Below are positions 1 through 64,000 of a stretch of 64,000 bases of DNA, one piece after another. The stretch comes from an uncultured Acidobacteriota bacterium (GTDB lineage: Bacteria; Acidobacteriota; Thermoanaerobaculia; Multivoradales; UBA5704). The translations under genes were made by a program, and so were the position numbers. The notes under the pieces were generated by a model. It searched no databases. It had not been told where the DNA came from and saw only the letters and a program-made list of their open reading frames with translations. The stretch is from contig CAVYRF010000002.1 of the NCBI GenBank assembly GCA_963770895.1, positions 4,832,001 to 4,896,000 of the forward strand, in the 5' to 3' direction. How positions within the stretch are numbered: the stretch's first letter is position 1; each line of letters starts with the position of its first letter.

Positions 1-1
1 C

Positions 2-274
2 ACCGGCTACCCCGACGGTCTGAGCGACGGCCAGATCCCGCTGGCGCCGCGCATCATTGCCGTGGCCGACACCTTCGACGCCATGACCACCAGCCGCCCC
101 TATCGCGTCGGCCTGTCGCGCGACAGCGCCGCCGCCGAGATCCAGCGCGCCGCCGGCAGCCAGCTCTGCCCGCACGTCGTCACCGCCTTCGTCGCGCTCT
201 TCCAAAGCGACCGCTTCACCCTGGCCGCCGGCGAAGAGGTGCTGCAGTCGATCTCCGAGCTGGAACCCGAATAG
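2..274 (+). CDS. HD-GYP domain phosphodiesterase, C-terminal part (5' truncated by window edge)
   Basis: Frame from nt 2 reads TGYPDGLSDGQIPLAPRIIAVADTFDAMTTSRPYR, the GYP...ADxFDAMTxxRPYR signature of HD-GYP proteins. Confidence 0.85.
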   Translation, partial: TGYPDGLSDGQIPLAPRIIAVADTFDAMTTSRPYRVGLSRDSAAAEIQRAAGSQLCPHVVTAFVALFQSDRFTLAAGEEVLQSISELEPE

Positions 275-409
275 CGCCCTCGCCGCCTTGCCGCCTTGCC
301 GCTTTGCGGGGACTGCCACCGTCCCCTTGAGCGGCCTGCCGCCCAGGCTTGAGGAGGAGCGGCCCCCGCCGCGCCAGCGCCTGGATCAGCGTTTGGATAA
401 GATAGGTCG

Positions 410-1456
410 GTGCGCCACCTCATCGTTTGCGCCCGCTGCCGCCGCCAGCTGGATGCCGGGCAGCGGCAGGCGGGTGAGTCGGTCCGCTGCCCTTGCGGCG
501 AGCGGGTGGAAGTGCCGGCGCTGCGCGCTCACGACTCGGCGGTGGTGCGCTGCTCGGCGTGCGGCGCGCCGCGCGGCGGTGGCGAGCCGGGCTGCCGGTA
601 CTGCGGCTCGACGTTCACCGTCCACGACAGCGACCTGGATACCGTCTGCCCCGCCTGCATGGCGCGGGTGACCGGCAGCGCACGCTTCTGCGATCACTGC
701 GGCGGGCCGATCCTGGTGGCCCAGGCGGTGGCCGCGGGGGAGCCGCTGGGCTGCCCCGGATGCGGCGGCGGCCGCCAGCTTGCCAGCCGGCGCTTGGGCG
801 ACGAGCCGGTGGCGGTGTCCGGCTGCGAGATCTGCGGCGGCCAATGGGTGGAGACCGCGGCTTTCGAGATCCTGGCGGCGCGCGCCCGGCACGCCCAGCT
901 CGGCAACCTGGAAGACCCGGCGGCAGGCGGCGCGACCGGCGCGGCTCGCCAAGGCGCCGGCGCAATTGGCACCGGATCGGCTGCCCGGGCCGGTGGCGGA
1001 CCTGGCGGCCGGATCGGCGTGGAACCCGGAGGCGGGTCCGGGAGCAGGCCTGGAGACGGTGTCGGAGGCGGCATTGGGAGCGCATCTGGCGCCAGCGCCG
1101 GCGGACGCCTGTACCGCCCCTGCGCGCGCTGCGGCAAGTTGATGAACCGCATCAACTTCGGCCGCAAGAGCGGGGTCATCCTGGATTTCTGCCGCGGCCA
1201 CGGCATGTGGTTCGACGACGGGGAGCTGCCCCGCATCCTGCTGTGGATCCAGAACGGCGGCGAGCAGCGGGCACACCGTCTCGACGCCGAACAGGCCGCC
1301 GCCGCGGCGCGCGATCAGCGCCTGGCGCGCGACGCCGACCGTGCGTCCGCCGGCGCCAGGGTGTGGTCGGGCCAGCCCCTTGTCGACCTCGACACGGCGG
1401 GCGACCTGGTGGACCTCCTGGGCGCCGGTATGCGCCAACTCTTCGGCCGCTGGTAG
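410..1456 (+). CDS. Multi zinc-ribbon protein (double zinc ribbon plus zf-TFIIB-like)
   Basis: Ten Cys/His pairs (CARC, CPC, CSAC, CRYC, CPAC, CDHC, CPGC, CEIC, CARC, CRGH); zf-TFIIB-like GMWFDDGEL; Gly-rich linker. Confidence 0.75.
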   Translation: MRHLIVCARCRRQLDAGQRQAGESVRCPCGERVEVPALRAHDSAVVRCSACGAPRGGGEPGCRYCGSTFTVHDSDLDTVCPACMARVTGSARFCDHCGGPILVAQAVAAGEPLGCPGCGGGRQLASRRLGDEPVAVSGCEICGGQWVETAAFEILAARARHAQLGNLEDPAAGGATGAARQGAGAIGTGSAARAGGGPGGRIGVEPGGGSGSRPGDGVGGGIGSASGASAGGRLYRPCARCGKLMNRINFGRKSGVILDFCRGHGMWFDDGELPRILLWIQNGGEQRAHRLDAEQAAAAARDQRLARDADRASAGARVWSGQPLVDLDTAGDLVDLLGAGMRQLFGRW

Positions 1457-1460
1457 CGCG

Positions 1461-2582
1461 TTGCGACCTGCATCCCCCAGCCCCAACCAGACCGCCAGAT
1501 CGGCGGACGCGGACGCCGCTGCCGACGCACCGACGTCGCCACCCCGCGGCGGCGCGCGCCGTCCGCCGCGGCTGGCGCCGCACCTGTGGACGATCGTGCC
1601 GCGCGTCCGCCACATGCTGCACCGCCGGCAGCCCCCACCCGCCACGCCCTGGCAGACCGCCGTCGCCGACCCGGTGGTGGGGTCGGTCCGTCTTTCCGGC
1701 TGGTTGCAGGCGGCGCCGGACGCCGCCGGCGCCGCCGACGGCGATGAAATCGTCGTGCTGGTCCACGGATTGGGTGGTTCGGCGCAAAGCCACTACATGA
1801 TCCGCGGCGCCCATGCCGCGGCGGCGGCGGGTTTGGCCTGCCTGCGCCTCAATCTGCGCGGCGCCGACCTGAGCGGCGAAGACCTGTACCACGCCGCCCT
1901 GACGGCCGACCTGCACGCCGCCCTGGCCAGCTCGGACCTGCGCCGGTACCGGCGGATCCACGTGCTCGGCTATTCGCTGGGCGGCCACGTCGCGCTGCGG
2001 TTCGCCGCCGAAGCCGCCGACCCGCGCGTCGTCCGCGTGGCGGCGATCTGTTCGCCGCTGGACCTGGGCCGCGCCCAGCAGGCCATCGACGGCCCGGCCG
2101 GGTGGCTGTATCGCCGCTACCTGACCGCCCACCTGGTGCGCCACTACGCCGCCATCGCCGCCCGCCGCCCCGTCCCCCTGCCGCTGGCCGCCGTCGCGCG
2201 CCTGCGCACGATCCGCGACTTCGACCAGCACATCGTCGCCCCCCGCTTCGCCTTTGCCGGCGCCGACGACTACTACGCCCGCGCCAGCGTCGGCCCCTGT
2301 CTGCCGCGGCTCCGCCTGCCCGCCCTGCTGGTCAACGCCGAGCACGACCCCATGGTCCCGGCCGCCGCCGTGCGCCCCGCCCTGGACCCGCCGCCGCCCC
2401 GCCTCACCGTTCGCTGGCTGCCGCAAGGCGGCCACGTCAGCTTTCCTGCCGCCGTCCACCTCGACCTCGAAGGCGACCGCAATCGCGATCGCGAGCGCGA
2501 CCTTCCCAAACCGCCGCCCAGCGCTCCCTCTCGCGCCGCCACCCTGGACGCCCAGGTCCTCGCCTGGCTGCGCCAGCCCTGA
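1461..2582 (+). CDS. Alpha/beta hydrolase, YheT-like (start uncertain)
   Basis: VLVHGLGGS, LNLRG, nucleophile elbow GYSLGG, NAEHDP, GGHV; TTG at 1461 is the first in-frame start after the upstream stop. Confidence 0.8.
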   Translation: MRPASPSPNQTARSADADAAADAPTSPPRGGARRPPRLAPHLWTIVPRVRHMLHRRQPPPATPWQTAVADPVVGSVRLSGWLQAAPDAAGAADGDEIVVLVHGLGGSAQSHYMIRGAHAAAAAGLACLRLNLRGADLSGEDLYHAALTADLHAALASSDLRRYRRIHVLGYSLGGHVALRFAAEAADPRVVRVAAICSPLDLGRAQQAIDGPAGWLYRRYLTAHLVRHYAAIAARRPVPLPLAAVARLRTIRDFDQHIVAPRFAFAGADDYYARASVGPCLPRLRLPALLVNAEHDPMVPAAAVRPALDPPPPRLTVRWLPQGGHVSFPAAVHLDLEGDRNRDRERDLPKPPPSAPSRAATLDAQVLAWLRQP

Positions 2583-2760
2583 ACCGGCGCCGCGAACCTG
2601 AAGCGGCACGGTCAGCCCGCGGTGTCGGCAGGGGCACGGAGGACGCGCCGGGACTGCGCACGCGACCCGTCGATCTCGACCTGGATCCAGGACGCGGCGG
2701 CCGCCAGGGCAGCGGGCGGGGCGGGGTAGTGGACTGGTTTTCCCACGACCGATCTTGCAG

Positions 2761-2777
2761 TTGGTACCGACTTTGCT
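2761..2777 (+). promoter_or_regulatory. Candidate sigma54 (-24/-12) promoter
   Basis: TTGGTACCGACTTTGCT has GG-N10-GC spacing with TTGCT at -12, about 130 nt upstream of the permease ATG. Confidence 0.5.
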
Positions 2778-2907
2778 TCGCGGAACCCGTCAGGGCCGCT
2801 TGCCACAGGTGGCTGGCAGGGGCGCGAAACCTGCGGGGCGGGGCGGCCGTAAGGTGGCACATGCGGCGGCGGTTGGTGCGCCGGCCGGTCATTGCGAGGT
2901 CCAGGCC

Positions 2908-5370
2908 ATGGGGAGCATCCTGCAAGATCTGCGGTTCGGCAGTCGCTTGCTGTGGAAAGACAAGGGTTTCACGCTCACCACGCTGCTCACGCTGGTGGTC
3001 TGCATCGGCGCCAATGCCGCGATCCTGGCCGTCGTCCATTCGGTGCTGCTGCGGCCGCTGCCGTTTGCCGAGTCGGACCGGGTGGTCCTGGCTTACAACA
3101 GCTATCCGGGGGCGGGGGTGGAGCGGTCTGACAGCGGCGTGCCGGATTTTTACGATCGCCAGCGCGACGTCAGTGCGTTCGAACAGATCGCGATGTACCA
3201 GGAGCGCGGCATGACGCTGGGCGGCGAAGGGTCGGCCTCGCGGGTGGATGGCACCGGCGTCACGCCGTCGTTCTTTCCGCTGCTGCGCGCCCAGGCGCTG
3301 CGCGGGCGGGTGTTTCGCGCCGAGGACGGGGAGGTGGGCGGTGAGCACAAGGTGATCCTGAGCTACGCGCTGTGGCAGCGCCTGTTTGCCGGCAGCGACG
3401 CGGCGCTGGGCAAGGACCTGCGCATCAACGGCGTGCCCTATGCGATCGTCGGCGTCATGCCGGCGGATTTTCTGTTCCTCAAGGCCGACACGCAGCTGTG
3501 GATTCCGCTGGCATTTACCATCAAGGAGAAGGCCGACGAGTCACGCCACAGCAACAACTGGACGATGATCGCGCGGCTGCGGCCGGGCGCCAGCGTGCGG
3601 CAGGCGCAGGAACAGATCGATGCGCTCAACGCGCGCAACCTGGAGCGGTTCCCGGCGATGAAGCTGGCGCTGGTCCGCGCCCGTTTTCACAGCGTTGCCG
3701 TGCCGCTGCAGGAAGACGTGGTGAGCACGCTGCGGCCGGTGCTCTACCTGCTGTGGGCCGGCGTGGTGTGCGTGCTGCTGATCGGTTGCGTGAACATCAC
3801 CAACCTGGCGCTGGTGCGCGCCAGCGGCCGTCTCAAGGAGCTGGCCACCCGCAACTCGCTCGGCGCCAGCCACTACCGCATCGTGCGCCAGCTGCTGATC
3901 GAATCGGTCCTGGTCACCCTGCTGGGCGGCCTGGGCGGCGTGCTGCTGGGCGCGTGGGTTCTCGGGTTCCTCGCGCGCCTGAACATGGACGACCTGCCGC
4001 GCGCCAGCGAGATCCACATGGATGCGTTTGTGGTGGCGTGCATGCTGGGAGTGGCGCTGGTGATCGGCCTGGTCATCGCCGTCGTGCCGGTGCTCAAGCT
4101 GTGGCGGGCCAGCCTGGGCTCGCTGCTGCGCGACGAGGGGCGCGGCGGCACCAGCGGCCAGGGGGCGCGGCGCACGCGGCGCGCGCTGGTCACGGCGCAG
4201 TTTGCGTTCGCCTTCATCCTGCTGGTCTGCGCGGGGCTCCTGGTGGTCAGCTTTCAGCAGGTGCTGGCCGTGCGTCCCGGCTTCGAGCCGGACGGCGTGC
4301 TCACGGCGATGATCAGCCTGCCGATGGCCCAATACAAGTCCGACGCGGAGATGCTGGGCTTCGTCCGGCGCGTGCTGGAGGCGACGCGGCGGCTGCCGGG
4401 GGTGCAGTCGGCCGGCATCACCACCTCGATCCCGTTTGGCGGCGACTACAGCGACAACGTCATCTTTCCGGAAGGCTATGTCGCCGACAAAGGCGAGGTG
4501 ATTTCGCCGAGCGAGCTGCGGGTCAGCGAAGGCTATCTCGAAACCATGCGCACCCGGCTGGTGAGCGGCCGGCTGTTCAACGCCGGCGACACCGCCCAGG
4601 CGCCCAAGGTCGTCCTGGTCGACACCCGGCTGGCACACAAGTTCTGGCCGAACCTGGACCCGATCGGGCGGCGGATCTTCCGGCCCCAGGACGCACAGCA
4701 CCTGGCGGCAGGCCCCAAGACGGAGTACTCCACGGTGGTGGGGGTGGTGGACACGGTGAAGCTGCGCGGCCTGGTCGAAGGGGACGCGCGCTTCGGCTCC
4801 TACTACGTCCCCTTTGCCCAGGGGCCGCAGCACTTCTGGACGCTGGCGGTGCGGTCGACGAGCGACCCCCGCCTGCTCACCTCGACGATCCGCGGCGTCG
4901 TGGCGGGGATCGATCCGGGCCTGCCCCTGTTCGGCATCCGAACGATGAACCAGCGCACCGCGTCGGCGCTCATCGGCCGGCGCGTGCCCATGCTGCTGGC
5001 GCTGGGCTTTGCCGCGGTGGCGCTGTTCCTGTCCGCGGTCGGCGTCTACGGCGTGCTGGCCTACCAGGTGGCGCAGCGCACGCGCGAGATCGGCATTCGC
5101 ATGGCGCTCGGCGGCACGGCGGCAACCATTTCACGCCTGGTGCTGGGTGAAAGCGTGCGCATGCTGGCGGTGGGTCTGGGCATCGGCCTGGTGGGCGCTT
5201 TTGTCGCCAGCCACGCGATGAGCACTCTGCTCTATGGGGTGCAACCCATGGATCCGCTGGTCCTGGTCACCGTGGCGATGGCCCTTGCGGGTGTCGCCCT
5301 GGTCGCCGCGGCCGTGCCCGCCCGCCGTGCGCAGCGGATCGATCCGGCCGTCGCCCTGGCGGCCCAGTAG
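2908..5370 (+). CDS. ADOP-type duplicated ABC permease (MacB-PCD/FtsX x2)
   Basis: MGSILQDLRFGSRLL..GFT start, LRPLPF, LLIGCVNITNL, GVYGVLAYQVAQRTREIGIRMALG, C-terminal PARRAQRIDPAVAL; GAGGT upstream of ATG 2908. Confidence 0.92.
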   Translation: MGSILQDLRFGSRLLWKDKGFTLTTLLTLVVCIGANAAILAVVHSVLLRPLPFAESDRVVLAYNSYPGAGVERSDSGVPDFYDRQRDVSAFEQIAMYQERGMTLGGEGSASRVDGTGVTPSFFPLLRAQALRGRVFRAEDGEVGGEHKVILSYALWQRLFAGSDAALGKDLRINGVPYAIVGVMPADFLFLKADTQLWIPLAFTIKEKADESRHSNNWTMIARLRPGASVRQAQEQIDALNARNLERFPAMKLALVRARFHSVAVPLQEDVVSTLRPVLYLLWAGVVCVLLIGCVNITNLALVRASGRLKELATRNSLGASHYRIVRQLLIESVLVTLLGGLGGVLLGAWVLGFLARLNMDDLPRASEIHMDAFVVACMLGVALVIGLVIAVVPVLKLWRASLGSLLRDEGRGGTSGQGARRTRRALVTAQFAFAFILLVCAGLLVVSFQQVLAVRPGFEPDGVLTAMISLPMAQYKSDAEMLGFVRRVLEATRRLPGVQSAGITTSIPFGGDYSDNVIFPEGYVADKGEVISPSELRVSEGYLETMRTRLVSGRLFNAGDTAQAPKVVLVDTRLAHKFWPNLDPIGRRIFRPQDAQHLAAGPKTEYSTVVGVVDTVKLRGLVEGDARFGSYYVPFAQGPQHFWTLAVRSTSDPRLLTSTIRGVVAGIDPGLPLFGIRTMNQRTASALIGRRVPMLLALGFAAVALFLSAVGVYGVLAYQVAQRTREIGIRMALGGTAATISRLVLGESVRMLAVGLGIGLVGAFVASHAMSTLLYGVQPMDPLVLVTVAMALAGVALVAAAVPARRAQRIDPAVALAAQ

Positions 5371-5485
5371 GACGGGCAGGGCGCGGAACGCGCGCCCCTG
5401 CCGCGTGCGCGGCTGGGGCGGTGTCCGCGGGATCGTGGGGAGCGCTTGCCGGGCTTGCCGCCGGCGGTGCGGGCGGCCAGCAGAG

Positions 5486-5695
5486 TCAGGCAAGACCGGC
5501 TTGGGCCTGCCACACGCAGCCGGCGTAGCAGGTGTTGAAATAGCAGCTCTGCAGGCACGAATCGCCCGCCTGGCTGATGGGACTGACACCACCCTGCGCG
5601 ATGCCGCCGGCGAGGGCGGGGGTCTGCATCTGCGCATCGCTCAGCCGCTGCAGCGTCTCTTTTCCCAACCGCAACGTCCGCGTGTGCTTCTTCAT
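5486..5695 (-). CDS. Putative RiPP precursor peptide A (69 aa)
   Basis: MKKHTRTLRLGKETLQRLSDAQMQTPALAGG-IAQGGVSPISQAGDSCLQSCYFNTCYAGCVWQAQAGLA; AGGAG RBS 5 nt before ATG; leader shared with peptides B and C. Confidence 0.75.
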   Translation of the reverse strand: MKKHTRTLRLGKETLQRLSDAQMQTPALAGGIAQGGVSPISQAGDSCLQSCYFNTCYAGCVWQAQAGLA

Positions 5696-6011
5696 GACGG
5701 CTCCTTCTCTGCCGGATCGAACCGGCGACACCTGCGTGATGATCGATTGCTTCGACGTGGCAACCTGGCCGCCGAGGCGGTACCTGTCAACCATAAGAGG
5801 TGCCGTGGGCGCACGCACCGGGGCCGCCCGGCCCCGGTGCGGCGCGCCGCCCGCGGCGCCGAGCGGCCGCGCGGCGTCCAGCCCTCGGACGCCGGCGCAC
5901 CGGCGACCGCGGGCGCCCGCCACGACCGGTCACCGCCTTGTGCTGTGCTAGCGTTGCGCCGGTGGCCGCGTGGAATGTCGCTGCCATGCTGCTCAAGGTG
6001 AGGAGGCGGCC

Positions 6012-6407
6012 ATGACCGCAGGAACCGGCGAAGGCATCGTCAGCAAGCCCAGCAGTCATTCGGTCGAGGAGACGGTGGCGCGGCTGACGGGCCTGCTGCA
6101 AGCCAAGGGCGTGACGCTGTTTGCCCTGGTGGATCACAGTGGGGAAGCCGCCAAGGTCGGGATGAGCATGCCTCCCACCAAGCTGCTGATTTTTGGCAGC
6201 CCCAAGGCCGGTACGCCGCTGATGCTGGCGGCGCCCAGCGCGGCCCTCGATCTGCCGCTCAAGATCCTGGTCTGGCAGGACGCCGGAGCCAAGGTCTGGG
6301 TCACCTACAACAGTCCCGCCTACCTCCAGCAGCGCCACGGTCTGCCCGCCGAGCTGCTGGCGAATATCGCCGTCGTCGAAGCGCTGGCCGCCAAGGCCGC
6401 GGAATAG
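6012..6407 (+). CDS. DUF302 domain protein
   Basis: SVEETVARL...FALVDHS..A..VG..MPPTKLLIFGSPKAGTPLM....ALDLPLKILVW; AGGAGG RBS. Confidence 0.9.
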   Translation: MTAGTGEGIVSKPSSHSVEETVARLTGLLQAKGVTLFALVDHSGEAAKVGMSMPPTKLLIFGSPKAGTPLMLAAPSAALDLPLKILVWQDAGAKVWVTYNSPAYLQQRHGLPAELLANIAVVEALAAKAAE

Positions 6408-6429
6408 GCAGAGAGGAAGAGCGATCGCC

Positions 6430-7293
6430 ATGGCTCACCACGAGTTTGACGCTGCCGAGTACAAGGCCGACCAGCGCCGGGCGTGGGACACCGCGGCCGC
6501 CGGTTGGCGACGCTGGTGGCAGGCGATCGAGCGCGGCTTGCAGCCGGTCTGCGACCGGATGCTCGACCTGGCGCAGGTGGCTCCGGGCGAGCGCGTGCTG
6601 GACGTCGCGACCGGCATCGGCGAGCCGGCGCTGAGCGCCGCGGCCCGCGTCGGCCCCACCGGTCATGTCGTGGCGACCGACCTGGCTCCCGCGATGCTGG
6701 CGATCGCCGCCGAACGGGCGCGCCAGGCGGGCGCCGGCAACGTGGAATTCATCCAAGCCGATGCCGAGGCGCTGGAGCTGGCACCCGCCAGCTTTGACGC
6801 GGTCCTGTGCCGCTTCGGCCTGATGTTCCTGCCCGATCCCGGCCGCAGCCTGGCCCGCATGCGAACCCTGCTCAAGGACGACGGCAGGATCGCCGTCGCG
6901 GTGTGGGGGCCGGCGGCCCAGGTGCCGATGATCGCCATGCCGCTGGCGGTGATCCGGCGCGAGCTGGAGCTGCCGCCGCCGCCCGCGGGGGTGCCCGGTG
7001 CGCTGAGCCTGTGCGACGTCCCCGCGCTGGAGCTCCTGGCGCGCGATGCCGGTCTGTCCGCGGTGGCGACCGAAACCGTCGAGACCGTGACGCACCTGCC
7101 TTCGCCGGACGCCTTTGTGCGCTTCCGTCAAGACATCGCCGCGCAGGTCCAGGAGCTGCTGGCGGGACAGAGCCCCGATCGCCAGCAGCGCGCCTGGCAG
7201 GCCGTCGCCCAAGCTGCCGCGGCCGACTACGGGCAGCCCGACGGCAGCATCCTCATGCGCAACCAGGCGATCGTGCTGACCGCCGCGGCGTAG
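6430..7293 (+). CDS. Class I SAM-dependent methyltransferase (UbiE-like)
   Basis: Motif I VLDVATGIGE, ATDLAPAML, DAEAL, FDAVLCRFGLMF. Confidence 0.9.
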   Translation: MAHHEFDAAEYKADQRRAWDTAAAGWRRWWQAIERGLQPVCDRMLDLAQVAPGERVLDVATGIGEPALSAAARVGPTGHVVATDLAPAMLAIAAERARQAGAGNVEFIQADAEALELAPASFDAVLCRFGLMFLPDPGRSLARMRTLLKDDGRIAVAVWGPAAQVPMIAMPLAVIRRELELPPPPAGVPGALSLCDVPALELLARDAGLSAVATETVETVTHLPSPDAFVRFRQDIAAQVQELLAGQSPDRQQRAWQAVAQAAAADYGQPDGSILMRNQAIVLTAAA

Positions 7294-7378
7294 ACCGCGG
7301 TGGCACAGCGAGCGGCCGGCGGCAGGGCGAGGGCGTCCGGCGCCGGCCGCGGCTCGCCAAACCGGCACCGGCCGCGGC

Positions 7379-7528
7379 TCAAGGGCAGGTGTCGGTGCAG
7401 GTGTGGGTGCAGACCTTGGCGTTGGAGCAGATCGCTCCCTCGGTCACCAGGCCGGCGACCACCTGCTGGAGTGTCATCCGGTGCAGCGTCTCGCGGCTGA
7501 GGTTGAGTTTTTTCGATTTCGGCTTCAT
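7379..7528 (-). CDS. Putative RiPP precursor peptide B (49 aa; not in ORF track)
   Basis: Hand translation: MKPKSKKLNLSRETLHRMTLQQVVAG-LVTEGAICSNAKVCTHTCTDTCP*; AAAGGAG RBS; paralog of peptide C. Confidence 0.85.
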   Translation of the reverse strand: MKPKSKKLNLSRETLHRMTLQQVVAGLVTEGAICSNAKVCTHTCTDTCP

Positions 7529-7753
7529 AAGAGCTCCTTTTCGATCGAACTCACCGAATATACCGTTGCGCGATCGCCATCGTCCATCGCCGGAGGGGGG
7601 CCGCCATCACGGGCACGCGTGGCGGCCGGTACGCAGGCGCGGGGGTCTTGCATAGGCCTGATCGGTGGCATGGGCCGCGGCGGGCGGCGGGCGCCCGGAT
7701 GGGCTTGGTAGCGAGCCCGCCCGACTGCCCTGCCGCCCGCTCTGGCTGGTGCT

Positions 7754-7915
7754 TTACGGGTTGCCGGTGCCGCAGGTGACGGTGCAATCCTCGGTGCACA
7801 CCTTGGCGTTGGAACAGATGAGGTTGTTGGTGACGGCGCCGGCGGCCACCTGCTTGAGCGTCATCCGATGCAACGTCTCGCGGTTGAGGTTGAGCTTTTT
7901 CGATTTCGGCTTCAT
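7754..7915 (-). CDS. Putative RiPP precursor peptide C (53 aa)
   Basis: MKPKSKKLNLNRETLHRMTLKQVAAG-AVTNNLICSNAKVCTEDCTVTCGTGNP*; AAAGGAG RBS places the start at 7915 rather than 7969. Confidence 0.85.
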   Translation of the reverse strand: MKPKSKKLNLNRETLHRMTLKQVAAGAVTNNLICSNAKVCTEDCTVTCGTGNP

Positions 7916-8032
7916 TAAACTCTCCTTTCGGTCAAACAAACAAACTGGGTATACGGTTGTAAGCCGCAAGCTGTCTAACGCTGTAATGACAGCAGAAGTA
8001 GTGTGCGCCGCTAAGGTAGGTGCTCAGAGACA

Positions 8033-8056
8033 ATTGACGGGTACCATTGACGGGTA
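8033..8056. repeat. 11-bp direct repeat ATTGACGGGTA x2 (13-bp period) in an AT-richer divergent intergenic region
   Basis: Copies at 8033-8043 and 8046-8056, separated by CC. Confidence 0.7.
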
Positions 8057-8198
8057 TGTGATTGCCCCGTTTGAGGGATTGGGGACCGTCTGAGATGTCG
8101 GCCCACCACCGCCGGCAGGCGCGCCGGGCCGTAGTTGCCGCGGCGGTGCATCCCCGGCAGAATGGGCCGGCGGCGCGCGGGGGAGGGGCGCCAGGACG

Positions 8199-9788
8199 AT
8201 GGCGGGATCGCAGACGTTGTGGCGTCCGTTGCAGGTGCCGGTGTTTCGCCGGCTGCTGGCGGCGAACGTGGTGTCGGACGTCGGCGCGTTCATGCAGAGC
8301 GTCGGCGCGGCGTGGCTCATGGTGTCGTTCGGCGCCGGACCGCTGGCGGTGGCGCTGACGCAGACGGCGTCGTCGCTGCCGTTCTTTCTGCTGGCGCTGC
8401 CGGCGGGGGTGATCGGCGACCTGGTGGATCGCCGCAAGCTCATCCTGGCGACCGAAACCTGGATGGCCGGGTGCGCGCTGCTGCTCGCGGTGCTGACCCT
8501 GGCGGGGCGGGTATCGCCGTGGATCCTGCTGGGATTCACCTTTGCGATCTCGGCGGGCGACGCGATCGAATCGCCCAGCTGGCGCGCCGTTCTGCCCGAC
8601 CTGGTGCCGGCGGCGGACCTGCCCGCCGCTTCGGCGCTCAACGGCATCGAATTCAACCTGGCGCGCGCGGTGGGGCCGGGAGCGGCCGGCGCCCTGATCG
8701 CCGTGGCCGGCGTCGGCGCGGCGTTCGCCGTCAACGCGGTATCGTTCGCCGGCGTGATCCTGGTCATCGCGCGGTGGCGCCACCGGCCGGCGCCGCGCAC
8801 GACGCCCAGGGAGCACCTGCGGGGAGCGACGGTCGCGGCCCTGCGCTACGTCCACTATTCGCCCCAGATCCGCGGTCTCATCCTGCGCGCCGGCGCGGTG
8901 ATGTTCGGCGCCGGCGCGATCCTGGCGCTGCTGCCGACGATCGCCCACCGCGAGAGCCACAGCCCGCTCGGCTATGGGCTGCTCGTCGGCTGCTTTGGCG
9001 CCGGCGCGATCGCCGGCGCGCTGCTGATGCAGCCCGCCCGCTCCCGCTGGTCCACCGAGACGTTGACCTCGGGCGCCGTCGTCGGGCTGGGCGCGGCCAT
9101 GGTGGCGATCGCCTTCGCCCGCGGCCTGCCGGCACTGGCGGCGCTGCTGCTGGGCGCCGGCGCCTGCTGGATCGTCTTCATCTCGCAGGTCTCCGCGGCG
9201 GTGCAGGTCCTGGTGCCCGACTGGGTGCGCGCCCGCGCGCTCGCCATCTACCTGCTGGTCTTCCAGGGCGCCATGGCGGCCGGCACCGCGCTGTGGGGAG
9301 AGATCAGCGAAAAGGTGAGCGTGGACGCGGCGCTGGCCTCCGCGGGCCTGGTCACCCTGGTTTCCGCGGCGCTGGGCGCGGTCTGGCGGGTGCCGGACGG
9401 CCCCGGCGACGTCAGGCCCTGGGAGCACTGGCCGGCGCCGGCGCGTGCCACCGGCACCCTGCCCCTGCCGGCCCTCTCCGGCGGCCCGGTGCTGGTGACG
9501 ATCGACTACACCGTCGACCCGGAGAACGCCGCGGCGTTCGTCGCCGCGATGCACGCCTTCGAGCGCATCCGCCGCCGCGACGGCGCCGAGCAATGGGGGA
9601 TCTTCCAGGACAACGAGGCCCCCGGCCGCTTCGTCGAAACCTTCCTGGTCGACACCTGGGACGAGCACCTGCGCCAGCACACCCGCCTGACCCAGGCCGA
9701 CCGCGACGTCGCCGCCCGCGTCCAGGAGCTGACCCGCGGCACCCCGCTGGTGCGCCACCTGCTCTACGCCCCGCAGCCGGAATCGTAA
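8199..9788 (+). CDS. MFS transporter (MFS_3 type) with C-terminal soluble extension
   Basis: About 12 hydrophobic segments; GVIGDLVDRRK motif A; ALNGIEFNLARAVGP; C-terminal GPVLVTIDY...RRRDGA..W...W.EHLRQH domain. Confidence 0.9.
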   Translation: MAGSQTLWRPLQVPVFRRLLAANVVSDVGAFMQSVGAAWLMVSFGAGPLAVALTQTASSLPFFLLALPAGVIGDLVDRRKLILATETWMAGCALLLAVLTLAGRVSPWILLGFTFAISAGDAIESPSWRAVLPDLVPAADLPAASALNGIEFNLARAVGPGAAGALIAVAGVGAAFAVNAVSFAGVILVIARWRHRPAPRTTPREHLRGATVAALRYVHYSPQIRGLILRAGAVMFGAGAILALLPTIAHRESHSPLGYGLLVGCFGAGAIAGALLMQPARSRWSTETLTSGAVVGLGAAMVAIAFARGLPALAALLLGAGACWIVFISQVSAAVQVLVPDWVRARALAIYLLVFQGAMAAGTALWGEISEKVSVDAALASAGLVTLVSAALGAVWRVPDGPGDVRPWEHWPAPARATGTLPLPALSGGPVLVTIDYTVDPENAAAFVAAMHAFERIRRRDGAEQWGIFQDNEAPGRFVETFLVDTWDEHLRQHTRLTQADRDVAARVQELTRGTPLVRHLLYAPQPES

Positions 9789-9841
9789 GCGCCCGCCGGC
9801 CTGGCGAAGCCGGCACAGCGTGTGCAGCGGGTTGATGCGCC

Positions 9842-12175
9842 ATGGTGGATTCGGCCTCCGACCCGACGCGTGCCCCGGCCCTGGTCTCCCCTCTGCCCCC
9901 GCCTGGGGCGGTGGCTGCGAGCGGGGGTGCGGTTGCTGGTGGGGCGGGGCTGCCGGCCGGCCGCCGGCTGCCGGTGGGTGCCGAGGTGGCACCCGGCGGG
10001 GTGCACTTCCGGGTGTGGGCGCCGGACCGCGAACGCGTCCAGGTGGTCTGGAGCGATCGGGAGGCGCCGCCGCCGGCAGCCGACGTGGACCGGACGCCGG
10101 GCGCGCCAGCGGGCTCGACGGATAAGACCGCGGGCTGGGCTTCGGCGGGCGACGGCGCGGGCCGGGCGTCGGCAGGTGACGGTGCGGGCCGGGTGGACGA
10201 AGACGGGCGGCGGGCGCCGGTCGACCTGCGCCGCGCCGGGCCGGAGGGCTACTTCGAGGGGTTTGCGGCGGGGGCGGCGGCGGGCGACCTGTACCGGTTG
10301 CGGCTGGATGGCGGTGACGCGCTTCCCGACCCGGCGTCGCGGTTTCAGCCGGAGGGTCCGCATGGGCCGTCTCAGGTGGTCGACCCGGCGGCGTTCCGGT
10401 GGAGCGACGGGGAGTGGCGCGGCGCCGGCCGGGACGGCCAGGTGCTCTACGAGCTGCACATCGGCACGTGCACCGGCCCTGGCACCTGGGAGGCGGCGGA
10501 GCGCCTGCTGCCGGCGCTGGCCGATTTGGGCATCACGGTGCTGGAGGTGATGCCGGTGGCGGAGTTCCCCGGCAGCTTCGGTTGGGGGTATGACGGCGTG
10601 GGGCTGTTCGCGCCGACGCGCCTGTATGGCGTCCCCGATGCCTTTCGCCGCTTCGTGGACCGGGCGCACGGCCTGAGCCTGGGCGTGATCCTGGACGTCG
10701 TGTACAACCACTTTGGCCCGGACGGCAACTACTTGAAGGCGTTCGCGGCGGGATACTTCACCGACCGGCACGCCAACGATTGGGGGGAGGCGATCCAGTT
10801 CGACGGGCCGGCCGAGGTGCGCGAGTTTTTCATCGCCAACGCCGAGCACTGGATCGCGGAGTATCACCTGGACGGCCTGCGCCTGGATGCCACGCAGGAC
10901 ATCCACGACAGCTCCGGCGAGCACATCGTCGCCGCCATCGGACGCGCCGCGCGGCGGGCCGCGGCGGCCCTGCCGCCGGGCCGGTCGGTGCTGCTGGTGG
11001 CGGAAAACGAGCCGCAGGACAGCCGGTTGGTGCGGCCGGCGGCGGCGGGCGGCTACGGGCTGGACGCGATCTGGGTCGACGACTTCCACCACGCGGCGCG
11101 GGTCGCCCTGACGGGGCGCGCCGAGGCCTACTACAGCGACTACGCGGGCTCGCCGCGCGAGCTGGCGGCGGCGGTGCGCTACGGTCCGCTGTTTCAGGGG
11201 CAGCGGTATTCCTGGCAGAAGCAGCGCCGCGGCACGCCTGCGACGGGCCTGCCGCACAGCGCCTTTGTCTACTTTCTCGAAAACCACGACCAGGTTGCCA
11301 ATTCGGCGCGCGGCGAGCGCCTGCACATGCTGGCCAGCCCCGGCGGCTATCGCGCGCTGACGGCGCTGCTGCTGCTCGGGCCGGCCACGCCGATGCTGTT
11401 TCAGGGCCAGGAGAGCGGCTCCGCGTCGCCCTGGTACTACTTCTGCGACCACCAGGGGGAGCTGGCCCGCGCCGTCAAGGCGGGGCGCCTGAAGCTCCTC
11501 GGCCAGTTCCCCAGCATCGCGGGCGAGGTGGCGCGCCACCTGCCCGCCCCGGAGGCGCTTGAGACTTTCCTTATGAGCAAGCTGGAAACGGATGCACCCG
11601 CCACTCGTACCGACCGCCTTGACAGCTCCGACCGCTCCGATGGTGCCGACCGCTCCAATGGCCGCGATCGCCGCGATGGCTCCGACCGCCGCCGGACAGC
11701 CGCCCTGGCCTTGCACCGCGACCTGCTGCGCCTGCGCCGCGAGGACCCGGTTTTCCGCCTGCAGGGGGCGGCCGGCCTGGACACCGCGGTCCTGGGGCCG
11801 GCGGCCTTCGTGGTGCGGTTCTTCGCCCCCTCGCCGGGGGCCGCGGCGGCGCCGGCGACAGCGGCGTCGCAGGGTGCCGGCGCGAGTCTGGCCGATGTCG
11901 CCGCCGGCGCCGACGTCGCCGATGTCGCCGACGGTCCGGGCGACCGGCTGCTGCTGATCAACCTGGGGCGCGACCTGGCGCTGGCCGGGCCGTCCGAGCC
12001 GCTGCTGGCGCCGCCGCCGGACGGGCGCTGGCAGGTGCTGTGGTCGAGCGAGGCGCCGGCCTACGGCGGGTCGGGGGCGGCGCCGCCGGAAGACTCCCAG
12101 GGCCGCTGGTGCATTCCCGGCCAGGCGGCGGTGGTGATGCGGCCGGCGCGGCGCGGCGGGGAGGTGGGCCGATGA
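9842..12175 (+). CDS. treZ: Malto-oligosyltrehalose trehalohydrolase (GH13)
   Basis: FRVWAP, PDPASRFQPEGPHGPS, YELHIG, WGYDGV, LDVVYNH, catalytic DGLRLDA / AENE / NHDQ. Confidence 0.85.
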   Translation: MVDSASDPTRAPALVSPLPPPGAVAASGGAVAGGAGLPAGRRLPVGAEVAPGGVHFRVWAPDRERVQVVWSDREAPPPAADVDRTPGAPAGSTDKTAGWASAGDGAGRASAGDGAGRVDEDGRRAPVDLRRAGPEGYFEGFAAGAAAGDLYRLRLDGGDALPDPASRFQPEGPHGPSQVVDPAAFRWSDGEWRGAGRDGQVLYELHIGTCTGPGTWEAAERLLPALADLGITVLEVMPVAEFPGSFGWGYDGVGLFAPTRLYGVPDAFRRFVDRAHGLSLGVILDVVYNHFGPDGNYLKAFAAGYFTDRHANDWGEAIQFDGPAEVREFFIANAEHWIAEYHLDGLRLDATQDIHDSSGEHIVAAIGRAARRAAAALPPGRSVLLVAENEPQDSRLVRPAAAGGYGLDAIWVDDFHHAARVALTGRAEAYYSDYAGSPRELAAAVRYGPLFQGQRYSWQKQRRGTPATGLPHSAFVYFLENHDQVANSARGERLHMLASPGGYRALTALLLLGPATPMLFQGQESGSASPWYYFCDHQGELARAVKAGRLKLLGQFPSIAGEVARHLPAPEALETFLMSKLETDAPATRTDRLDSSDRSDGADRSNGRDRRDGSDRRRTAALALHRDLLRLRREDPVFRLQGAAGLDTAVLGPAAFVVRFFAPSPGAAAAPATAASQGAGASLADVAAGADVADVADGPGDRLLLINLGRDLALAGPSEPLLAPPPDGRWQVLWSSEAPAYGGSGAAPPEDSQGRWCIPGQAAVVMRPARRGGEVGR
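11612..11690 (+). repeat. Degenerate 18-nt tandem repeat, in frame inside treZ (DRLDSS DRSDGA DRSNGR DRRDGS DRR)
   Basis: GA(C/T)CGC-led 18-nt units read directly. Confidence 0.7.
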
Positions 12176-14388
12176 CGCGGCTGATCACCGCCCTGGATCG
12201 GCTCCCCGAGGAGGGCGACCGCGCCGCCGACCTGGAGCCGCAGCCGGCGGAGCAGCTCGACCTGGCGGTCGCCACCCCAGCGCGGTCGCTGCTCTACCGC
12301 GAGTGGCTGGTCACCAACGGCCTGGGCGGTTATGCGTCGGGGACCTTGGCGGGCATCCCGACGCGGCGCTATCACGGCACGCTGGTGGCGGCGCTGCCGG
12401 CGCCCGTCGGACGGACGCTCATGCTGGGGCAGATCTACGAGGTTTTGCGCCTGGCCGACGGCCGCATCGTGCGCCTGGACGCCGAGCCGCAGGACCTGGC
12501 GCGGCCGGCGGCGGCCGCGGCGGCGATCGGCGCCGGCCGCTTGCGCGAATTCCGCCTGGTGGCCGGGCTGCCGATCTGGCAGTACGAAGTGGGCGAATAC
12601 CGGATCGAAAAGCGCATCTTTCTGGGCCACTTGCAGAACACCGCCTACGTGCTCTACCGCATGGTCGCCGGGCCGGAGACGCTGCGCCTGGAGGTGCATC
12701 CGACGGTGCACTTCCGCCCCCACGACGCGCCGGTGTCGACGCCGCTCGGGCCGCCCTACGTGCTGACCGCGACCGAGGACCGCTACGAGCTCTGCTCGGG
12801 CTGGCCGGGGCTGCCGCCGCTGCGTCTGTGGCTGGGCGGCACCAACGCCAGCTTCACCGTCGCCGGCCGCACCCTGGCCGGCGTGCGCTACGAGCTGGAG
12901 GCGCGCCGCGGCTACGACTCGGTGGGGGACCTATGGAGCCCCGGCCACTTTGCCGCCGACCTCGCCCAGGGCGAGGAGGCCGGCCTGGTGGCATCGACCG
13001 AACCGTGGGACACCTTGCGCGCGCTGGCGCCGCGCGAGGCGCTGGCGGCCGAGATGGAGCGCCGCGAGCGGCTGCTGGCGCAGGCCGATCCGCGGGCGCA
13101 GGCGGGCACCCCGGCCGAGCTGGTGCTGGCGGCCGACCAGTTCGTCATCACCCCCGGCCGCAGCGAGGATGCGGCGCGGGCGCGCGCCGCGGGCGACGAG
13201 GCGCGCAGCGTCATCGCCGGCTATCACTGGTTCACCGACTGGGGCCGCGACACCATGATCAGCCTGGAAGGGCTGACCCTGCTCACCGGCCGCCAGGCGG
13301 AGGCGGGGTGGATCCTGCGCACCTTCGCCCGCCACGTGCACGACGGGCTGATCCCCAACCTCTTCCCGGAAGGCAATCGCGAAGGGCTGTACCACACCGC
13401 CGACGCCTCGCTGTGGTTCTTCCACGCCGTCGACCGCTACGTCACCCTCACCGGCGACCGGGACACGCTGGAGCTGCTGCTGCCGACGCTGCGCGACATC
13501 GTGGAGCATCACGTCGCGGGGACGCTCTTCGGCATCCACGTCGATCCCGCCGACGGCCTGCTGCACGAGGGCGCCCCCGGCTACCAGCTGACCTGGATGG
13601 ACGCCAAGGTGGGGGATTGGGTGGTGACGCCGCGGCGTGGCAAGCCGGTGGAGATCAACGCCCTGTGGTACAACGCCCTGCGCCTGCTCGCCGGCTGGCT
13701 GCGGCAGGAGGGGCCGGAGAGCGTCGGTGCCGCCGAACCTGGCCCTGCCGCCGCCGGCGCCGATCGAGATGGCGAGCTGGCCACGGTCGAGCCGCTGGCG
13801 CACGGCCAGGCGGCGCGCCTCGACCGCCTGGCGGAGCAGGCGCGCACATCGTTCAACCGCCGCTTCTGGAACGCCGCGCGGGGATTCCTGTATGACGTGG
13901 TGGACGGCGAGCACGGCGACGATCCGGCGTGCCGGCCCAACCAGATCTTTGCCCTGTCGCTGCGCCACCCGGTCCTGGCCGAGGAGCACTGGCGGCCGGT
14001 CGTCGAAACCGTGCGGAGCCGCCTGCTGACGCCGCTCGGCCTGCGCTCCCTCGCCCCCGGCGAGCCCGACTACAAGCCGACCTACGACGGCGACCTGCGG
14101 GCGCGCGACGCCGCCTACCACCAGGGGACGGTGTGGGCGTGGCTGATCGGCCCCTTCGTCGACGCCTGCCTGCGCACCTATCCCCAGGACGCCGCCGCCG
14201 CGCACGCCCTGCTGCAGGGCTTCGCGCCGCACCTGAGCGAAGCCTGCCTGGGCACCATCAGCGAGGTCTTCGACGCCGAGCAGCCGTGGCTGCCGCGCGG
14301 CTGCGTCGCCCAGGCCTGGAGCGTCGCCGAGGTGCTGCGCGCCTGGCTGCGCACCCTGCCCGCCGCCGCGGCGGAACCGGCGGTCTAG
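12172..14388 (+). CDS. Glycogen debranching enzyme, amylo-alpha-1,6-glucosidase type
   Basis: EWLVTNGLGGYASGT, IAGYHWFTDWGRDTMISL, LTWMDAK, TPRRGKPVEINALW, AYHQGTVWAW, QAWSVAE; ATGA overlap with treZ stop. Confidence 0.92.
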   Translation: MTRLITALDRLPEEGDRAADLEPQPAEQLDLAVATPARSLLYREWLVTNGLGGYASGTLAGIPTRRYHGTLVAALPAPVGRTLMLGQIYEVLRLADGRIVRLDAEPQDLARPAAAAAAIGAGRLREFRLVAGLPIWQYEVGEYRIEKRIFLGHLQNTAYVLYRMVAGPETLRLEVHPTVHFRPHDAPVSTPLGPPYVLTATEDRYELCSGWPGLPPLRLWLGGTNASFTVAGRTLAGVRYELEARRGYDSVGDLWSPGHFAADLAQGEEAGLVASTEPWDTLRALAPREALAAEMERRERLLAQADPRAQAGTPAELVLAADQFVITPGRSEDAARARAAGDEARSVIAGYHWFTDWGRDTMISLEGLTLLTGRQAEAGWILRTFARHVHDGLIPNLFPEGNREGLYHTADASLWFFHAVDRYVTLTGDRDTLELLLPTLRDIVEHHVAGTLFGIHVDPADGLLHEGAPGYQLTWMDAKVGDWVVTPRRGKPVEINALWYNALRLLAGWLRQEGPESVGAAEPGPAAAGADRDGELATVEPLAHGQAARLDRLAEQARTSFNRRFWNAARGFLYDVVDGEHGDDPACRPNQIFALSLRHPVLAEEHWRPVVETVRSRLLTPLGLRSLAPGEPDYKPTYDGDLRARDAAYHQGTVWAWLIGPFVDACLRTYPQDAAAAHALLQGFAPHLSEACLGTISEVFDAEQPWLPRGCVAQAWSVAEVLRAWLRTLPAAAAEPAV

Positions 14389-14615
14389 GCCAGCTTGTCG
14401 ACTGGCACCCTCGGGCGAGGAGGGCTGCAACCAGATGTATCCCTTTTCGAAAACGATCGGAACATCGCGACGCCGTGGTAGCGAGGCCGAAAAGTTCCCG
14501 CTTCTTTCCTGATCAAGGGAACAAATGGGCCATGGGCGAACATGAAGCCTGCCCAAAGGTCCCTGAAAGTAGCTATAAGTTACCGATGTCGATCTCCGCA
14601 ACTTATTGTGCCAAC

Positions 14616-14650
14616 TGGACTTAAGACGTGAACGCCAGTACATTCGCGGA
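14616..14650 (+). promoter_or_regulatory. Candidate sigma70 promoter giving a leaderless transcript
   Basis: TGGACT-N17-TACATT-N6-ATG(14651). Confidence 0.5.
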
Positions 14651-15088
14651 ATGTGGAGCAAGGCCGACTTCGGACAGGCGATCGTGTTCATAGCCGAGAA
14701 GCTGGGACTGAATCAAAAGAAGCTGGCCAGCGCTCTGCACGTCAAACCCAAGACGATCTCTGCCTGGAAGCGCGGCGATCGGCGGCCCAATCGCGGCGCC
14801 ATGCAGGCGCTCCCCGATCAGCTGAAGTGCACCATGGCTGAGCTCGAATCCATCGCGGCCTACCATTCCCTGTGGCGCGACGAGATGAAGGGCAGGAAAG
14901 GCCGCCGCGCCGAAGGGACCACTCGCCAGGTCCCTGCCGATATGATCAGCGAACCCTCTGTCGAGTTTCATCTGGACGATGAAGATTGGGAGCGCCGATT
15001 TGGCCGCGCCGTGGCCGCGGTGGCTCGCGTTTGGGAGGAACGGCACTGGGCGAAGGGTCCGCCGCCGCCGGGTGCGTCCGATGTGTAG
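14651..15088 (+). CDS. XRE-family helix-turn-helix regulator
   Basis: LGLNQKKLASALHVKPKTISAWKRGDRRP is an HTH_3-type motif; lower GC than flanks. Confidence 0.8.
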   Translation: MWSKADFGQAIVFIAEKLGLNQKKLASALHVKPKTISAWKRGDRRPNRGAMQALPDQLKCTMAELESIAAYHSLWRDEMKGRKGRRAEGTTRQVPADMISEPSVEFHLDDEDWERRFGRAVAAVARVWEERHWAKGPPPPGASDV

Positions 15089-15141
15089 GTGTCCCGGCAG
15101 CGGCTTGCTATTGCGCCGGGCGGCCGGGCGAGGCTGCTGTT

Positions 15142-15765
15142 CTACAGCACGCCGGCCTTGAGGCCGGCGAGCAGCAGGAGCAGGACGCTTTGGGCGTCCT
15201 GGTGGGCGCGAGCGGGGGGCAGGGTGGCGGCCTGGCGGATGGCGTGCGGTTCGACGAAGCGGGACATGGCGGCGCGCAGGGCGGTGACGGCGGCGCCGGC
15301 GTCGGCGACGACGAACTCGCCGGTCTGGATGCCGTCCTGGACGATGCGGGACAGGTGGCGGCGGTTCTCGGCCAGGTGGTCGTCGATTACTTCGCGCGCC
15401 TCTTCGCCGGCGGCGTAGTAGGCGGCGAACAGCTCGGGGTCGTCCAGGACCTTGCGGCGCTTGGCATCGGCGAGGGCGAGAAACCAGGATTGCAGACGCT
15501 CGGCAGCCGGGCCCGGACGCTCGGCGATCGCAGCCAGCGGCGCGGTGATGGTGCCGAGCCACCGGCGCACCAGGGCGTCGCGCAGCGCTGCCTTGCTGGC
15601 GAAATGGCGGTAGACGTTGGCGTGGCTCATGCCCAGCGAGCGCGCCACGTCCACCACCGTGAGCTTGTCGACGCCGTGCTGGCGCAGCTGCCGCTCGGCG
15701 GCATCCAGGATGCGCTCGTGAGCGCGGGTCAGGGTGCCGGCGGCGGTTTCCGTCACATTTTCCAA
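15142..15765 (-). CDS. TetR-family transcriptional regulator
   Basis: ERILDAA...GVDKLTVVDVARSLGMSHANVYRHFASK. Confidence 0.92.
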   Translation of the reverse strand: MENVTETAAGTLTRAHERILDAAERQLRQHGVDKLTVVDVARSLGMSHANVYRHFASKAALRDALVRRWLGTITAPLAAIAERPGPAAERLQSWFLALADAKRRKVLDDPELFAAYYAAGEEAREVIDDHLAENRRHLSRIVQDGIQTGEFVVADAGAAVTALRAAMSRFVEPHAIRQAATLPPARAHQDAQSVLLLLLAGLKAGVL

Positions 15766-15768
15766 CTG

Positions 15769-16767
15769 CTAGCTGCGCTGGCCATCCAGGCCGGCCATCG
15801 CTTGGGCGGGGTAGCGGTCACCGGCCACGGCGCCGGTGGGGACGGCGCCTTCGATGCTCGCCAGGTCGGCGGGGGTGAGCTCCAGGTCCACGGCGGCCAG
15901 TGCGTCTGCCAGCTGGCGGCGGTGGCGGGCGCCCGGGAGGGGCACCACGTCCTGGCCGCGGGACAGGACCCAGGCTAACGCGAGCTGGCCGGCGGGCACG
16001 CCGCGCGCCTGCGCCACGTCTTCCAGGGCGGCGACCAGCTGCAGGTTGCGTTCAAGGTTGGCGCCCTGGAAGCGCGGGAAGCCGGCGCGGAAGTCGCCGG
16101 CGGCGCGCGGCTGCGCGGCGGCGGCGCGCGCTCCGACCAGTCCGCGCCCGTAGACGCCGTAGGCGACCAGCGCGATGCCCAGCTCGCGCAGGGTGGGCAG
16201 GGTCTCGGCTTCGACGCCGCGGCTGAACAGCGAATATTCGATCTGCAGCGCGGCGATCGGGTGCACGGCGTGAGCGCGGCGGATGGTGGCGGCCGAGACT
16301 TCGGAGATGCCGATGTGGCGCACGTAGCCCGCCTGCACCAGGTCGGCGACCGCGCCGATGGTGTCTTCGATCGGCACGTTGGGATCGACGCGCGCCGGTT
16401 GGTAGAGGTCGAGATAGTCGGTGCCGAGACGCTGCAGCGAGTAGGAGACGAAGCTCTTCACCGCCGCCGGCCGGCCGTCGAAGCCCAGGAACGCTCCCTT
16501 GGGATCGCGCTGGGCGCCGAACTTGACCGAGATGAAGGCGCGCTGGCGGCGCTCGCCCTTGAGCGCTTCGCGCAGCAGCAGCTCGTTGTGGCCCATGCCG
16601 TAAAAGTCGCCGGTGTCCAGCATGGTGATGCCGGCGTCGAGCGCGGCGTGGATCGTGGCGATGCTCTCGGCTTCTTCGGCGGGGCCATAGCCGCCGGACA
16701 TCCCCATGCAGCCCAGCCCCACCGCCGAGACGGTCGGCCCGTTTTTACCCAGCTGTCGTGTTTGCAT
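15769..16767 (-). CDS. Aldo/keto reductase
   Basis: RQLG..GPTVSAVGLGCMGMS, LDTGDFYG, SLQRLGTDYLDLY, IGISE, LQIEYSL; AGGAGG RBS before MQTRQ. Confidence 0.93.
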   Translation of the reverse strand: MQTRQLGKNGPTVSAVGLGCMGMSGGYGPAEEAESIATIHAALDAGITMLDTGDFYGMGHNELLLREALKGERRQRAFISVKFGAQRDPKGAFLGFDGRPAAVKSFVSYSLQRLGTDYLDLYQPARVDPNVPIEDTIGAVADLVQAGYVRHIGISEVSAATIRRAHAVHPIAALQIEYSLFSRGVEAETLPTLRELGIALVAYGVYGRGLVGARAAAAQPRAAGDFRAGFPRFQGANLERNLQLVAALEDVAQARGVPAGQLALAWVLSRGQDVVPLPGARHRRQLADALAAVDLELTPADLASIEGAVPTGAVAGDRYPAQAMAGLDGQRS

Positions 16768-16810
16768 CGGTTCACCTCCTGGTGTCAGGGCGGTGAGCAT
16801 GGCAGAGGCC

Positions 16811-16834
16811 ATGACGAATTACAAGTTTTGTCAT
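16811..16834. promoter_or_regulatory. Inverted repeat, candidate TetR operator upstream of the AKR-tetR operon
   Basis: ATGACGAA-N8-TTTGTCAT (7 of 8 bp match) in an AT-rich patch about 45 nt upstream of the AKR start. Confidence 0.55.
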
Positions 16835-16861
16835 TTGTCACTAGAGTGATTGTGGTGGTGG

Positions 16862-18535
16862 TCACGGATGGTGCGGCGAGTCGAGGCGACGGCTCAGGAG
16901 CAGTTCCGGCCCGAGCGGACCCGGCGGATGGAAGAAGGCGGCCAACTGTTCGATCCCGTCGACCAGCCGCGGTCCGGGCCGGCTGAAGCAGCCGTTGGCG
17001 TCGACCGGATGCACGCGCCCCTGGCGCACGGCGCGCAGCGCCTGCCAGTGGGGCTGGCCGGCAGCCAGCGCCACCTGCGCGGCGGCGCCGGCGGCGTCGT
17101 AGCCACAGGGCATGGCGACGATGACGTCGGGGTCGAGGCGGGCGACGTCGTCCCAGCTCAGCCGGGCCGAGTGCTGGCCGGGGGAGGCTGCCACGTCGAT
17201 GCCGCCGGCGGCGGCGATCATCTCGGGTACCCAATGGCCGCCGGCAAAGGGAGGGTCCAGCCATTCCATCGCCAGCACGCGCGGCCGCGGCCGTCCGGCG
17301 ACCCGCATCCGCACCGCCGCCAGGCGGTCGCGCAGCGACCCGACGAGCGCCGCGGCGGCGGCGGCATACCCCGTCCGTTTGCCGATCAGCTGAATGTCGG
17401 CGAACACCCCGGCGAGCGAGGTGGGGTCGAGCGACAGCAGATCCGGACAGCGAGGAAGCGGAGCCGTGGCGGTCGCCACCTGGTCGGTCGAAACCGCGCA
17501 CACCGGGCACAGCTCCTGGGTGACGATGAGGTCCGGCGCCAGCTCGGCGATGCGCGCCTCGTCGAGGGCGTACAGGCTGGCGCCGCTCGCCAGCTGCGCG
17601 CTGACGGCCCGGTCCACCTCGGCGGCTCCCAGCCCGGCGGGCAGCGCGCTGCCCGTCAGCACCGGCAGCCGGCGCGCCGCGGGCGGAAAGTCGCATTCGT
17701 GGCTGACGCCGACGACGCAATCGCCGGCGCCCAGCGCAAACAGGATCTCGGTCGCGTTGGGTACCAGTGACACGATGCGCAGCGCGGGTGCCGGCGCCGC
17801 GGTCTGGCGCCGCCGGCAGTCGGTGGCCGCAGCGGTCGCGGCGGCTGTAGCGGTCGCGGAGACTACGATGACGGTTGCGGTGGCTGCGGCGTTAGCGGCA
17901 GTCGCAGCGGCTGTAGCAGTTGCGGGGATCGCGCCGGCGCGCGTTGTGCCCGACGCGGCCGCAGGGCCGGTGGTCGCTGCGGCCTTGGGACGTTTGGGGA
18001 TGAGAGGGGGAAGATCGGCCAGCTCGGCCGGAAGGGTGGCCCAGGCCACGGTGTCGCCGGTCCTCACGTCGCCGCCGATCAGAACCTCGGCAAAGGCGCC
18101 GCCGCGCCAGGGAAGGGACATGGCGCGCCGGAGGCCGGGGAACGCCTGGTCCATGCGCTCGCAGGGGCGCGTTTCGCCCACTACGCGCAGCAGGGCTTCG
18201 CCCAGACGCAGCAGGCGCCCGCGGCTATCGGCCAGCGGCAGGCCGGAGATCAGGATGTTGGCGCGCCGCGCGGCAGGGGACAGGGGGAGGCCGCCCAGCT
18301 CGTCCATCATTTCGGCCCATCGCTCTTCTTCGATAAGCGTCACCTGGCGGCGCCCGCGCTGGTCGGCATTGCCGTGCACGCCGCGGCCGGCGACCAGCGT
18401 GATGCGCGCCGCCGCATCCATCGGCCCCAGCTTGGCACGCTTGACCCACATCGCCAGCACGGCGCCAACCGACGCGGCAGCGCCGGCGACCACGCCCGCG
18501 GCCGCAACGCGGCTGGCATCGTCAGCGTGCTCCAC
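16862..18535 (-). CDS. Fusion of a MOSC domain, an Ala/Thr linker and a BtuF-like (cobalamin/iron-siderophore type) binding domain
   Basis: N-terminal RQVTLI...RRANIL.SG..L..G...L.V.GETRPCERM..RGG..A.V..GGDV.TGD (MOSC); C-terminal RIVSLVPNATEILFALG...VGVSHECDFP...EWLDPP..GGHWVPEMI..AGG...FSRPGPRL; one open frame. Confidence 0.75.
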   Translation of the reverse strand: MEHADDASRVAAAGVVAGAAASVGAVLAMWVKRAKLGPMDAAARITLVAGRGVHGNADQRGRRQVTLIEEERWAEMMDELGGLPLSPAARRANILISGLPLADSRGRLLRLGEALLRVVGETRPCERMDQAFPGLRRAMSLPWRGGAFAEVLIGGDVRTGDTVAWATLPAELADLPPLIPKRPKAAATTGPAAASGTTRAGAIPATATAAATAANAAATATVIVVSATATAAATAAATDCRRRQTAAPAPALRIVSLVPNATEILFALGAGDCVVGVSHECDFPPAARRLPVLTGSALPAGLGAAEVDRAVSAQLASGASLYALDEARIAELAPDLIVTQELCPVCAVSTDQVATATAPLPRCPDLLSLDPTSLAGVFADIQLIGKRTGYAAAAAALVGSLRDRLAAVRMRVAGRPRPRVLAMEWLDPPFAGGHWVPEMIAAAGGIDVAASPGQHSARLSWDDVARLDPDVIVAMPCGYDAAGAAAQVALAAGQPHWQALRAVRQGRVHPVDANGCFSRPGPRLVDGIEQLAAFFHPPGPLGPELLLSRRLDSPHHP

Positions 18536-18710
18536 GTCGCTTTGCCAGCCGATCTCGCACCTCCCAGCGGTTGCGATGTAACCGTTCCCGGACCAGTCTA
18601 GCCCACCATCGCTCAGCCCGGAACCATCCCGCGTCCGCGCACCAAGCGGCCTGGCGCCACTGCAGTCCCGATCGCAGGACGAACCGCGCGCATTCGGCTA
18701 CACTCGAAGT

Positions 18711-18965
18711 ATGTCCGGCACTGGCCACTCACCCCGGGGTCCCTCTGCGCTTCCGGTAGGCGGTATCCGGCGCATCTCGCGCCGACCTGAAGGGCAGGAC
18801 GTCATCCGTGACGTCGCGATTTTGCAGTGCACGATCAACGAGCTGCGTGGCGCGGCTCTCGTGCCGAAAGGCGTGTACCGTTTCCTCAGCCACGCGGAGG
18901 CAGATGCGTGGATGATGCGGCAGATGGCGTCTACTCACGCGCGCCGGTCCTCCAAGACCTCCTGA
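18711..18965 (+). CDS. Small hypothetical protein, probable partner of the downstream nucleotidyltransferase
   Basis: 84 aa with PKGVYRFLSHAEADAWM; overlaps the next ORF; TACACT-N6-ATG leaderless-type start. Confidence 0.6.
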   Translation: MSGTGHSPRGPSALPVGGIRRISRRPEGQDVIRDVAILQCTINELRGAALVPKGVYRFLSHAEADAWMMRQMASTHARRSSKTS

Positions 18966-19129
18966 CGCTCTGTGCGGCCCTCAACCGCACGGTCCAGGGC
19001 GTCGAGATCCCTGTGGCCAGCAAAGAGCTGCTGATCCGCATGAAGGATACTGTCCGGCCGAGCGACGCGGCCGACGTGGCTTTTCTTCGTCTGCGGATCG
19101 AGGAAGGCAAACACCACGGCAAGCAGTGA
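18908..19129 (+). pseudogene. Internally deleted nucleotidyltransferase-like gene (73 aa)
   Basis: GGAGG then GTG at 18908; N-terminal helix SRAPVLQDLLTLCAALN joined directly to a typical C-terminus (TVQGVEIPVASKELLIRMKDTVRPSDAADVAFL); no GG.A / DxD catalytic core. Confidence 0.55.
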
Positions 19130-19195
19130 ACAAGGCGCTGGGCGAGGCGCCTGCCTTGCCCTGACCGAGCCTGGCTGTGCTGGCTTTGATGGCCG

Positions 19196-21511
19196 CTAAG
19201 GGTCGGTGCTGACGGGCACCTGGCGGGTGATGGGGGGGAGGCAGCGCCGGTCGTCGCAGAGCTGGTAGGTGAGCTCCAGGTGTGCGGTGGCGGGTGGTGC
19301 GGCATCTGGGTGCGGGCGCAGCTGGCCGGTGATCTCGACGTGGCCGGTGTAGAGGGCGAGGGGTTGGGCGCCGAAGGGGGTCTGGCGGGGGGCGCCGGCT
19401 GGATAGACCACCTGCTGGAGCTGGGCGCCGGTGGCTGCCAGGGTGGTGGCCATCAGGTAGGGCTCGGTGGCCGGGTTTGCCTGGACGTGCCAGCCGGGGG
19501 CGATGTCGAGCGCCAGCTGGAAGGGGCGCCAGGCGGGCTGGCCTTCGCTGGATGCGGTTGCTGCGGCTGCGGGGGCGATGGCGAGCGACAGGCGGACGTG
19601 CTGCTCGCTTTCGTGCTGCAGCATGTCGATCGAGCCGCCGGTGGCTTCGCGCTGGTGGGCGGCTTCCTGGCGTGCCGGGGGGCCGCCGTGGAAGCGGCGG
19701 GCGGCGACGGCGAGCATGCGGACGGCTTCGGGGTGCTGCTCGGCCAGCATGCCGAAGGCGCACAGGGCGGCGTGGGCACGGTCGCGCCAGGGGGTGGCGT
19801 CGGCTCCTGCGGGGCGGCGCGCGGCCAGGGTGACGAAGTTGAGGATGCCGACGGCGTTGGCGGCGGGCAGGGCGCCGTCGAAGGGGTCCTTGCTGCGGAA
19901 CAGCAGGTCGGGGCTGGCGGCGGCGACGAACCAGCCGCCGGCGGCCGGGTCGGCCAGACGCGCTTCCTGCTCGCCGGCCAGGTCGGCCGCGGCGTCCAGC
20001 CAGCGGGCGGCGCCGGTCGCGCGGTGGAGGGCGAGCAGGCCGCGCACCAGGAAGACGTAGTCCGCCAGGTAGGCGGGGATGCGGGCACGGCCCTGGCGCC
20101 AGACGTGGAGCAGCGGGCCGCCCGGCGGCCGCATGGCGCGCAGCACGAAGTCGGCGGCTCGTTCCGCCTGGGCGACGATGGCCGGCTCTTGCAGCAGCCG
20201 CCCCGCCGTGGCCAGGCCGGCGATGGCGATGCCGTTCCAATCGGCCAGGATCTTGTCGTCGGTGGCGGGCCTTGGGCGCTGGCCGCGCACGGCCAGGCAG
20301 CGCTGGCGCAGGGCGGCGACCTCGGCGATCAGCTCTTCGGGCGGCAGGCGGCGGCGGCTGGCGGTCTGGTCCCAGCGCTCGGGCTGGTGCAGGACGTAGG
20401 CGTCTTCCTCGAAAAAGGGCGGGCCTTCGTAGCCCAGGAGCGGCGCCGCGAAGGCGGCGTCTTCTTCGCCCAGGGCGGCGTCGAGCTGGGGGCGGGTCCA
20501 GACGTAGCAGGCGCCTTCGTGGCCGCCGGTTTCGGCGTCGATGGCGCTCCACAGGCCGCCTTCGGGCGCGGTCATTTCGCGCTCCAGGAAGGCGGCGGTT
20601 TCGCGGGCGACGCGGGCTGCCTGGAGGTCGCCGGTGCGGGCGTGCTCGCGGGCGTAGAGCTCGAGCAGGAAGCCGTTGTCGTAGAGCATCTTTTCGAAGT
20701 GCGGCACCTTCCATTCGCGGTCGGTGGCGTAGCGGTGGAAGCCGCCGCCCAGCTGGTCGTAGATGCCGCCGCGCGCCATGGCGTCCAGGGTTGCCGCCAG
20801 CATGTCGCCGGCGTCCTGCCGCTCGCTGGCCATTTCCAGCAGCAGCAGGAGATTGGCCGGGGTGGGGAACTTGGGGGCGCCGCCGAAGCCGCCCCAGGTG
20901 TGGTCGAAGCGGCGCGCCAGCGAATCGACGGCGCGCCAGGCGCTGCCCGCGCCGGGCGGCTCGGTCGCCGGCTGGACGCGATCTTCGAGGAAGCGGCTCA
21001 TCGCCTGCGCCACCTCCTGGGCCTGCTCTTCGACTTCGGCGCGGCGCTCCGTCCAGGCGTCGGCCAGGTCGGTGAGGACGTTGGCGAAGCCAGGGCGGCC
21101 GTGGCGGTCGTCGGGCGGAAAATAGGTGCCGGCAAAGAAGGGCTTGAGGTCGGGGGTGAGGAACAGCGAATTGGGCCAGCCGCCCTGTCCGGTGAGGATC
21201 TGGGTGGCGGTCATGTAGATTTCGTCCAGGTCCGGCCGCTCTTCGCGATCGAGCTTGATGTTGACGAATTGGCGGTTCATCGCCGCGGCGACGCGCGCAT
21301 CGGAGAACGATTCGCGCTCCATCACGTGGCACCAGTAGCAGGTGGAGTAGCCGACCGACAGAAAGATCGGCCGGTCTTCGCGGCGCGCGCGCTCCAGGGC
21401 TTCTTCGCCCCAGGGGTACCAGTCGACCGGGTTGTGCTGGTGCAGCAACAGGTAGGGGCTGCTCTCGCCAGCAAGGCGGTTGGTGCCGCCCTGCGCATTG
21501 TGCTCGCTCAT
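19196..21511 (-). CDS. YyaL/SPATA20-like thioredoxin-domain protein (DUF255) with C-terminal DsbD-N-like domain
   Basis: [60 protein letters not shown]; tail IAPGWHV.AN...[12 protein letters not shown]. Confidence 0.92.
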
Positions 21512-21709
21512 CGCGCCGCTCCTTGCCCGCCGTCCCCGTCGCCTCCGGGCGCGGCGACAACGGGCCGCGCGCAGTCTATCAGCCGCGATCCGCGCGCCGA
21601 TCGCCGTCGATCTGCATCACCGCCATCACCGCGCGCGGACCGCGCCGGGCGCGGCGGCCTCGGCGCGCGGCAGGTGCGACAGCCGGTGGTGTACTATTAA
21701 AGAGGCGCC

Positions 21710-23161
21710 ATGGACCGGTTTGCGCAGCACCCACCCCTTCCATTACGGCGGCGTCTCGCCCTGAGCCTTTGCGTCGTCGGGTTGCTGGCGGTGCTGCCGG
21801 CCTTCGCCGCGGCGCGGGCAGCGGCGCCGGTGCCGGCGCTTCCGCCGCATCCGGCGCTCGCTCCGCTCCCTCCCACCGCCGCGAGCGCCGCGCCGGCGCC
21901 GCGGGTCGTCGTGGTGCGGCTGGACACGTTCATTCAACCGGTGGCGGCGGCGGTCTTGCGATCGGCGATTGCGCGCGCGGATCGCGAGCGCGCGGCGGCG
22001 GTGGTGGTGGAGCTGGATACGCCGGGCGGCTTGATGACGACGATGCACCAGATGACCGAAGACATCCTGGCGGCGCGGACGCCGGTGGTGGTGTACGTGG
22101 CGCCCAGCGGCGCGCGGGCGGCTTCGGCGGGGTTCTTCCTGCTGATGGCGGCGGACGTGGCGGCGATGGCTCCGGGCACCAACACGGGCGCGGCGCATCC
22201 GGTGGGCGCGGGCGGCCAGACGATCGCGGGCACGGAAGGCGACAAGGTCGAGCAGGACGCCGCCGCAGCGATCCGCTCGCTGGCGGCGCGCAACGGTCGC
22301 GACGTGGGGCTGGCCGAATCGGCGGTGGCGGCCAGCCGCTCGTGGAGCGCCGGCGAGGCGCTGGCGGCGCGGCTGGTGGACGTGCTGGCGCCGGACGTGC
22401 CCGACCTGCTGCGGCAGCTGGACGGCAGGAGCGTCCACAAGCAGGGGGGCGTGCAGGTGCTGCACACCGCGGGCGCGACGGTGATCGCGGTGGCGATGAC
22501 GCCGGGCCAGCAGGTGCTGGCGGCGGTGGCGCACCCCGAGCTGGCGTACATGCTGCTGATGCTGGGCGGCGTCGGCCTGTTCTTTGAGATCACGCATCCC
22601 GGCACGCTGCTGCCGGGCGTGGTCGGCGCCGTGGCGCTGGCGCTGGCGTTTTTCGGTCTGTCGCTGCTGGCGGCAAGCTATGCGGGCGCGGCGCTGATCC
22701 TGTTGGGGATCGGCCTGTTCGTGGTCGAGCTGAAGGCGGGCGGCCACGGCGCGTTCGCGCTGTCGGGGGCGGCGGCGCTGGTCACCGGGTCGGTGCTGCT
22801 GTGGAGCGGCCCCGAATCGGGGCTGTGGCTGCCGACCGGATGGATCGTGCTGGGCACCCTGCTGACCTTGGCGGCGGTCGGCGCGGCGCTGGTGGCGGCG
22901 CGGCGGGCGCGCCGGCGGCCGGTGCGCACCGGCGCCGAAGGGCTGGTGGCCGAGCGGGGCGTGGCGCGCTCCGACCTGCGCCCGACCGGCAAGGTGTTCG
23001 TGCATGGTGAGATCTGGGACGCCGCGGCGGAGCAGCCGGTGGCGTGCGGCGAAGTGATCGAGGTGGTGGCGGTCCGCGGCATGACGCTGGCGGTCCGGCC
23101 GCTGCCGGTGGCGGTGGCAGGCACGGAGCCTGGCGGAGCGCGGCCGGCATGGAGGACCTGA
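21710..23161 (+). CDS. nfeD: NfeD membrane-bound serine protease (long form)
   Basis: [34 protein letters not shown] bundle, C-terminal OB fold ([12 protein letters not shown]). Confidence 0.92.
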
Positions 23162-23162
23162 C

Positions 23163-23936
23163 ATGGGAGCGGAGATGCCGATGATCCCGTTTGGCTTCAT
23201 TTTCCTGGTGGTGGTAGGCATCTTTCTGCTCTCCCGCTGGGTCAACGTGCTGCAGGAGTGGGAGCGCGCCGTGACGTTCTTCCTGGGGCGCGCCTCGCAG
23301 CACCCGCGCGGCCCCGGCGTGGTGTTCATCTACTGGCCCTTCGAGCGCATGGTGCGGGTGGATCTGCGCACCCTGGTCCTGGAGGTGCCGCCGCAGGACG
23401 TCATCACCCGCGACAACGTATCCATGAGAGTGAGCGCCGTCGTCTACTTCCGGGTGGTCAACCCGGTGCGGTCGGTGATCGAGGTGGGCAACTACCTGGA
23501 TGCCACCCGCCAGCTGGCGCAGACCACCCTGCGTTCGGTCCTGGGCCAGGCCGACCTGGACGAGCTGCTGTCGTCGCGCGATCGGCAGAACGCCCGCCTG
23601 CAGGAGATCATCGACGCCCACACCGATCCCTGGGGGGTGAAGGTGGCGATGGTCGAGGTCAAGCAGGTGGACCTGCCGCAGGAGATGCAGCGCGCCATGG
23701 CCCGCCAGGCGGAAGCGGAGCGCGAAAAGCGCGCTAAGATCATCCATGCGGCCGGCGAGCTGGAGGCGTCGACCAAGCTGAGCGAAGCTGCCGACGTGAT
23801 GGCGAAGAACCCGGTGACCCTGCAGCTGCGCTACCTGCAGACCCTGACCGAGATCTCGGCGGAGAAGAACTCGACCATTCTCTTCCCAGTGCCGATCGAG
23901 ATGATGAAAAGCTTCCTGGGGCATCATTCCGAATGA
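23163..23936 (+). CDS. Stomatin/slipin (SPFH) protein
   Basis: [55 protein letters not shown]. Confidence 0.95.
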
Positions 23937-24973
23937 CGACAGACATCGAACGCGGCGGCCTCGACGTGGGCGGAGCCCACGAGCCCAGCTACTACGAGAT
24001 TGCGCTCACCAACCGCCAGGTGATGGTGGCCTTCGTGGTGCTGCTCGTCTGCGTGGTGGCGGCCTTCCTGGCGGGCGTCTGGCTCGGCCGCGAAAGCGCC
24101 GTGCGCGCTCAGGAAAAGCTCACCCTGCTGACGCGCGGCGCGGCCGCCGGCGTGCCGGGCTCCGACGCCGGCTCCGACAAGGAAAAGCCGGAAGGGCAGG
24201 CGCTGCAGGAATTCAAGTTCTTCGCCGATTCCCGCCACCGGTCGGCCGAAGCGGGCGCCTCGCCCACGTCGCGCAACGGTGGCAATGGCGGTAACGCGGG
24301 CAACGGCGGCACCGCCGGAAACACCGCGGCGGCAAACGGTGACGACTCCGCGGCGCTGGCTGCGGGCGGCGCCGGTGACGACGGCAACGCCGTCACCCCC
24401 GGCGCCAACCGGGCCGCGCCGGCGCCCGCCAAGGCCGGCGCCGGCCGCGCCCCCGGCGCCGCGGCCTTCCCGCCGTCGTCCGCGTCGCCCCCGGCGAACA
24501 ACGTCGCCGCCCCCGCCGGGCGTCCCGGCCAGGCGGGGCGCTCCGGCTCCGCCTCCGCCGCCAGTCCGGCCGCGGCGCAAAAGACCGCCAAGGCCGCGCC
24601 TGCCGCGGCGCCGGCCGGCGAAGGTGAAACGCAGTCCGCCGCGGCCGACAACGGCGGCGACGTGGTGCGGCCCCGCCAGCTGCCCGACGGCGGTGGCCGC
24701 GCCGCCGCGTCCCCCGCAGGCGGCAGTGACAAGGCGGCGGGCGGCGAGGTGGTGATCCAGGTCTTCTCGTCGGCCGACAAGGAGCAGGCGGACCGGGTGA
24801 AGGACGGCCTGGTGGAACACGGCTTTGCCGCCTTCCTGTCGCCGATCGACAAGGACGGGCAGACCATGTACCGGGTGCGCATCGGGCCGTTCGCCAATCG
24901 CGCCGCCGCCGAGCCGGTGGCGGACAAGGTGCGCAAAGAGCAGAAGCTGGACACCTGGATCACGCCCAAGTGA
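23933..24973 (+). CDS. SPOR-domain membrane protein (DedD/FtsN-like architecture)
   Basis: N-terminal TM, long Ala/Pro/Gly linker, C-terminal IQVFS...YRVRIGPF; ATGA overlap with upstream gene. Confidence 0.85.
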
Positions 24974-26541
24974 TCGCCGGCGATTCCGGCGGCGCACGCG
25001 GCCGCCGTCTTGCCTGGCTGGCCCTGGCCGCCGCGGGCGGTGTGGTGTGGGGGCTCTCCTTCCAGCGCACGCCCCTGGGTCTGGGAGCGTGGCTCACCCT
25101 GGTGCCGCTGCCGCTGCTGCTGGGCGCCCGCCGCGCCGGGTGGCTGGGCTTCGTGCACGGCCTGGCGGCCTGGGAGACGTCGCTCTACTGGATCGTGCCG
25201 ACGCTGACCCACTTCGGCAGCCTGTCGGTGCCGCTCGCCGTGCTGCTGGCCACTGTCCTGGCAGCGTTCCTGGCGCTGTTCCACGCCGTCTTCGGCTGGT
25301 TGGGCGCGCCGCTGTGGCGGCGCTGGCGGGCCGGCGGCGGCCTGGCGCCGCTGCTGCTCGGGCTGCCGGCGCTGTGGGTGGCGCTCGAGTGGCTGCGCAC
25401 CTACTTCATCGGCGGCTTCCCGTGGAACCTTTCGGCGTACGCCTGGATCTCGGTCCCCGGCGCGCTGCCGGTGTCGGCGCTCATCGGCGCCTACGGCGTC
25501 TCGTTCCTGGTGATGCTGATGGCGGTGGGCATCGCCGCCTGGGCGGTGCTGCTGGTCGAGCGCCGGCCGCGCGCCTGGGTGCCGCTGATCGCGGCGGTGG
25601 CCGCGCCGCTGATGCTGCTGCCGGCGGCCGCCCGCTGGAGCCTGCCGCGCGCCGCCGTCGAGCGGCTGCGCGCCGCCTATGGCGGGATCCCGGTGAGCCT
25701 GCTGCAGCCCAACGTCGCCGACCAGGTCGGCTTCGACGCGCGCCAGGCGCTGGCCGACTACCGCAAGGTCGCCGAGATGTCGTACGCCGCCTGCAAGCCG
25801 GGGGTGCTGGTGGTCTGGCCGGAGAGCGCCGGCTGGCCCTTGGAATACCACCGCGACGCCATGCTCGACCGCGACCTGGAAGCGATGGTGGGGCGCGGCT
25901 GCGGCGTGCTGTTCAATACCGACACCCCTGTCGGCGCCGGCTCCGAGCAGGCCTACAACTCCGCCATCCTGCTGGCCCCCGACGCGGCGCCCCAGCGCTA
26001 CGACAAGCGCCACCTGGTGCCCTTCGGCGAGTACGTGCCGTTCGAAAAGGTGCTGTTCTTCGCCAAGACGGTGGCGCGCAACGTCGGTCAGTTCAAGCCG
26101 GCGGAGCGCCTGACCCTGCTGCACTGGCGCGCCGAGGCGCTGGGGCCGGCGATCTGCTACGAAGTGGTGTTTCCCGAGGAGACCGCGGCGCTGACCCGCG
26201 CCGGGGCGTCGATGCTGGTCTCGGTGGTCAACGACGGCTGGTACGGCGACACCGCCGCCCCCTGGCAGCACCTGCGCGCCGCCCGCTTTCGCGCCGCCGA
26301 AAACCGCCGGCCGATGCTGCGCGCCGCCATCACCGGCGTGTCGGCGGTGATCGCGCCGGACGGCTCCGTCCTGGGCCAGCTGGAAGTCGGCCGCGAAGGG
26401 GTGCTGCGGGCGCAGGTGGCCGGCGAGCGCTGGCTCTCCCCCTACGCCCGCTGGCCCTGGCTGCCGCCGCTGGCCTGCACCCTGGGCGCCCTGTGGGCGG
26501 TGGTCGCGTCTCGCCGCTATACTTCCCGACCGAGGAGTTGA
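24970..26541 (+). CDS. lnt: Apolipoprotein N-acyltransferase
   Basis: GGFPW, LLQPN, VWPES, YDKRHLVPFGEYVP, ICYE, NDGW, RAAENRRP. Confidence 0.93.
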   Translation: MIAGDSGGARGRRLAWLALAAAGGVVWGLSFQRTPLGLGAWLTLVPLPLLLGARRAGWLGFVHGLAAWETSLYWIVPTLTHFGSLSVPLAVLLATVLAAFLALFHAVFGWLGAPLWRRWRAGGGLAPLLLGLPALWVALEWLRTYFIGGFPWNLSAYAWISVPGALPVSALIGAYGVSFLVMLMAVGIAAWAVLLVERRPRAWVPLIAAVAAPLMLLPAAARWSLPRAAVERLRAAYGGIPVSLLQPNVADQVGFDARQALADYRKVAEMSYAACKPGVLVVWPESAGWPLEYHRDAMLDRDLEAMVGRGCGVLFNTDTPVGAGSEQAYNSAILLAPDAAPQRYDKRHLVPFGEYVPFEKVLFFAKTVARNVGQFKPAERLTLLHWRAEALGPAICYEVVFPEETAALTRAGASMLVSVVNDGWYGDTAAPWQHLRAARFRAAENRRPMLRAAITGVSAVIAPDGSVLGQLEVGREGVLRAQVAGERWLSPYARWPWLPPLACTLGALWAVVASRRYTSRPRS

Positions 26542-26546
26542 CCATC

Positions 26547-27687
26547 ATGCTCGCCAGCCCCGTCCAGCAGCGCATGGAGCGCCTTTCCGAACAGATCACC
26601 AACCTCCGGGGGTATCTTTGACGAGACCGGCCTGGAGCGCCGGCTGTCCGAGATCGACTCTCAGATGGAAGCGCCGGGCTTCTGGGACAGCCCGGCCGGT
26701 AACGCGCCGCTGCTGCGCGAGCGCCGCGACCTGGAGCGCCGCCTAGCGACCCTCAAGCGGCTGCGCGCCGACGCCGGCGAGCTGGCGGCCTGGGACGAGC
26801 TGCGCGCCGCCGACCGCGAGGCGGTCGAAAACGATCCCGACCTGGAGAGCTTCCTGGTGCGGGTGGCGACGGAGCTGGACCGGCTGGAGCTGGAGCTCAA
26901 GCTGTCCGGTCCCGACGACGACAAGAACGCCATCGTCGCCATCCATCCCGGCGCCGGCGGCACCGAATCGCAGGATTGGGCCGAGATGCTGCTGCGCATG
27001 TACCTGCGCTGGGCCGAGCGCGACGGCTTCGACGTCGAGATGCTGGATCGCCAGGAGGGCGACGAAGCGGGCCTCAAGAGCGCCACCTTCGCCGTGCGCG
27101 GCCCCAACGCCTACGGCTATCTGAGCGGCGAAGCCGGCGTGCACCGGCTGGTGCGCATCAGCCCCTTCGACTTCCAGGCGCGCCGCCACACTTCGTTTGC
27201 CTCGGTGGACGTCTATCCGGAAGTCGACGACACGGTGGTGATCGACATCGCCGACAAGGACCTGCGGGTGGATACCTTTCGCTCCTCCGGCGCCGGCGGC
27301 CAGCACGTCAACAAGACGGAATCGGCGGTGCGCCTGACCCACCTCCCGTCCGGCATCGTGGTGTCCTGCCAGAACGAGCGCAGCCAGATCAAGAACCGCG
27401 CCATGGCGATGAAGATCCTGCGCTCGCGGCTCTACGACCGCGAGATGCAGAAGCGCGCCGCCGAGCAGGCGGAGCGCGAAGGCAAGAAAAAAGACATCGG
27501 CTGGGGCAGCCAGATCCGCAGCTACGTGCTGCACCCCTACCGCATGGTCAAGGACCACCGCACCGGTGCGGAAGTGGGCGATGCCGACCGCGTGCTGGAC
27601 GGCGACCTGGACCCCTTCATCGAAGCCTGGCTCAAGGGCCAGATGGCCGCCGGGTCGCCGCAGGGCGACGGCGCCGATCTCCCCTGA
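26547..27687 (+). CDS. prfB: Peptide chain release factor 2, programmed +1 frameshift (join 26547-26618, 26620-27687)
   Basis: MLASPVQQRMERLSEQITNLRGYL then CGGGGG-TAT-CTT-TGA-C; downstream frame has GAGGTES.DWA, SPF and GAGGQHVN. Confidence 0.96.
26607..26622 (+). promoter_or_regulatory. prfB +1 frameshift cassette (internal SD-like CGGGGG plus CTT TGA C)
   Basis: Matches the canonical RF2 autoregulatory slippery site. Confidence 0.92.
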
Positions 27688-27703
27688 CCGGGTGGCGGCC
27701 GAC

Positions 27704-29635
27704 GTGGGCGTGGGCGAACCGGTGAGCAGCGCGACGGCGACGGCGGCGGCGGCAACAGCTGCGGCAGCGCCGGGCGGGCCGGGGCTGTCGCCTGGCCCGG
27801 CACTCCCGGCAGGTCGCGACGCGGCGGCGCGGTGGCCGCGGATCGACTTTGTGTCGCCGCTGCCGCCGGTGCGTTCGGGCATCTCCGACTACAGCGTCGA
27901 CCTGCTGCCGGGCCTGGCGGCGCTGGCCGACGTGCGGGTCATCCACCTGCCGGACCAGCCGGTGGCGCCGGAGGTCGCGGCGGCGTGGCCCAGCGCCGGC
28001 ATCGCCGCGGTGGGTATGGCGGAGGGTGGCGCCAGGCTGCCGCTCTACCAGATGGGCAACAACCGCTACCACGAGGCGGTCTACCAGCTGGCGCTGGCGC
28101 ACCCCGGCGTGTTGACGCTGCACGACGTGGTGCTGCACCACCTGCTGCTGGACGTGACGCTGGGGCGCGGCGACTTTTACGGTTACAAGGAGCGGCTGGG
28201 GCGCGACCACGGCTGGGTGGGCGAAGCCGCGGCGGTGGCCAAGCGCTGGGGCGCCTACGGCGACGCGCCGATCTTTGCGCTGCCGGCCCACCGCACGGTG
28301 CTGCGCCGCCAGCGCGGCGTGCTGGTGCACAGCTCCTGGGCCGCCGCCCTGGTGCGCGAAGAAGACCCGGACCTGCGGGTGCGGGCGGTGCCGATGGGGG
28401 TGCCGCTGCCGCCCGCCGCCGACCCGGCGGCGGGGCGCGCGCTGCGCCAGCGCCTGGGCCTGCCGGCGGGCGTGCCGGTGCTGGGCTCCTTCGGCTTCCA
28501 GACGCCGATCAAGCGCACCGTGCAGGCGATCGCGGCGCTGGCGGCGCCGGGGCTCGAGCGCGTGCACCTGCTGGTGGTGGGCGAAGAGGCGCCGGGCACC
28601 GGCCTGTGGGAAACCGCCCGCCGCGCCGGCGTCGCCGACCGCGTGCGCATCCTGGGTTACCTGCCGTTCGCGGAGTTTGCGGCGGCGATCGCCGCCACCG
28701 ACCTGTGCCTCAACCTGCGCTATCCGACCGCCGGCGAAACCTCGGCTTCGCTGCTGCGCGTGATGGCTGCCGGCCGCCCGGCCATCGTCTCCGACTACGC
28801 CCAATTCGCCGAGCTGCCCGACGCCATCGCCATCAAGGTGCCGCTCACCGCCGCCGCGGACGACGCCGCGGGGCTGGCGGCGCTGCTGGCCGCCCGCCTG
28901 GGCGGCCTGGGCGGCGGCGAAGGCGCCGGCGGCACGGCTGCCGCCGACGCCCGCGAGCGCCTGCGCGCCATGGGCGAGGCGGCGCGCGAGCACGTGCGCC
29001 GCCACCACGACCCGCGCCTGGCCGCCGCCGCCGTCGCCGCCGCCTGCCGCGACTGGGAGCACGCGCCGCCGGTCGAAGCGCCGGACTCCGCTGCCGCCAC
29101 CGCGACCGCGGCCGCCTCCGCCGACAGGGCGGTGGTGGAGAGTTGGTGGCGCGACAGCGCGCCGTCGTCATCGTCATCGTCATCGTCGCCGGCGCCGCCG
29201 CTCGAGCGCCCTTCCAGCGTGGCCTGGGGGCGGCTGCCGGGCGACATCGAAGTGTCGGGCGCCGAGCTGCCGTGGCCGGAGGGGGAGCGGCGGCGGCTGG
29301 CGGTCGTGGTGCGCAACCGCGGCTTCGCGCGGTGGCTGGCGGGCGGCCGCGGTCCCGGCGGCGTGGCGCTGGTGGTCAAGCTGATCGCGGCCGGCCGCGA
29401 CCTGCTGGCCGACCGTGCCTGGCTGCCGCTGCCGCGCGACCTGGAACCGGGGCAGGAGGCGCGCTTCGAGCTGGACGTGCGGCGGCCGCCGGGACCCGCC
29501 GCGCCGCCGTGGCCGGCGGGCGTGACGCGGCGGCCGATCTCGCCCGAGCACATCCGCTTATGGATCGAGCCCCACCTGTTTGGCGGCGTCGGCCTGTCGC
29601 AGCTGGGAGGCCCACGATGGGAACGGGACCTGTAG
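27704..29635 (+). CDS. Glycosyltransferase family 4 (GT-B) with C-terminal beta-rich extension (start uncertain)
   Basis: SPLPPVRSGISDYS, YQMGNN..H, LHDVVLHH, NLRYPTAGETSASLLR.MAAG.P.IVSD. Confidence 0.85.
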   Translation: MGVGEPVSSATATAAAATAAAAPGGPGLSPGPALPAGRDAAARWPRIDFVSPLPPVRSGISDYSVDLLPGLAALADVRVIHLPDQPVAPEVAAAWPSAGIAAVGMAEGGARLPLYQMGNNRYHEAVYQLALAHPGVLTLHDVVLHHLLLDVTLGRGDFYGYKERLGRDHGWVGEAAAVAKRWGAYGDAPIFALPAHRTVLRRQRGVLVHSSWAAALVREEDPDLRVRAVPMGVPLPPAADPAAGRALRQRLGLPAGVPVLGSFGFQTPIKRTVQAIAALAAPGLERVHLLVVGEEAPGTGLWETARRAGVADRVRILGYLPFAEFAAAIAATDLCLNLRYPTAGETSASLLRVMAAGRPAIVSDYAQFAELPDAIAIKVPLTAAADDAAGLAALLAARLGGLGGGEGAGGTAAADARERLRAMGEAAREHVRRHHDPRLAAAAVAAACRDWEHAPPVEAPDSAAATATAAASADRAVVESWWRDSAPSSSSSSSSPAPPLERPSSVAWGRLPGDIEVSGAELPWPEGERRRLAVVVRNRGFARWLAGGRGPGGVALVVKLIAAGRDLLADRAWLPLPRDLEPGQEARFELDVRRPPGPAAPPWPAGVTRRPISPEHIRLWIEPHLFGGVGLSQLGGPRWERDL

Positions 29636-31620
29636 CCGGGGCGCCGCGCCTGGCCGCCGCCGCCGGCCCCGGCCGCGGACGGCAGAGCGGGGCGGTGTCG
29701 GCGTCGGCGGGGATCGTGCGGCGCGAAACGCTGGCCGCCGAACCTGTGGTGACGGTGGCCGAGCCGCCGACGGGAATCGGCGAGTGGCTGAGCTGGGCGG
29801 TCCTGGCGTCGCTGCTGTTCGCGGTGCTGGTCGCGGCGGCGCTGTTCGATCGCACCGGCCGCCCGTCGCTGATCGGCGACGAGGCGACCTATGCGATGCA
29901 GGCAGCCAGCCTGGCGTGGGATTTCGACCTGAAGTACACCCGCGCCGACTACGATCGTTTTGTCGCGCAGTGGGGAGGGCCGCCCGACGGGGTGATCCTG
30001 CAGAGCAACGACGGCGGCGCGCACATCACCTACGGCAAGCCGTTCCTGTACGCCCTGGTGGTGGCGCCCTTCGTGCGGGTCGCGCCGGTGCGCGGCCCGG
30101 TGGTGGCCAACGCGCTGATGCTGGCGGCGGCCGCCCTGCTGGTGGCGCACGCCCTGCGGCAGGTGGCGGGGGCGCTGGCGCCGCTCGCGGTGGCGGTGCT
30201 GATCTTCGCCTCGGTTTCGTTTGCCTACGTGTTCTGGGTCCACGCCGACCTGTTCCTGTTCGCCGCCACCGCCGCCGGCTTCGCCCTGGCCTATGGGCGG
30301 CCGCCGGCGGTCGCGGTCTACGGCGCGGAGGGGCGCCGCTGGATGGTGCGCTGGTTCCTGGCCGGCCTGCTGCTGGCGGTGCCGGGTGCGTACCGCCCGT
30401 TCTACCTGGCGCTGCTGCTGCCGGCGGCGCTGGCGGTGCCGGCGGGAAGGCGGCTGCGCGGTCTGGGCGCGCTCGCCGCCGGCGCCCTGGCGCTGCTGCT
30501 GGTGACCGCCGTGGTGCAGCGCGCCTCCGGCGGCGGGTGGAGCGGCTACAGCGGCGAGCGGCTGGGCTTCTATCCGCGCACCGGCTACCCGGAGGTCGAT
30601 TTCCCAGCCTCCGAATGGGAGACCCGGCTGCGCCGGTGGGGCAACAACTCGTGGGTGCAGGAGGGGGCGTTCGACCCCAGCCGCAGCCCGCGGCTGTGGG
30701 CCTGGAACGGGCTCTACTTCCTGCTCGGCCGCGACATCGGCGTGCTGCCGTACTTCCTGCCGCTGCTGCTGGGTATCTTTGCCTTTCGCGGCGAGCGCGG
30801 GCGATGGCTGCTGCCGCTGGCGGTGGTGGTCGCCGCCGCCGGTTTTCTGCTGGTGCGGCCGTTCAACTTCTACGGCGGCGGCGGCGCCATCGGCAACCGG
30901 TATTTTCTGCCGCTCTATCCGGCGCTCTGGTTCCTGATCGCGCGGCCGCTGCGCGCCATCCACCTGGCGCTGGTGACGGCGCTGGCGGCGCCGTTCCTGC
31001 TGCCGCTGTGGCGCCAGCCGACGGCGTTCCCGATCGGCGAAGACGGGCGCTACAACCACGTGTCGTCGCTGGCGCAGCGCCTGCTGCCCTATGAAACGAC
31101 CCAGGCCACCATTCCAGGCGGCCAGGACGCCGTCCGCCACGGCCTGTGGGTGAAGCTGCTGGACCACGACGTCTGGTGGTCGTCCGCCGGCTCCGGGCTG
31201 CGGCCGCCGGTGCGCCCCGGCGGCCCCGACCAGCCGTCGCCGCCGGAGTCGACGACGCTGCGCATGGTCGGCAGCGCCGAAGCCCACCTGCTGGTCGGCA
31301 CCCCCAAGCCGTTGAAGTTCCTGGCGGTCGAGCTGGACCGCCACGCGCCGGCGCGCATCGACGTCGACGGCCGCGAGCTGCGCCCGAGCGTCCTGCGCCC
31401 CGACGGCTGGGAGGTCTTCGAGGTGCCGATGCTGCGGCCGCGCGCGGTCCACCCGATGTGGTGGACGCACGACGACTACTACCTGTATCGGATCAACGTG
31501 CGCCTGGTGGGCGGCAAGCCCGTGCCGGTCGGCCTCGATCTCAGCCTGGGCGAGGACCCCGAGCACTTCGACGAAGACCTGGATCCCGACCCCGGCACGC
31601 GGGACCTCACCCCCTCATGA
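29617..31620 (+). CDS. Polytopic membrane protein, probable GT-C-fold glycosyltransferase
   Basis: GGAGG then ATG 29617; first TM followed by acidic GDEATY loop; many TM segments; GGGAIGNRYFLP motif; soluble C-terminal domain. Confidence 0.6.
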   Translation: MGTGPVAGAPRLAAAAGPGRGRQSGAVSASAGIVRRETLAAEPVVTVAEPPTGIGEWLSWAVLASLLFAVLVAAALFDRTGRPSLIGDEATYAMQAASLAWDFDLKYTRADYDRFVAQWGGPPDGVILQSNDGGAHITYGKPFLYALVVAPFVRVAPVRGPVVANALMLAAAALLVAHALRQVAGALAPLAVAVLIFASVSFAYVFWVHADLFLFAATAAGFALAYGRPPAVAVYGAEGRRWMVRWFLAGLLLAVPGAYRPFYLALLLPAALAVPAGRRLRGLGALAAGALALLLVTAVVQRASGGGWSGYSGERLGFYPRTGYPEVDFPASEWETRLRRWGNNSWVQEGAFDPSRSPRLWAWNGLYFLLGRDIGVLPYFLPLLLGIFAFRGERGRWLLPLAVVVAAAGFLLVRPFNFYGGGGAIGNRYFLPLYPALWFLIARPLRAIHLALVTALAAPFLLPLWRQPTAFPIGEDGRYNHVSSLAQRLLPYETTQATIPGGQDAVRHGLWVKLLDHDVWWSSAGSGLRPPVRPGGPDQPSPPESTTLRMVGSAEAHLLVGTPKPLKFLAVELDRHAPARIDVDGRELRPSVLRPDGWEVFEVPMLRPRAVHPMWWTHDDYYLYRINVRLVGGKPVPVGLDLSLGEDPEHFDEDLDPDPGTRDLTPS

Positions 31621-32222
31621 CCCTGCCGGGCGAGCCGCAGCAGCCCAACAGCTGGATTCTGGAGGTGCGCGGCCGGCTCGCCACGCCGCCGCCGCGCCGC
31701 CTGGCGGCCAACGACCTGCGCCCGGCGTCGGTCCTGGTGCCGCTCTTCGTCGACGGCCAGGAGCTGTGGACGGTGCTCACCCGCCGCACCGCGACGCTGA
31801 CCGCCCACCCCAACCAGATCGCCTTCCCCGGCGGCAGCCGCGAGCCGGGCGAGGACCCCTGGATGGCAGCGCTGCGCGAGGCGCGCGAAGAGGTCGCGAT
31901 CGATCCGGCGCACGTCCTGCGCCTGGGGGAGCTGGACGAGCAGGACGTGCCCAGCGGGTTTCGCATCGTCCCCTGCGTCGGCGCCATCCCGCGCGCCTAC
32001 GAGATGCACCCCAGCGAGGCGGAAACCGCCGAGATCTTCCGCCTGCCGCTGTCCGCGTTCACCAACCCCAGGTTGGCCGAGGACCGCGAGGTGGTCTACG
32101 ACGGCGTGCGCCGCAGCGTCCGCATCTACCACGTCGGCAACCGCCAGATCTGGGGCGTGACGGCGCGCATCCTGCACGTGCTGCTGGCGCGGCTCGGCAT
32201 GGAAAGCGCGCCCGAAGACTGA
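31617..32222 (+). CDS. Nudix hydrolase, CoA pyrophosphatase (NudL/PCD1-like)
   Basis: ASVLVPL, LTRR...L..HPNQIAFPGG, ALREAREEV, IWGVTARIL; ATGA overlap. Confidence 0.9.
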   Translation: MTLPGEPQQPNSWILEVRGRLATPPPRRLAANDLRPASVLVPLFVDGQELWTVLTRRTATLTAHPNQIAFPGGSREPGEDPWMAALREAREEVAIDPAHVLRLGELDEQDVPSGFRIVPCVGAIPRAYEMHPSEAETAEIFRLPLSAFTNPRLAEDREVVYDGVRRSVRIYHVGNRQIWGVTARILHVLLARLGMESAPED

Positions 32223-32294
32223 GGGAGCCCCGCCCCCGCCGACCACGCGCCGCGCTACCCGCGCCGCCAGCCGCCGCGAGCATCCCTGCCAGCC

Positions 32295-33839
<1,545 letters not shown>

Positions 33840-34133
33840 AAATTCTCATACCCCCCTGGTCATCCAAACCAAACTGAGCCGCGTACACAGGATAGATCGG
33901 GATGTACCCGATCAGGACGGCCCGGGGGATCAGCCCCGTAACACCTACGCCCCGGGCCGCCCCCGTCTTCCCAGACTCGCCTCCCCGCATCGTTTTCTTC
34001 CATCTCTTGTGTTGGCACCCCGCCGGGGCGAGCGGCCCGGCGGAGCTCAACCCTTCTCCTGCTCCATCGCACCTTGGCGGCAGCCGTGCCTGCCCGCCGG
34101 ATCCATCTCCGGCGCACTTGCAGCCGTGGCCGA

Positions 34134-35168
34134 TCAATGCCGGGAGCGGTGGCGGTGGGTCGGTGCGGCGGCTTTGGCACCGCGACCTGGGTCGGTCGCG
34201 GGTGGGAGAGGTGCTTCGCCCAGCGGGATTTCCGCCGCGGCGCTCTCGGGTATCTGACTGGCCTGGGTGAGGCCGGCGTGGCGGGCCGGCTCGGTAGTAG
34301 GGGCAAGGGCGAAGAGGAACGGCACGTCGCCTTGGGCCAGCGGGACGGTGCCCGCGATGGAGCGGCCGGCGTGCACCTTGCCCAGCCTGGCGCCGGCGAT
34401 GGCCAGCGAGCCCGCGAACCGGGTCAGGAAACTGTCCAGGGTCAGCACCGGGAGCAGGACCAGCGCGACGTTGTCGCCGGTGTCGGTGGTGCCGGAGGGC
34501 GACCGATCGGCGTCGGCCGGCAGCAGGTAGAGGCCGCGGAAGGCGGCGCGGCCGTTGCGGATGGGGGCCGCCAGGATGCCGGCTGCCGCGGTCCATTGAT
34601 CGAGCGAGGCCTGCAGCTGCGGGATGCCGCCCGGGATGGCGGTCTGCAGCTGGCCGTTGGCCTGGTTCCTGCCGCAGTCGCCGCCGGCGATGCCGGTGCC
34701 GCCGCCGAACTCATAGCTCCAGCCGTCGACGAAGGCCTGCAGCGCGCCGTTGCCGTCCAGCGAGAAATCGATGTAGTAGGTGATCGAGCCGTCGATGTCG
34801 ACGCAGAAGTCCGGCGTGCCGCTGTGAAAGGTGAACTCCAGCGTGGCCAGCAGGTGGAGGGGATCGTGGCGATTCGGATCCTTGCTGTAGTACTCCGCGT
34901 CGCGATAGGCCACCCAGCCGGCATGGATGTCGCTGGTGCGGTTCGCCTGGCTTCCCAGCTGCGCGTCGACCGTGGCCTGGGCTTGCGCGGAATCGAAGAC
35001 TTCGGACAGGGCAAAGGGGATCTCGTCGTCGGGGCGCTGGGCGATCAGCAGCCGGGTGGCGCCGATGGTGGTCAATTGGTACTCGAAGTCGCCGCTCGCG
35101 GGCTGGTTGGTGTACGAGGTGGCACCCTGGAAGTCACCGGCAAACGAATAGAGCGAGAGCAAAGGCAT
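34134..35168 (-). CDS. Hypothetical protein (344 aa)
   Basis: GGAGG RBS before ATG 35168; globular-looking composition rich in Y/F/D; no family confidently recognised. Confidence 0.7.
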
Positions 35169-35514
35169 GAGGCGTCCTCCTGTCGGTCCTGCATTGCGGG
35201 CGCGGTATGTCCCCAAGGAATCCGCCGCGAACCGGCGAATCCGCGCTGTCTTGATGCAGGCGCCTCCCGACACCATTTCGTTACATTTCGATGAGCGCAT
35301 GTGCTGCCCCGGCGCCTCGCGGGGCCGCCGGAGCGGCAACGGGACCGCGCACCCTGGCGCAGCTTCGCCAGGGCCGGGCGAGCGGCTGGGCGGAGGCGGT
35401 TTGCCCCGGCGCGCGGCTGGCTTAGAATGCTGGCCGGGAGGCGCTTGGCAGGCGGGCGGGCGCCCGGTATTGCTGGACGCCACGGCTCGAAACAGCTTTC
35501 AGGGGGAGACCGCG

Positions 35515-36600
35515 ATGACCATCAGCGAACACGCCGCAGGCAGCTCAATTGACCGCATCACCGGCTGGCTCGGCGACGAGGCGGAGTCTCTCCTGGGGTT
35601 CACCTGCAAGGGGATCCCGCGCGAGCGGCTGATGGTGCCGGGGCCGGACCACGTGGACCAGGCGTTCGGCGCCTCGGACCGCAAGCCGGCGGTGCTGGTC
35701 AACCTGCAGCGGATGTACGGCCACGGGCGGCTGGCCAACACCGGGTACCTGTCGATCCTGCCGGTGGACCAGGGCGTCGAGCATTCGGCGGCGGCGTCGT
35801 TCGCGCCCAATCCCGATTACTTCGACCCCGAAAACATCATCCGGCTGGCGATCGAAAGCGGCTGCAACGCCGTGGCCTCGACGATGGGGGTGCTGGGGTC
35901 GGTGGCGCGGCGCTATGCGCACAAGATCCCGTTCATCGCCAAGATCAACCACAACGAGCTGCTGTCGTATCCCAACAGCTTCGAGCAGATCCTGTTCGGC
36001 CAGGTGGAGCAGGCCTGGGAGATGGGCGCCGCGGCGGTCGGCGCGACGGTCTATTTCGGCAGCCCGGATTCGCACCGCGAAATCGTCGAGATCGCCGAAG
36101 CGTTCTACCACGCCCACCAGCTGGGCCTGGCGACGGTGCTCTGGGCCTACCTGCGCAACGACGCCTTCAAGAAGGACGGGGTGGATTACCACCAGTCCGC
36201 CGACCTGACCGGCCAAGCCAACCACCTGGCCGCCACCATGCAGGCCGACATCGTCAAGCAGAAGCAGGCCGACCGCAACGGCGGCTATCCGGCGCTCAAG
36301 TTCGGCAAGACCGACAAGCGGGTGTACGGCGAGCTGGTGACCGACCACCCCATCGACTGGGTGCGCTGGCAGGTGGTCAACTGCTACATGGGGCGCGCCA
36401 GCATGATCAACTCCGGCGGCGACTCGAAGGGGCAGAACGACCTGGAGCAGGCGGTGCGCACGGCGGTGATCAACAAGCGCGCCGGCGGCGCCGGGCTGAT
36501 CTCGGGCCGCAAGACGTTCCAGCGCCCGCTGCGCGAGGGCGTGGAGCTGTTCCACGCCATCCAGGACGTCTTCCTCTGCCCGGAGGTGACGGTCGCCTGA
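35515..36600 (+). CDS. fbaB: Class I fructose-bisphosphate aldolase (DhnA/FbaB)
   Basis: [64 protein letters not shown]. Confidence 0.95.
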
Positions 36601-36637
36601 TCCGGCTTGAGCCCGCCTGCGCCGGCCCGCCACCCGC

Positions 36638-39067
36638 TCACTGCACGCGCAAGGTGGACGCGGGATCGACGTTGGTCGCGCGGCGCGCCGGCACCAGGCA
36701 GGCCAGCAGCGCGGTGACGGCCAGGACGATTGCGGTGACGGCAAACTGCAACCAGCTGGCGGCATCGGTTTCGAACAGCTGGCTGGCCAGCAGGCGGCCG
36801 GCAAACCACGAGCCGACGGCGCCGGCGGCCAGGCCGGGGGCGATCCACCGGATGACCGGGCGCAGCGCGCCGGCCAGCACCTGCGCCCGGCTGGCTCCCA
36901 GGGCGACGCGGACGCCGATCTCGCGGCTGCGTTGCGCCACCGAGTGCGCCACGACGCCGTAGATGCCGAGCAGGCAGAGCACCAGGGCCAGGGCTGAAAA
37001 CGCCGAAAACAGCGCGGTGGTCAGCCGCCGGCGCGCCGTGGCGGTGCGCAGCAGCGACTCCATGGTCTGCAGATCGGGAAGCGGCTGGCTGGGGTCCAGG
37101 GCGTTGACCTCGCGCCGCAGGGCGCCGGCGATGCTGGCCGCCGGCAGCCGGGTGCGCAGCGCCAGGGCCATCGAATCGGGAGGCGACATCACGTCCGGCA
37201 GCTGGCGATGAGCAAGCAGCAGCGTCGGCCGCTCGCCTTGCTCGAGCGTCGCCTGCTGGATGTCGTCGAACACGCCGACGATCGCGACCGGCGCCGGGCT
37301 GATGCGCAGGATCAGATGCTGGCCCAGCGGGTTTTCGCCCGCGAAGTACTGGTCGCGGAAGGAGCGGCTGACGATCGCCGTGAGCGGCGCGCCGGGAGCG
37401 CTGCGCGGGTCGAAGTCGCGGCCGGCCAGCAGGCGTGCCTTGATCGTCTGCAGGTAGCCGGCGCCGGCGACGACGCGCAGCACCAGCGGCCGGTTTTCCG
37501 GCGGCAGCGGCGGCCTGCCGGCGATGGCGAAGGTGCCCAGGGCACCCTCCTCCAGCGGCGGCACCTCCACCATCGCAGCCGCCTCGATGCCGGGCAGCGT
37601 GCGCACGCGATCGACCAGGCCCTCGAAGAAGACGCGCCGCGCGGCGGGCGTCGGGTAGCGCGCCGCGGGCAGCGACACCTGCACGAAGGTCAGGTTGTGC
37701 GGGTCGAACCCGAGCTGCATGCCGTTGACCCGCTGCAAGCTGTGCAGCAGCAGCCCCGCCGCCGACAGCAGCACCAACACCAGGGCGACCTGGAACGACA
37801 CCAGCAGGCCCTGGCTGCGGCTCTCCCGCACGCCGCCGGCGGCGCCGCGCGCCGCTTCGCCCAGGAAGGCGCGCGGATCGGTGCGCAGCGTCTGCCACGC
37901 CGGCGCCAGGCCCGCCAGGATGCCGGCGAGCGCGGTGACCAGCAGGGCGAACGCCAGCACGGGCGGCGACAGGTGCACCTGGTCGATGCGCGGCAGGTCC
38001 GCGGGGTTGGCGGCGACCAGCAGCCGCAGCCCCCAGTCCGCCAGGATCACTCCCACCGCGCCGCCGGCGCCGGCGATCAGCAGGCTGTCGCCCAGCGCCT
38101 GGCCGAACACCTGCCGGCGGCCGGCGCCCAGGGCGATGCGGGTGGCGACCTCGCGCCGGCGCGCCAGGCCGGCGGCCAGCAGCAGGTTGGCCACGTCGGC
38201 ACAGGCGATCAGCAGCACCATCCCCACCGCCGCCAGCAGCACCAGCAGGGTGGTGCGGCTCTCGCCGACCAGGATTTCGTTGAGCCGCACCATGCCGAAG
38301 GGGAAGTTGATGTCGAGGTGCCCCTGGGGGTTGGCCTTGTAGGCGGCGAAGACGCGGTCGCCGTCCGCCTGCGCCGCCGCCGGCGAGACGCCCGGGCGCA
38401 GGCGCGCGGTCACCTCCAGGTAGCCGGAGCCCAGCTCCACCGCCTGGCGGGTGAGGAAGGTGATCTGGTTGGGGCGGGGCAGCCACACCTGCGCCGCGCG
38501 GAAGGGGAAGCGATAGGTGTCGGGCATCACGCCGATCACCGTCGTGGGCACGCCGTCGATCTGGATGCTGCGGCCCAGGACCGCCGGCGAGCCGCCGAAC
38601 CGCTGCCGCCAGAAGCCGTACGACAGCAGCGCCACGTCGGGGCCGCCGTCCCGCTGCTCCGCGGCGTTGAAGGCGCGCCCGGCGAGCGGCGCCAGGCCCC
38701 ATACCTCGAAGAAGCCGGCGCTCACCCGCACCGCCCCGATCTGCTGCGGCCGGTCCCGGTCGGTCAGGCCGGCGGTGGTTTCGAAGTGGGCGGCGACGGC
38801 GGCAAGGGCGCGATTGTTCGCCTGGAGCGCCAGAAACCGCGGCCAGGAGACTTCCCGCAGGTCGTGGCGCGGCGTCACGACGACGCCGACGTGCACCAGG
38901 CGGTCGGCGGCGGGGTAGGGCAGCGGGTGCAGGGCGACCGCATCGAGCAGGCTGAAGATCGCGGTGTTGGCGCCGACGGCAAGGGCCAGCGTGCAAGCGG
39001 CGGTGAGCGCCAGGCCCGGCCGGCGCAGCAGGCGGCGGACGCTGCCTTCGATCGCGGATAGCATCAT
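36638..39067 (-). CDS. ADOP-type duplicated ABC permease
   Basis: LALAVGANTAIFS, PLPYP, LLIACADVANLL, GIYGVVAHSVAQRSREIGVRVALG, PARRATNVDP; start overlaps the patatin stop (ATGA). Confidence 0.9.
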   Translation of the reverse strand: MMLSAIEGSVRRLLRRPGLALTAACTLALAVGANTAIFSLLDAVALHPLPYPAADRLVHVGVVVTPRHDLREVSWPRFLALQANNRALAAVAAHFETTAGLTDRDRPQQIGAVRVSAGFFEVWGLAPLAGRAFNAAEQRDGGPDVALLSYGFWRQRFGGSPAVLGRSIQIDGVPTTVIGVMPDTYRFPFRAAQVWLPRPNQITFLTRQAVELGSGYLEVTARLRPGVSPAAAQADGDRVFAAYKANPQGHLDINFPFGMVRLNEILVGESRTTLLVLLAAVGMVLLIACADVANLLLAAGLARRREVATRIALGAGRRQVFGQALGDSLLIAGAGGAVGVILADWGLRLLVAANPADLPRIDQVHLSPPVLAFALLVTALAGILAGLAPAWQTLRTDPRAFLGEAARGAAGGVRESRSQGLLVSFQVALVLVLLSAAGLLLHSLQRVNGMQLGFDPHNLTFVQVSLPAARYPTPAARRVFFEGLVDRVRTLPGIEAAAMVEVPPLEEGALGTFAIAGRPPLPPENRPLVLRVVAGAGYLQTIKARLLAGRDFDPRSAPGAPLTAIVSRSFRDQYFAGENPLGQHLILRISPAPVAIVGVFDDIQQATLEQGERPTLLLAHRQLPDVMSPPDSMALALRTRLPAASIAGALRREVNALDPSQPLPDLQTMESLLRTATARRRLTTALFSAFSALALVLCLLGIYGVVAHSVAQRSREIGVRVALGASRAQVLAGALRPVIRWIAPGLAAGAVGSWFAGRLLASQLFETDAASWLQFAVTAIVLAVTALLACLVPARRATNVDPASTLRVQ

Positions 39068-40242
39068 GGAGCTCCTTCCTGCTCGACCAGGCGGCGGATC
39101 TCGTCGCCGCGCGCCAGGGCGTCGCGCTCGCCGATATCCAGCAGGTGGTTCAGGTAGTCGCGCTGAAACATCAGCATCGAGAGGAAATCGGGAGTGTCGG
39201 TTTCGCGCGTGCCCAGGCTGCGCGTGAGATACCGGAACGCCGGCGGCAGGTGCGGCTCGTAGCGCGCCGCCAGGCCCCCCAGGTCTTCGGACGGCCGCAG
39301 CACCAGGATGTCGATCGGCCGCATCCCCTGGCGCTCGGCCACCGGCAGCGCGCCGAGCAGGCGATTGAACAGCTCCAGCTGGCGGGCGTCGCGGTCGAGC
39401 ACGTCGAGGAAGATGGAGTTCATCAGGTGCGACAGGATCTGCGCCGGCGGCGGGTAGCCCGAGATCTTGTGCCGCTGCGCCTCTTCGGCGCTCTGCTCGT
39501 AGCGCGGCGAGATCGCCAGGATCCGGGTCGCGCCCAGGTGCACGGCGGCGGCCAGCGGGGCGTCCAGGCGCACGCCGCCGTCGCCGTGCCACGAATCGCC
39601 CAGGCGCACCGCCGGAAAGAACAGCGGCAGCGCCGCGCTGGCCATCACGTGGTCGAGCGTCAGCCGGGCGCGCAGGCTGAGGTGGCGCGGCCGCGTCCAG
39701 GGCTGGATGTGGGCCCCCTGCACCCAGGTGACGGTCTGGCCGGTCGAATAGTTGAGGGTGGTCAGCGCCGCCGCCTGCAGCAGCCCCTGTTCCAGGTTGC
39801 GCTCGATGCCGACGAATTCGCCGTCCACCGTGGCGACGGTGCTTTCGATCAGCTGGTGCAGCGGCAGCGCGTCGACCAGGCCGCGCACCGACGGGGTGAG
39901 CGGCGAGCCGCCGGTCGACAGGCGCGTGATCCAGCGGCTGAAGTGGCGCAGCAGCGACGCGCTGTCGACGCGGAAGACGTCGGCCGGCTCCAGCTTGTCC
40001 CACACCGCCGACAGCCCCGCCGCGGCGGCGCCCAGCGGCCCCGGATGCGCCGCCAGGTAGACGGTGTTGATGCCGCCCGCCGAAACGCCGACCAGGATGG
40101 GGACGCGCAGGCCCGGCAGCAGGCGGCCGATGCCGCGCAGCACGCCGGCCTGGTAGGCGCCGCGGGCGCCGCCGCCCGACAGCACCAGCGCCAGGTTGGG
40201 CGGCCCGCTCACCTCGCTCACCCCGCTTACCCCGCTAACCAT
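39064..40242 (-). CDS. Patatin-like phospholipase
   Basis: GGGARG oxyanion motif, GVSAG nucleophile, ASAALP, DGG. Confidence 0.92.
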   Translation of the reverse strand: MVSGVSGVSEVSGPPNLALVLSGGGARGAYQAGVLRGIGRLLPGLRVPILVGVSAGGINTVYLAAHPGPLGAAAAGLSAVWDKLEPADVFRVDSASLLRHFSRWITRLSTGGSPLTPSVRGLVDALPLHQLIESTVATVDGEFVGIERNLEQGLLQAAALTTLNYSTGQTVTWVQGAHIQPWTRPRHLSLRARLTLDHVMASAALPLFFPAVRLGDSWHGDGGVRLDAPLAAAVHLGATRILAISPRYEQSAEEAQRHKISGYPPPAQILSHLMNSIFLDVLDRDARQLELFNRLLGALPVAERQGMRPIDILVLRPSEDLGGLAARYEPHLPPAFRYLTRSLGTRETDTPDFLSMLMFQRDYLNHLLDIGERDALARGDEIRRLVEQEGAP

Positions 40243-40308
40243 TGCTCCCGGCGTGGGCGCCGCCGTGTGGGGATGCGGATATGATGCTCGCGGGGAGGTC
40301 CCGAACCG

Positions 40309-40926
40309 ATGAGATCGTTACGCATCCTGGTGGCGCTGATTGTACTCCTCGCCGCGGCCGCGGCGGCGGTCGTCTACTCGGGCGTCTACGACGTGTCGGC
40401 GGCCGCGCCCGAGGAGCCCTGGGTGGCGCGGCTCCTGGACACCGCCAAGGATCGGGCGATCGAAAAGCGCGTTGCCGAGATGCCGCCGCCGCCGCCCCTG
40501 ACCGACCCGTCGCAGGTCACCGTAGGCCAGCTCGACTTCGCCGAGATGTGCGTCACCTGCCACGGCGCCCCCGGCGTGCCCAAGTCGGAGATCGGCATGG
40601 GCCTCAACCCGGATGCGCCGGACCTCAAGGACGAAGCGCGCGGGGCGTCGCCGCAGCACCTCTTCTGGGTGATCAAGAACGGCATCAAGATGACCGGCAT
40701 GCCGGCCTTCGGCCTCACCCATTCGGACGCTGAGATCTGGTCCATGGTCGCCTTCCTCAAACAGCTGCCGCAGATGGACGCGGCGCAGTACGCCGCCAGC
40801 CTGAAGGCCGCCTCGCCCGCCAGCCCGCCGGCCGGGCCGGTCAGCCCGCCGGCCGGGCCGGTCAGCCCGCCGGCCGCAACGCCGCCCGCCTCGCCGCCTG
40901 CTTCGTCCGCTTCGCCGCCCGGCTGA
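40309..40926 (+). CDS. Membrane-anchored monoheme cytochrome c with Pro-rich tail
   Basis: N-terminal TM, CVTCH, GIKMTGMPAF. Confidence 0.9.
   Translation: MRSLRILVALIVLLAAAAAAVVYSGVYDVSAAAPEEPWVARLLDTAKDRAIEKRVAEMPPPPPLTDPSQVTVGQLDFAEMCVTCHGAPGVPKSEIGMGLNPDAPDLKDEARGASPQHLFWVIKNGIKMTGMPAFGLTHSDAEIWSMVAFLKQLPQMDAAQYAASLKAASPASPPAGPVSPPAGPVSPPAATPPASPPASSASPPG
40821..40876 (+). repeat. 21-nt tandem repeat (CAGCCCGCCGGCCGGGCCGGT x2.7) in the cytochrome c tail
   Basis: Read directly; encodes SPPAGPV repeats. Confidence 0.85.
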
Positions 40927-41194
40927 GCCGGTTCCGCGGCCGGCAACCCCCCCGCCGTATCGCGCGCCTGGCGGCGGTGCCGATGCCGGGTGCGGGCCGG
41001 GCTCGGCCGCTCGACTGTTAGACGCAGTCGCGTTTGCAAATTAGCCAATCTTGAGCCACACTTATAGGGCTTCTGCCACATTTCGCGCCGTGCAGCGCTT
41101 TCCGGATGGAGCCAGCGCCAACGGCCCACGACGAGTACCTGATGGTCTGTCTGCCTCCTTGGCAGGGGGCGGATTTACGAGGGAGAAGTCAGAC

Positions 41195-44100
41195 ATGCAA
41201 CTTGGTTTTCGGCCCCTGGTCAAGCTGACAGCTCTGGCGCTCCTGGCGGGTGTGGTGATGACCGCCGCGCCGCTCGCCGCCGCGACACCCACCGCGCAGT
41301 TCACCGCGCTGCTCGATCTCGACAACAACCCCGGCACCGGCTGCACCGTGGCCACGGTCGACGGCCCGTTCAAGGGCGTCGACCAGATGCTGGTGACGAC
41401 GGTCGACCTGACCCAGACGCCGCCGGTGGTGATCTCGGTCACCCGGCAGGCCTGCAACCAGGGCACCCAGACCTTCGGCGCCGCGGTGCCGATCAATTCG
41501 CCCTACGCGCCGCCATGGCCGGTGGGCGTCCACAACGGCACCAGCGGCTCCGACGTGGTGGAAACCTACGTGCCGCTCGGCAACCTGTCGGTCGGGACGA
41601 CGATCCACTTTGGCTTCACTTCCGCCGTGGTCGGCGGCAGCCCGACGGCCGTAGACGCCGACCTGACCACCACCGGCAAGCCCGGCGGCTCGCCGATCCT
41701 GCTGTCGGCGACGCCGCTCGCCGAGGTGCCGACGCTGGGCACCATCGGCCTGCTGCTGCTCGGCCTGCTGCTCGCCTCGAGCGCCGTGTACGTGCTGGGG
41801 CGGCGCGGCGCCGGCCGCGGCACCAAGACCGTGGTGGCCGGCCTGCTGCTGCTCAGCATCGGCATGGGCGTCGCCTGGTCGGCCGGCGACCTGACGCCCA
41901 ACGGCACCACCGGCGGCTGGGCGGGCACCGGCCCGATCGCGGTCGACGTGGTGGGGGACGCGCCGGTCAACGCCGACCTGGTGGCGGAGTTCGCCGCCGT
42001 CCAGAACGACATCCTGTACATCCGCTTTGACGCCTTCATCGCCGGCCAGCCGGCGGTGATGTCCACCACGCCCATCGACGGCGCCACCGGCGTCGCCGGC
42101 AACAGCACCGTGACGGTCACCTTCAACGAACCGGTCGCCGTCACCGCCGCCACCTTCTCGCTGCAGTGCCCGACCGGCACGCCCACGGCGTTCACCCTGT
42201 CGCCCGCGGCGCCCGGCAACGCGTCCACCTACACGCTGACGCCCACCGCCACCCTGCCGCCGGGGGTGACCTGCGCCCTGACGGTGACCGGCAGCACGGT
42301 GACCGATCCCTCGGGCCTGCACATGGCGGGCGACTTCAACTCGACGTTCACCACCGACGGGCCGCCCTCGGTGACCTCGACGACGCCGGCCAACGGCGCC
42401 ACGTCGGTGGCGCTCAACAGCACGGTGACGGTCAACTTCAGCAAGGCGGTCAACGTCACCTCTTCGGCGTTCTCGCTGCAGTGCCCGACAGGCACGCCCG
42501 AAACGTTCAACGTCGCGCCGGCGCCGCCGGGCGGGGCCTCGACCTTCACCCTGACGCCCACGGCGCCGCTGCCCGCCGGCGCCACCTGCACGCTCACCGT
42601 GTCCGCGGCACAGGTGACCGACGTCGCCGCCGGCACCCACATGACGGCGGACTACACCGGCACCTTCACCGTCGACACCGCGCCGACCGTGACCGGCACC
42701 ACCCCCGCCAACGGCGCCACCACGGTGTCGCTCAGCGCGCCGCTCACCGTCACCTTCAGCAAGGCGGTCAACGTCACCGGCACGGCGTTCAAGCTGGAGT
42801 GCCCGACCGGCACCTCCGAACCGTTCACCCTGGCGCCGGCGGCGCCGGGCGGGTCGACGACCTTCACCCTGACGCCCACGGCCAACCTGCCGGCCGCCAC
42901 CACCTGCACCGTCACCGTCGTCGGCTCGCAGGTCACCGACGTGGCGGCGGGCACGCCGCTCGGCGCCAATTACGTCTTTTCGTTCACCACCGACACCGTC
43001 CCCACGGTGACCTCGACGACGCCGACCAACAACGCCACCAACCAGGCGCCGACGACGACGGTGGTGATCAACTTCAGCACCACGATGAACGTCACCGCGT
43101 CGGCGTTCAAGCTGGAGTGCCCGGTGGGCACGCCGCAAGCGTTCACCGTCGCGCCGGCGCCGCCGGGCGGAGCGACCAGCTTCACCCTGACGCCCACGGC
43201 CAGCCTGCCGACCGCGACGACCTGCACGGTCACCGTGGTCGCGTCGCAGGTCGGTGACACCGCCGCCGGCACGCCGATCGCGGCCAACTACGTCTTCACC
43301 TTCGGCGTCGGCACGCCGCCGGCGGTGACCTCGACCACCCCGGCCAGCAACGCCACCAACGTGCTGGCTTCGACGACGATCTCGATCACCTTCAGCAAGG
43401 CGGTCAACGTCACCGGCACCGCCTTCAAGCTGGAGTGCCCGTCCGGCGCGCCGCAGGCGTTCACGGTGTCGCCGGCGCCGCCGGGCGGCGTCACGACGTT
43501 CACCCTGACGCCGTCGGCCAATCTGCCCGCCAGCACGACCTGCACGGTCACCGCGGTGGCGGCGCAGATCACCGATACGGTGGCGGGCCTGCACCCGGCC
43601 GCCGACTACCTGTTCAACTTCACCATCGATTCGCCGCCGACGGTGACTTCCACGACGCCGGCTTCGGGCGCCACGTCGGTGGCGCTCAACTCGACCGTCA
43701 GCTTCACCTTCAACAAGGCGGTCAACATCACCGGCTCGGCGGCGTTCACGCTGCAGTGCCCGAGCGGCACGCCGGTGGCGTTCAACGTCGCGCCGGCAGC
43801 GCCGGGCGGCGTCGCCACCTTCACCCTGACGCCCACCGCCAACATGCCGGCCGGCACGACCTGCACGGCGACGGCGGTGGCGGCGCAGATCAAGGACCTG
43901 GCCGGCACCAACCTGGCCAGCAACTACGTCTTCACCTTCACCACCGACGTCGCGCCGACGGTGACGTCGACGACGCCGGCCAGCGGCGCCAGCTCGGTGG
44001 CGCTCAACTCGACGGTGGTCTTCACCTTCAGCAAGGCGGTCACCACCACGGCGACGTCGTTCACGCTGCAGTGCCCGAGCGGCACGCCGGTGGCGTTCAC

Positions 44101-47100
44101 CACCGCGCCGGCGGCGCCCGGCAACGCCACGACGTTCACCCTGACGCCCGCGGCCAGCCTGCCTGCCGGCACCGTCTGCACGGCGACGGCGGTGGCGGCG
44201 CAGATCACCGACGCGGCCGGCACCCACCTGGCGGCCGACGACGCGATCACCTTCACCACCGACGTCGCGCCGACGGTCACTTCGACGTCGCCGGCCAACG
44301 GCGCCACCAACGTCGTGCCGAGCGCCACGGTGTCCTTCACCTTCAGCAAGGCGGTCAACATCACCGGCGCCTCGGCGTTCACGTTGCAGTGCCCGAGCGG
44401 CACGCCGGTGGCGTTCACCATCGCGCCGGCGGCGCCTGGCAACAGCACGACGTTCACCCTGACGCCGTCGGCCAACCTGCCGATCACCACCGTCTGCACG
44501 GCGACCGCCGTGGCGTCGCAGATCAGCGACGCGGTCGGCACCAACCTGGCGGCCAACGACACCATCACCTTCACCACCGCGACGCCGCCCACCGTCACCT
44601 CGACGACGCCGGCCAACGGCGCCACCGCGGTGCTGGCGACGTCGGCGCTGTCGATCACCTTCAGCCAGGCGGTCAACGTCACCGCGACGGCGTTCACCCT
44701 GCAGTGCCCGAGCGGCACGCCGGCCGCGTTCACGCTCAGCCCGGCGCCGCCCGGCGGCGTCGCCACCTACACGCTGACGCCCAGCGCCGCGCTGCCCGCC
44801 GGCACGGTGTGCACGGCGACCGCGGTGGCGTCGCAGATCACCAGCACCAGCAGCGGCGTCAACCTGCAGAGCAACTACGTCTGGAGCTTCACCGTCGACA
44901 CGCCGCCGACGGTGACCAGCACCACGCCGACCAATGGCGCCACTTCGGTCGCGGTCAGCTCGACGGTGCAGTTCGTGTTCAGCAAGGCGGTCACCACCAC
45001 CGCGTCGTCGTTCACCTTGCAGTGCCCCTCGGGCACGCCGGCCGCCTTCACCGTGGCGCCGGCGCCGCCGGGCAATGCGACGACGTTCACCCTGACGCCG
45101 TCGGCCAACCTGCCTGCCGGCACCACCTGCGTGGCGACGGCGGTGGCGGCGCAGATCGCCGACGCGGCCGGCACGCACCTGGCGGCCAACGTCACCGACA
45201 GCTTCACCACCGACGCCGCGCCGACCGTCACCTCGACGACGCCGACCAACGGCGCCACCTCGGTGGCGCTCAATTCGACGATCGTCTTCACCTTCAACAA
45301 GGCGGTCAACGTGACCGCTTCGGCCTTCACCCTGCAGTGCCCGAGCGGCACGCCGGCCGCGTTCACCCTGAGCCCGGCGCCGCCGGGCAACGCCACGACG
45401 TTTACCCTGACGCCGTCGGCCAGCCTGCCGCCTGGCACCACCTGCGTGGCGACGGCGGTGGCGTCGCAGATCACCGATTCGGTGGGCACCAACCTGGCGG
45501 CCAACGTCACCGACAGCTTCACCACCGACGTGGCGCCGACCGTCACCTCGACGACCCCGGCCAACAGCGCCACCAACGTGTCGCCGAGCACGACGGTGGT
45601 CTTCACCTTCAGCAAGGCGGTCAACATCACCGGCGGGTCGGCCTTCACCCTGCAGTGCCCGAGCGGCACGCCGGTCGCCTTCACGGTCGCGCCGGCGGCG
45701 CCTGGCAACTCGACGACGTTCACCCTGACGCCGTCGGCCAGCCTGCCGGTGACCACCACCTGCACGGCGACCGCCGTGGCGTCGCAGATCAGCGACGCTG
45801 CCGGCACCAACCTGGCGGCCAACGACACCATCACCTTCACCACCGCGACGCCGCCGACGGTGACCTCGACGACGCCGGCCAACGGCGCCACCGCGGTGCT
45901 GGGCACGTCGGCGCTGTCGATCACCTTCAGCCAGGCGGTCAACGTGACCGCCTCGGCGTTCACCCTGCAGTGTCCGACCGGCACGCCGGAAACGATCACC
46001 GTGAGCCCGGCGCCGCCGGGCGGCGTCGCCACTTTCACGCTGACGCCGACGACGGCCCTGCCTGCCGGCGTGGTGTGCACGGCGACGGCGGTGGCGTCGC
46101 AGATCACCAGCGCCAGCTCGGGCGCGAACCTGCAGAGCAACTACGTCTGGACCTTCACGGTCGATACGGCGCCGACGGTGACCAGCACCACTCCGGCCAA
46201 CGCCGCCACCACGGTGGCGCTCAATTCGACGGTGACGTACACCTTCAGCAAGGCGGTCAACGTCACCGCCTCGGCCTTCACCCTGCAGTGCCCGAGCGGC
46301 ACGCCGGTCGCGTTCACCCTGAGCCCGGCACCGCCGGGCGGCACCACGACGTTCACCCTGACGCCCAGCGCCAACCTGCCGGCCGGCACGGTTTGCACGT
46401 CCTCGGCGGTGGCGTCGCAGATCACCGACCTGGCCGGCACGCACCTGGCGGCCAACGACACGATCAGCTTCACGACCGATACGGCGCCGACGGTCAGCTC
46501 GGTCAGCCCGGCCAACGGCGCCACCGGCGTCCTGCAGTCCGCGACGCTCACCGTCAACTTCAACAAGGCGGTCAACATCACCGCCTCGTCCTTCACCTTG
46601 GCCTGTCCGACCGGCACGCCGGAAGCCTTCACGGTCAGTCCCGCACCGCCCGGCGGCGCGACCACCTTCACCCTGACGCCGTCCGCCAACCTGCCGGCGG
46701 GCGCGGTATGCACGGCGACCGTGGTGGCCAGTCAGACGACCGACACCACGGCAGGGACGCCGCTGGCCAGCAACTTCACGTGGAGCTTCACCATCGACAC
46801 GCCGCCGACGGTGTCTTCGACCGTGCCAGCCAACGGCGTCAGCAATTTCGTCGACACCAGCGCGCTGTCCGTGACCTTCAACAAGGCGGTCAACGTCACC
46901 GGCACGGCGTTCTCGGTGCAGTGTCCGACCGGAACTCCCGTCACCATCACCGTCAGCCCGACGCCGCCCGGTGGGGTCACCACGTTCACGCTGACGCCCA
47001 CCAGCAACCTGCCGCCCAACGTCAGCTGCACGGCGCAGGTGGTGGCGGCGCAGGTCGCCGACCTGGCCGGCACCAACATGGCGGCCAACTACACCTGGAC

Positions 47101-49390
47101 CTTTGCCACCGTGCCGCCGCCGCCGGTCGCCACCAACGACACCTATCCCCAGACGGTGATCGGCAACGTCAGCATCAACTCGGGGCTGATTCCGTACAGC
47201 GTCACCACCAACGACACCTCGCAGGTGGCGTTCACCATCACCGCCTACGACACCACCTCGGCCAACGGCGGCACCGTCAGCATGGTCACGTCGGGCGCCA
47301 ACATGGGGCAGTTCACCTACAACCCGCCGGCCGGCTTCACGGGGACGGACACCTTCACCTACACGATCACCAACACCGGCGGCAGCGCTACCGCGACGGT
47401 AAGCATCTCGGTCAGCGGCATCATCTGGTTCATCAACAACAACGCCAGCGCGGGCGACGGGCGCCTGGCCTCGCCGCTCAACACGCTGGCCGCCTTCCAG
47501 GCGGTCAACGACGGGGTGGGACACCACCCGGCGGCCAACGCCAACATCTTCCTGTACGACAGCGCGACCGGCTACACCGGTCCGGTGACCCTGCTCAACG
47601 GCCAGAAGCTGATCGGTCAGGACGCCACGTCGTCGCTGTCGACGATCACCGGCCTGACGCCGGGGACGGCCAGCGCGACGCTCCCCTCGACCGGCGGCGG
47701 CAGCCCGAACAAGGTTTCCATCACCTCCCCGGGCAACACCGTGACGCTCGGCTCCGGCAACACGGTGTGGGGCATGACCCTGGGCAACTCGGTCGGCACG
47801 GCGCTCACCGGCGGCAGCGTGGGCAGCCTCAAGCTGCGTGACATGACGATCAATACCACCGGCGCCGCGGTCAGCCTTGCCAACGGCGCCCTGGACGCGA
47901 TCCTCAACGCCGTCTCTTCGGGCAGCGGCACCAACGGCATCGCGCTGACCACCACTACCGGCTCGTTCGACGTCGAAGGCGGCGGCGCCTCCGACCCGAC
48001 CAACACCACCCGCGGGCGCACCACCGCCAAGAGCGGCGGCGGCACCATCACGCTGGGATCGGGCGGCACCATCCAGGACGCCACCAGCGCCGGCGTCCTG
48101 CTGTCGAGCGCCACCAACGTGACGCTGCGCAACATGGTCATTCAAAACAACGGTGGCACCGGGGTGGCGAGCGGCGGCGACGGCATCAACGCCAGCGGTT
48201 CGTCGGGCCTGACCCTGGACAACGACATGATCACCGGCCACACCGGCAACTACGGCCTGTATGCCAGCAGCCTGGCCACCCTGGCGATCCAGCACACGCA
48301 GATCTCGTCGAACGCCACCAACGCGGCAGTGGCCGGCTCCAACGTCTGGAACGTCGGCTTCGGCCAGCAGCCGCCCTGCACCGTCTGCCCCGACGGCCTG
48401 AGCGGCACCTCGACGATCGCCAACTCGATCTTCGACACGTCGTACGAGAACTCCTTCTCGATGGTCAACCACAATGCGTCCACGCTGTCGCTGACCGTCA
48501 CCAACAGCCAGTTCAGCAACGCCGCCCACAACGACGGCCTGCTGGCGCAGGCGTTCAACACGTCCAACGTCACGCTGAGCGTCACCGGTAGCAGCGTCTT
48601 CAACAACCCCGGCGGCGGCGTCGAGTACCTGGGCAACGACTCGTCGGGCGGCGGCACCTTCACCGTCACCGGCAGCACCTTCGATCAGAACGGCGGTGCG
48701 GGCGGCGCCGACATCAACGTCTTCCACCAGGGCCTGAGCAAGACGGTGACGTTCGACTTCGAGAACAACACCACCCGCCAGACGCTGGTCGCCAACAGCT
48801 CGGCATCGATCAGCGTCGTCATCGGCCCGTCGGCAAACGCCACGACCCTGCTGCAGGGCAAGGTCAACGGCAACACCGTCGGCAAGGCCTCGGTGACCGA
48901 TTCGTGCTCGGCCGACTCGTCGGGCATCGGCCTGCAGACCGACGCGCCGGGCACCATCACCGCGGAAGTCGAAAACAACGCCGTGGTGCAGTGCGACGAC
49001 GACGCCCTGCTGGTCCTGGCAACCAGCACGACCACCAGCACCATCAACCTCACCGCATCGGGCAACGACCTGGAGGTGAGCCCGACCGATCCCAATACCA
49101 ACCTGGGCCTGGAGCTGACGGCGGGCGGCAGCGACGGCTCCGACGTCATCTGCGCCAACGTCTCGGGCGACAGCAAGGAGATCGGCAACTCGGGGGTGGC
49201 GGGCATCGCCACCGAGGTGCTGGGCACCTCGGTCATCAACTTGCAGGGCTACCCCGGCCCGGCCAACAACAACGCCGCGATCGCGACGTTCCTCAACGGC
49301 ACCGCGACGACGGTGTCGCCGGCAGGATTGAACTTTGGCGGCGGCGGCACGGTGAAGGCGGCGCCTTCGCCCTGCCCGACGCCGCCCTGA
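41195..49390 (+). CDS. Giant secreted Ig-repeat / beta-helix surface protein (2731 aa)
   Basis: Signal peptide (..TAAPLAA); internal VPTL plus TM plus RR plus second hydrophobic segment; 16 SbsA/Big_5-like repeats; cadherin/Big_9-like unit (FTYNPPAGFTGTDTFTYT); WFINN..GDG..SP motif then Asn/Gly/Thr-rich beta-helix. Confidence 0.9.
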   Translation: MQLGFRPLVKLTALALLAGVVMTAAPLAAATPTAQFTALLDLDNNPGTGCTVATVDGPFKGVDQMLVTTVDLTQTPPVVISVTRQACNQGTQTFGAAVPINSPYAPPWPVGVHNGTSGSDVVETYVPLGNLSVGTTIHFGFTSAVVGGSPTAVDADLTTTGKPGGSPILLSATPLAEVPTLGTIGLLLLGLLLASSAVYVLGRRGAGRGTKTVVAGLLLLSIGMGVAWSAGDLTPNGTTGGWAGTGPIAVDVVGDAPVNADLVAEFAAVQNDILYIRFDAFIAGQPAVMSTTPIDGATGVAGNSTVTVTFNEPVAVTAATFSLQCPTGTPTAFTLSPAAPGNASTYTLTPTATLPPGVTCALTVTGSTVTDPSGLHMAGDFNSTFTTDGPPSVTSTTPANGATSVALNSTVTVNFSKAVNVTSSAFSLQCPTGTPETFNVAPAPPGGASTFTLTPTAPLPAGATCTLTVSAAQVTDVAAGTHMTADYTGTFTVDTAPTVTGTTPANGATTVSLSAPLTVTFSKAVNVTGTAFKLECPTGTSEPFTLAPAAPGGSTTFTLTPTANLPAATTCTVTVVGSQVTDVAAGTPLGANYVFSFTTDTVPTVTSTTPTNNATNQAPTTTVVINFSTTMNVTASAFKLECPVGTPQAFTVAPAPPGGATSFTLTPTASLPTATTCTVTVVASQVGDTAAGTPIAANYVFTFGVGTPPAVTSTTPASNATNVLASTTISITFSKAVNVTGTAFKLECPSGAPQAFTVSPAPPGGVTTFTLTPSANLPASTTCTVTAVAAQITDTVAGLHPAADYLFNFTIDSPPTVTSTTPASGATSVALNSTVSFTFNKAVNITGSAAFTLQCPSGTPVAFNVAPAAPGGVATFTLTPTANMPAGTTCTATAVAAQIKDLAGTNLASNYVFTFTTDVAPTVTSTTPASGASSVALNSTVVFTFSKAVTTTATSFTLQCPSGTPVAFTTAPAAPGNATTFTLTPAASLPAGTVCTATAVAAQITDAAGTHLAADDAITFTTDVAPTVTSTSPANGATNVVPSATVSFTFSKAVNITGASAFTLQCPSGTPVAFTIAPAAPGNSTTFTLTPSANLPITTVCTATAVASQISDAVGTNLAANDTITFTTATPPTVTSTTPANGATAVLATSALSITFSQAVNVTATAFTLQCPSGTPAAFTLSPAPPGGVATYTLTPSAALPAGTVCTATAVASQITSTSSGVNLQSNYVWSFTVDTPPTVTSTTPTNGATSVAVSSTVQFVFSKAVTTTASSFTLQCPSGTPAAFTVAPAPPGNATTFTLTPSANLPAGTTCVATAVAAQIADAAGTHLAANVTDSFTTDAAPTVTSTTPTNGATSVALNSTIVFTFNKAVNVTASAFTLQCPSGTPAAFTLSPAPPGNATTFTLTPSASLPPGTTCVATAVASQITDSVGTNLAANVTDSFTTDVAPTVTSTTPANSATNVSPSTTVVFTFSKAVNITGGSAFTLQCPSGTPVAFTVAPAAPGNSTTFTLTPSASLPVTTTCTATAVASQISDAAGTNLAANDTITFTTATPPTVTSTTPANGATAVLGTSALSITFSQAVNVTASAFTLQCPTGTPETITVSPAPPGGVATFTLTPTTALPAGVVCTATAVASQITSASSGANLQSNYVWTFTVDTAPTVTSTTPANAATTVALNSTVTYTFSKAVNVTASAFTLQCPSGTPVAFTLSPAPPGGTTTFTLTPSANLPAGTVCTSSAVASQITDLAGTHLAANDTISFTTDTAPTVSSVSPANGATGVLQSATLTVNFNKAVNITASSFTLACPTGTPEAFTVSPAPPGGATTFTLTPSANLPAGAVCTATVVASQTTDTTAGTPLASNFTWSFTIDTPPTVSSTVPANGVSNFVDTSALSVTFNKAVNVTGTAFSVQCPTGTPVTITVSPTPPGGVTTFTLTPTSNLPPNVSCTAQVVAAQVADLAGTNMAANYTWTFATVPPPPVATNDTYPQTVIGNVSINSGLIPYSVTTNDTSQVAFTITAYDTTSANGGTVSMVTSGANMGQFTYNPPAGFTGTDTFTYTITNTGGSATATVSISVSGIIWFINNNASAGDGRLASPLNTLAAFQAVNDGVGHHPAANANIFLYDSATGYTGPVTLLNGQKLIGQDATSSLSTITGLTPGTASATLPSTGGGSPNKVSITSPGNTVTLGSGNTVWGMTLGNSVGTALTGGSVGSLKLRDMTINTTGAAVSLANGALDAILNAVSSGSGTNGIALTTTTGSFDVEGGGASDPTNTTRGRTTAKSGGGTITLGSGGTIQDATSAGVLLSSATNVTLRNMVIQNNGGTGVASGGDGINASGSSGLTLDNDMITGHTGNYGLYASSLATLAIQHTQISSNATNAAVAGSNVWNVGFGQQPPCTVCPDGLSGTSTIANSIFDTSYENSFSMVNHNASTLSLTVTNSQFSNAAHNDGLLAQAFNTSNVTLSVTGSSVFNNPGGGVEYLGNDSSGGGTFTVTGSTFDQNGGAGGADINVFHQGLSKTVTFDFENNTTRQTLVANSSASISVVIGPSANATTLLQGKVNGNTVGKASVTDSCSADSSGIGLQTDAPGTITAEVENNAVVQCDDDALLVLATSTTTSTINLTASGNDLEVSPTDPNTNLGLELTAGGSDGSDVICANVSGDSKEIGNSGVAGIATEVLGTSVINLQGYPGPANNNAAIATFLNGTATTVSPAGLNFGGGGTVKAAPSPCPTPP
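42050..47110 (+). repeat. 16 tandem 315-321 nt repeats encoding two-Cys Ig-like domains
   Basis: First-Cys codons at 42167, 42482, 42800, 43118, 43436, 43757, 44072, 44390, 44705, 45023, 45338, 45656, 45971, 46289, 46604, 46922. Confidence 0.93.
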
Positions 49391-49400
49391 CCCTGGGGGG

Positions 49401-49440
49401 TGCGCCGGTTCCTTGCTCCCGATCGGGAGGGGCCGGCGCA
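49401..49440. other. Intergenic GC-rich hairpin without U-tract
   Basis: TGCGCCGG...CCGGCGCA arms enclosing the perfect palindrome CTCCCGATCGGGAG (49416-49429). Confidence 0.6.
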
Positions 49441-49506
49441 ACGCAGCAGCTTCGGTAGGTGACGACGCAGTCAGCAGTGAACCGATGGATCGGATAAGGA
49501 GAAAGA

Positions 49507-50004
49507 ATGGGCACGCCATTCCTGTCGGAGATCAAGATCATGTCCTTCGGGTTCGCCCCCAAGGGTTGGGCGTTGTGTAACGGCCAACTGCTTCCGATCA
49601 ACCAGAACCAGGCCCTGTTTTCCTTGTTGGGCACCACCTACGGCGGCGACGGGCGGGTGAACTTCGGCCTGCCGAACCTGCAGGGGAACGTGGCCACCCA
49701 CTTCGGCGCCGGCATGACCCTGGGCGAGCGGGGCGGCGAGCAGGCCCACACGCTGTCGATCAGCGAGATCCCGACGCACGTCCACACCGCCCAGGCCACC
49801 ACCAACAACAGCACCTTCACCGACACCGCCTCGCCCAACATCTTCGGGCCGGCCAAGATCTACGGCAGCGCCACCAGCCTGACGTCGCTCCTGCCGTCCA
49901 CGCTGGGGACGATCGGCGGCTCGCAGGCGCACCTGAACATGCAGCCCTTCCTGGTGCTCTCCTTCTGTATCGCCCTCCAGGGCATCTTCCCGTCGCAAAC
50001 TTGA
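49507..50004 (+). CDS. Phage tail-collar domain / MdpB-like protein 1
   Basis: PFLSEIKIMSFGFAPKGWALCNGQLLPINQNQALFSLLGTTYGGDG..FGLPNLQG; HVH; H.NMQPFL...CIALQGIFP. Confidence 0.92.
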   Translation: MGTPFLSEIKIMSFGFAPKGWALCNGQLLPINQNQALFSLLGTTYGGDGRVNFGLPNLQGNVATHFGAGMTLGERGGEQAHTLSISEIPTHVHTAQATTNNSTFTDTASPNIFGPAKIYGSATSLTSLLPSTLGTIGGSQAHLNMQPFLVLSFCIALQGIFPSQT

Positions 50005-50017
50005 GGAGCGACCTGCC

Positions 50018-50527
50018 ATGTCCCAACCATACGTAGGCGAGATTCGCATGTTCGCCGGCAACTTCGCGCCGGCGGGGTGGATGTTCACCGAGGGGCAGCT
50101 GCTGCCGATCTCCGAATACGAAACCCTGTTCAACCTCATCGGCACCACCTACGGCGGCGACGGCCAGAGCACCTTCGCCCTTCCCGACCTGCGCGGGCGC
50201 CTGCCCGTCCACCAGGGCAACGGCTTCACACTGGCGGAAACCGGCGGCGTCGAGACGGTGACGCTTTCCATACCGCAGATCCCCGCCCACAGCCATCCCT
50301 ACCTGGCGACCACCACTGCGGGCGACTCCGCGGTGCCCAACAACAACGTGTTGGGCACGCAGTCGGTGGCCGGCAACCTGCTGTACACGCCGGCGGCGGG
50401 GACCCTGCCGATGGCCGCCACGGCGATCACCGCGACCGGCGGCAGCCAGCCGCACGACAACTTCCAGCCCTATCTCTGCATCGACTTCATCATCTCGCTG
50501 TTCGGCGTGTTCCCGTCGCCAACCTGA
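50018..50527 (+). CDS. Phage tail-collar domain / MdpB-like protein 2
   Basis: PYVGEIRMFAGNFAPAGW...GQLLPI...LF.LIGTTYGGDG..FALPDLRGR; HSH; PHDNFQPYL. Confidence 0.92.
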   Translation: MSQPYVGEIRMFAGNFAPAGWMFTEGQLLPISEYETLFNLIGTTYGGDGQSTFALPDLRGRLPVHQGNGFTLAETGGVETVTLSIPQIPAHSHPYLATTTAGDSAVPNNNVLGTQSVAGNLLYTPAAGTLPMAATAITATGGSQPHDNFQPYLCIDFIISLFGVFPSPT

Positions 50528-50537
50528 GGAAACGGCC

Positions 50538-51065
50538 ATGGCAAATCCATTCGTCGCAGAGATCCGCATCTTCCCGTTCAACTTCGCGCCCACCGGCTGG
50601 GCGTTCTGCAACGGCCAGATCCTGCCGCTGTCGCAGAACACCGCTCTGTTCTCGCTGCTCGGCACGACCTACGGCGGCGACGGCAAGTCCAACTTTGCCC
50701 TGCCCAACATGCAGGGCAACTCGCCCATGCATCCCGGCCAGGGGCCCGGCCTCAGCCTGCACGACCTGGGCGAAACCGGCGGCAGCAACACGGTGACGCT
50801 GCTCGAGTCCGAGATCCCTTCGCACAGCCACCAGATCATGACGTTCGGCGCCCAGGCGACCGCGCCGGCGCCGGCGCCCAACGAGGGGCTGAGCCGCTCC
50901 CGCGGCGTGATGGCGTACTCCACCACCACCACCGCGTCCCTGGTGCAGATGTCCCCCAACACGGTGGCGCCGGCCGGCGGCGACCAGCCGCACAACAACC
51001 TGCAGCCCTACCTGACGCTCAACTTCTGCATCGCGCTGCAGGGCGTCTACCCGCCGCGCACCTAG
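50538..51065 (+). CDS. Phage tail-collar domain / MdpB-like protein 3
   Basis: PFVAEIRIFPFNFAPTGWAFCNGQILPLSQNTALFSLLGTTYGGDG..FALP; HSH; PHNNLQPYL.LNFCIALQG. Confidence 0.92.
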   Translation: MANPFVAEIRIFPFNFAPTGWAFCNGQILPLSQNTALFSLLGTTYGGDGKSNFALPNMQGNSPMHPGQGPGLSLHDLGETGGSNTVTLLESEIPSHSHQIMTFGAQATAPAPAPNEGLSRSRGVMAYSTTTTASLVQMSPNTVAPAGGDQPHNNLQPYLTLNFCIALQGVYPPRT

Positions 51066-51293
51066 ACCCGGCCGCGCGTCGCATCGCAGAGCCGGATCGC
51101 GCTTCCGCAAAGCGATCCCGCGCCATCCCGGCGCCCGTGGGCAGCACCGCCGCGGGCGCCGTGTTGCTTTTGCGGTTGGTCGATGCCCGGCGCCGCCGCG
51201 GGTGCGGGCGGCGCCAGGCGGCGCAGGGGAGCGCAGGGTACGCGGGACGTCGTGCGGCGGCGGGTGCGTTTGGCGCGCCGGTCGGCGCCGGGG

Positions 51294-52871
51294 TCAGGGC
51301 GGGTTGCCGGAGTCGGCGAGGCCGATGCCGAGGGTGGCCAGCAGGTCGCCGCGCACCGCCAGCAGGCCGACGCGCGCGTCGAGCAGGCCCGCGGCGGCCT
51401 TGATCTCCTCTTCGCGGGCGTCGGCCAGGGCGGCCTCGCGGCTGTCCTGGGCGTCCGGCTGGGCGCGCCCCTCGGCGGCCAGGGCGCCGCTGATGCGCAG
51501 GTCTTCTTCGGCGACGGCGCTGGCCTGGCGGGCGATGTCGAGCCCGGCGCGGGCCTGGTCCAGGGTCGCTTCGGCGCGGTGGACGTCGATCGCCAGCTGC
51601 TCGACGCGGGCGCCGCGCTGCTGCTTGAGCTGTTCGATGTTGGCGTCGCTGCGGGCGATGCCGTCGCGCTGCCGGCCGCCGGTCCACAGCGGGTAGGAGA
51701 GCGCCAGGGCGACGCTCCAGTCGTCTTCGCGGAACTTGACGTAAAATTGGTCGACGCCGTTGGCGCGCGACAGGCGCGAATACTGCGCCTCGGCGTCGAC
51801 GGTGAGCGGCGACAGCCACCCGTCGCGCTGCTCGCGGGCGCGGGTCAGCAGCGCGATCTGGTGGTCCAAGCCGTGCAGGGTGACGTCGGCGGCCAGCGCC
51901 GCCGCCAGGTTCGGGTCCGGCGGGGCAGGAGGGCTTTCCGCACCGGGTGTGGGGGGGGCCGGCGCGGTGGCGGCGGGCGGCGTGGTGTTCGCCGGGTTCG
52001 CCGGGTTTGCTGAGCTCGCCGGCGCGGCGGGATCCGGAAGGTCGGCCAGTGGATCGGTGGGGAGGTCGAGCGCGGCGCCGGCGGGCAGGCCCAGGCGCCG
52101 GCGCAGCTCCCATTGGTCGGCGTCGCGCGCCGACACGACCTCCAGGCGGCGCAGGCGGGCCTTGGCTTCGCGCAGGCGCGCCTGGGCCAGGTCGAGGTCG
52201 GTGGACCGCCCCTCGGCGTGCAGGTCGGCGGCGCGGCGGCTCATCGCCTCGCAGGCGGCCAGGCGGCGGTCGGCGGCGGCGACGAGCTGCTGGCCGCTCC
52301 AGGCGCGGGCGTACAGGGCGGCGACGGTTCGCGCCGTGGTGACGCGCGTCCGCAGCCAGGTCGCCTGCGTCACCGCGGTGGTGGCGCGCGCCGAAAACCC
52401 CTTGGCGCGCTGCTCGTTGTTGTACAGCAGCTGGTGCACGCCGACGCTGGCCACCGCCGGCACCTGGCCGGCCACCGCCACCGGCAGCCCGCGGCCAATG
52501 CCCGGCGTCGAGCTGACGCCCGCTTCGGGCCGGAAAGCGTCGGCCACGACGCGCGCGGCGGCGTCGTCGGCAGCCGCCGCGGCCGCCGCGGCCGCCACCT
52601 CGGGATCGTTGCCCAGCCCGAGCGCGGTCGCCCGCCGCAGGGACAGCGTGCCGCTGCCGTCCGCTGCCGTCGGTGCAGACGGATTCGGTTGGGCCGCGAC
52701 GACGCCCCCCGTGGCGGTCGCGGCGAATGTAGGGAGCGGCACGGCCAGGGTGGCCAACAGTGCGGTGACGATGACGGCGGCGACGGCGGCGGCGGCGGCC
52801 GGCGACCGGCGGTGGGCGGCGCGGCGAGGCGCGGCCGGCATGACCGGTGCAGGGCGTTGGCGGTCATTCAT
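51294..52871 (-). CDS. TolC-family outer membrane efflux protein
   Basis: Signal peptide; LSLRRA..L.L.N.PE; helical repeats; WSVAL.LSYPLWTGG; last gene of an efflux operon. Confidence 0.8.
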   Translation of the reverse strand: MNDRQRPAPVMPAAPRRAAHRRSPAAAAAVAAVIVTALLATLAVPLPTFAATATGGVVAAQPNPSAPTAADGSGTLSLRRATALGLGNDPEVAAAAAAAAADDAAARVVADAFRPEAGVSSTPGIGRGLPVAVAGQVPAVASVGVHQLLYNNEQRAKGFSARATTAVTQATWLRTRVTTARTVAALYARAWSGQQLVAAADRRLAACEAMSRRAADLHAEGRSTDLDLAQARLREAKARLRRLEVVSARDADQWELRRRLGLPAGAALDLPTDPLADLPDPAAPASSANPANPANTTPPAATAPAPPTPGAESPPAPPDPNLAAALAADVTLHGLDHQIALLTRAREQRDGWLSPLTVDAEAQYSRLSRANGVDQFYVKFREDDWSVALALSYPLWTGGRQRDGIARSDANIEQLKQQRGARVEQLAIDVHRAEATLDQARAGLDIARQASAVAEEDLRISGALAAEGRAQPDAQDSREAALADAREEEIKAAAGLLDARVGLLAVRGDLLATLGIGLADSGNPP

Positions 52872-54102
52872 GGCGCAGGGCCTCCACCGGGTTCATGTTG
52901 GCGGCGCGCAGGGCGGGGACCAGGCCGAACAGCACCGTCACGCCGCAGGAGAAGACGAAGGCCAGGACCGCGGCCACCGCCGACACCTGGATCTTGAAGT
53001 TCTGGATCAGCAGGCGCGCGGCGATCGGCAGGGCGAGGCCGCCGACGACGCCCAGCAGCGACCCCAGCGACCCCAGGAGCAGCGCTTCGAGCAGGAACTG
53101 GTGCAGGATGTCGCGCCGGCGCGCGCCGACGGAGATGCGCAAGCCGATTTCGCGGGTGCGCTGCTCGACCGAGGCGAGCAGGATGTTCATGATGCCGACG
53201 CCGCCGACCACCACCGACACCGCGGCGACCAGGATGAACACCAGCAGCAGGCCGACCGAGATGGTGTTGGCGACGCGCACCACGGCGCTCATGCTGGTCA
53301 CGTTGTACTGCGAGCCGGGGTGGTGGCGCTCGCGCAGGATCTGCTCGACGGCCGAGACTGCCAGCGGCATCTCGTCGAAGTCGTAGACCTGGGCGAACAG
53401 GGTGTCGATGCGGTGCGACTGGGTGAAGAACCAGCTGGTGGTGATGGGGACGAAGATGGTGTCGGGGGTGACGTCGCCCTGGCCCAGGGTGTCCACCGGC
53501 TCGACGAATTCGCCGATCACCGAAAAGGTCAGCCCGAGCGTATGGATGGTCTTGCCGGCGAGCTGGTCGTCGCCCGGCCACAGCTGGTCGTACAGGTGGC
53601 GGCTGACGATGCAGACCTTGGCCTGCTCGCTCACGTCGTCTTCGTCGAGGAAGCGGCCGAGCAGCACGGTGAGGTTCTTGCGCACCACCGGATAGTTGGC
53701 GGTGGTGCCCAGCACGGTGAGGTTGAGGCTGCGCGCCTGCACCGCCACCTCGCCGTGCAGGATGGCGAGCGGCGTCACGCCGGCGAACAGGTCGTGGCGG
53801 CCCGCCACCGCCGTGGCGTCGGTGTCGCGGATGAAGTCGTCTTCCATCCGCGCCTGGCCGGCGCTGGTGGTGCCGACGTAGGTGGCCCACAGCAGGTGGG
53901 AGCCGACGCCCTCGATCTGCGACATGACGAAGCTGCGGCCGGTGAGGCCCAGCGCCACCACGACGATGATCGCCGCGGTGCCGACGAACAGGCCGATCAG
54001 GGTGAGCCAGGTCTGCAACGGGTTGGTGTGAAAGCGCTGCAGGGCGCTTTCGACCACCTCGGGGCGGGGCAGCCAATCAATGCGGTTTGGCTTCGACGAC
54101 AC
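52864..54102 (-). CDS. MacB/FtsX-like ABC permease without fused ATPase (start uncertain)
   Basis: LTLIGLFVGTAAII, GRFL, SVVVGGVGIMNILLASVEQRTREIGLR.SVGA, PALRAANMNPVEALRHE. Confidence 0.9.
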   Translation of the reverse strand: MSSKPNRIDWLPRPEVVESALQRFHTNPLQTWLTLIGLFVGTAAIIVVVALGLTGRSFVMSQIEGVGSHLLWATYVGTTSAGQARMEDDFIRDTDATAVAGRHDLFAGVTPLAILHGEVAVQARSLNLTVLGTTANYPVVRKNLTVLLGRFLDEDDVSEQAKVCIVSRHLYDQLWPGDDQLAGKTIHTLGLTFSVIGEFVEPVDTLGQGDVTPDTIFVPITTSWFFTQSHRIDTLFAQVYDFDEMPLAVSAVEQILRERHHPGSQYNVTSMSAVVRVANTISVGLLLVFILVAAVSVVVGGVGIMNILLASVEQRTREIGLRISVGARRRDILHQFLLEALLLGSLGSLLGVVGGLALPIAARLLIQNFKIQVSAVAAVLAFVFSCGVTVLFGLVPALRAANMNPVEALRHE

Positions 54103-55375
54103 GGGCGTCTTCCACAAGCGTGGGCGGTCCCTCGATGACCACCCTCTCACCCTCCCGCAGGCCCTGCAGGATCTCCACCTGGTAGAGACCGATCAGGCCG
54201 ACCGACACCTGGCGGCGGCGGGCGTGGCCCTGGTCGATGGCGTAGACGTAGCGCGCCGGCGTCGGCGCGGTGCCGCGATCGTCGCCGCTCGCGGCGGTCC
54301 CCGCGGCGGTCGAGCCGTCGGGCAGGCCGCCGTCGTGGTCGGTTTCGCGGTGCAGCGCCGAGCGCGGGATGCTGAGCACCGCCTGCTTTTGCGCGATCAC
54401 CACCTGGACGTCGACGGCGGCGTTGGCCGGCAGGCTGTGCACCGGATCGGCCAGCTCGCCGAGGATTTCGCCCACCTCGCGGCCGCCGGCTTCGCGCAGG
54501 CCGGTGCCGACCCGCCGCACCGTGCCGTCCCATTGGCGGTCGGGCAGGCCGTTGAAGGTGACGATGAGCCGCTGGCCGACGGCGACGCGCGGCAGATCCG
54601 GCTGGTCGACGCGGCAGCGCACGTGCGGGTGGTCCGGATCGGTGACGCTCGCCACCAGCTGGCCGGGGGTGACCTTTTCGCCGGCGGTGCGCGGCAGGCC
54701 GTAGACCATGCCGGCGGCGGGGGCGCGCACGACCAGCGCCGCCACGCGCCGCTCCAGGTCGGTGGCGGCGCTCTGGGCCAGCGCCAGGCGGGAGCCGCCG
54801 CGGCCGGCCGGGCCGGGATCGGCGGCGGCGGCGCCGGTGGCGGCGGTGGCGCCGGCGGTGGCGGGCGGGCGGTGCAGCGAATCGAGGCGCGCGGCGGCGT
54901 CGCGGGCGCGGTCCTGCGCCTGCTCCAGGGCCAGCTGGTCGGCGTCGACGGTGGCGCGGTCGATCGCCCCCTGGGCGAGCAGCCGGCGGTCGGCGGCGAC
55001 CTGCTGGCGGCGGTAGTCGGCTTCGTGCCGCTCGCGGTCCAGGTCGGCGGCCGCCCCCGCGGCGTCGGACCCCAGCTGGCTGACTGCGGCGCGCGCGTCG
55101 CGGGCGTGCCCCACCAGGTCGGGATTGTCCAGCGTCAGCAGGACCTGGCCGGGGCGCACCGTGTCGCCTTCGTGGACGGCGAGCGAGGCGACGGTGCCGC
55201 CGTCGGCGGAGCGCAGCTCGCCGCCTTCGGGCGGCTCCAGCCGGCCGTCGCAGAGCACCCGCACCAGCAGGTCGCCGCGGGTGACCGGCGCCGTCTGCAC
55301 CGGCACCGCGCGGCGGCGCCAGACGACGATGCCGATCGCCACGGCGATCGCCGCCACGATCAGCAGCACCGCCAC
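54077..55375 (-). CDS. Efflux periplasmic adaptor (MacA/HlyD family)
   Basis: N-terminal TM, V.EGDTVRPGQVL, coiled coil, VRAP..G.V, C-terminal V.VG......VEIL.GL.EGE.VV. Confidence 0.88.
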   Translation of the reverse strand: MAVLLIVAAIAVAIGIVVWRRRAVPVQTAPVTRGDLLVRVLCDGRLEPPEGGELRSADGGTVASLAVHEGDTVRPGQVLLTLDNPDLVGHARDARAAVSQLGSDAAGAAADLDRERHEADYRRQQVAADRRLLAQGAIDRATVDADQLALEQAQDRARDAAARLDSLHRPPATAGATAATGAAAADPGPAGRGGSRLALAQSAATDLERRVAALVVRAPAAGMVYGLPRTAGEKVTPGQLVASVTDPDHPHVRCRVDQPDLPRVAVGQRLIVTFNGLPDRQWDGTVRRVGTGLREAGGREVGEILGELADPVHSLPANAAVDVQVVIAQKQAVLSIPRSALHRETDHDGGLPDGSTAAGTAASGDDRGTAPTPARYVYAIDQGHARRRQVSVGLIGLYQVEILQGLREGERVVIEGPPTLVEDARVVEAKPH

Positions 55376-55461
55376 GGCGGCGCGGCGCCAGGGGCGCCGG
55401 CGGCGCCGCTCCGGCCGCTCGGAGGGGTGTCCGAGGAGCGGTGGGGTCGGGCGGTCGGCGC

Positions 55462-58362
55462 TCAGAACTGAACCGTCAGACCGAATCGCAGCAGGCGCGG
55501 GTCGCTACGCAGGATCGGCTGGCCATAGGTGGGGTTGGTCTGGGTGCCGTTGTCGGACTGGAAGCCGTCTTCGTTGAAGAACGGGTTGACGCGCAGCACG
55601 GTCTGGTGGTTGAACACGCGGAACAGGTCCAGAACGGCGTCGACGCGCACCGGGCCGGCGAGGATGGGGTAGTCGGCGTGCAGGTCCATGTCCCAATCCG
55701 CCGGTGTCCGGCCGTTGCTGCCGCGCGGGTCCAGGAACAGCGGCACCGGCTCGCCGTTGACCAGCGCAAACGAGCCGAGTTTATCGATCGGGATGCCGCT
55801 ACGGAAGTAGGCATTGATGCCGGCGTTCAGACCCCACGGGAAAGTGTAGAAGCCGGTCAGCTTCGCCTGGTTGGGCCGGTCGTTGGCCAGGATGCCGTAG
55901 GCGTTCTGCAGCAGCCCCGGATAGTCGAAGTCGAAGCTGTTGTGGGGGGTGGCTTCGCCCAGCTCGTTGTAGTCGCCGTCGTAGTTGCCGCGCAGGCGCG
56001 AATAGGTGTAGGACGCGAGCACCCAGGTGCCGGGCGAAAAGTGCTGCTCGGCCGACAGGATCACCGCTTCGTAGGTGCGGCGCGCCCGCGGCAGCGGCTC
56101 GCACCCTTCGCTGGCGCGCCCCTCGGTGGGGTTGAGGCCGTTGGTGCACAGCAGCGGGCCGCTGAAGCCGGGCGGCAGCTGGGCGTCGCTGAAGTCGCCC
56201 AGGCCCCAGGGGCTGAGGCCCGGATTCACCAGGGCGCAGCCGTTGGAGGTCAAGGCCAGGGCGGCGGCGTTTCCCTGCAGGTCGCAGCGGTCCTCGACCG
56301 CGCGCAGCAGGTTGGAGTAGACGCCGGTGATGCCGACGGTCAGGTCCTTGGTCAGGCTGCGCTTGTAGCCGAGGTTCCACTCCTCCTGCTCGGGCGCCTT
56401 GAGCTTGGGGTCGGCGGGCTCGGTGGTGGTGTTGGGGAAGCTCTGGCAGTTGACCGAGGTGGGACCGCAATCGAAGGTGAAACCGGCCACGTCGGTGATG
56501 CTCAGGTTGGTGCCTTGAAAGGCGCCGGCCTGGATGTTGAGCGGCAGAGCTTCGTAGAACAGGCCGTAGGACAGGCTCACCTTCGACTTGCCGTCGGACA
56601 TCGGGTCCCAGGCCAGGCCCAGGCGCGGCGCGTAGTTGCCGGACAGGTCGGTGATCGTGGCGCCGGTCACCGCGTCCTTGAGGATGAACTGGTCGTAGCG
56701 CAGGCCGGCGTTGACCGTCAGGTTGGGCAGCGCGTTCCAGGTGTCCTGGGCGAAGAGCGCCAGGTTGTCGGTCTTGGGGTTGCCGGACACCGAGGGCACC
56801 ACGTGACCGGAGCCGAAGTCGCCGGTCGAGTCGCCGAACCAGTTCTGGGTGTAGAGGGTGGTGCCGTTGGCCAGAGCGCTCACCACGCGGTCGTAGCCGC
56901 CGGGGATCTGCTGGGTGACGGTGCCGGACAGGATCTGATAGTCGATGCCGACCTTCACCTGGTGCGGTCCGAAAAAGCCGGTCATCGAGCCCTTGGCGTC
57001 GCGCCGCGAATAGTCTTCCTCGACCAGCGGCGTGCTGCCGGGCAGCGGGATGAACACCCACGGAGCGCCGGTGTAGCAGCCGGGGAGGTTGCAGGTCGCC
57101 AGGTTGAGGGTCGGCACCTGCGCCGAGTCGCTGGTCAGGAACGGCGGCTGGAAGACCGGCGTGACGTCGTTGCGCTCGCGGTGGTCGTAGAGCGCGATCT
57201 CCGCCAGGAACTTGTCGGTGACGCCGTTGGCGATCAGCGAGAAGTCGGGGCGGCCGGTGCCGATGGTGATCTGGCGGCTTGCGGGCGGTCCGTCCTCGAC
57301 CAGCTGGGCGTTGTTGCGGCTGGGGTCGCCGATCATCGACGCCACCACGTCCACCTGGTTGGTCGGCGTCCAGGTGAGCTTGCCCGAGAACAGGTCCTGC
57401 GTCTGCTGCTGGGTAGGGAAGGTGGTGCCGTCGTAGGGGCTGCCCGAACCGGTGGTCAGCTTGGTGTCCTGGGTGCTCTGGGTGCGGTCGTAGACGCCGA
57501 AGAACCACAGGTGGTCCTTGACCAGGAAGCCGCCCAGGCTGGCGCCGTAGTCCTGGTTGTTGAAGCCGGCGAAGCTGCCGAGCGTCGAGCCCGGCTTGCC
57601 CTTGGCTTCCAGGTCCTGGTTGTCGAAGTAGCCGAACACCTCGCCCTTGAGCTTGTTGCCGCCCGAAGGGGTGATGGCGTTGATGATGCCGCCCAGGGAG
57701 TGGCCGAATTCCGCCGAGTAGTCGGCGGTCTTGACCTCGACCTGTTGCAGGAACTGCTCGGGCACCACCTTGACCGCCGAGCCGACCTTGATGCCGGTCA
57801 CGTCGACGCCGTCGATGAGGTACTGGTTTTCCAGGCCGGTGGCGCCGAACACCGAGATGTTGCCGCCGTTGTCGAGCGTCACCCCCGGTTCGAGCAGGGC
57901 GACGGCGGTGTAGTCGCGCGACAGCGGCACCTTTTCGAAGACCCCGGCGTCGATCGTGTGCGACACCTCGACCGAGTTGGGGTCGATGCGCGGCGCGACG
58001 CCGGTGACGGTCACCTGCTCGGCCAAGGCCGGCGCCAGGTGGAAATCGGCGCGCGTGGTGGCGACCAGCGACACGATCGCCGCCGTCGACTGGGCCGCGT
58101 AGCCCTGCAGCTCGGCGCGCACCGTGTAGTTGCCGGGCGGCAGAGCCGGCAGGCGATAGTAGCCGGAGCGGTCGGTTTCGCCGACTCGCGGGGTGGGAAT
58201 GGCGCCGGCCGCGGACACCGTGACGCCGGGCAGCGGCCCGCCGTCGGGTCCGACGATGCGGCCTTCGATCGCGCCGGTGGTGGTCTGGGCGGTTGCGGCG
58301 GCCGCGGCCAGGATGCAGCCGGCCAGCCACAGGCAGACGACGGATCCTCTCCTCACGCGCAT
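55462..58362 (-). CDS. TonB-dependent receptor, Oar-like, with N-terminal carboxypeptidase-regulatory-like domain
   Basis: AGGAGG RBS, signal peptide, G.IEG.I..PDG.PLPGVTV, LPPGNYTV, N.YLIDGVDVT, YSAEFG..GG, QD.W...NLT.N.GLRYD, APRLG.AWD, C-terminal Phe. Confidence 0.92.
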   Translation of the reverse strand: MRVRRGSVVCLWLAGCILAAAAATAQTTTGAIEGRIVGPDGGPLPGVTVSAAGAIPTPRVGETDRSGYYRLPALPPGNYTVRAELQGYAAQSTAAIVSLVATTRADFHLAPALAEQVTVTGVAPRIDPNSVEVSHTIDAGVFEKVPLSRDYTAVALLEPGVTLDNGGNISVFGATGLENQYLIDGVDVTGIKVGSAVKVVPEQFLQQVEVKTADYSAEFGHSLGGIINAITPSGGNKLKGEVFGYFDNQDLEAKGKPGSTLGSFAGFNNQDYGASLGGFLVKDHLWFFGVYDRTQSTQDTKLTTGSGSPYDGTTFPTQQQTQDLFSGKLTWTPTNQVDVVASMIGDPSRNNAQLVEDGPPASRQITIGTGRPDFSLIANGVTDKFLAEIALYDHRERNDVTPVFQPPFLTSDSAQVPTLNLATCNLPGCYTGAPWVFIPLPGSTPLVEEDYSRRDAKGSMTGFFGPHQVKVGIDYQILSGTVTQQIPGGYDRVVSALANGTTLYTQNWFGDSTGDFGSGHVVPSVSGNPKTDNLALFAQDTWNALPNLTVNAGLRYDQFILKDAVTGATITDLSGNYAPRLGLAWDPMSDGKSKVSLSYGLFYEALPLNIQAGAFQGTNLSITDVAGFTFDCGPTSVNCQSFPNTTTEPADPKLKAPEQEEWNLGYKRSLTKDLTVGITGVYSNLLRAVEDRCDLQGNAAALALTSNGCALVNPGLSPWGLGDFSDAQLPPGFSGPLLCTNGLNPTEGRASEGCEPLPRARRTYEAVILSAEQHFSPGTWVLASYTYSRLRGNYDGDYNELGEATPHNSFDFDYPGLLQNAYGILANDRPNQAKLTGFYTFPWGLNAGINAYFRSGIPIDKLGSFALVNGEPVPLFLDPRGSNGRTPADWDMDLHADYPILAGPVRVDAVLDLFRVFNHQTVLRVNPFFNEDGFQSDNGTQTNPTYGQPILRSDPRLLRFGLTVQF

Positions 58363-58633
58363 CCAACACCTCCTGGAAAGCAGCATCGGAACCATCGCGT
58401 TTGCGTTCGCGGATGCCACCCCGGCCGCGTCGGGTCGCGACGGCGGCGCAAGGCGATGGGCCACACGGCTATACAGCGTACACTTTGCCAGCTGCCGAAT
58501 TGTAGCACGCTCTGGCGCTTGAGTTTAGCGGCGGTTGCGCGCGGCGCCGAGGCGGCCGCGGCGGCGGCCTGGGCGCGCGCGGCGGGACCCCCGCGCCGGC
58601 CGCGGTGGGGAGGTGCGGCGGTGCGCTCCGCCG

Positions 58634-59483
58634 TCAGGGTTGCAGCTGGTACGGGCGCAGAGCGGCCGTCGCCTGGGCCATCGCCTGGCGCGCGGCGCCC
58701 AGGTGCGCCGCCTGGTCGTCGGCACGCCCGACCAGGCAGGAGTTGGCCGCCGCCTTGATCTCGCCGTAGGCGTTGGCGAGCGGCTGCGAGATGGCGGTCT
58801 GGGGGGCCGACAGCGCCTGCGGATCGGACGCCAAGGTGTCGACCGCGCTGCGCAGGTCGGTGCAGGCGTGCTGCACCCGTTGGGGGTCGGGCGGCGTCGC
58901 CTGCATGGCCATCCCCAGCTGGCCCAGGGCCAGGCGCACGCCGGCGGAGCGCGCCCAATAGGCCCGGTGCCAGCCGCGCACGGCGCGCTCGGCCTGGTCG
59001 CTGTCGGTGACGGTCGAGGGCGTCGCGGCGCCGAACGCGCGGCATCGTCGTGGTCTCGCCGGTGCGGGTGCGGCGCCAGTTTTGGATGTCGCGCTCGTTC
59101 TGCTCGGTCTGGCGCAGGTGCTCGGCCCATTGGGCGCGTTTGCGCGCGATCTCGTCGGGCGACGCCGGCGCCACGTCGTGCGGCGCCGGCAGGTCCGTCG
59201 AGACCGGCGTGGGTTTGAACGGATCGGTGGCGGGCGGCGCCGGATCGGGCGGGGTGGCGACCGTTGGAGCGGCGACCGTCGGGGCGGCGGCTGGGGCTGA
59301 GGCGGACGCCGCGGGGCTGCTGGCTCCGGCAAGGGCGGCCTCCCGGTCGCTGTGAGCCCAGGGGGTCGGGTGCGTATCGCAACCGGCAATCGCCAGGGCC
59401 AGCAGGAGCGGCACGGCGCTCAAAACCACCGGCGCGAGCCAGGCAGCGCGTGAGCGAGGCATCGACCTATTGAACATTTTCAT
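58634..59483 (-). pseudogene. Lipoprotein gene apparently split by a single-base frameshift near 59039
   Basis: N-terminal frame has a lipobox (LAIAG-C) and Pro-rich linker; a helical two-Cys C-terminal domain lies in another frame ending at 58634; removing one base after ATG CCG joins them. Confidence 0.6.
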
Positions 59484-59613
59484 TCTCCCGTTGCGACGAC
59501 GACATCGGGGACGGCAAAACTCAAATGCTCCAGACGCGATGCATCACAGTATATGCTATCGACGAACAACTGAGCCAGGCTTCCAGGACGTCGGCAGGTA
59601 TCCGGGAGGTACC

Positions 59614-62600
59614 GTGCAGGGCTATCGAGAACCGGCCGCCGGGCGGCCATGGTGGGCCGCTTTGCGGCTGAGGGCGACGCGGGCGGTGCTGCTGGCGCTC
59701 GCCTGCGCGCTGGCGATGGCGGGTGCGGCAGCCGCGGCAGGCCAGACCGACCTGGCGGCGGCGGCGCCGCGGCCGCTGAGCGATGCGGAGCGGCAGGCGG
59801 TGCAGCTCGCCGCCGAGTACATGACGCGGGGCGCCGACGCCTGGTGGCCGCACCTGGCCAGCACGTCGTGGCTGCGGGGGCTGGGGAGGGATGCGGCGCT
59901 GGCCGAGATCGAGACCCGCGCCGGCACTCCTCCCGGCTCCCGTTGGACGCTGGTCGCCGTGCCGGCCAACGTCGCCGCCCACACCGCCGCCTTTGCCGTC
60001 GAGTTTCCCTCCGGCACCGACGAGACCCTCTGGCTGGACCTGACGCAGGAGGCTGGCGGGTGGAAGATCGCCGCGGTGCGCATTGCCGCGGAACCGCTGG
60101 ATCGGCAGGCGGCGGCGGAGGCGGGAGCGGCCGCCGGCGCCGTGGGAGCGGTGGGGGGTACGCCGGGTGCCGCGGCGGCGGGTGGTGGGTCGGCGGACAG
60201 CGGCGCGGCGGGCGGCGGCATGGCGCGCGGCGGGGGCGCCCTGCTGGGCGCCGGTGCCGCCGGCGTCGTCGGCCTGCTGGTGCTGGTGGCCGGGCTGGTG
60301 CTGTCGCGGCGGCGGCCGGTTGCGGCGGCGCCGGCGTCGCCTCCGTCGCGCGGCTCGTTCGTGGCGATGGCGCCGCCGCCAGGCCCCTGGTGGGCCAAGG
60401 CACTGGCGGTTGGCGGCGCCGTCCTGATCGGGCTTGCCGGCCTGCGGGTTGCCACCCTGGCCGCCGGCGGCGAGCTGCGCGCCGACCTTGCCGCCCTGAC
60501 CGGCCGGGCGAAGGCGGCGCCGGCGGTTGCCGGCGGCGCCGGCTCCACGGCCGATGGCGCCGGCGCCGGTGCCGGCGCTGGCGACGCGTCGGGGCCGGTC
60601 GCCCTGCGCGCGCTGCTGCCGCTGCGCCGCGCCATCACCCAGGCGGCGGTGTCGCCCGGCGGGGCGGCGGCCGGCGCGGCGTCCGGCTCCACCCTGGCGG
60701 CGGTCGCCACGGCGGTACCGGCGCCGGTGTCGGCGGTCTCGGCGGGGGCGGCTGCCGCGGCGGGCTCACCGGCGGCGCCGGCGCAGGACGCCGGCGCGGC
60801 GGCCGACGCGGCGCTGGATGCGCTGGCCGCGGCGGCGGCGCCCGGCGATCCGCTGGCGTCGCCGGCCGGGCGGGTGGCGCTGGTCTGGCGCGCGCAGCAC
60901 CGCATCGACCGCGCCGACCTGGCGGGCGCCGCGGCCCTGCTCAGCCGGCTGCCGCACAGCCGCTCGACGCCGCTGGCGGAGCTGCTGCGGGCGCGCCTGG
61001 CGCTGCTGCGCCTGCAGGGCGTGGAAACCGGCGTGGCCTACGAGCGGGCCATCGACGCCGGCGTGGTCAACGAAGGCTGGCTGCTGGAGGCGATCGGCGC
61101 GCTGTACATCCTGGGCTTCGAAGAGACCGCCAAGCAGTACCTCGACCAGCTGGCGGCGCTCGGCGCGCGCGGCGCCGAAACGTGGTACGCGCTGGCCGAC
61201 CTGGCACTGATCGAAAATCGCAACGACCAGGCGCACCGCCTGTTCCGCACCGCCTGGCAGCTCGAACCGCTGTCGCGCGCAACGCTGCTGTCGCGCGAGC
61301 TGAGCGCCTTCATGCTGCAGGACCGCGATCTGCGCCGCATGCTCGCCCTGGGCGCCCCGACCGAGCCGGGCGTCGTCTGCCCCGGCGAATCGGGCCGGCC
61401 GCTGCAGCTGCCGGCCGGCGTCGGCGCAAGGCTCCTGGGCGGCACCCTGCGGCTGCGCGCCGGCACGGCCGAGGTCAAGGTGCCGGATGCCTGCGACCTG
61501 GCGCCGGCGGCGACGCCCCACGATTCCGCCGTCGCCTGGCAGGAGGAGCGCGAGAACGAAGCGCTGGCGCGCGTCCCCGAGCTGCGGCGCACCGCGGCCA
61601 GCGCCGCGGCGCTGGCACAGCCGGTGCTGCGCCGCCAGACCGAGGAGGCCGCGGTGGCGCTCGCCAACCGCCTGCGCTGGGCGGACCTGATCGAGATCAC
61701 CCAGAGCCTGGCCCTGCCGGCGGCGATCCTGCCGCCCGACCTGGCGCGGCTGCGCGCGACGGCGCTGTCGCACACCGGCCGGGACCCGGAGGCCCGGCAG
61801 TTGCTGGTGCGCGTCGCGCTGGGCGACAAGGTGAACCGCCGCGCCGACCCGGGCGTCCTGTACCAGCTGGCGGACCTGGTCGAAAAGGCGGGTGATTTCG
61901 ATTCGGCGCTGCGGCTGGTGGCCAAGGCCAACTCCGAGCTGCCGTCGCCGCCCAGCGGCGACCGCCAGCTACAGCTGCAGATGGAAAAGCGCCTGGCGTC
62001 GTCGCTCGACCAGTTCAAGAGCCAGCACTTCCTGGTCAACTATCCGACCTCGCGCGGGCCGGCGTTCGGCAAGGAGGCGGCGCGCATCCTGGAAGCCGAG
62101 CGCAAACGCCTGCAGCAGTGGATCCCGATCGGCGACGGCGGACCGCCGATCGACGTCCGCCTGCTGCCGTTCAGCGACTTCGAGATGGGCTACTCCGAGG
62201 GCGGCGACGTGCTGGGCCTGTTCGACGGCGTGGTCCGCCTGCCCCTGGGCAGCCTCAAGGTCTTCGGCCCCTTTGCCGTCTCCATCCTCAGCCACGAGCT
62301 GGCCCACGCCATGCTCGCGCAGCGCACCGGCGACCGCGCGCCGCACTGGTTCCACGAGGGGCTGGCGCAGCACATCGAGATGCACAGCGAGGGGCGCGTC
62401 AATCCCATCGGCGACTACCGCGACACCGACCGGCTGCTGGCGTTCCCGCTGCTCGAGCCGGCCATCTCCAGCTTCGCGTCGATCGTCTGGGTCACCGCCG
62501 CCTACGACGAAGCCCTGTGGACCCTCAACTACATCGAGAGCCGCTACGGCATCGCCGGCATCCACCACCTCGAAGACGAATTCCGCGCCGGCCGCACCAC

Positions 62601-62748
62601 CCCCGAAGCCATCTCGCACGCCCTGGGCACGCCCATCCAGCGCTTCGACCAGGACCTCTGGGACTGGTGCCTCCACCAGGCCCCGCGCGCCTACCACCTG
62701 GACCTGGTCCGCTACGACGGCGGCGACGCCGACCCCAAGAGGTTCTGA
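59614..62748 (+). CDS. Membrane-anchored TPR-like protein with C-terminal peptidase MA-like (gluzincin) domain
   Basis: GGAGG then GTG 59614; signal peptide and two TM segments; helical repeats; SHELAH...PHWFHEGLAQ. Confidence 0.75.
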   Translation: MQGYREPAAGRPWWAALRLRATRAVLLALACALAMAGAAAAAGQTDLAAAAPRPLSDAERQAVQLAAEYMTRGADAWWPHLASTSWLRGLGRDAALAEIETRAGTPPGSRWTLVAVPANVAAHTAAFAVEFPSGTDETLWLDLTQEAGGWKIAAVRIAAEPLDRQAAAEAGAAAGAVGAVGGTPGAAAAGGGSADSGAAGGGMARGGGALLGAGAAGVVGLLVLVAGLVLSRRRPVAAAPASPPSRGSFVAMAPPPGPWWAKALAVGGAVLIGLAGLRVATLAAGGELRADLAALTGRAKAAPAVAGGAGSTADGAGAGAGAGDASGPVALRALLPLRRAITQAAVSPGGAAAGAASGSTLAAVATAVPAPVSAVSAGAAAAAGSPAAPAQDAGAAADAALDALAAAAAPGDPLASPAGRVALVWRAQHRIDRADLAGAAALLSRLPHSRSTPLAELLRARLALLRLQGVETGVAYERAIDAGVVNEGWLLEAIGALYILGFEETAKQYLDQLAALGARGAETWYALADLALIENRNDQAHRLFRTAWQLEPLSRATLLSRELSAFMLQDRDLRRMLALGAPTEPGVVCPGESGRPLQLPAGVGARLLGGTLRLRAGTAEVKVPDACDLAPAATPHDSAVAWQEERENEALARVPELRRTAASAAALAQPVLRRQTEEAAVALANRLRWADLIEITQSLALPAAILPPDLARLRATALSHTGRDPEARQLLVRVALGDKVNRRADPGVLYQLADLVEKAGDFDSALRLVAKANSELPSPPSGDRQLQLQMEKRLASSLDQFKSQHFLVNYPTSRGPAFGKEAARILEAERKRLQQWIPIGDGGPPIDVRLLPFSDFEMGYSEGGDVLGLFDGVVRLPLGSLKVFGPFAVSILSHELAHAMLAQRTGDRAPHWFHEGLAQHIEMHSEGRVNPIGDYRDTDRLLAFPLLEPAISSFASIVWVTAAYDEALWTLNYIESRYGIAGIHHLEDEFRAGRTTPEAISHALGTPIQRFDQDLWDWCLHQAPRAYHLDLVRYDGGDADPKRF

Positions 62749-62754
62749 CCGGTC

Positions 62755-63999
62755 TCAGGGTGCGAAATCGTCCTCCCAATGCTCGTGCTCACCGCGGACG
62801 CCCAGGGCGAGCCGCTCCTCCTCCATGGCGCGCAGCTGCACGCGGCGGATCTTGCCCGAGACCGTCTTCGGCAGCTCGGCAAATTCCAGGCGCCGGATGC
62901 GGGCGTAGGGCGCCAGGCGCCGGCGTGAGAAGGCGAAGATCGCCGCCGCCGTGGCGCGGCTTGCCGGCGTGCCGGGCGTCAGCACGACGAACGCCTTGGG
63001 CACGCTGAGGCGCACCGGGTCGGGGCTGGGCACCACGGCGGCCTCGACCACCGCGGGGTGCTCGATGAGCGCGCTTTCCAGCTCGAAAGGGCTGATGCGG
63101 TAGTCCGAGCTCTTGAACACGTCGTCCGAGCGGCCGACATACCAGTAGTAGCCGTCCGAGTCGCGCATCGCCGTATCCGAGGTCCGGTACCAGGCGCCGC
63201 CCGGCAGCGCCGCGCTGCGCTCGGGGCTGTCCAGGTAGCCGGCCATCAACGCCGCCGGCCGCGTGGCCAGGTCGATGGCAATCTCGCCCTCGTCGGTTTC
63301 TGGAGACTCCGGGGTCTCCTGTGTCTCCGGGATCGTCCATGTTTCCGGAGTCTCAGGCGTTCCTTGGACCTTCGGGATCTCGGGCGTCTCCGCGAGCGCT
63401 GGCCTCTGCAAGGACTCAGCAGCCTCCGAGGTTTCCGCGGCCTCCGGCGGCAGGAGTGCGATGCGATAGCCGGGCAACGGTCGCCCCATGGAGCCGAGCT
63501 TGACCTGCTGACCGGGCGAGTTGCCGATCTGGCAGGTGGTTTCGGTCTGGCCGTAGCCGTCGCGGATGGTCAGCCCCCAGGCAGCCCGCACGCGCGCGAT
63601 CACCTCCGGATTCAGCGGCTCGCCGGCGCTGGTCAGCTCGCGCAGCTGCACCGGATAGGACGCCAGGTCTTCGAGCACCAGCATCCGCCAGACGGTCGGC
63701 GGAGCGCACAGGGTGCTCACCGCGCAGCGCGCGACGACGTCCAGCGTCTTTCTGGCGTCAAATCGCCCCTGCGGCGGGATGAAGATCGTTGCACCGGCGT
63801 TCCAAGGCGCGAAGAAGCTGCTCCAGGCGTGCTTCGCCCATCCCGGCGAGCTGATATTGAGATGCACGTCGTGAGGACGCAAGCCGATCCAGTACATCGT
63901 CGACAGGTGGCCGACCGGGTAGCTCTCGTGCGTATGTAGCACCATCTTCGGCTTCGCCGTCGTGCCCGAGGTGAAATAGAGCAGGAACGGGTCGCTGGC
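62755..63999 (-). CDS. AMP-binding acyl-CoA synthetase (5' truncated by window edge)
   Basis: LYFTSGTTAKPK, SAGEPLNP, DGYGQTET, GRSDDVFKSS, LPKTVSGKIRR. Confidence 0.93.
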   Translation of the reverse strand, partial: ASDPFLLYFTSGTTAKPKMVLHTHESYPVGHLSTMYWIGLRPHDVHLNISSPGWAKHAWSSFFAPWNAGATIFIPPQGRFDARKTLDVVARCAVSTLCAPPTVWRMLVLEDLASYPVQLRELTSAGEPLNPEVIARVRAAWGLTIRDGYGQTETTCQIGNSPGQQVKLGSMGRPLPGYRIALLPPEAAETSEAAESLQRPALAETPEIPKVQGTPETPETWTIPETQETPESPETDEGEIAIDLATRPAALMAGYLDSPERSAALPGGAWYRTSDTAMRDSDGYYWYVGRSDDVFKSSDYRISPFELESALIEHPAVVEAAVVPSPDPVRLSVPKAFVVLTPGTPASRATAAAIFAFSRRRLAPYARIRRLEFAELPKTVSGKIRRVQLRAMEEERLALGVRGEHEHWEDDFAP

Positions 64000-64000
64000 G

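What the first reader, a model, noticed from the sequence alone, without database searches (positions are those of the whole stretch)
5486..7915. Orphan family of three Cys/Thr-rich RiPP-like precursors sharing a (K/R)xLxLx(K/R)ETL leader, with no maturase in the window
Seen: three short minus-strand ORFs, each with a strong RBS. Leaders are RTLRLGKETLQRL, KKLNLSRETLHRM and KKLNLNRETLHRM, ending in double-glycine-like sites (LAGG, VVAG, VAAG). Each core has exactly four Cys among Ser/Thr (SCLQSCYFNTCYAGC; CSNAKVCTHTCTDTC; CSNAKVCTEDCTVTC). Established: conserved leader plus variable Ser/Thr/Cys core is the RiPP architecture; LxLxKx-type leaders occur in class I lanthipeptide precursors, and T-x-x-C is typical methyllanthionine ring spacing. 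No LanB/C/M/KC, radical SAM, YcaO or C39 transporter gene was recognised in the 64 kb; neighbours are an ADOP permease, DUF302, a SAM methyltransferase and an MFS. Inference: a dispersed, prochlorosin-like system in which one distant enzyme matures many precursors in trans, possibly an undescribed acidobacterial peptide family.
Basis: partly seen in the sequence, partly recalled or inferred. Interest (0 to 1): 0.82.

Follow-up and report, generated by a model that had tools for sequence, protein, structure and literature searches.

The report
Dispersed class I lanthipeptide precursor family
The three small genes are real members of a family of about ninety scattered lanthipeptide-type precursor genes in one soil acidobacterial genome, which a single distant LanB/LanC enzyme pair probably matures, much as prochlorosins are made in marine cyanobacteria.

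Summary
Three minus-strand ORFs (5486-5695, 7379-7528, 7754-7915) have AGGAG ribosome-binding sites, a shared (K/R)xLxLx(K/R)ETL leader ending in GG or AG, and cores with four Cys.

They are not a family of three. A leader HMM finds 91 such genes at 80 loci in this 8.16 Mb genome, and none in a reversed-sequence control. The leader is the known Bacteroidetes-type class I lanthipeptide leader (NCBIfam NF038153; LxLxKx5L...GG in Walker 2020). The three window peptides score below that model's cut-off.

The genome has one intact LanB/LanC pair about 340 kb away. It sits among housekeeping genes and has no precursor beside it. Four results link this LanB to the leader:
- In relatives with few copies, the precursors lie next to the orthologous LanB.
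- All 25 of 41 related genomes that carry the leader have a LanB. Seven of the 25 lack LanM.
- The genome's two LanMs each have a nearby peptide with a different leader; one was confirmed as mersacidin-type.
- A complex model places the LxLxRETL motif on LanB (0.64, controls 0.00).

Copy numbers of 18-66 per genome, with one outlier at 1, recur across the genus and in most of the family.

My verdict is a new variant of a known kind: a class I, prochlorosin-like system acting in trans. All evidence is computational. Interest 0.72.

The parts
5486..5695 (-). pA: 69-aa precursor gene. Leader MKKHTRTLRLGKETLQRL...LAGG; core with 4 Cys and 5 Ser/Thr.
   Evidence: ORF and translation. Leader HMM E 6.6e-8. 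NF038153 18.0 bits against a cut-off of 22.
5701..5707 (-). Shine-Dalgarno sequence GAAGGAG of pA
   Evidence: Read. Genome-wide, 80 of 91 family members have a strict SD, against 8.5% of random 13-mers.
7379..7528 (-). pB: 49-aa precursor gene. Leader ends VVAG; core LVTEGAICSNAKVCTHTCTDTCP.
   Evidence: Leader HMM E 7.2e-12. NF038153 14.4 bits. Tandem duplicate of pC.
7534..7539 (-). Shine-Dalgarno sequence AAGGAG of pB
   Evidence: Read.
7557..7586 (-). Sigma-70-like promoter match (TGGACG-18-TATATT) about 29 nt upstream of the pB start codon
   Evidence: 1 site found against 0.1 expected in shuffles. This is a consensus match only. Its -10 region lies in the stretch conserved between the pB and pC upstream regions.
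7754..7915 (-). pC: 53-aa precursor gene. Leader ends VAAG; core AVTNNLICSNAKVCTEDCTVTCGTGNP.
   Evidence: Leader HMM E 5.2e-13. NF038153 16.5 bits. A 175-nt contig with no mismatch from a soil metatranscriptome run covers 7656-7830, which is a weak hint of transcription.
7922..7927 (-). Shine-Dalgarno sequence AAGGAG of pC
   Evidence: Read.

Best explanation
pA, pB and pC are precursor peptides (LanA) of a class I lanthipeptide system whose parts are scattered around the chromosome.

Each peptide has an N-terminal leader of about 26-31 residues with the motif K/R-x-L-x-L-x-K/R-E-T-L. That leader is the recognition handle for the genome's single full-length dehydratase LanB (G000:C2:5180194-5183361), which acts with the LanC cyclase gene that converges on it.

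The inferred steps are these. LanB glutamylates core Ser/Thr residues and eliminates the glutamate to give dehydro-amino acids. LanC adds the four Cys thiols to them to form (methyl)lanthionine rings. For pB and pC the likely donor-acceptor pairs are T-x4-C, S-x4-C, T-x2-C and T-x2-C. A peptidase-containing ABC transporter (PCAT) encoded elsewhere then cuts after the GG/AG site and exports the product.

The three genes belong to a family of about 91 such genes at 80 loci. Leaders are conserved and cores are hypervariable, so one enzyme pair would produce a large natural library. This is the class I counterpart of the prochlorosin/ProcM arrangement.

Shown here: the genes, the family size, the enzyme inventory, the co-occurrence with LanB and the adjacency to LanB in other genomes. 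Inferred: binding, dehydration, cyclisation, cleavage, export and any biological activity.
For: 1. Leader identity. NF038153 (lant_leader_L1a, 'class I lanthipeptide') is the only NCBIfam hit for all three peptides (18.0, 14.4 and 16.5 bits). Three paralogues in the same genome exceed its 22-bit cut-off.

2. Family size. 91 genes reach E<=1e-3 with a leader HMM built from this genome. The tool's own search with alignment A1 also returned 91. The reversed-sequence control gave 0 hits. 80 of 91 have a strict SD, and the genes fall at 80 loci: 71 single, 7 pairs, 2 triplets.

3. Cores fit lanthionine chemistry. 87 of 91 have at least 2 Cys. 90 of 91 have at least as many Ser+Thr as Cys. 94% of Cys have a Ser/Thr 2-6 residues upstream, against 68 +/- 2.5% in shuffled cores. 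Ser/Thr is enriched at position -5 (z about 5). 38 of 91 cores have an odd number of Cys, which argues against a design based only on disulfides.

4. Enzymes. There is one intact LanB of 1177 aa with Lant_dehydr_N (550 bits) and Lant_dehydr_C (236 bits), next to a LANC_like gene. The pair lies between chorismate synthase, RNase II and an M14 peptidase, and no leader hit lies within about 8 kb on either side.

5. Adjacency elsewhere. In relatives with few copies the precursors lie beside the orthologous LanB: G002 has 1 copy, G030 has 1, and G027 has 7, six of them in tandem. Of 80 LanB loci from public genomes, 34 carry at least one leader hit within 10 kb, across Acidobacteriota, Myxococcota, Actinomycetota and Verrucomicrobiota.

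6. Phyletic pattern over 41 related genomes.
- All 25 leader-positive genomes have a PF04738 hit. In 21 it is a single hit at E<=1e-140. In G005, G013, G020 and G024 it is weaker or in pieces.
- Only 1 of 16 leader-negative genomes (G029) has such a strong hit.
- Pairs within a family or genus agree: G024 against G014, G025 against G036, G027 against G038.
- LanM is absent from 7 of the 25 leader-positive genomes, including G018 (38 copies, 100% complete) and G022 (35 copies).

7. Each of the two LanMs of this genome has a nearby peptide with a different leader. The one scanned matches TIGR03898, the mersacidin/lichenicidin type, at 47.4 bits against a cut-off of 23.5. The other (C2:276212-276460, about 0.7 kb from its LanM) shows the same leader motif by eye and was not scanned.

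8. Complex model of LanB residues 1-810 with the pC leader.
- The score was 0.64 (median of three runs) and the best of 3 controls was 0.00.
- That mark was reached by 58 of 80 solved complexes and 2 of 110 mismatched pairs; these counts hold only roughly because my own alignments were used.
- The runs agree in at least 66% of contacts, and the partner's pLDDT is at least 53.
- Leader residues 3-18 (the LxLxRETL motif) pair with LanB 211-218, a stretch that contains columns invariant or nearly invariant across 25 LanBs (H213, L214, V215, A216).
- I recall that a NisB-leader complex has been solved, so the pass may reflect likeness to that structure rather than this pair.

9. Processing machinery. 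Two proteins have C39 + ABC_membrane + ABC_tran domains (C1:1782768-1784981 and C2 about 2970254-2973841), and a third has C39 + ABC_tran.

10. The LanB/LanC island lies in the same housekeeping context (chorismate synthase and RNase II) in 18 of the 80 LanB loci, down to about 55% LanB identity. That fits a vertically inherited enzyme pair rather than a mobile cluster.
Against: - There is no chemical evidence. Dehydration, rings and cleavage are all inferred.
- The three window peptides score below the curated NF038153 cut-off.
- They lie 327-341 kb from any LanB or LanC, so the link to LanB rests on family membership and comparison, not on context.
- G029 has a strong LanB but no leader hit. 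In G024 (27 precursors) LanB appears only as frameshifted pieces, and in G005 (66 precursors, 84% complete) the best LanB hit is weaker.
- The related genomes are kin, so the co-occurrence counts overstate how independent the cases are.
- Nine stand-alone LanC-like genes exist, and four of them lie about 150 bp from leader-bearing peptides. More than one enzyme system may therefore read this leader.
- One leader-bearing precursor lies 3.5 kb from a LanM.
- The leader-to-GG spacing of pA does not fit the hydrophobic -4/-7/-12 pattern that pB and pC show. I read this from the sequences and recall the motif.
- pA, pB and pC have no detectable orthologues in a 5.8-billion-protein collection or in 9 genomes of the same genus. 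Conservation of these particular products therefore cannot be shown.
Confidence: 0.7

Rival explanations
1. The peptides are RiPP precursors, but another enzyme system reading the same leader matures them. Candidates are the stand-alone LanC-like proteins with an unrecognised dehydratase, a LanM, a radical SAM enzyme, or several systems sharing one leader as happens with Nif11/NHLP leaders.
For: - Four of 91 precursors lie 145-175 bp from stand-alone LanC-like genes, and one lies 3.5 kb from a LanM.
- The genome has 9 stand-alone LanC-like genes, 2 LanMs and 2 LanC-domain proteins of about 1030 aa.
- A 2026 paper showed LanM plus a GMC oxidase acting on Cys-rich precursors in Thermoanaerobaculia (PMC13083261, passages read). 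I could not see their leader sequences because they are in supplements.
Against: - Each LanM here has a nearby peptide with a different leader. One is confirmed as TIGR03898 type and the other shows the same motif by eye.
- LanM is absent from 7 of 25 leader-positive genomes.
- Precursors lie near radical SAM genes about as often as chance predicts: about 3 pairs within 5 kb against about 3.5 expected, by my arithmetic.
- There is only one YcaO gene in the genome.
- Clustering of neighbouring genes found no family recurring beside precursor loci (at most 9 precursor loci for any one family, against 5-17 of the 80 random control loci for the same families).
Confidence: 0.13
2. The peptides are unmodified, or only disulfide-bonded, secreted peptides with a double-glycine leader. 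They would be class II bacteriocin-like or signalling peptides that PCAT transporters cut and export, with no lanthionine formation.
For: - The leaders end in GG or AG, and PCATs are present.
- Four Cys is the commonest count (30 of 91 cores), and the three window peptides each have four, which would allow two disulfides.
- No maturase is adjacent.
Against: - 38 of 91 cores have an odd number of Cys.
- Ser/Thr donors sit upstream of 94% of Cys, against 68% in shuffled cores.
- The leader family co-occurs with LanB and is encoded next to it in other genomes.
- The only curated family the leader matches is a lanthipeptide leader.
Confidence: 0.1
3. The ORFs are decaying or silent copies, relics of a once-clustered system, or chance ORFs in GC-rich DNA.
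For: - pA, pB and pC have no orthologues in same-genus genomes.
- Copy number varies widely within the genus, from 1 to 91.
- The transcription evidence is a single contig.
Against: - The frames are intact and the SD sites are strong: 80 of 91 against 8.5% at random.
- The reversed-sequence control gave 0 hits.
- Between pB and pC, leader changes are mostly synonymous and the Cys and ring-donor Thr residues are conserved.
- Identical cores recur at dispersed loci, for example C2:3876774 and C2:4747628.
- A metatranscriptome contig lies on pC.
Confidence: 0.04

Closest known systems
Bacteroidetes-type class I lanthipeptide precursors with LxLxKx5L...GG leaders. This is NCBIfam NF038153 (lant_leader_L1a). 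In Walker et al. 2020 (PMC7268733) the family I_17 that includes pinensin is mentioned in a separate passage; that it carries this leader type is my recollection.
   Same: - The leader has the same motif and ends in GG or AG.
- The core is rich in Ser, Thr and Cys.
- It is associated with a full-length LanB plus LanC.
- C39 transporters are expected to remove the leader (passages read).
   Different: - Here the precursors are not in the LanBC cluster. They are scattered as about 91 genes at 80 loci.
- The three window peptides score below the NF038153 cut-off.
- The host is a Thermoanaerobaculia (Acidobacteriota) lineage, not Bacteroidetes.
- Walker et al. searched only within 7 genes of a LanC, so they would not have seen such precursors.
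Prochlorosins with ProcM, and SyncA with SyncM, in marine picocyanobacteria
   Same: - Many precursors per genome share a conserved leader and have hypervariable cores.
- Most are encoded far from a single synthetase.
- Reported numbers are 29 precursors for prochlorosins and up to 79 SyncA (review passage; abstract listing).
   Different: - Those systems are class II: one bifunctional LanM acting on Nif11-type leaders.
- This one is class I, with a separate Glu-tRNA-dependent LanB and a LanC, and an unrelated leader.
- The host here is a soil acidobacterium.
- The LanB/LanC pair sits in a conserved housekeeping context.
The tha and the clusters of Thermoanaerobaculia: LanM plus a GMC oxidoreductase that forms a thiazole (Nature 2026, PMC13083261)
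   Same: The bacterial class is the same, and the precursors are lanthipeptide precursors with Cys-rich cores (passages read).
   Different: - Those are compact class II clusters with an adjacent precursor and a GGC thiazole site.
- The LanMs of this genome sit beside peptides with a different leader (TIGR03898 type, confirmed for one), and no GMC oxidase was found next to the LanM I examined.
- The leader sequences of ThaA and TheA are in supplements that I could not read.
NisA/NisB/NisC and MibB, the model class I systems
   Same: - LanB has both Lant_dehydr_N and Lant_dehydr_C domains.
- The best solved relative is 5ehk, deposited as 'Lantibiotic dehydratase', at E 6e-47. That this is MibB is my recollection.
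- The 'RY..RM..R.TPFG.F' stretch is conserved.
- The leader is modelled as a strand docking onto the N-terminal domain.
   Different: - The leader motif is LxLxRETL rather than FNLD.
- The leader ends in GG or AG rather than at a LanP subtilisin site.
- There is no operon with the precursor.

Membership tests
NCBIfam NF038153 lant_leader_L1a (class I lanthipeptide leader) | Score at or above the curated cut-off of 22 bits | tested here: not met
   pA scores 18.0, pB 14.4 and pC 16.5 bits. Three paralogues in the same genome pass at 28.5, 28.3 and 27.5 bits. Two of those three are in my 91-member family. The link to the window peptides therefore runs through the genome's own leader HMM (E 1e-8 to 1e-13).
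Class I lanthipeptide precursor (LanA) | Core with Ser/Thr donors and Cys acceptors placed so that (methyl)lanthionine rings can form | tested here: met
   Each of pA, pB and pC has 4 Cys and 5 Ser/Thr in the region after residue 30. Family-wide, 94% of Cys have a Ser/Thr at -2 to -6, against 68 +/- 2.5% in shuffled cores.
Class I lanthipeptide precursor (LanA) | A full-length LanB dehydratase and a LanC cyclase are encoded by the same organism | tested here: met
   LanB is 1177 aa (PF04738 550 bits, PF14028 236 bits). The adjacent gene matches LANC_like at 112 bits.
Class I lanthipeptide precursor (LanA) | The precursor is encoded in the same gene cluster as LanB/LanC | tested here: not met
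   The window peptides lie 327-341 kb from any LanB or LanC. Family members are adjacent to orthologous LanB genes in G002, G027 and G030 and in 34 of 80 LanB loci.
Class I lanthipeptide precursor (LanA) | The leader is recognised by LanB | tested here: inconclusive
   The complex model scores 0.64 against a best control of 0.00. That mark was reached by 58 of 80 solved complexes and 2 of 110 mismatched pairs. The runs agree in at least 66% of contacts and the partner's pLDDT is at least 53. This is a model, not a measurement, and it may reflect likeness to solved LanB-leader complexes.
Class I lanthipeptide precursor (LanA) | Dehydration and thioether rings in the mature product | not testable with these tools
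   This needs mass spectrometry of co-expressed or native peptide.
Prochlorosin-like system (one synthetase, many dispersed precursors) | Dozens of precursors with a conserved leader and hypervariable cores, dispersed in the genome | tested here: met
   There are 91 genes at 80 loci. Mean column identity is 42% in the leader-only alignment and 28% in the alignment of the full-length peptides.
Prochlorosin-like system (one synthetase, many dispersed precursors) | A ProcM-type LanM synthetase and a Nif11/NHLP leader | tested here: not met
   NF038153 was the only NCBIfam hit for the leaders. One LanM-adjacent peptide is TIGR03898 type. 7 of 25 leader-positive genomes lack LanM.
Double-glycine leader peptides processed by C39 ABC transporters (PCAT) | A GG/GA/AG cleavage site, and a PCAT encoded in the genome | tested here: met
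   The leaders end LAGG, VVAG and VAAG. Two proteins have C39 + ABC_membrane + ABC_tran domains and one has C39 + ABC_tran. The hydrophobic -4/-7/-12 pattern is seen in pB and pC but not in pA. I recall that motif; it was not tested.

The most novel reading that the evidence does not exclude
A clade of soil Thermoanaerobaculia keeps one LanB/LanC pair as a vertically inherited chromosomal fixture beside aroC and an RNase II gene. It uses that pair to mature a fast-evolving library of precursors scattered over the genome, typically about 25-90 per genome and 91 here. This would be the first class I counterpart of the prochlorosin system, and among the largest lanthipeptide repertoires known for one genome. 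It implies a naturally promiscuous, Glu-tRNA-dependent LanB/LanC pair.
Probability: 0.55. Interest if true: 0.8.

Novelty: new variant of a known kind. Interest (0 to 1): 0.72.

Why it matters
Natural 'one enzyme, many substrates' lanthipeptide systems are known for class II (ProcM, SyncM). They are studied both as an evolutionary puzzle, since the purpose of the libraries is unknown, and as engineering tools.

A class I equivalent would supply a naturally substrate-tolerant LanB/LanC pair. It would show that the library strategy arose independently with different enzymes and in soil bacteria. It would also expose a blind spot in genome mining. Cluster-based tools look only a few genes around a LanC (PMC7268733), and the curated leader model passes only 3 of the 91 genes. 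Most of this peptide space is therefore unannotated: most of the database homologues that carry a name are called 'hypothetical protein'.

Thermoanaerobaculia and other Acidobacteriota are currently being highlighted as rich in biosynthetic gene clusters (PMC13083261).

Tried and rejected
- **Neighbour analysis.** I clustered GC3-filtered ORFs within 6 kb of the 80 precursor loci and compared them with 80 random loci. No protein family recurs beside the precursors: at most 9 precursor loci for any one family, against 5-17 of the 80 random control loci for the same families. I therefore rejected a hidden, conserved adjacent maturase.
- **ADOP permeases.** 48 paralogues exceed the cut-off. 5 of 80 precursor loci lie 127-202 bp from one, against 1.8 +/- 1.3 for random placement, and the orientations are mixed (orientations read). 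This is marginal, and I do not claim it as a functional link.
- **Radical SAM and YcaO.** There are 31 and 1 genes respectively, none in the window. Proximity to precursors is about what chance predicts.
- **Orthologues of pA, pB and pC.** A search of the large protein collection with pC returned only pC and pB themselves. A DNA search of 9 same-genus genomes found the DUF302 and MFS genes, but for the peptide genes only two short matches of 55-74 nt, within the pA gene and the pB leader.
- **Terminators.** None was found by the simple scan.
- **Sequencing runs.** No run held half or more of the sampled words. On laying four runs, the one RNA run gave a 175-nt contig without mismatch on 7656-7830 and a 34-nt piece with 3 mismatches elsewhere. 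DNA can be present in an RNA library, so I treat this only as a hint. Parts of the stretch without cover say nothing.
- **Literature.** Searches found no paper describing a genome-wide class I precursor expansion or one in Acidobacteriota or Thermoanaerobaculia. The library does not hold most subscription journals, and supplements were closed. The leader sequences of ThaA and TheA (PMC13083261) and the precursor tables of PMC7268733 could bear on novelty, and I could not see them.
- **Pfam.** There were no hits for the three peptides. A PF28317 tag on one database homologue is not in the Pfam copy available here.

Full report
**The observation.** The three ORFs exist as described.
- pA is at 5486-5695 (69 aa), pB at 7379-7528 (49 aa) and pC at 7754-7915 (53 aa), all on the minus strand.
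- Each has GAAGGAG or AAGGAG 5-6 nt before an ATG.
- The leaders are MKKHTRTLRLGKETLQRL...LAGG, MKPKSKKLNLSRETLHRMTLQQVVAG and MKPKSKKLNLNRETLHRMTLKQVAAG.
- Each core has four Cys among Ser/Thr.
- pB and pC are tandem duplicates. Their DNA similarity begins about 45 nt upstream and ends at the stop codon. Differences in the leader are mostly synonymous. Differences in the core are mostly non-synonymous, while the Cys codons and the Thr three residues before two of the Cys are kept.
- The neighbours are an ADOP-type MacB/FtsX permease, DUF302, a SAM methyltransferase and an MFS_3 transporter.
- No genome-wide hit to LanB, LanC, LanM, C39, radical SAM or YcaO falls inside the window, which is G000:C2:4832001-4896000.

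**What the leader is.** The only curated family hit for all three peptides is NCBIfam NF038153, lant_leader_L1a ('class I lanthipeptide'). They score 18.0, 14.4 and 16.5 bits, below its 22-bit cut-off. Pfam has nothing. Walker et al. 2020 describe this leader type for Bacteroidetes class I LanAs: an LxLxKx5L motif instead of FNLD, often ending in GG, with C39 proteases in the clusters. They also note that their search was limited to seven genes around a LanC (PMC7268733, passages read).

**The family is far larger than three.**
- A regular-expression scan of the six-frame translation of the 8.16 Mb, 70.7% GC genome found about 50 small ORFs with the same leader.
- An HMM built from them found 91 at E<=1e-3. 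They are 36-75 aa long, and 82 start with ATG.
- 80 of 91 have a strict SD, against 8.5% of random 13-mers.
- They lie at 80 loci: 71 single, 7 pairs and 2 triplets.
- The reversed database gave 0 hits.
- An independent search with a 23-leader alignment (A1) also returned 91 matches in this genome.
- NF038153 passes only 3 of them.
- Cores are 16.7% Cys, against 0.6% in the leaders.
- 87 of 91 cores have at least 2 Cys, and 90 of 91 have at least as many Ser+Thr as Cys.
- 94% of Cys have a Ser/Thr 2-6 residues upstream, against 68 +/- 2.5% in shuffled cores.
- 38 of 91 cores have an odd number of Cys.

**Enzymes in the genome.**
- There is one full-length LanB of 1177 aa with both the N- and C-terminal dehydratase domains. 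A LanC gene converges on it at C2:5178843-5183361.
- This pair is flanked by chorismate synthase, RNase II and an M14 peptidase. No leader hit lies within about 8 kb on either side.
- The genome also has a LanB_N-only protein, a Lant_dehydr_C-only protein, two LanMs, nine stand-alone LanC-like genes and two LanC-domain proteins of about 1030 aa.
- There are nine C39 hits. Two are full PCATs, and a third has C39 + ABC_tran.
- Only 5 of the 90 precursors tabulated lie within 5 kb of a LanC or LanM. The window peptides are 327-341 kb from any LanB or LanC.
- No protein family recurs next to the precursor loci.

**Which enzyme reads this leader.** Five lines of evidence point to LanB.
1. In relatives with few copies, the precursors sit beside the orthologous LanB. 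G002 (same genus) has 1 copy, G030 has 1, and G027 has 7, six of them in tandem.
2. Of 80 public LanB loci found with this genome's LanB, 34 have a leader hit within 10 kb. Most are titled Thermoanaerobaculia or Acidobacteriota MAGs, and others are Holophagales, Acidobacteriaceae, Myxococcota, Actinomycetota and Verrucomicrobiota.
3. The phyletic pattern agrees.
   - Among 41 related genomes, 25 have the leader and all 25 have a PF04738 hit.
   - In 21 of the 25 it is a single hit at E<=1e-140. G005, G013, G020 and G024 have it weaker or in pieces.
   - Of the 16 genomes without the leader, only G029 has such a hit.
4. LanM does not track the leader. It is absent from 7 of the 25 leader-positive genomes, including G018 (38 copies) and G022 (35 copies), and present in 3 of the 16 leader-negative ones. 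Each of this genome's two LanMs has a nearby peptide with a different leader. The one scanned matches TIGR03898, the mersacidin/lichenicidin type, at 47.4 bits. The other shows the same motif by eye.
5. A complex model of LanB 1-810 with the pC leader passed its controls.
   - It scored 0.64, and the best of three controls scored 0.00.
   - That mark was reached by 58 of 80 solved complexes and 2 of 110 mismatched pairs; the counts hold only roughly because I supplied my own alignments.
   - The runs agree in at least 66% of contacts, and the partner's pLDDT is at least 53.
   - It places leader residues 3-18 against LanB 211-218 and 273-292.
   - I recall that LanB-leader complexes have been solved, so this shows likeness, not proof of binding.

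**Spread of the expansion.**
- In the window's taxonomic family, 20 of 24 other genomes have the leader. Counts were 25-66 in fifteen of them and 1-18 in the other five, and they were capped at 150 scored candidates per genome.
- Within the genus the count runs from 1 (G002) to 91 (G000).
- In a sample of 151 genomes of the class, counts of 7 or more were seen only in families f1, f2 and f4 of the window's order. Other families had 0-2 (51 candidates scored per genome).
- The LanB/LanC island lies beside chorismate synthase and RNase II in 18 of the 80 LanB loci, down to about 55% LanB identity. Ten of those 18 loci have no leader hit. The enzyme pair thus looks like a vertically inherited fixture, while the precursors turn over fast.
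- pA, pB and pC have no orthologues in the protein collection or in 9 same-genus genomes.
- A profile search of the large protein collection found 437 homologues among 704 candidates. In the 120 listed, most named entries are 'hypothetical protein', one is named 'class I lanthipeptide [Thermoanaerobaculia bacterium]' by NCBI, and one is 'natural product precursor'.

**Mechanism proposed.** The ribosome makes the precursor. LanB binds the LxLxRETL leader and dehydrates core Ser/Thr through glutamylation and elimination. LanC closes four thioether rings. In pB and pC the conserved donor-acceptor spacings are T-x4-C, S-x4-C, T-x2-C and T-x2-C. A PCAT cuts after AG or GG and exports the product. 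Binding is modelled. Everything after binding is inferred from what is established for class I lanthipeptides.

**Rivals.** The alternatives are another maturase sharing the leader (0.13), unmodified GG-leader peptides (0.10), and silent relics (0.04). The evidence for and against each is in the Rival explanations section.

**Novelty.** The leader type and the chemistry are known. The arrangement is what seems new: a class I LanB/LanC pair serving about 90 dispersed, hypervariable precursors, recurring across a clade. I did not find it in seven literature searches or in the passages I read of a 2025 review of lanthipeptide enzyme promiscuity (PMC12328550). The nearest report is the 2026 characterisation of compact LanM/GMC-oxidase clusters in Thermoanaerobaculia (PMC13083261). 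Supplements were closed and subscription journals are mostly not held, so prior description cannot be excluded.

**Verdict.** This is a new variant of a known kind. Confidence in the mechanism is 0.70 and interest is 0.72.

Noticed in passing
G000:C1:1579906-1581279 and G000:C2:2707932-2709301 (outside the window): A sub-family of leader-bearing peptides has the motif 'ETLLPL' and Cys-poor, His-containing cores; two of its members have no Cys at all. These two lie about 145 bp from stand-alone LanC-like genes. Two further members (C2:5020187, C1:652841) are not next to a LanC. It is unclear what a LanC-like protein would do with a core that has no Cys.
   Followed up: partly
G000:C2:3320488-3327690 (locus L127): A 72-aa precursor with 10 Cys and the same leader lies upstream of two tandem LanC-like genes and near a phage-type integrase. 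The region has lower GC3 than the rest of the genome. No LanB is nearby; a Lant_dehydr_C-only gene lies 16 kb away. This looks like a mobile island with an incomplete or unusual lanthipeptide gene set.
   Followed up: partly
G000:C2:4307447-4310992 and G000:C2:272850-276460: Each of the two LanM genes has a nearby small ORF with a mersacidin/lichenicidin-type leader. For the first this is confirmed (TIGR03898, 47.4 bits), and an ABC transporter without a C39 domain follows it. These are separate, conventional class II clusters.
   Followed up: partly
window 2917-5358 (+) and genome-wide: 48 ADOP (TIGR03434) permease paralogues exceed the cut-off, and two more ADOP-like hits lie in the window (about 36644-39043 and 52867-53670). 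Five of the 48 have a leader-bearing precursor 127-202 bp away, in mixed orientations, against about 1.8 expected. The enrichment is marginal.
   Followed up: partly
G000:C2:4508468-4510498: A second LanB-like protein has only the N-terminal (glutamylation) domain: 124 bits in a 925-aa frame. Similar genes occur in relatives, including G002, which has a single precursor. It may be a small LanB or a PEARL-like enzyme; that suggestion is from memory and was not examined.
   Followed up: no
G024:C3:1392860-1394854: In a relative with 27 precursors, the LanB N-terminal domain appears as five pieces spread over four or more open frames. This could be a pseudogene or indel errors in a long-read assembly.
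   Followed up: no
G000:C2:3876774-3876929, C2:4747628-4747783, C2:5454162-5454299: Cores of the form ...PPVCENSGNAITHCTGCC are nearly identical at two loci about 870 kb apart, and a third locus carries a shorter variant. Some cores are therefore conserved between dispersed paralogues, unlike most of the family.
   Followed up: no
window 7656-7830: A 175-nt contig from a soil metatranscriptome run (coded X7) matches the pC core and the 98 nt after its stop codon without a mismatch. That run's only other piece on the 2.8 kb laid is a 34-nt match with 3 mismatches, at 6247-6280.
   Followed up: partly

Follow-up and report, generated by a model that had tools for sequence, protein, structure and literature searches.

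A giant repeat protein and three phage tail-collar proteins are encoded by four adjacent plus-strand genes at 41195-51065 of the window, by which we mean the whole 64,000-nucleotide stretch of DNA that was analyzed, from a soil bacterium with a genome of 8.16 Mb. The collar triplet is ancient and fixed, is linked to giant genes in many phyla, carries hypervariable inserts, and also exists in fused forms. Our reading, to which we give about even odds (a probability near 0.5), is that the locus encodes a cellular fiber-like recognition device, in which a heterotrimeric head with hypervariable faces would act together with the beta-helix at the far end of an anchored stalk. A set of giant plus collar triplet, spread over many phyla, is apparently undescribed, as the preliminary description had suggested for the set in the window: we found no account of such a cellular cassette in the literature searched. 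PADLOC-DB (2023 library) gave no match at E ≤ 0.001 for 5 proteins or fragments. The preliminary description had also given the layout of four co-oriented genes, a 2731-aa giant followed by collars of 165-175 aa, and the features below confirm it.

41195..49390, + strand: giant stalk protein P0001, 2731 aa (open translation; Pfam Big_5 x16 and Big_9)
41195..41284, + strand: signal-peptide-like N-terminus, about residues 1-30, ...TAAPLAAA (read from the translation)
41285..41722, + strand: conserved domain near the N-terminus, about residues 31-176, matching no Pfam family (alignment A6, tblastn)
41723..41881, + strand: predicted membrane hairpin (sequence and conservation; PF18203 matches in orthologs)
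42347..47111, + strand: Ig-like Big_5 repeat array, the stalk (Tandem Repeats Finder, Pfam)
47120..47407, + strand: Big_9/cadherin-like Ig domain, residues 1976-2071 (Pfam, E = 3.8e-10)
47408..49372, + strand: right-handed parallel beta-helix with an N-cap (IWFINN...GDGRL..P..TL) and a C-cap (AlphaFold2, Foldseek, conserved columns in alignment A2)
49373..49387, + strand: Cys-Pro C-terminal tail, ending CPTPP (sequence; pattern across phyla)
49402..49439, + strand: GC-rich inverted repeat with no T-run, between the giant stop codon and col1 (by eye)
49496..49501, + strand: AAGGAG ribosome-binding site, 5 nt upstream of the col1 ATG (sequence)
49507..50004, + strand: col1 (P0002), 165 aa, HVH motif, hypervariable insert at about residues 96-136 (Pfam, E = 9.4e-26, 90.0 bits)
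50018..50527, + strand: col2 (P0003), 169 aa, HSH motif, hypervariable insert at about residues 99-139 (Pfam, E = 2e-28, 98.6 bits)
50538..51065, + strand: col3 (P0004), 175 aa, HSH motif, GQGPGLS insertion, hypervariable insert at about residues 99-143 (Pfam, E = 7.3e-27, 93.5 bits)

The open reading frame of the giant, taken mechanically, opens at TTG 41051; the ortholog alignment favors the ATG at 41195. The giant is separated from col1 by 116 bp, col1 from col2 by 13 bp, and col2 from col3 by 10 bp. A sigma-70 scan finds no promoter, and terminator-like matches are as frequent as in shuffled sequence or rarer, the inverted repeat at 49402..49439 not being among those that the scan reports. 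Across the col2/col3 junction, positions 50492-50681 are matched without a difference by a single 190-nt contig from a soil RNA library, a weak hint of transcription as the library may contain DNA. Beyond that, the RNA evidence consists of 19 short contigs from relatives.

All three collars exceed the PF07484 gathering score of 24 bits, and they are the only PF07484 matches in the whole 8.16-Mb genome. In the PDB, col2 has sequence matches to the long tail fiber PDB ID: 8kec (E = 1e-6) and to T4 gp12 (E = 7e-4), and each of the three collars has matches among the PHROG families of tail proteins, the best at E = 8e-28. The HxH motif aligns with PSHQH of 8kec_A, and this motif and two further His residues are invariant across the collar alignments (A1, A3-A5). 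Conservation across phyla is about 0.9 in the collar scaffold and about 0.4 in the insert; when col2 is compared with its same-genus ortholog, 30 of the 34 differences lie within residues 99-139, and the inserts of the three collars differ from one another as well. The AlphaFold2 model of a natural fused three-collar homolog has pLDDT 87.5 and pTM 0.85, and it is from this homolog, not from col1-col3 themselves, that the structural Z-scores come: Z = 6.2 to T4 gp12 residues 337-527 (rmsd 4.6, 130 aligned), Z = 6.2 to 8kec (rmsd 2.5, 116 aligned, 28% identity), and Z = 5.8 to T4 gp37 residues 811-1026, all of them middling values. A Bizionia C24 protein gives a weak fold match at Z = 3.0.

Sequence comparison thus supports the collars as complete phage-fiber-tip modules, having the collar, HxH motif, and head that are found in T4 gp12 (PDB IDs: 1ocy, 5iv5), T4 gp37 (2xgf), and the fiber of cyanophage A-1(L) (8kec). 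The setting is different. The phage tips are the C-terminal end of one long homotrimeric chain with a fibrous shaft and have phage genes around them, whereas the collars here are free-standing proteins of 165-175 aa, in three fixed paralogs, with no shaft and no phage genes. In phages, it is with distal loops that these tips bind glycans or proteins of the cell surface.

Within the order, 31/41 genomes have at least 3 PF07484 matches and 24/41 have exactly 3. When 63 collars taken from 21 loci are placed in a tree, position 1 forms a clade with support of 100/96 and position 2 one with 98/94; the three position labels need only 2 changes, the minimum, and on this tree the position-specific paralog clades are older than the order. 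Beyond the order, a tblastn sample of 104 arrays in 99 loci from many phyla (99 of the arrays having at least 3 collars) shows the best-match order 1-2-3 in 84/104, and the cellular triplets retain 56-72% identity across phyla.

A neighborhood survey of PF07484 triplets had been proposed in the preliminary description, and on surveying them we find that the linkage to a giant recurs. In 19 of 20 same-order loci, a same-strand open reading frame of 1381-2766 aa ends 15-136 bp upstream of the triplet. Of the arrays with at least 3 collars, 49/99 have a same-strand frame of at least 1500 aa no more than 500 bp away (40/65 when only arrays flanked by 5 kb or more on each side are taken), versus 2.0% for 20,000 positions drawn at random from the window's own genome, with the reservation that the loci were chosen by collar similarity with close kin included, so that these counts are not independent samples. 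A looser criterion of at least 1000 aa within 3 kb gives 70/99 arrays, but we replaced it because its background in a high-GC genome, where long spurious frames abound, is 28%; by this loose measure, 29/99 arrays have no large same-strand frame within 3 kb, many of these having short flanks. The triplet-adjacent giants are genuine repeat proteins of varied make-up.

The collars also occur in longer chains. Col2 matches 49,154 clusters (50% identity) at E ≤ 0.001, and among the best 120 longer homologs there are 22 chains that each contain all three module types once, in the arrangement '213', as well as two-module fusions ('21' in 25 and '23' in 12). Among the same best 120, 47 have a hydrophobic N-terminal leader, 33 have PEP near the C-terminal end, and 69 have no leader. 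Further, 8 multi-copy proteins were chosen among the best 150 representatives, and every one of them has 3, 6, or 11 collar stretches embedded in chains of 1191-4832 aa, beside domains including Cadherin_4, Big_9, DUF4347, fn3, and Calx-beta.

The closest precedent, which the preliminary description overlooked, is the virophage DSLV2. The report on it (PMC12724248, J Virol 2025) describes three consecutive PF07484 proteins that co-purify 1:1:1, assemble into fibers about 16 nm in size, and attach to the LPS of Synechococcus. By description, the two triplets are alike in having three consecutive co-oriented genes, a length of about 170-180 aa, PF07484 with a variable head, and position-specific clades. 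They differ in that the DSLV2 triplet is part of a virion, predicted to sit on the capsomer, whereas here the genes are chromosomal, beside a giant and usually a GNAT and a DUF6916 gene; on the same comparison by description, the cellular triplets are far more conserved than that of DSLV2. By analogy with the DSLV2 triplet and the fused chains, we infer that Col1-Col3 form a heterotrimer.

Objections arise over whether the collars reach the cell surface at all. No signal peptide is seen in col1-col3 or in the collars of any phylum sampled, their N-termini being conserved from residue 1 and invariant in the pattern M-[A/S/G]-x-P-[F/Y]. Beside the triplets, a GNAT gene (families Acetyltransf_1/_3/_7) is found in 84/95 loci and a DUF6916 gene in 73/95, and both products look cytoplasmic. 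Neither of these usual accessory genes, which the preliminary description overlooked, adjoins the triplet in the window or in the closest relative (L004); in the window's genome, both lie at the end of another contig, C3. The linked GNAT may carry out N-alpha-acetylation of the collar N-termini. One could then read the collars as cytoplasmic proteins that never touch the giant, acting with GNAT and DUF6916 as an intracellular sensor, a regulator, or a factor in the synthesis or export of the giant, the gene linkage reflecting co-regulation only. The 69 leaderless fused forms agree with this, as do cellular relatives to which no function has been assigned. RhiB, MrpB, and COG4675 ('microcystin-dependent protein MdpB') are of the same domain family and likewise cellular, on chromosomes or plasmids, but the RhiB and MrpB operons have one collar protein with unrelated partners (RhiA, RhiC) and no 1-2-3 triplet beside a giant. 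In Microcystis, we take mrpC to adjoin mrpAB. The literature on these operons leaves RhiB (rhiABC, Rhizobium) and MrpB (Microcystis) with no assigned function (PMC13133039, PMC3328848), and its account of the Microcystis neighborhood includes MrpC, an extracellular cell-contact glycoprotein (PMC13133039, PMC6969944, PMC3328848). Against a purely cytoplasmic life stand the fused three-collar chains that have Sec leaders and PEP-CTERM anchors, the collars embedded in giant adhesin-like proteins, the hypervariable inserts, which are typical of outward-facing binding sites, and the virophage homologs, described as binding LPS from outside (PMC12724248). On balance, we think a purely cytoplasmic role unlikely.

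The collars might instead form three different homotrimers, which would offer the cell a choice of three binding heads, whether or not the giant carries them. T4 gp12, gp37, and similar phage collar proteins are homotrimers, the three inserts are mutually different, and the two-module fusions would fit such an arrangement. It is quite improbable, though, in view of the 84/104 arrays with one copy of each collar in the order 1-2-3, the '213' chains with exactly one module per type, the giant-embedded collars that come in threes and sixes, and the 1:1:1 co-purification given for the DSLV2 triplet (PMC12724248).

Turning to the giant, a hydrophobic leader is present in 11/11 aligned orthologs and is followed by an N-terminal domain of about 145 aa that has D41, D43, G49, C50, and C87 among its invariant residues (alignment A6). 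By tblastn, this domain is found in same-order giants and in Gammaproteobacteria-type loci; as a separate protein it gives only 2 matches, both apparently fragments. The preliminary description held that the giant has no C-terminal anchor, and this stands because the sequence ends ...APSPCPTPP, but it overlooked a predicted hairpin anchor near the N-terminus, in a module kept in 11/11 aligned orthologs. The hairpin consists of an IPTL-CTERM-like transmembrane segment (VPTLG...LLLGLLLA..., about residues 177-202/205), an Arg-rich loop RRGAGRG, and a hydrophobic segment at about 210-229 ending AWSA. The segment in the window's own giant is below the PF18203 threshold; at the same internal site in two orthologs, PF18203 does match (residues 187-212 of L014, E = 4e-6, and 182-207 of L021, E = 1.5e-6). 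The giant shares with the IPTL-CTERM sorting signal (PF18203, TIGR04174) the motif (I/V)PTLG followed by a hydrophobic helix and an Arg cluster, but IPTL-CTERM proteins, of which there are 11 regular matches elsewhere in the window's genome, have it at the extreme C-terminus, whereas here it occupies about residues 177-205, inside a chain of 2731. Since a second hydrophobic segment and 2500 more residues come after the motif, it cannot serve as a signal of the C-terminal kind without a cut in the chain.

After the hairpin comes the stalk, with Pfam matching Big_5 16 times (E = 1.6e-220) and Tandem Repeats Finder reporting a period of 318 in 15.0 copies with 74% matches at 42347-47111. The type and number of stalk repeats differ among relatives, in which Cadherin, Big_9/Cadherin_4, Calx-beta, PKD, Big_12, and DUF11 occur. 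Giant bacterial adhesins, such as the RTX adhesins, are rods of Ig or cadherin repeats with a ligand-binding region at the distal end, and P0001 is like them in its long tandem Ig-like rod, its separate far-end region, and a repeat number that varies strongly between relatives. It is unlike the RTX adhesins in its Sec-type leader and N-terminal membrane hairpin, its beta-helix tip, and the three separately encoded fiber-tip proteins; Pfam finds neither RTX repeats (HemolysinCabind) nor a type 1 secretion signal in P0001.

The AlphaFold2 model of giant residues 1935-2731 (pLDDT 79.6, pTM 0.80) has an Ig domain, with pLDDT of about 90 in the Big_9 region, and then a long right-handed parallel beta-helix. 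When giants from other phyla are compared by BLAST, their matches center on residues 1981-2260 of the window giant, so that Big_9 is the first half of a module common to triplet-linked giants, and the start of the beta-helix is its second part. This shared module is always at the end of the giant that is encoded beside the collar genes: its median position is 0.12 of the length in 19 giants downstream of their triplets and 0.61 in 16 that are upstream. In the window, the collar-side module is also at the end opposite the membrane anchor. Since a Big_9 domain and a beta-helix cap are each common in surface proteins, the similarity may be partly generic, and some triplet-adjacent giants, e.g., in Mesorhizobium, do not resemble the beta-helix module of the window's giant. 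The tail after the beta-helix has a counterpart across phyla, with a Cys-(1-4 aa)-Pro pattern within the last 14 residues in 31 of 45 large open reading frames directly upstream of triplets.

The best Foldseek matches of the beta-helix are the phage Andhra upper tail protein, PDB ID: 8egr_B (E = 3e-4), and a GH28 enzyme, 2uvf_B (E = 6e-4), with others to PL6 lyases, the HK620 tailspike, and pertactin. It could accordingly be asked whether this domain cleaves polysaccharides, as a lyase or a hydrolase, the device being mainly a tethered depolymerase with the collars as its carbohydrate-targeting subunit, as in phage tailspikes. In keeping with this, GH87 and GH110 enzymes and depolymerase tailspikes are also among the matches, and the N-cap motif is conserved across giants. 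All of these matches are weak, however (best E = 3e-4, TM ≤ 0.3), and extend to the non-enzymes pertactin and PfbA, and no catalytic family is matched in Pfam or NCBIfam, making an enzymatic tip a distinctly unlikely reading.

The neighborhood of the four genes is core chromosome, with Lnt, RF2, and a glycogen debranching enzyme. Convergent HlyD-MacB-OEP genes keep their synteny only in the same-genus locus L004. A Pfam scan of 33 open reading frames of the window finds no capsid, baseplate, sheath, terminase, or integrase, in agreement with the preliminary description, and homologs in phage records are single domains in minor tail proteins, 37-42% identical in the best-covering rows. The concern that triplet homologs might lie mainly in prophages or contractile injection loci is not borne out either, since the phage forms are single-domain and, among the best 80 viral-contig loci, 58 have one collar copy. 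Hence a decaying prophage or tailocin fragment lying by chance beside a large adhesin gene, as the name of the collar domain and the PHROG tail-family matches might suggest, has a nearly negligible probability given 33 frames with no further phage gene in a core-chromosome context, only three PF07484 copies in the genome, position-specific orthology kept across the order and many phyla, intact frames with a scaffold about 90% conserved, and best-covering phage homologs that are at most 42% identical and are single domains in longer tail proteins.

Of the interpretation with which the work started, a conserved non-phage four-gene unit with whole fiber-tip modules has held up, and the wider reading, a long rod carrying or accompanied by receptor-binding tips, is only partly supported. 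In the recognition device as we now picture it, a signal peptide would direct export of the giant, and the N-terminal hairpin, whose second helix could double as a cleavable internal signal, would keep it anchored in the cytoplasmic membrane. The sixteen Ig repeats would make a rod several tens of nanometers long, having at its distal end the Big_9 domain and the right-handed beta-helix, with the conserved Cys-Pro tail last. Col1, Col2, and Col3, each a candidate for a whole fiber receptor-binding tip with a collar, a putative HxH metal site, and a head, would assemble 1:1:1 into a single pseudo-threefold head in which the conserved scaffolds pack and the three different hypervariable inserts make up the binding face, most likely for polysaccharide. 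A heterotrimer lacks threefold symmetry and can therefore fit onto a partner made of one chain in a single defined orientation; the partner that we propose is the beta-helix end of the giant. A contact between the collars and the giant, a location on the surface, and a glycan ligand are what we infer from all this, and the device would then serve in adhesion to, or recognition of, other cells or polymers, its specificity being changed by the swapping of inserts and stalks.

A bolder version, which we hold only tentatively and find rather doubtful, would make this a cellular tail fiber of many phyla. The metal-centered heterotrimer would be built in the cytoplasm, acetylated by the GNAT, and escorted by DUF6916; it would leave the cell by a leaderless route not recognized so far and dock by its base on the Cys-Pro-tailed beta-helix end, and its inserts would choose the neighbor, prey, host, or polymer. 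On that view, an old receptor-binding module has given rise to two branches, the phage and virophage tips on one side and the cellular head on the other.

The cellular collar family (COG4675/MdpB, RhiB, MrpB) has been without an assigned function for more than 20 years, and the triplet tied to a giant gives it a concrete role that can be tested, including in cultivable carriers such as Mesorhizobium, Bradyrhizobium, Flavobacterium phragmitis, Chiayiivirga flava, and Nocardioides currus. What the window adds is the N-terminal hairpin anchor, the beta-helix module on the collar-gene side, the Cys-Pro tail, and the GNAT/DUF6916 half on another contig. Sets of triplet and giant occur in soil, water, and plant-associated bacteria. 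They suggest a way for a monomeric stalk to carry a binding head of the trimer type, and the swapping of hypervariable inserts could retune what a cell sticks to.

The four genes singled out in the preliminary description, one giant Ig-like stalk protein and three phage-type collar proteins encoded 3' of it, hold up as genes, in their Pfam matches and in their coordinates. They lie in chromosomal DNA of about 72% GC in an 8.16-Mb genome. The features discussed here are the following.

41195-49390, plus strand: the giant, 2731 aa, from translation
49373-49387, plus strand: Cys-Pro tail of the giant, from comparison of upstream giants
49507-50004, plus strand: col1, first collar gene, 165 aa, PF07484
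50018-50527, plus strand: col2, second collar gene, 169 aa, PF07484
50538-51065, plus strand: col3, third collar gene, 175 aa, PF07484
51294-58464, minus strand: convergent set of OEP, MacB/FtsX permease and HlyD genes, with a CarboxypepD_reg/TonB-dependent-receptor-like protein
2602-5370 and 36638-39000: MacB_PCD/FtsX permease genes, additional to the one at 52864-54150

The giant contains 16 Big_5 Ig-like repeats and a single Big_9 domain at residues 1976-2071 by Pfam, and DNA repeat analysis finds a tandem array with a 318-bp unit at 42347-47111. A 2776-aa antisense ORF over the giant gene (41189-49519, minus strand) was rejected as a gene, since high GC content combined with the repeat array accounts for it; another reverse frame across the gene has stops every 318 bp, and the genome holds 906 stop-to-stop ORFs of at least 1000 aa. 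The last 797 residues were modeled from an alignment with 17 homologs (pLDDT 79.6, pTM 0.80), and the predicted fold has an Ig domain leading into a long right-handed parallel beta-helix. The top structural matches to this model are all weak, and are to beta-helix proteins of various kinds: the tail appendage of phage Andhra, GH28 and PL6 enzymes, the HK620 tailspike, and pertactin.

The collar genes follow the giant at spacings of 116, 13, and 10 bp. An AAGGAG ribosome-binding site serves col1, and between the giant stop codon and col1 a GC-rich inverted repeat lacking a T-run is visible by eye. Pfam assigns the three collars to PF07484 with E values from 1e-26 to 2e-28, and tail protein families in PHROGs cover them almost end to end. 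PDB sequence matches are to the long tail fiber of cyanophage A-1(L), 8kec (E = 1e-6, or 4.6e-11 with a profile), and to the receptor-binding domain of T4 gp12 (E = 7e-4, or 3e-5 with a profile). Judged by sequence, the collars are whole phage fiber tips. An HxH motif, two more His and one Asn are invariant across the three paralogs, and the HxH aligns with PSHQH of 8kec. In gp12 and gp37, motifs of this type bind a metal ion that sits on the axis of the trimer. Across phyla, conservation is near 0.9 for residues 1-95 and for everything from residue 140 onward, dropping to about 0.4 in an insert of about 40 residues; it is in this insert that the same-genus orthologs mostly differ, with 30 of the 34 differences for col2. 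Positive selection among Solibacter collar paralogs was reported in 2011 (PMC3174227).

The similarity to phage proteins raises the question of a prophage, and that reading is contradicted by the lack of other phage genes among the window ORFs scanned and by phage homologs that are more distant and mostly single-copy. A Pfam scan of 33 window ORFs found no phage structural or integration genes; the matches include DeoC aldolase, MacB-type permeases, patatin, cytochrome c, the HlyD-MacB-OEP set, the TonB-dependent-receptor-like protein, Lnt, RF2, glycogen debranching enzyme, and NfeD/SPFH. A 1130-aa protein at 59356-62748 has weak TPR and Peptidase_MA_2 matches, below Pfam cut-offs. The genome has no collar genes beyond col1-col3. 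Searching 50,697 phage records with col2 gave 1025 matches, 3 of them at 60-80% identity and 1022 below 60%. The preliminary description would have been refuted by triplet homologs lying mainly in prophages, and the searches do not point that way: phage matches covering most of col2 are at 37-42% identity, inside longer "minor tail proteins" and nearly always once per record, whereas the best 78 prokaryotic loci, taking one genome per species, have 56-72% identity to col1. These 78 come from Acidobacteriota, Verrucomicrobiota, Chloroflexota, Actinomycetota, Pseudomonadota, Bacteroidota, Eremiobacterota, Myxococcota, and Gemmatimonadota. In a set of 2.9 million viral contigs, identity among the 80 best loci reaches at most 57%; 58 of these loci have one copy and 13 have three or more.

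The cellular triplet is old. Among 41 genomes of the order, counting that of the window, 33 have at least one PF07484 match, 31 at least three, and 24 exactly three, with the matches in these last genomes about 520 bp apart. In a maximum-likelihood tree of 63 collars from 21 loci, the first-position collars form a clade with support of 100/96 and the second-position collars one of 98/94, and a minimum of two changes suffices to place the three position labels on the tree. Such position-specific clades indicate that the triplication is older than the order and that each copy has been retained. A wider survey took in 99 loci, namely the window, 20 from its order and the 78 from other taxa; they hold 104 arrays, of which 99 have at least three collars and 84 show the best-match order 1-2-3, counts that describe a pattern and not independent events, since the loci were selected via collars and include kin. 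Some records have two tandem triplets (L025, L062, L072, L100, L103, L104), and L104, a 5.5-kb contig of the viral collection, consists of nine consecutive collar genes. In a Lysobacteraceae genome an in-frame stop interrupts the second collar gene (L031:10554-11054), which may reflect pseudogenization or a fault in the assembly.

Giants accompany these arrays. In 19 of the 20 order loci, L017 being the exception, the stop of a same-strand ORF of 1381-2766 aa lies 15-136 bp ahead of col1. The stalk repeats differ among these relatives (14-16 Big_5, 8 Cadherin, or 7 Big_9/Cadherin_4), and what the giants of the order have in common is an N-terminal module and the C-terminal 800 residues. The preliminary description had proposed a survey of triplet neighborhoods for adjoining giants, and its expectation is borne out: 49 of the 99 arrays (40 of the 65 where both flanks are at least 5 kb) have an ORF of 1500 aa or more on the same strand no farther than 500 bp away, versus 2.0% when 20,000 positions are drawn at random in the genome of the window, a genome rich in spurious long ORFs. 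A looser adjacency criterion was discarded as its background was too high. For 17 giants of other phyla, the Pfam matches are to Calx-beta, PKD, Cadherin, Big_5, Big_12, DUF11, RTX or DUF4347, with no match in 2. What BLAST finds in common among giants corresponds to window residues 1981-2260, that is, Big_9, the beta-helix cap and the first rungs. The median relative position of this shared module is 0.12 in 19 downstream giants and 0.61 in 16 upstream giants, where the remaining beta-helix occupies the C-terminal end behind it; hence the module is always encoded beside the collar genes. We consider a physical or functional partnership of the collars with the beta-helix end of the giant to be probable.

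In the window, the collar-adjacent module is at the end of the giant most distant from its predicted membrane anchor. The N-terminus has a signal-peptide-like leader, a conserved domain of about 145 aa with no Pfam family, and four further elements, starting with VPTLG, a hydrophobic helix and RRGAGRG, then a second hydrophobic segment ending AWSA; after AWSA comes a conserved segment DG..W.G....D..GDAP. This layout is kept in 11 of 11 aligned orthologs. Pfam IPTL-CTERM matches the first helix in 2 orthologs at residues 182-212, which is internal and not C-terminal, and there are 11 ordinary IPTL-CTERM matches elsewhere in the genome. The simplest reading is that a predicted membrane hairpin anchors the N-terminal end, and cleavage behind AWSA is possible. 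The earlier remark that the giant has no C-terminal anchor is correct, as it ends ...APSPCPTPP, and had overlooked the N-terminal hairpin. Of 45 large ORFs chosen as the immediate upstream neighbors of triplets, some of them wrong-frame shadows, 31 terminate in Cys, 1-4 residues and Pro. Typical endings are CPTPP, CPIP and CSLP, in Proteobacteria, Acidobacteria, Actinomycetota, and Chloroflexota (loci L004-L096), and about 40 residues ahead of the tail upstream giants have a motif (L/Q)(P/Q)GY.G. One possibility is that the Cys-Pro tail may be a docking peptide.

The first line of evidence for a heterotrimer of Col1-3 is the presence of one copy per collar type in a fixed order. Longer homologs of col2 number 1385 (E ≤ 1e-10, 297-2000 aa), and the best 120 were typed with profiles of the three paralogs; 22 are single chains in the module order 2-1-3, and other fused forms include 27 with three more divergent modules ("333") and two-module chains (25 "21" and 12 "23"). 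A 2-1-3 chain modeled with 25 relatives is compact (pLDDT 87.5, pTM 0.85), and its modules have middling Z scores of 6.2 to gp12 337-527 (rmsd 4.6 Å over 130 residues), 6.2 to 8kec (rmsd 2.5 Å over 116 residues), and 5.8 to gp37 811-1026. Virophage DSLV2 is similar in having a consecutive PF07484 triplet with position-specific clades; triplets of this type are reported from 45 virophages, the three DSLV2 proteins co-purify via one tag and migrate near 55 kDa in native gels, and they appear as 16-nm fibers and bind Synechococcus cells and LPS (PMC12724248). We regard a heterotrimer of Col1-3 as likely. Lacking threefold symmetry, it could engage a single-chain partner in a single defined orientation, and this broken symmetry would be why three paralogs accompany a monomeric stalk.

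The main weakness of a surface location is that the collars are leaderless: none of the three has a signal peptide, and an N-terminus M-[A/S/G]-x-P-[F/Y] from residue 1 is present in 71 of the 72 aligned rows starting with Met. Among the best 120 fused forms, 47 have a hydrophobic leader and 33 a PEP-CTERM-like end, and the complete sequences that were inspected run from a leader through three modules to VPEP...RRRR. Eight multi-copy proteins, from the best 150 of 49,154 matching clusters, have 3, 6 or 11 collar stretches in 1191-4832 aa, beside Cadherin_4, Big_9, DUF4347, fn3, Calx-beta or Big_12/13 domains. The fusions bearing leaders and anchors, and the collars inside giants, argue that the head works extracellularly, on a stalk, and we lean toward collars acting outside the cell.

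Accessory genes usually linked to triplets are a GNAT homolog, in 84 of 95 full-array loci and directly downstream on the same strand in 48, and a small protein, in 73 of the 95, whose copy in the window's genome matches DUF6916 (E = 4e-29 by Pfam). Neither is beside the triplet in the window or in L004, its closest, same-genus relative; in the window's genome they sit divergently at the very end of contig C3, which is 88 kb long (86816-87977, or L182:10816-11977), and this GNAT has 55-57% identity to those adjoining triplets of same-genus relatives. It also matches Acetyltransf_3, a Pfam family that includes Rim-type N-terminal acetyltransferases; as every collar has a small residue at position 2, the collars might be N-terminally acetylated, which is an idea only. 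A Peripla_BP_6 protein recurs in 8 loci. Just downstream of the triplet or GNAT, 13 loci other than the window have an ORF of about 255 aa with no Pfam family (L005, L006, L007, L008, L013, L014, L016, L019, L020, L023, L024, L048, L055). The OEP-MacB/FtsX-HlyD stretch, in which no ABC ATPase gene was seen, is syntenic with the triplet only in L004 and so is probably unrelated to it.

The window's stretch is found in contigs of several soil metagenomes. In one soil RNA library a 190-nt contig is identical to 50492-50681, spanning the col2/col3 junction, a weak hint of expression because RNA libraries can contain DNA. Searches of the freely accessible literature turned up no account of cellular collar triplets next to giant surface proteins and no mention of DUF6916, and the cassette is apparently unpublished. 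The nearest published items are RhiB of rhiABC (PMC13133039, PMC6969944), MrpA/MrpB with the extracellular glycoprotein MrpC (PMC3328848), and the DSLV2 paper. To the whole model, in which a heterotrimeric head would act extracellularly with the beta-helix end of the giant, we assign a probability of about 0.5. The cassette itself is real and widespread, and the window has a copy with variations of its own.
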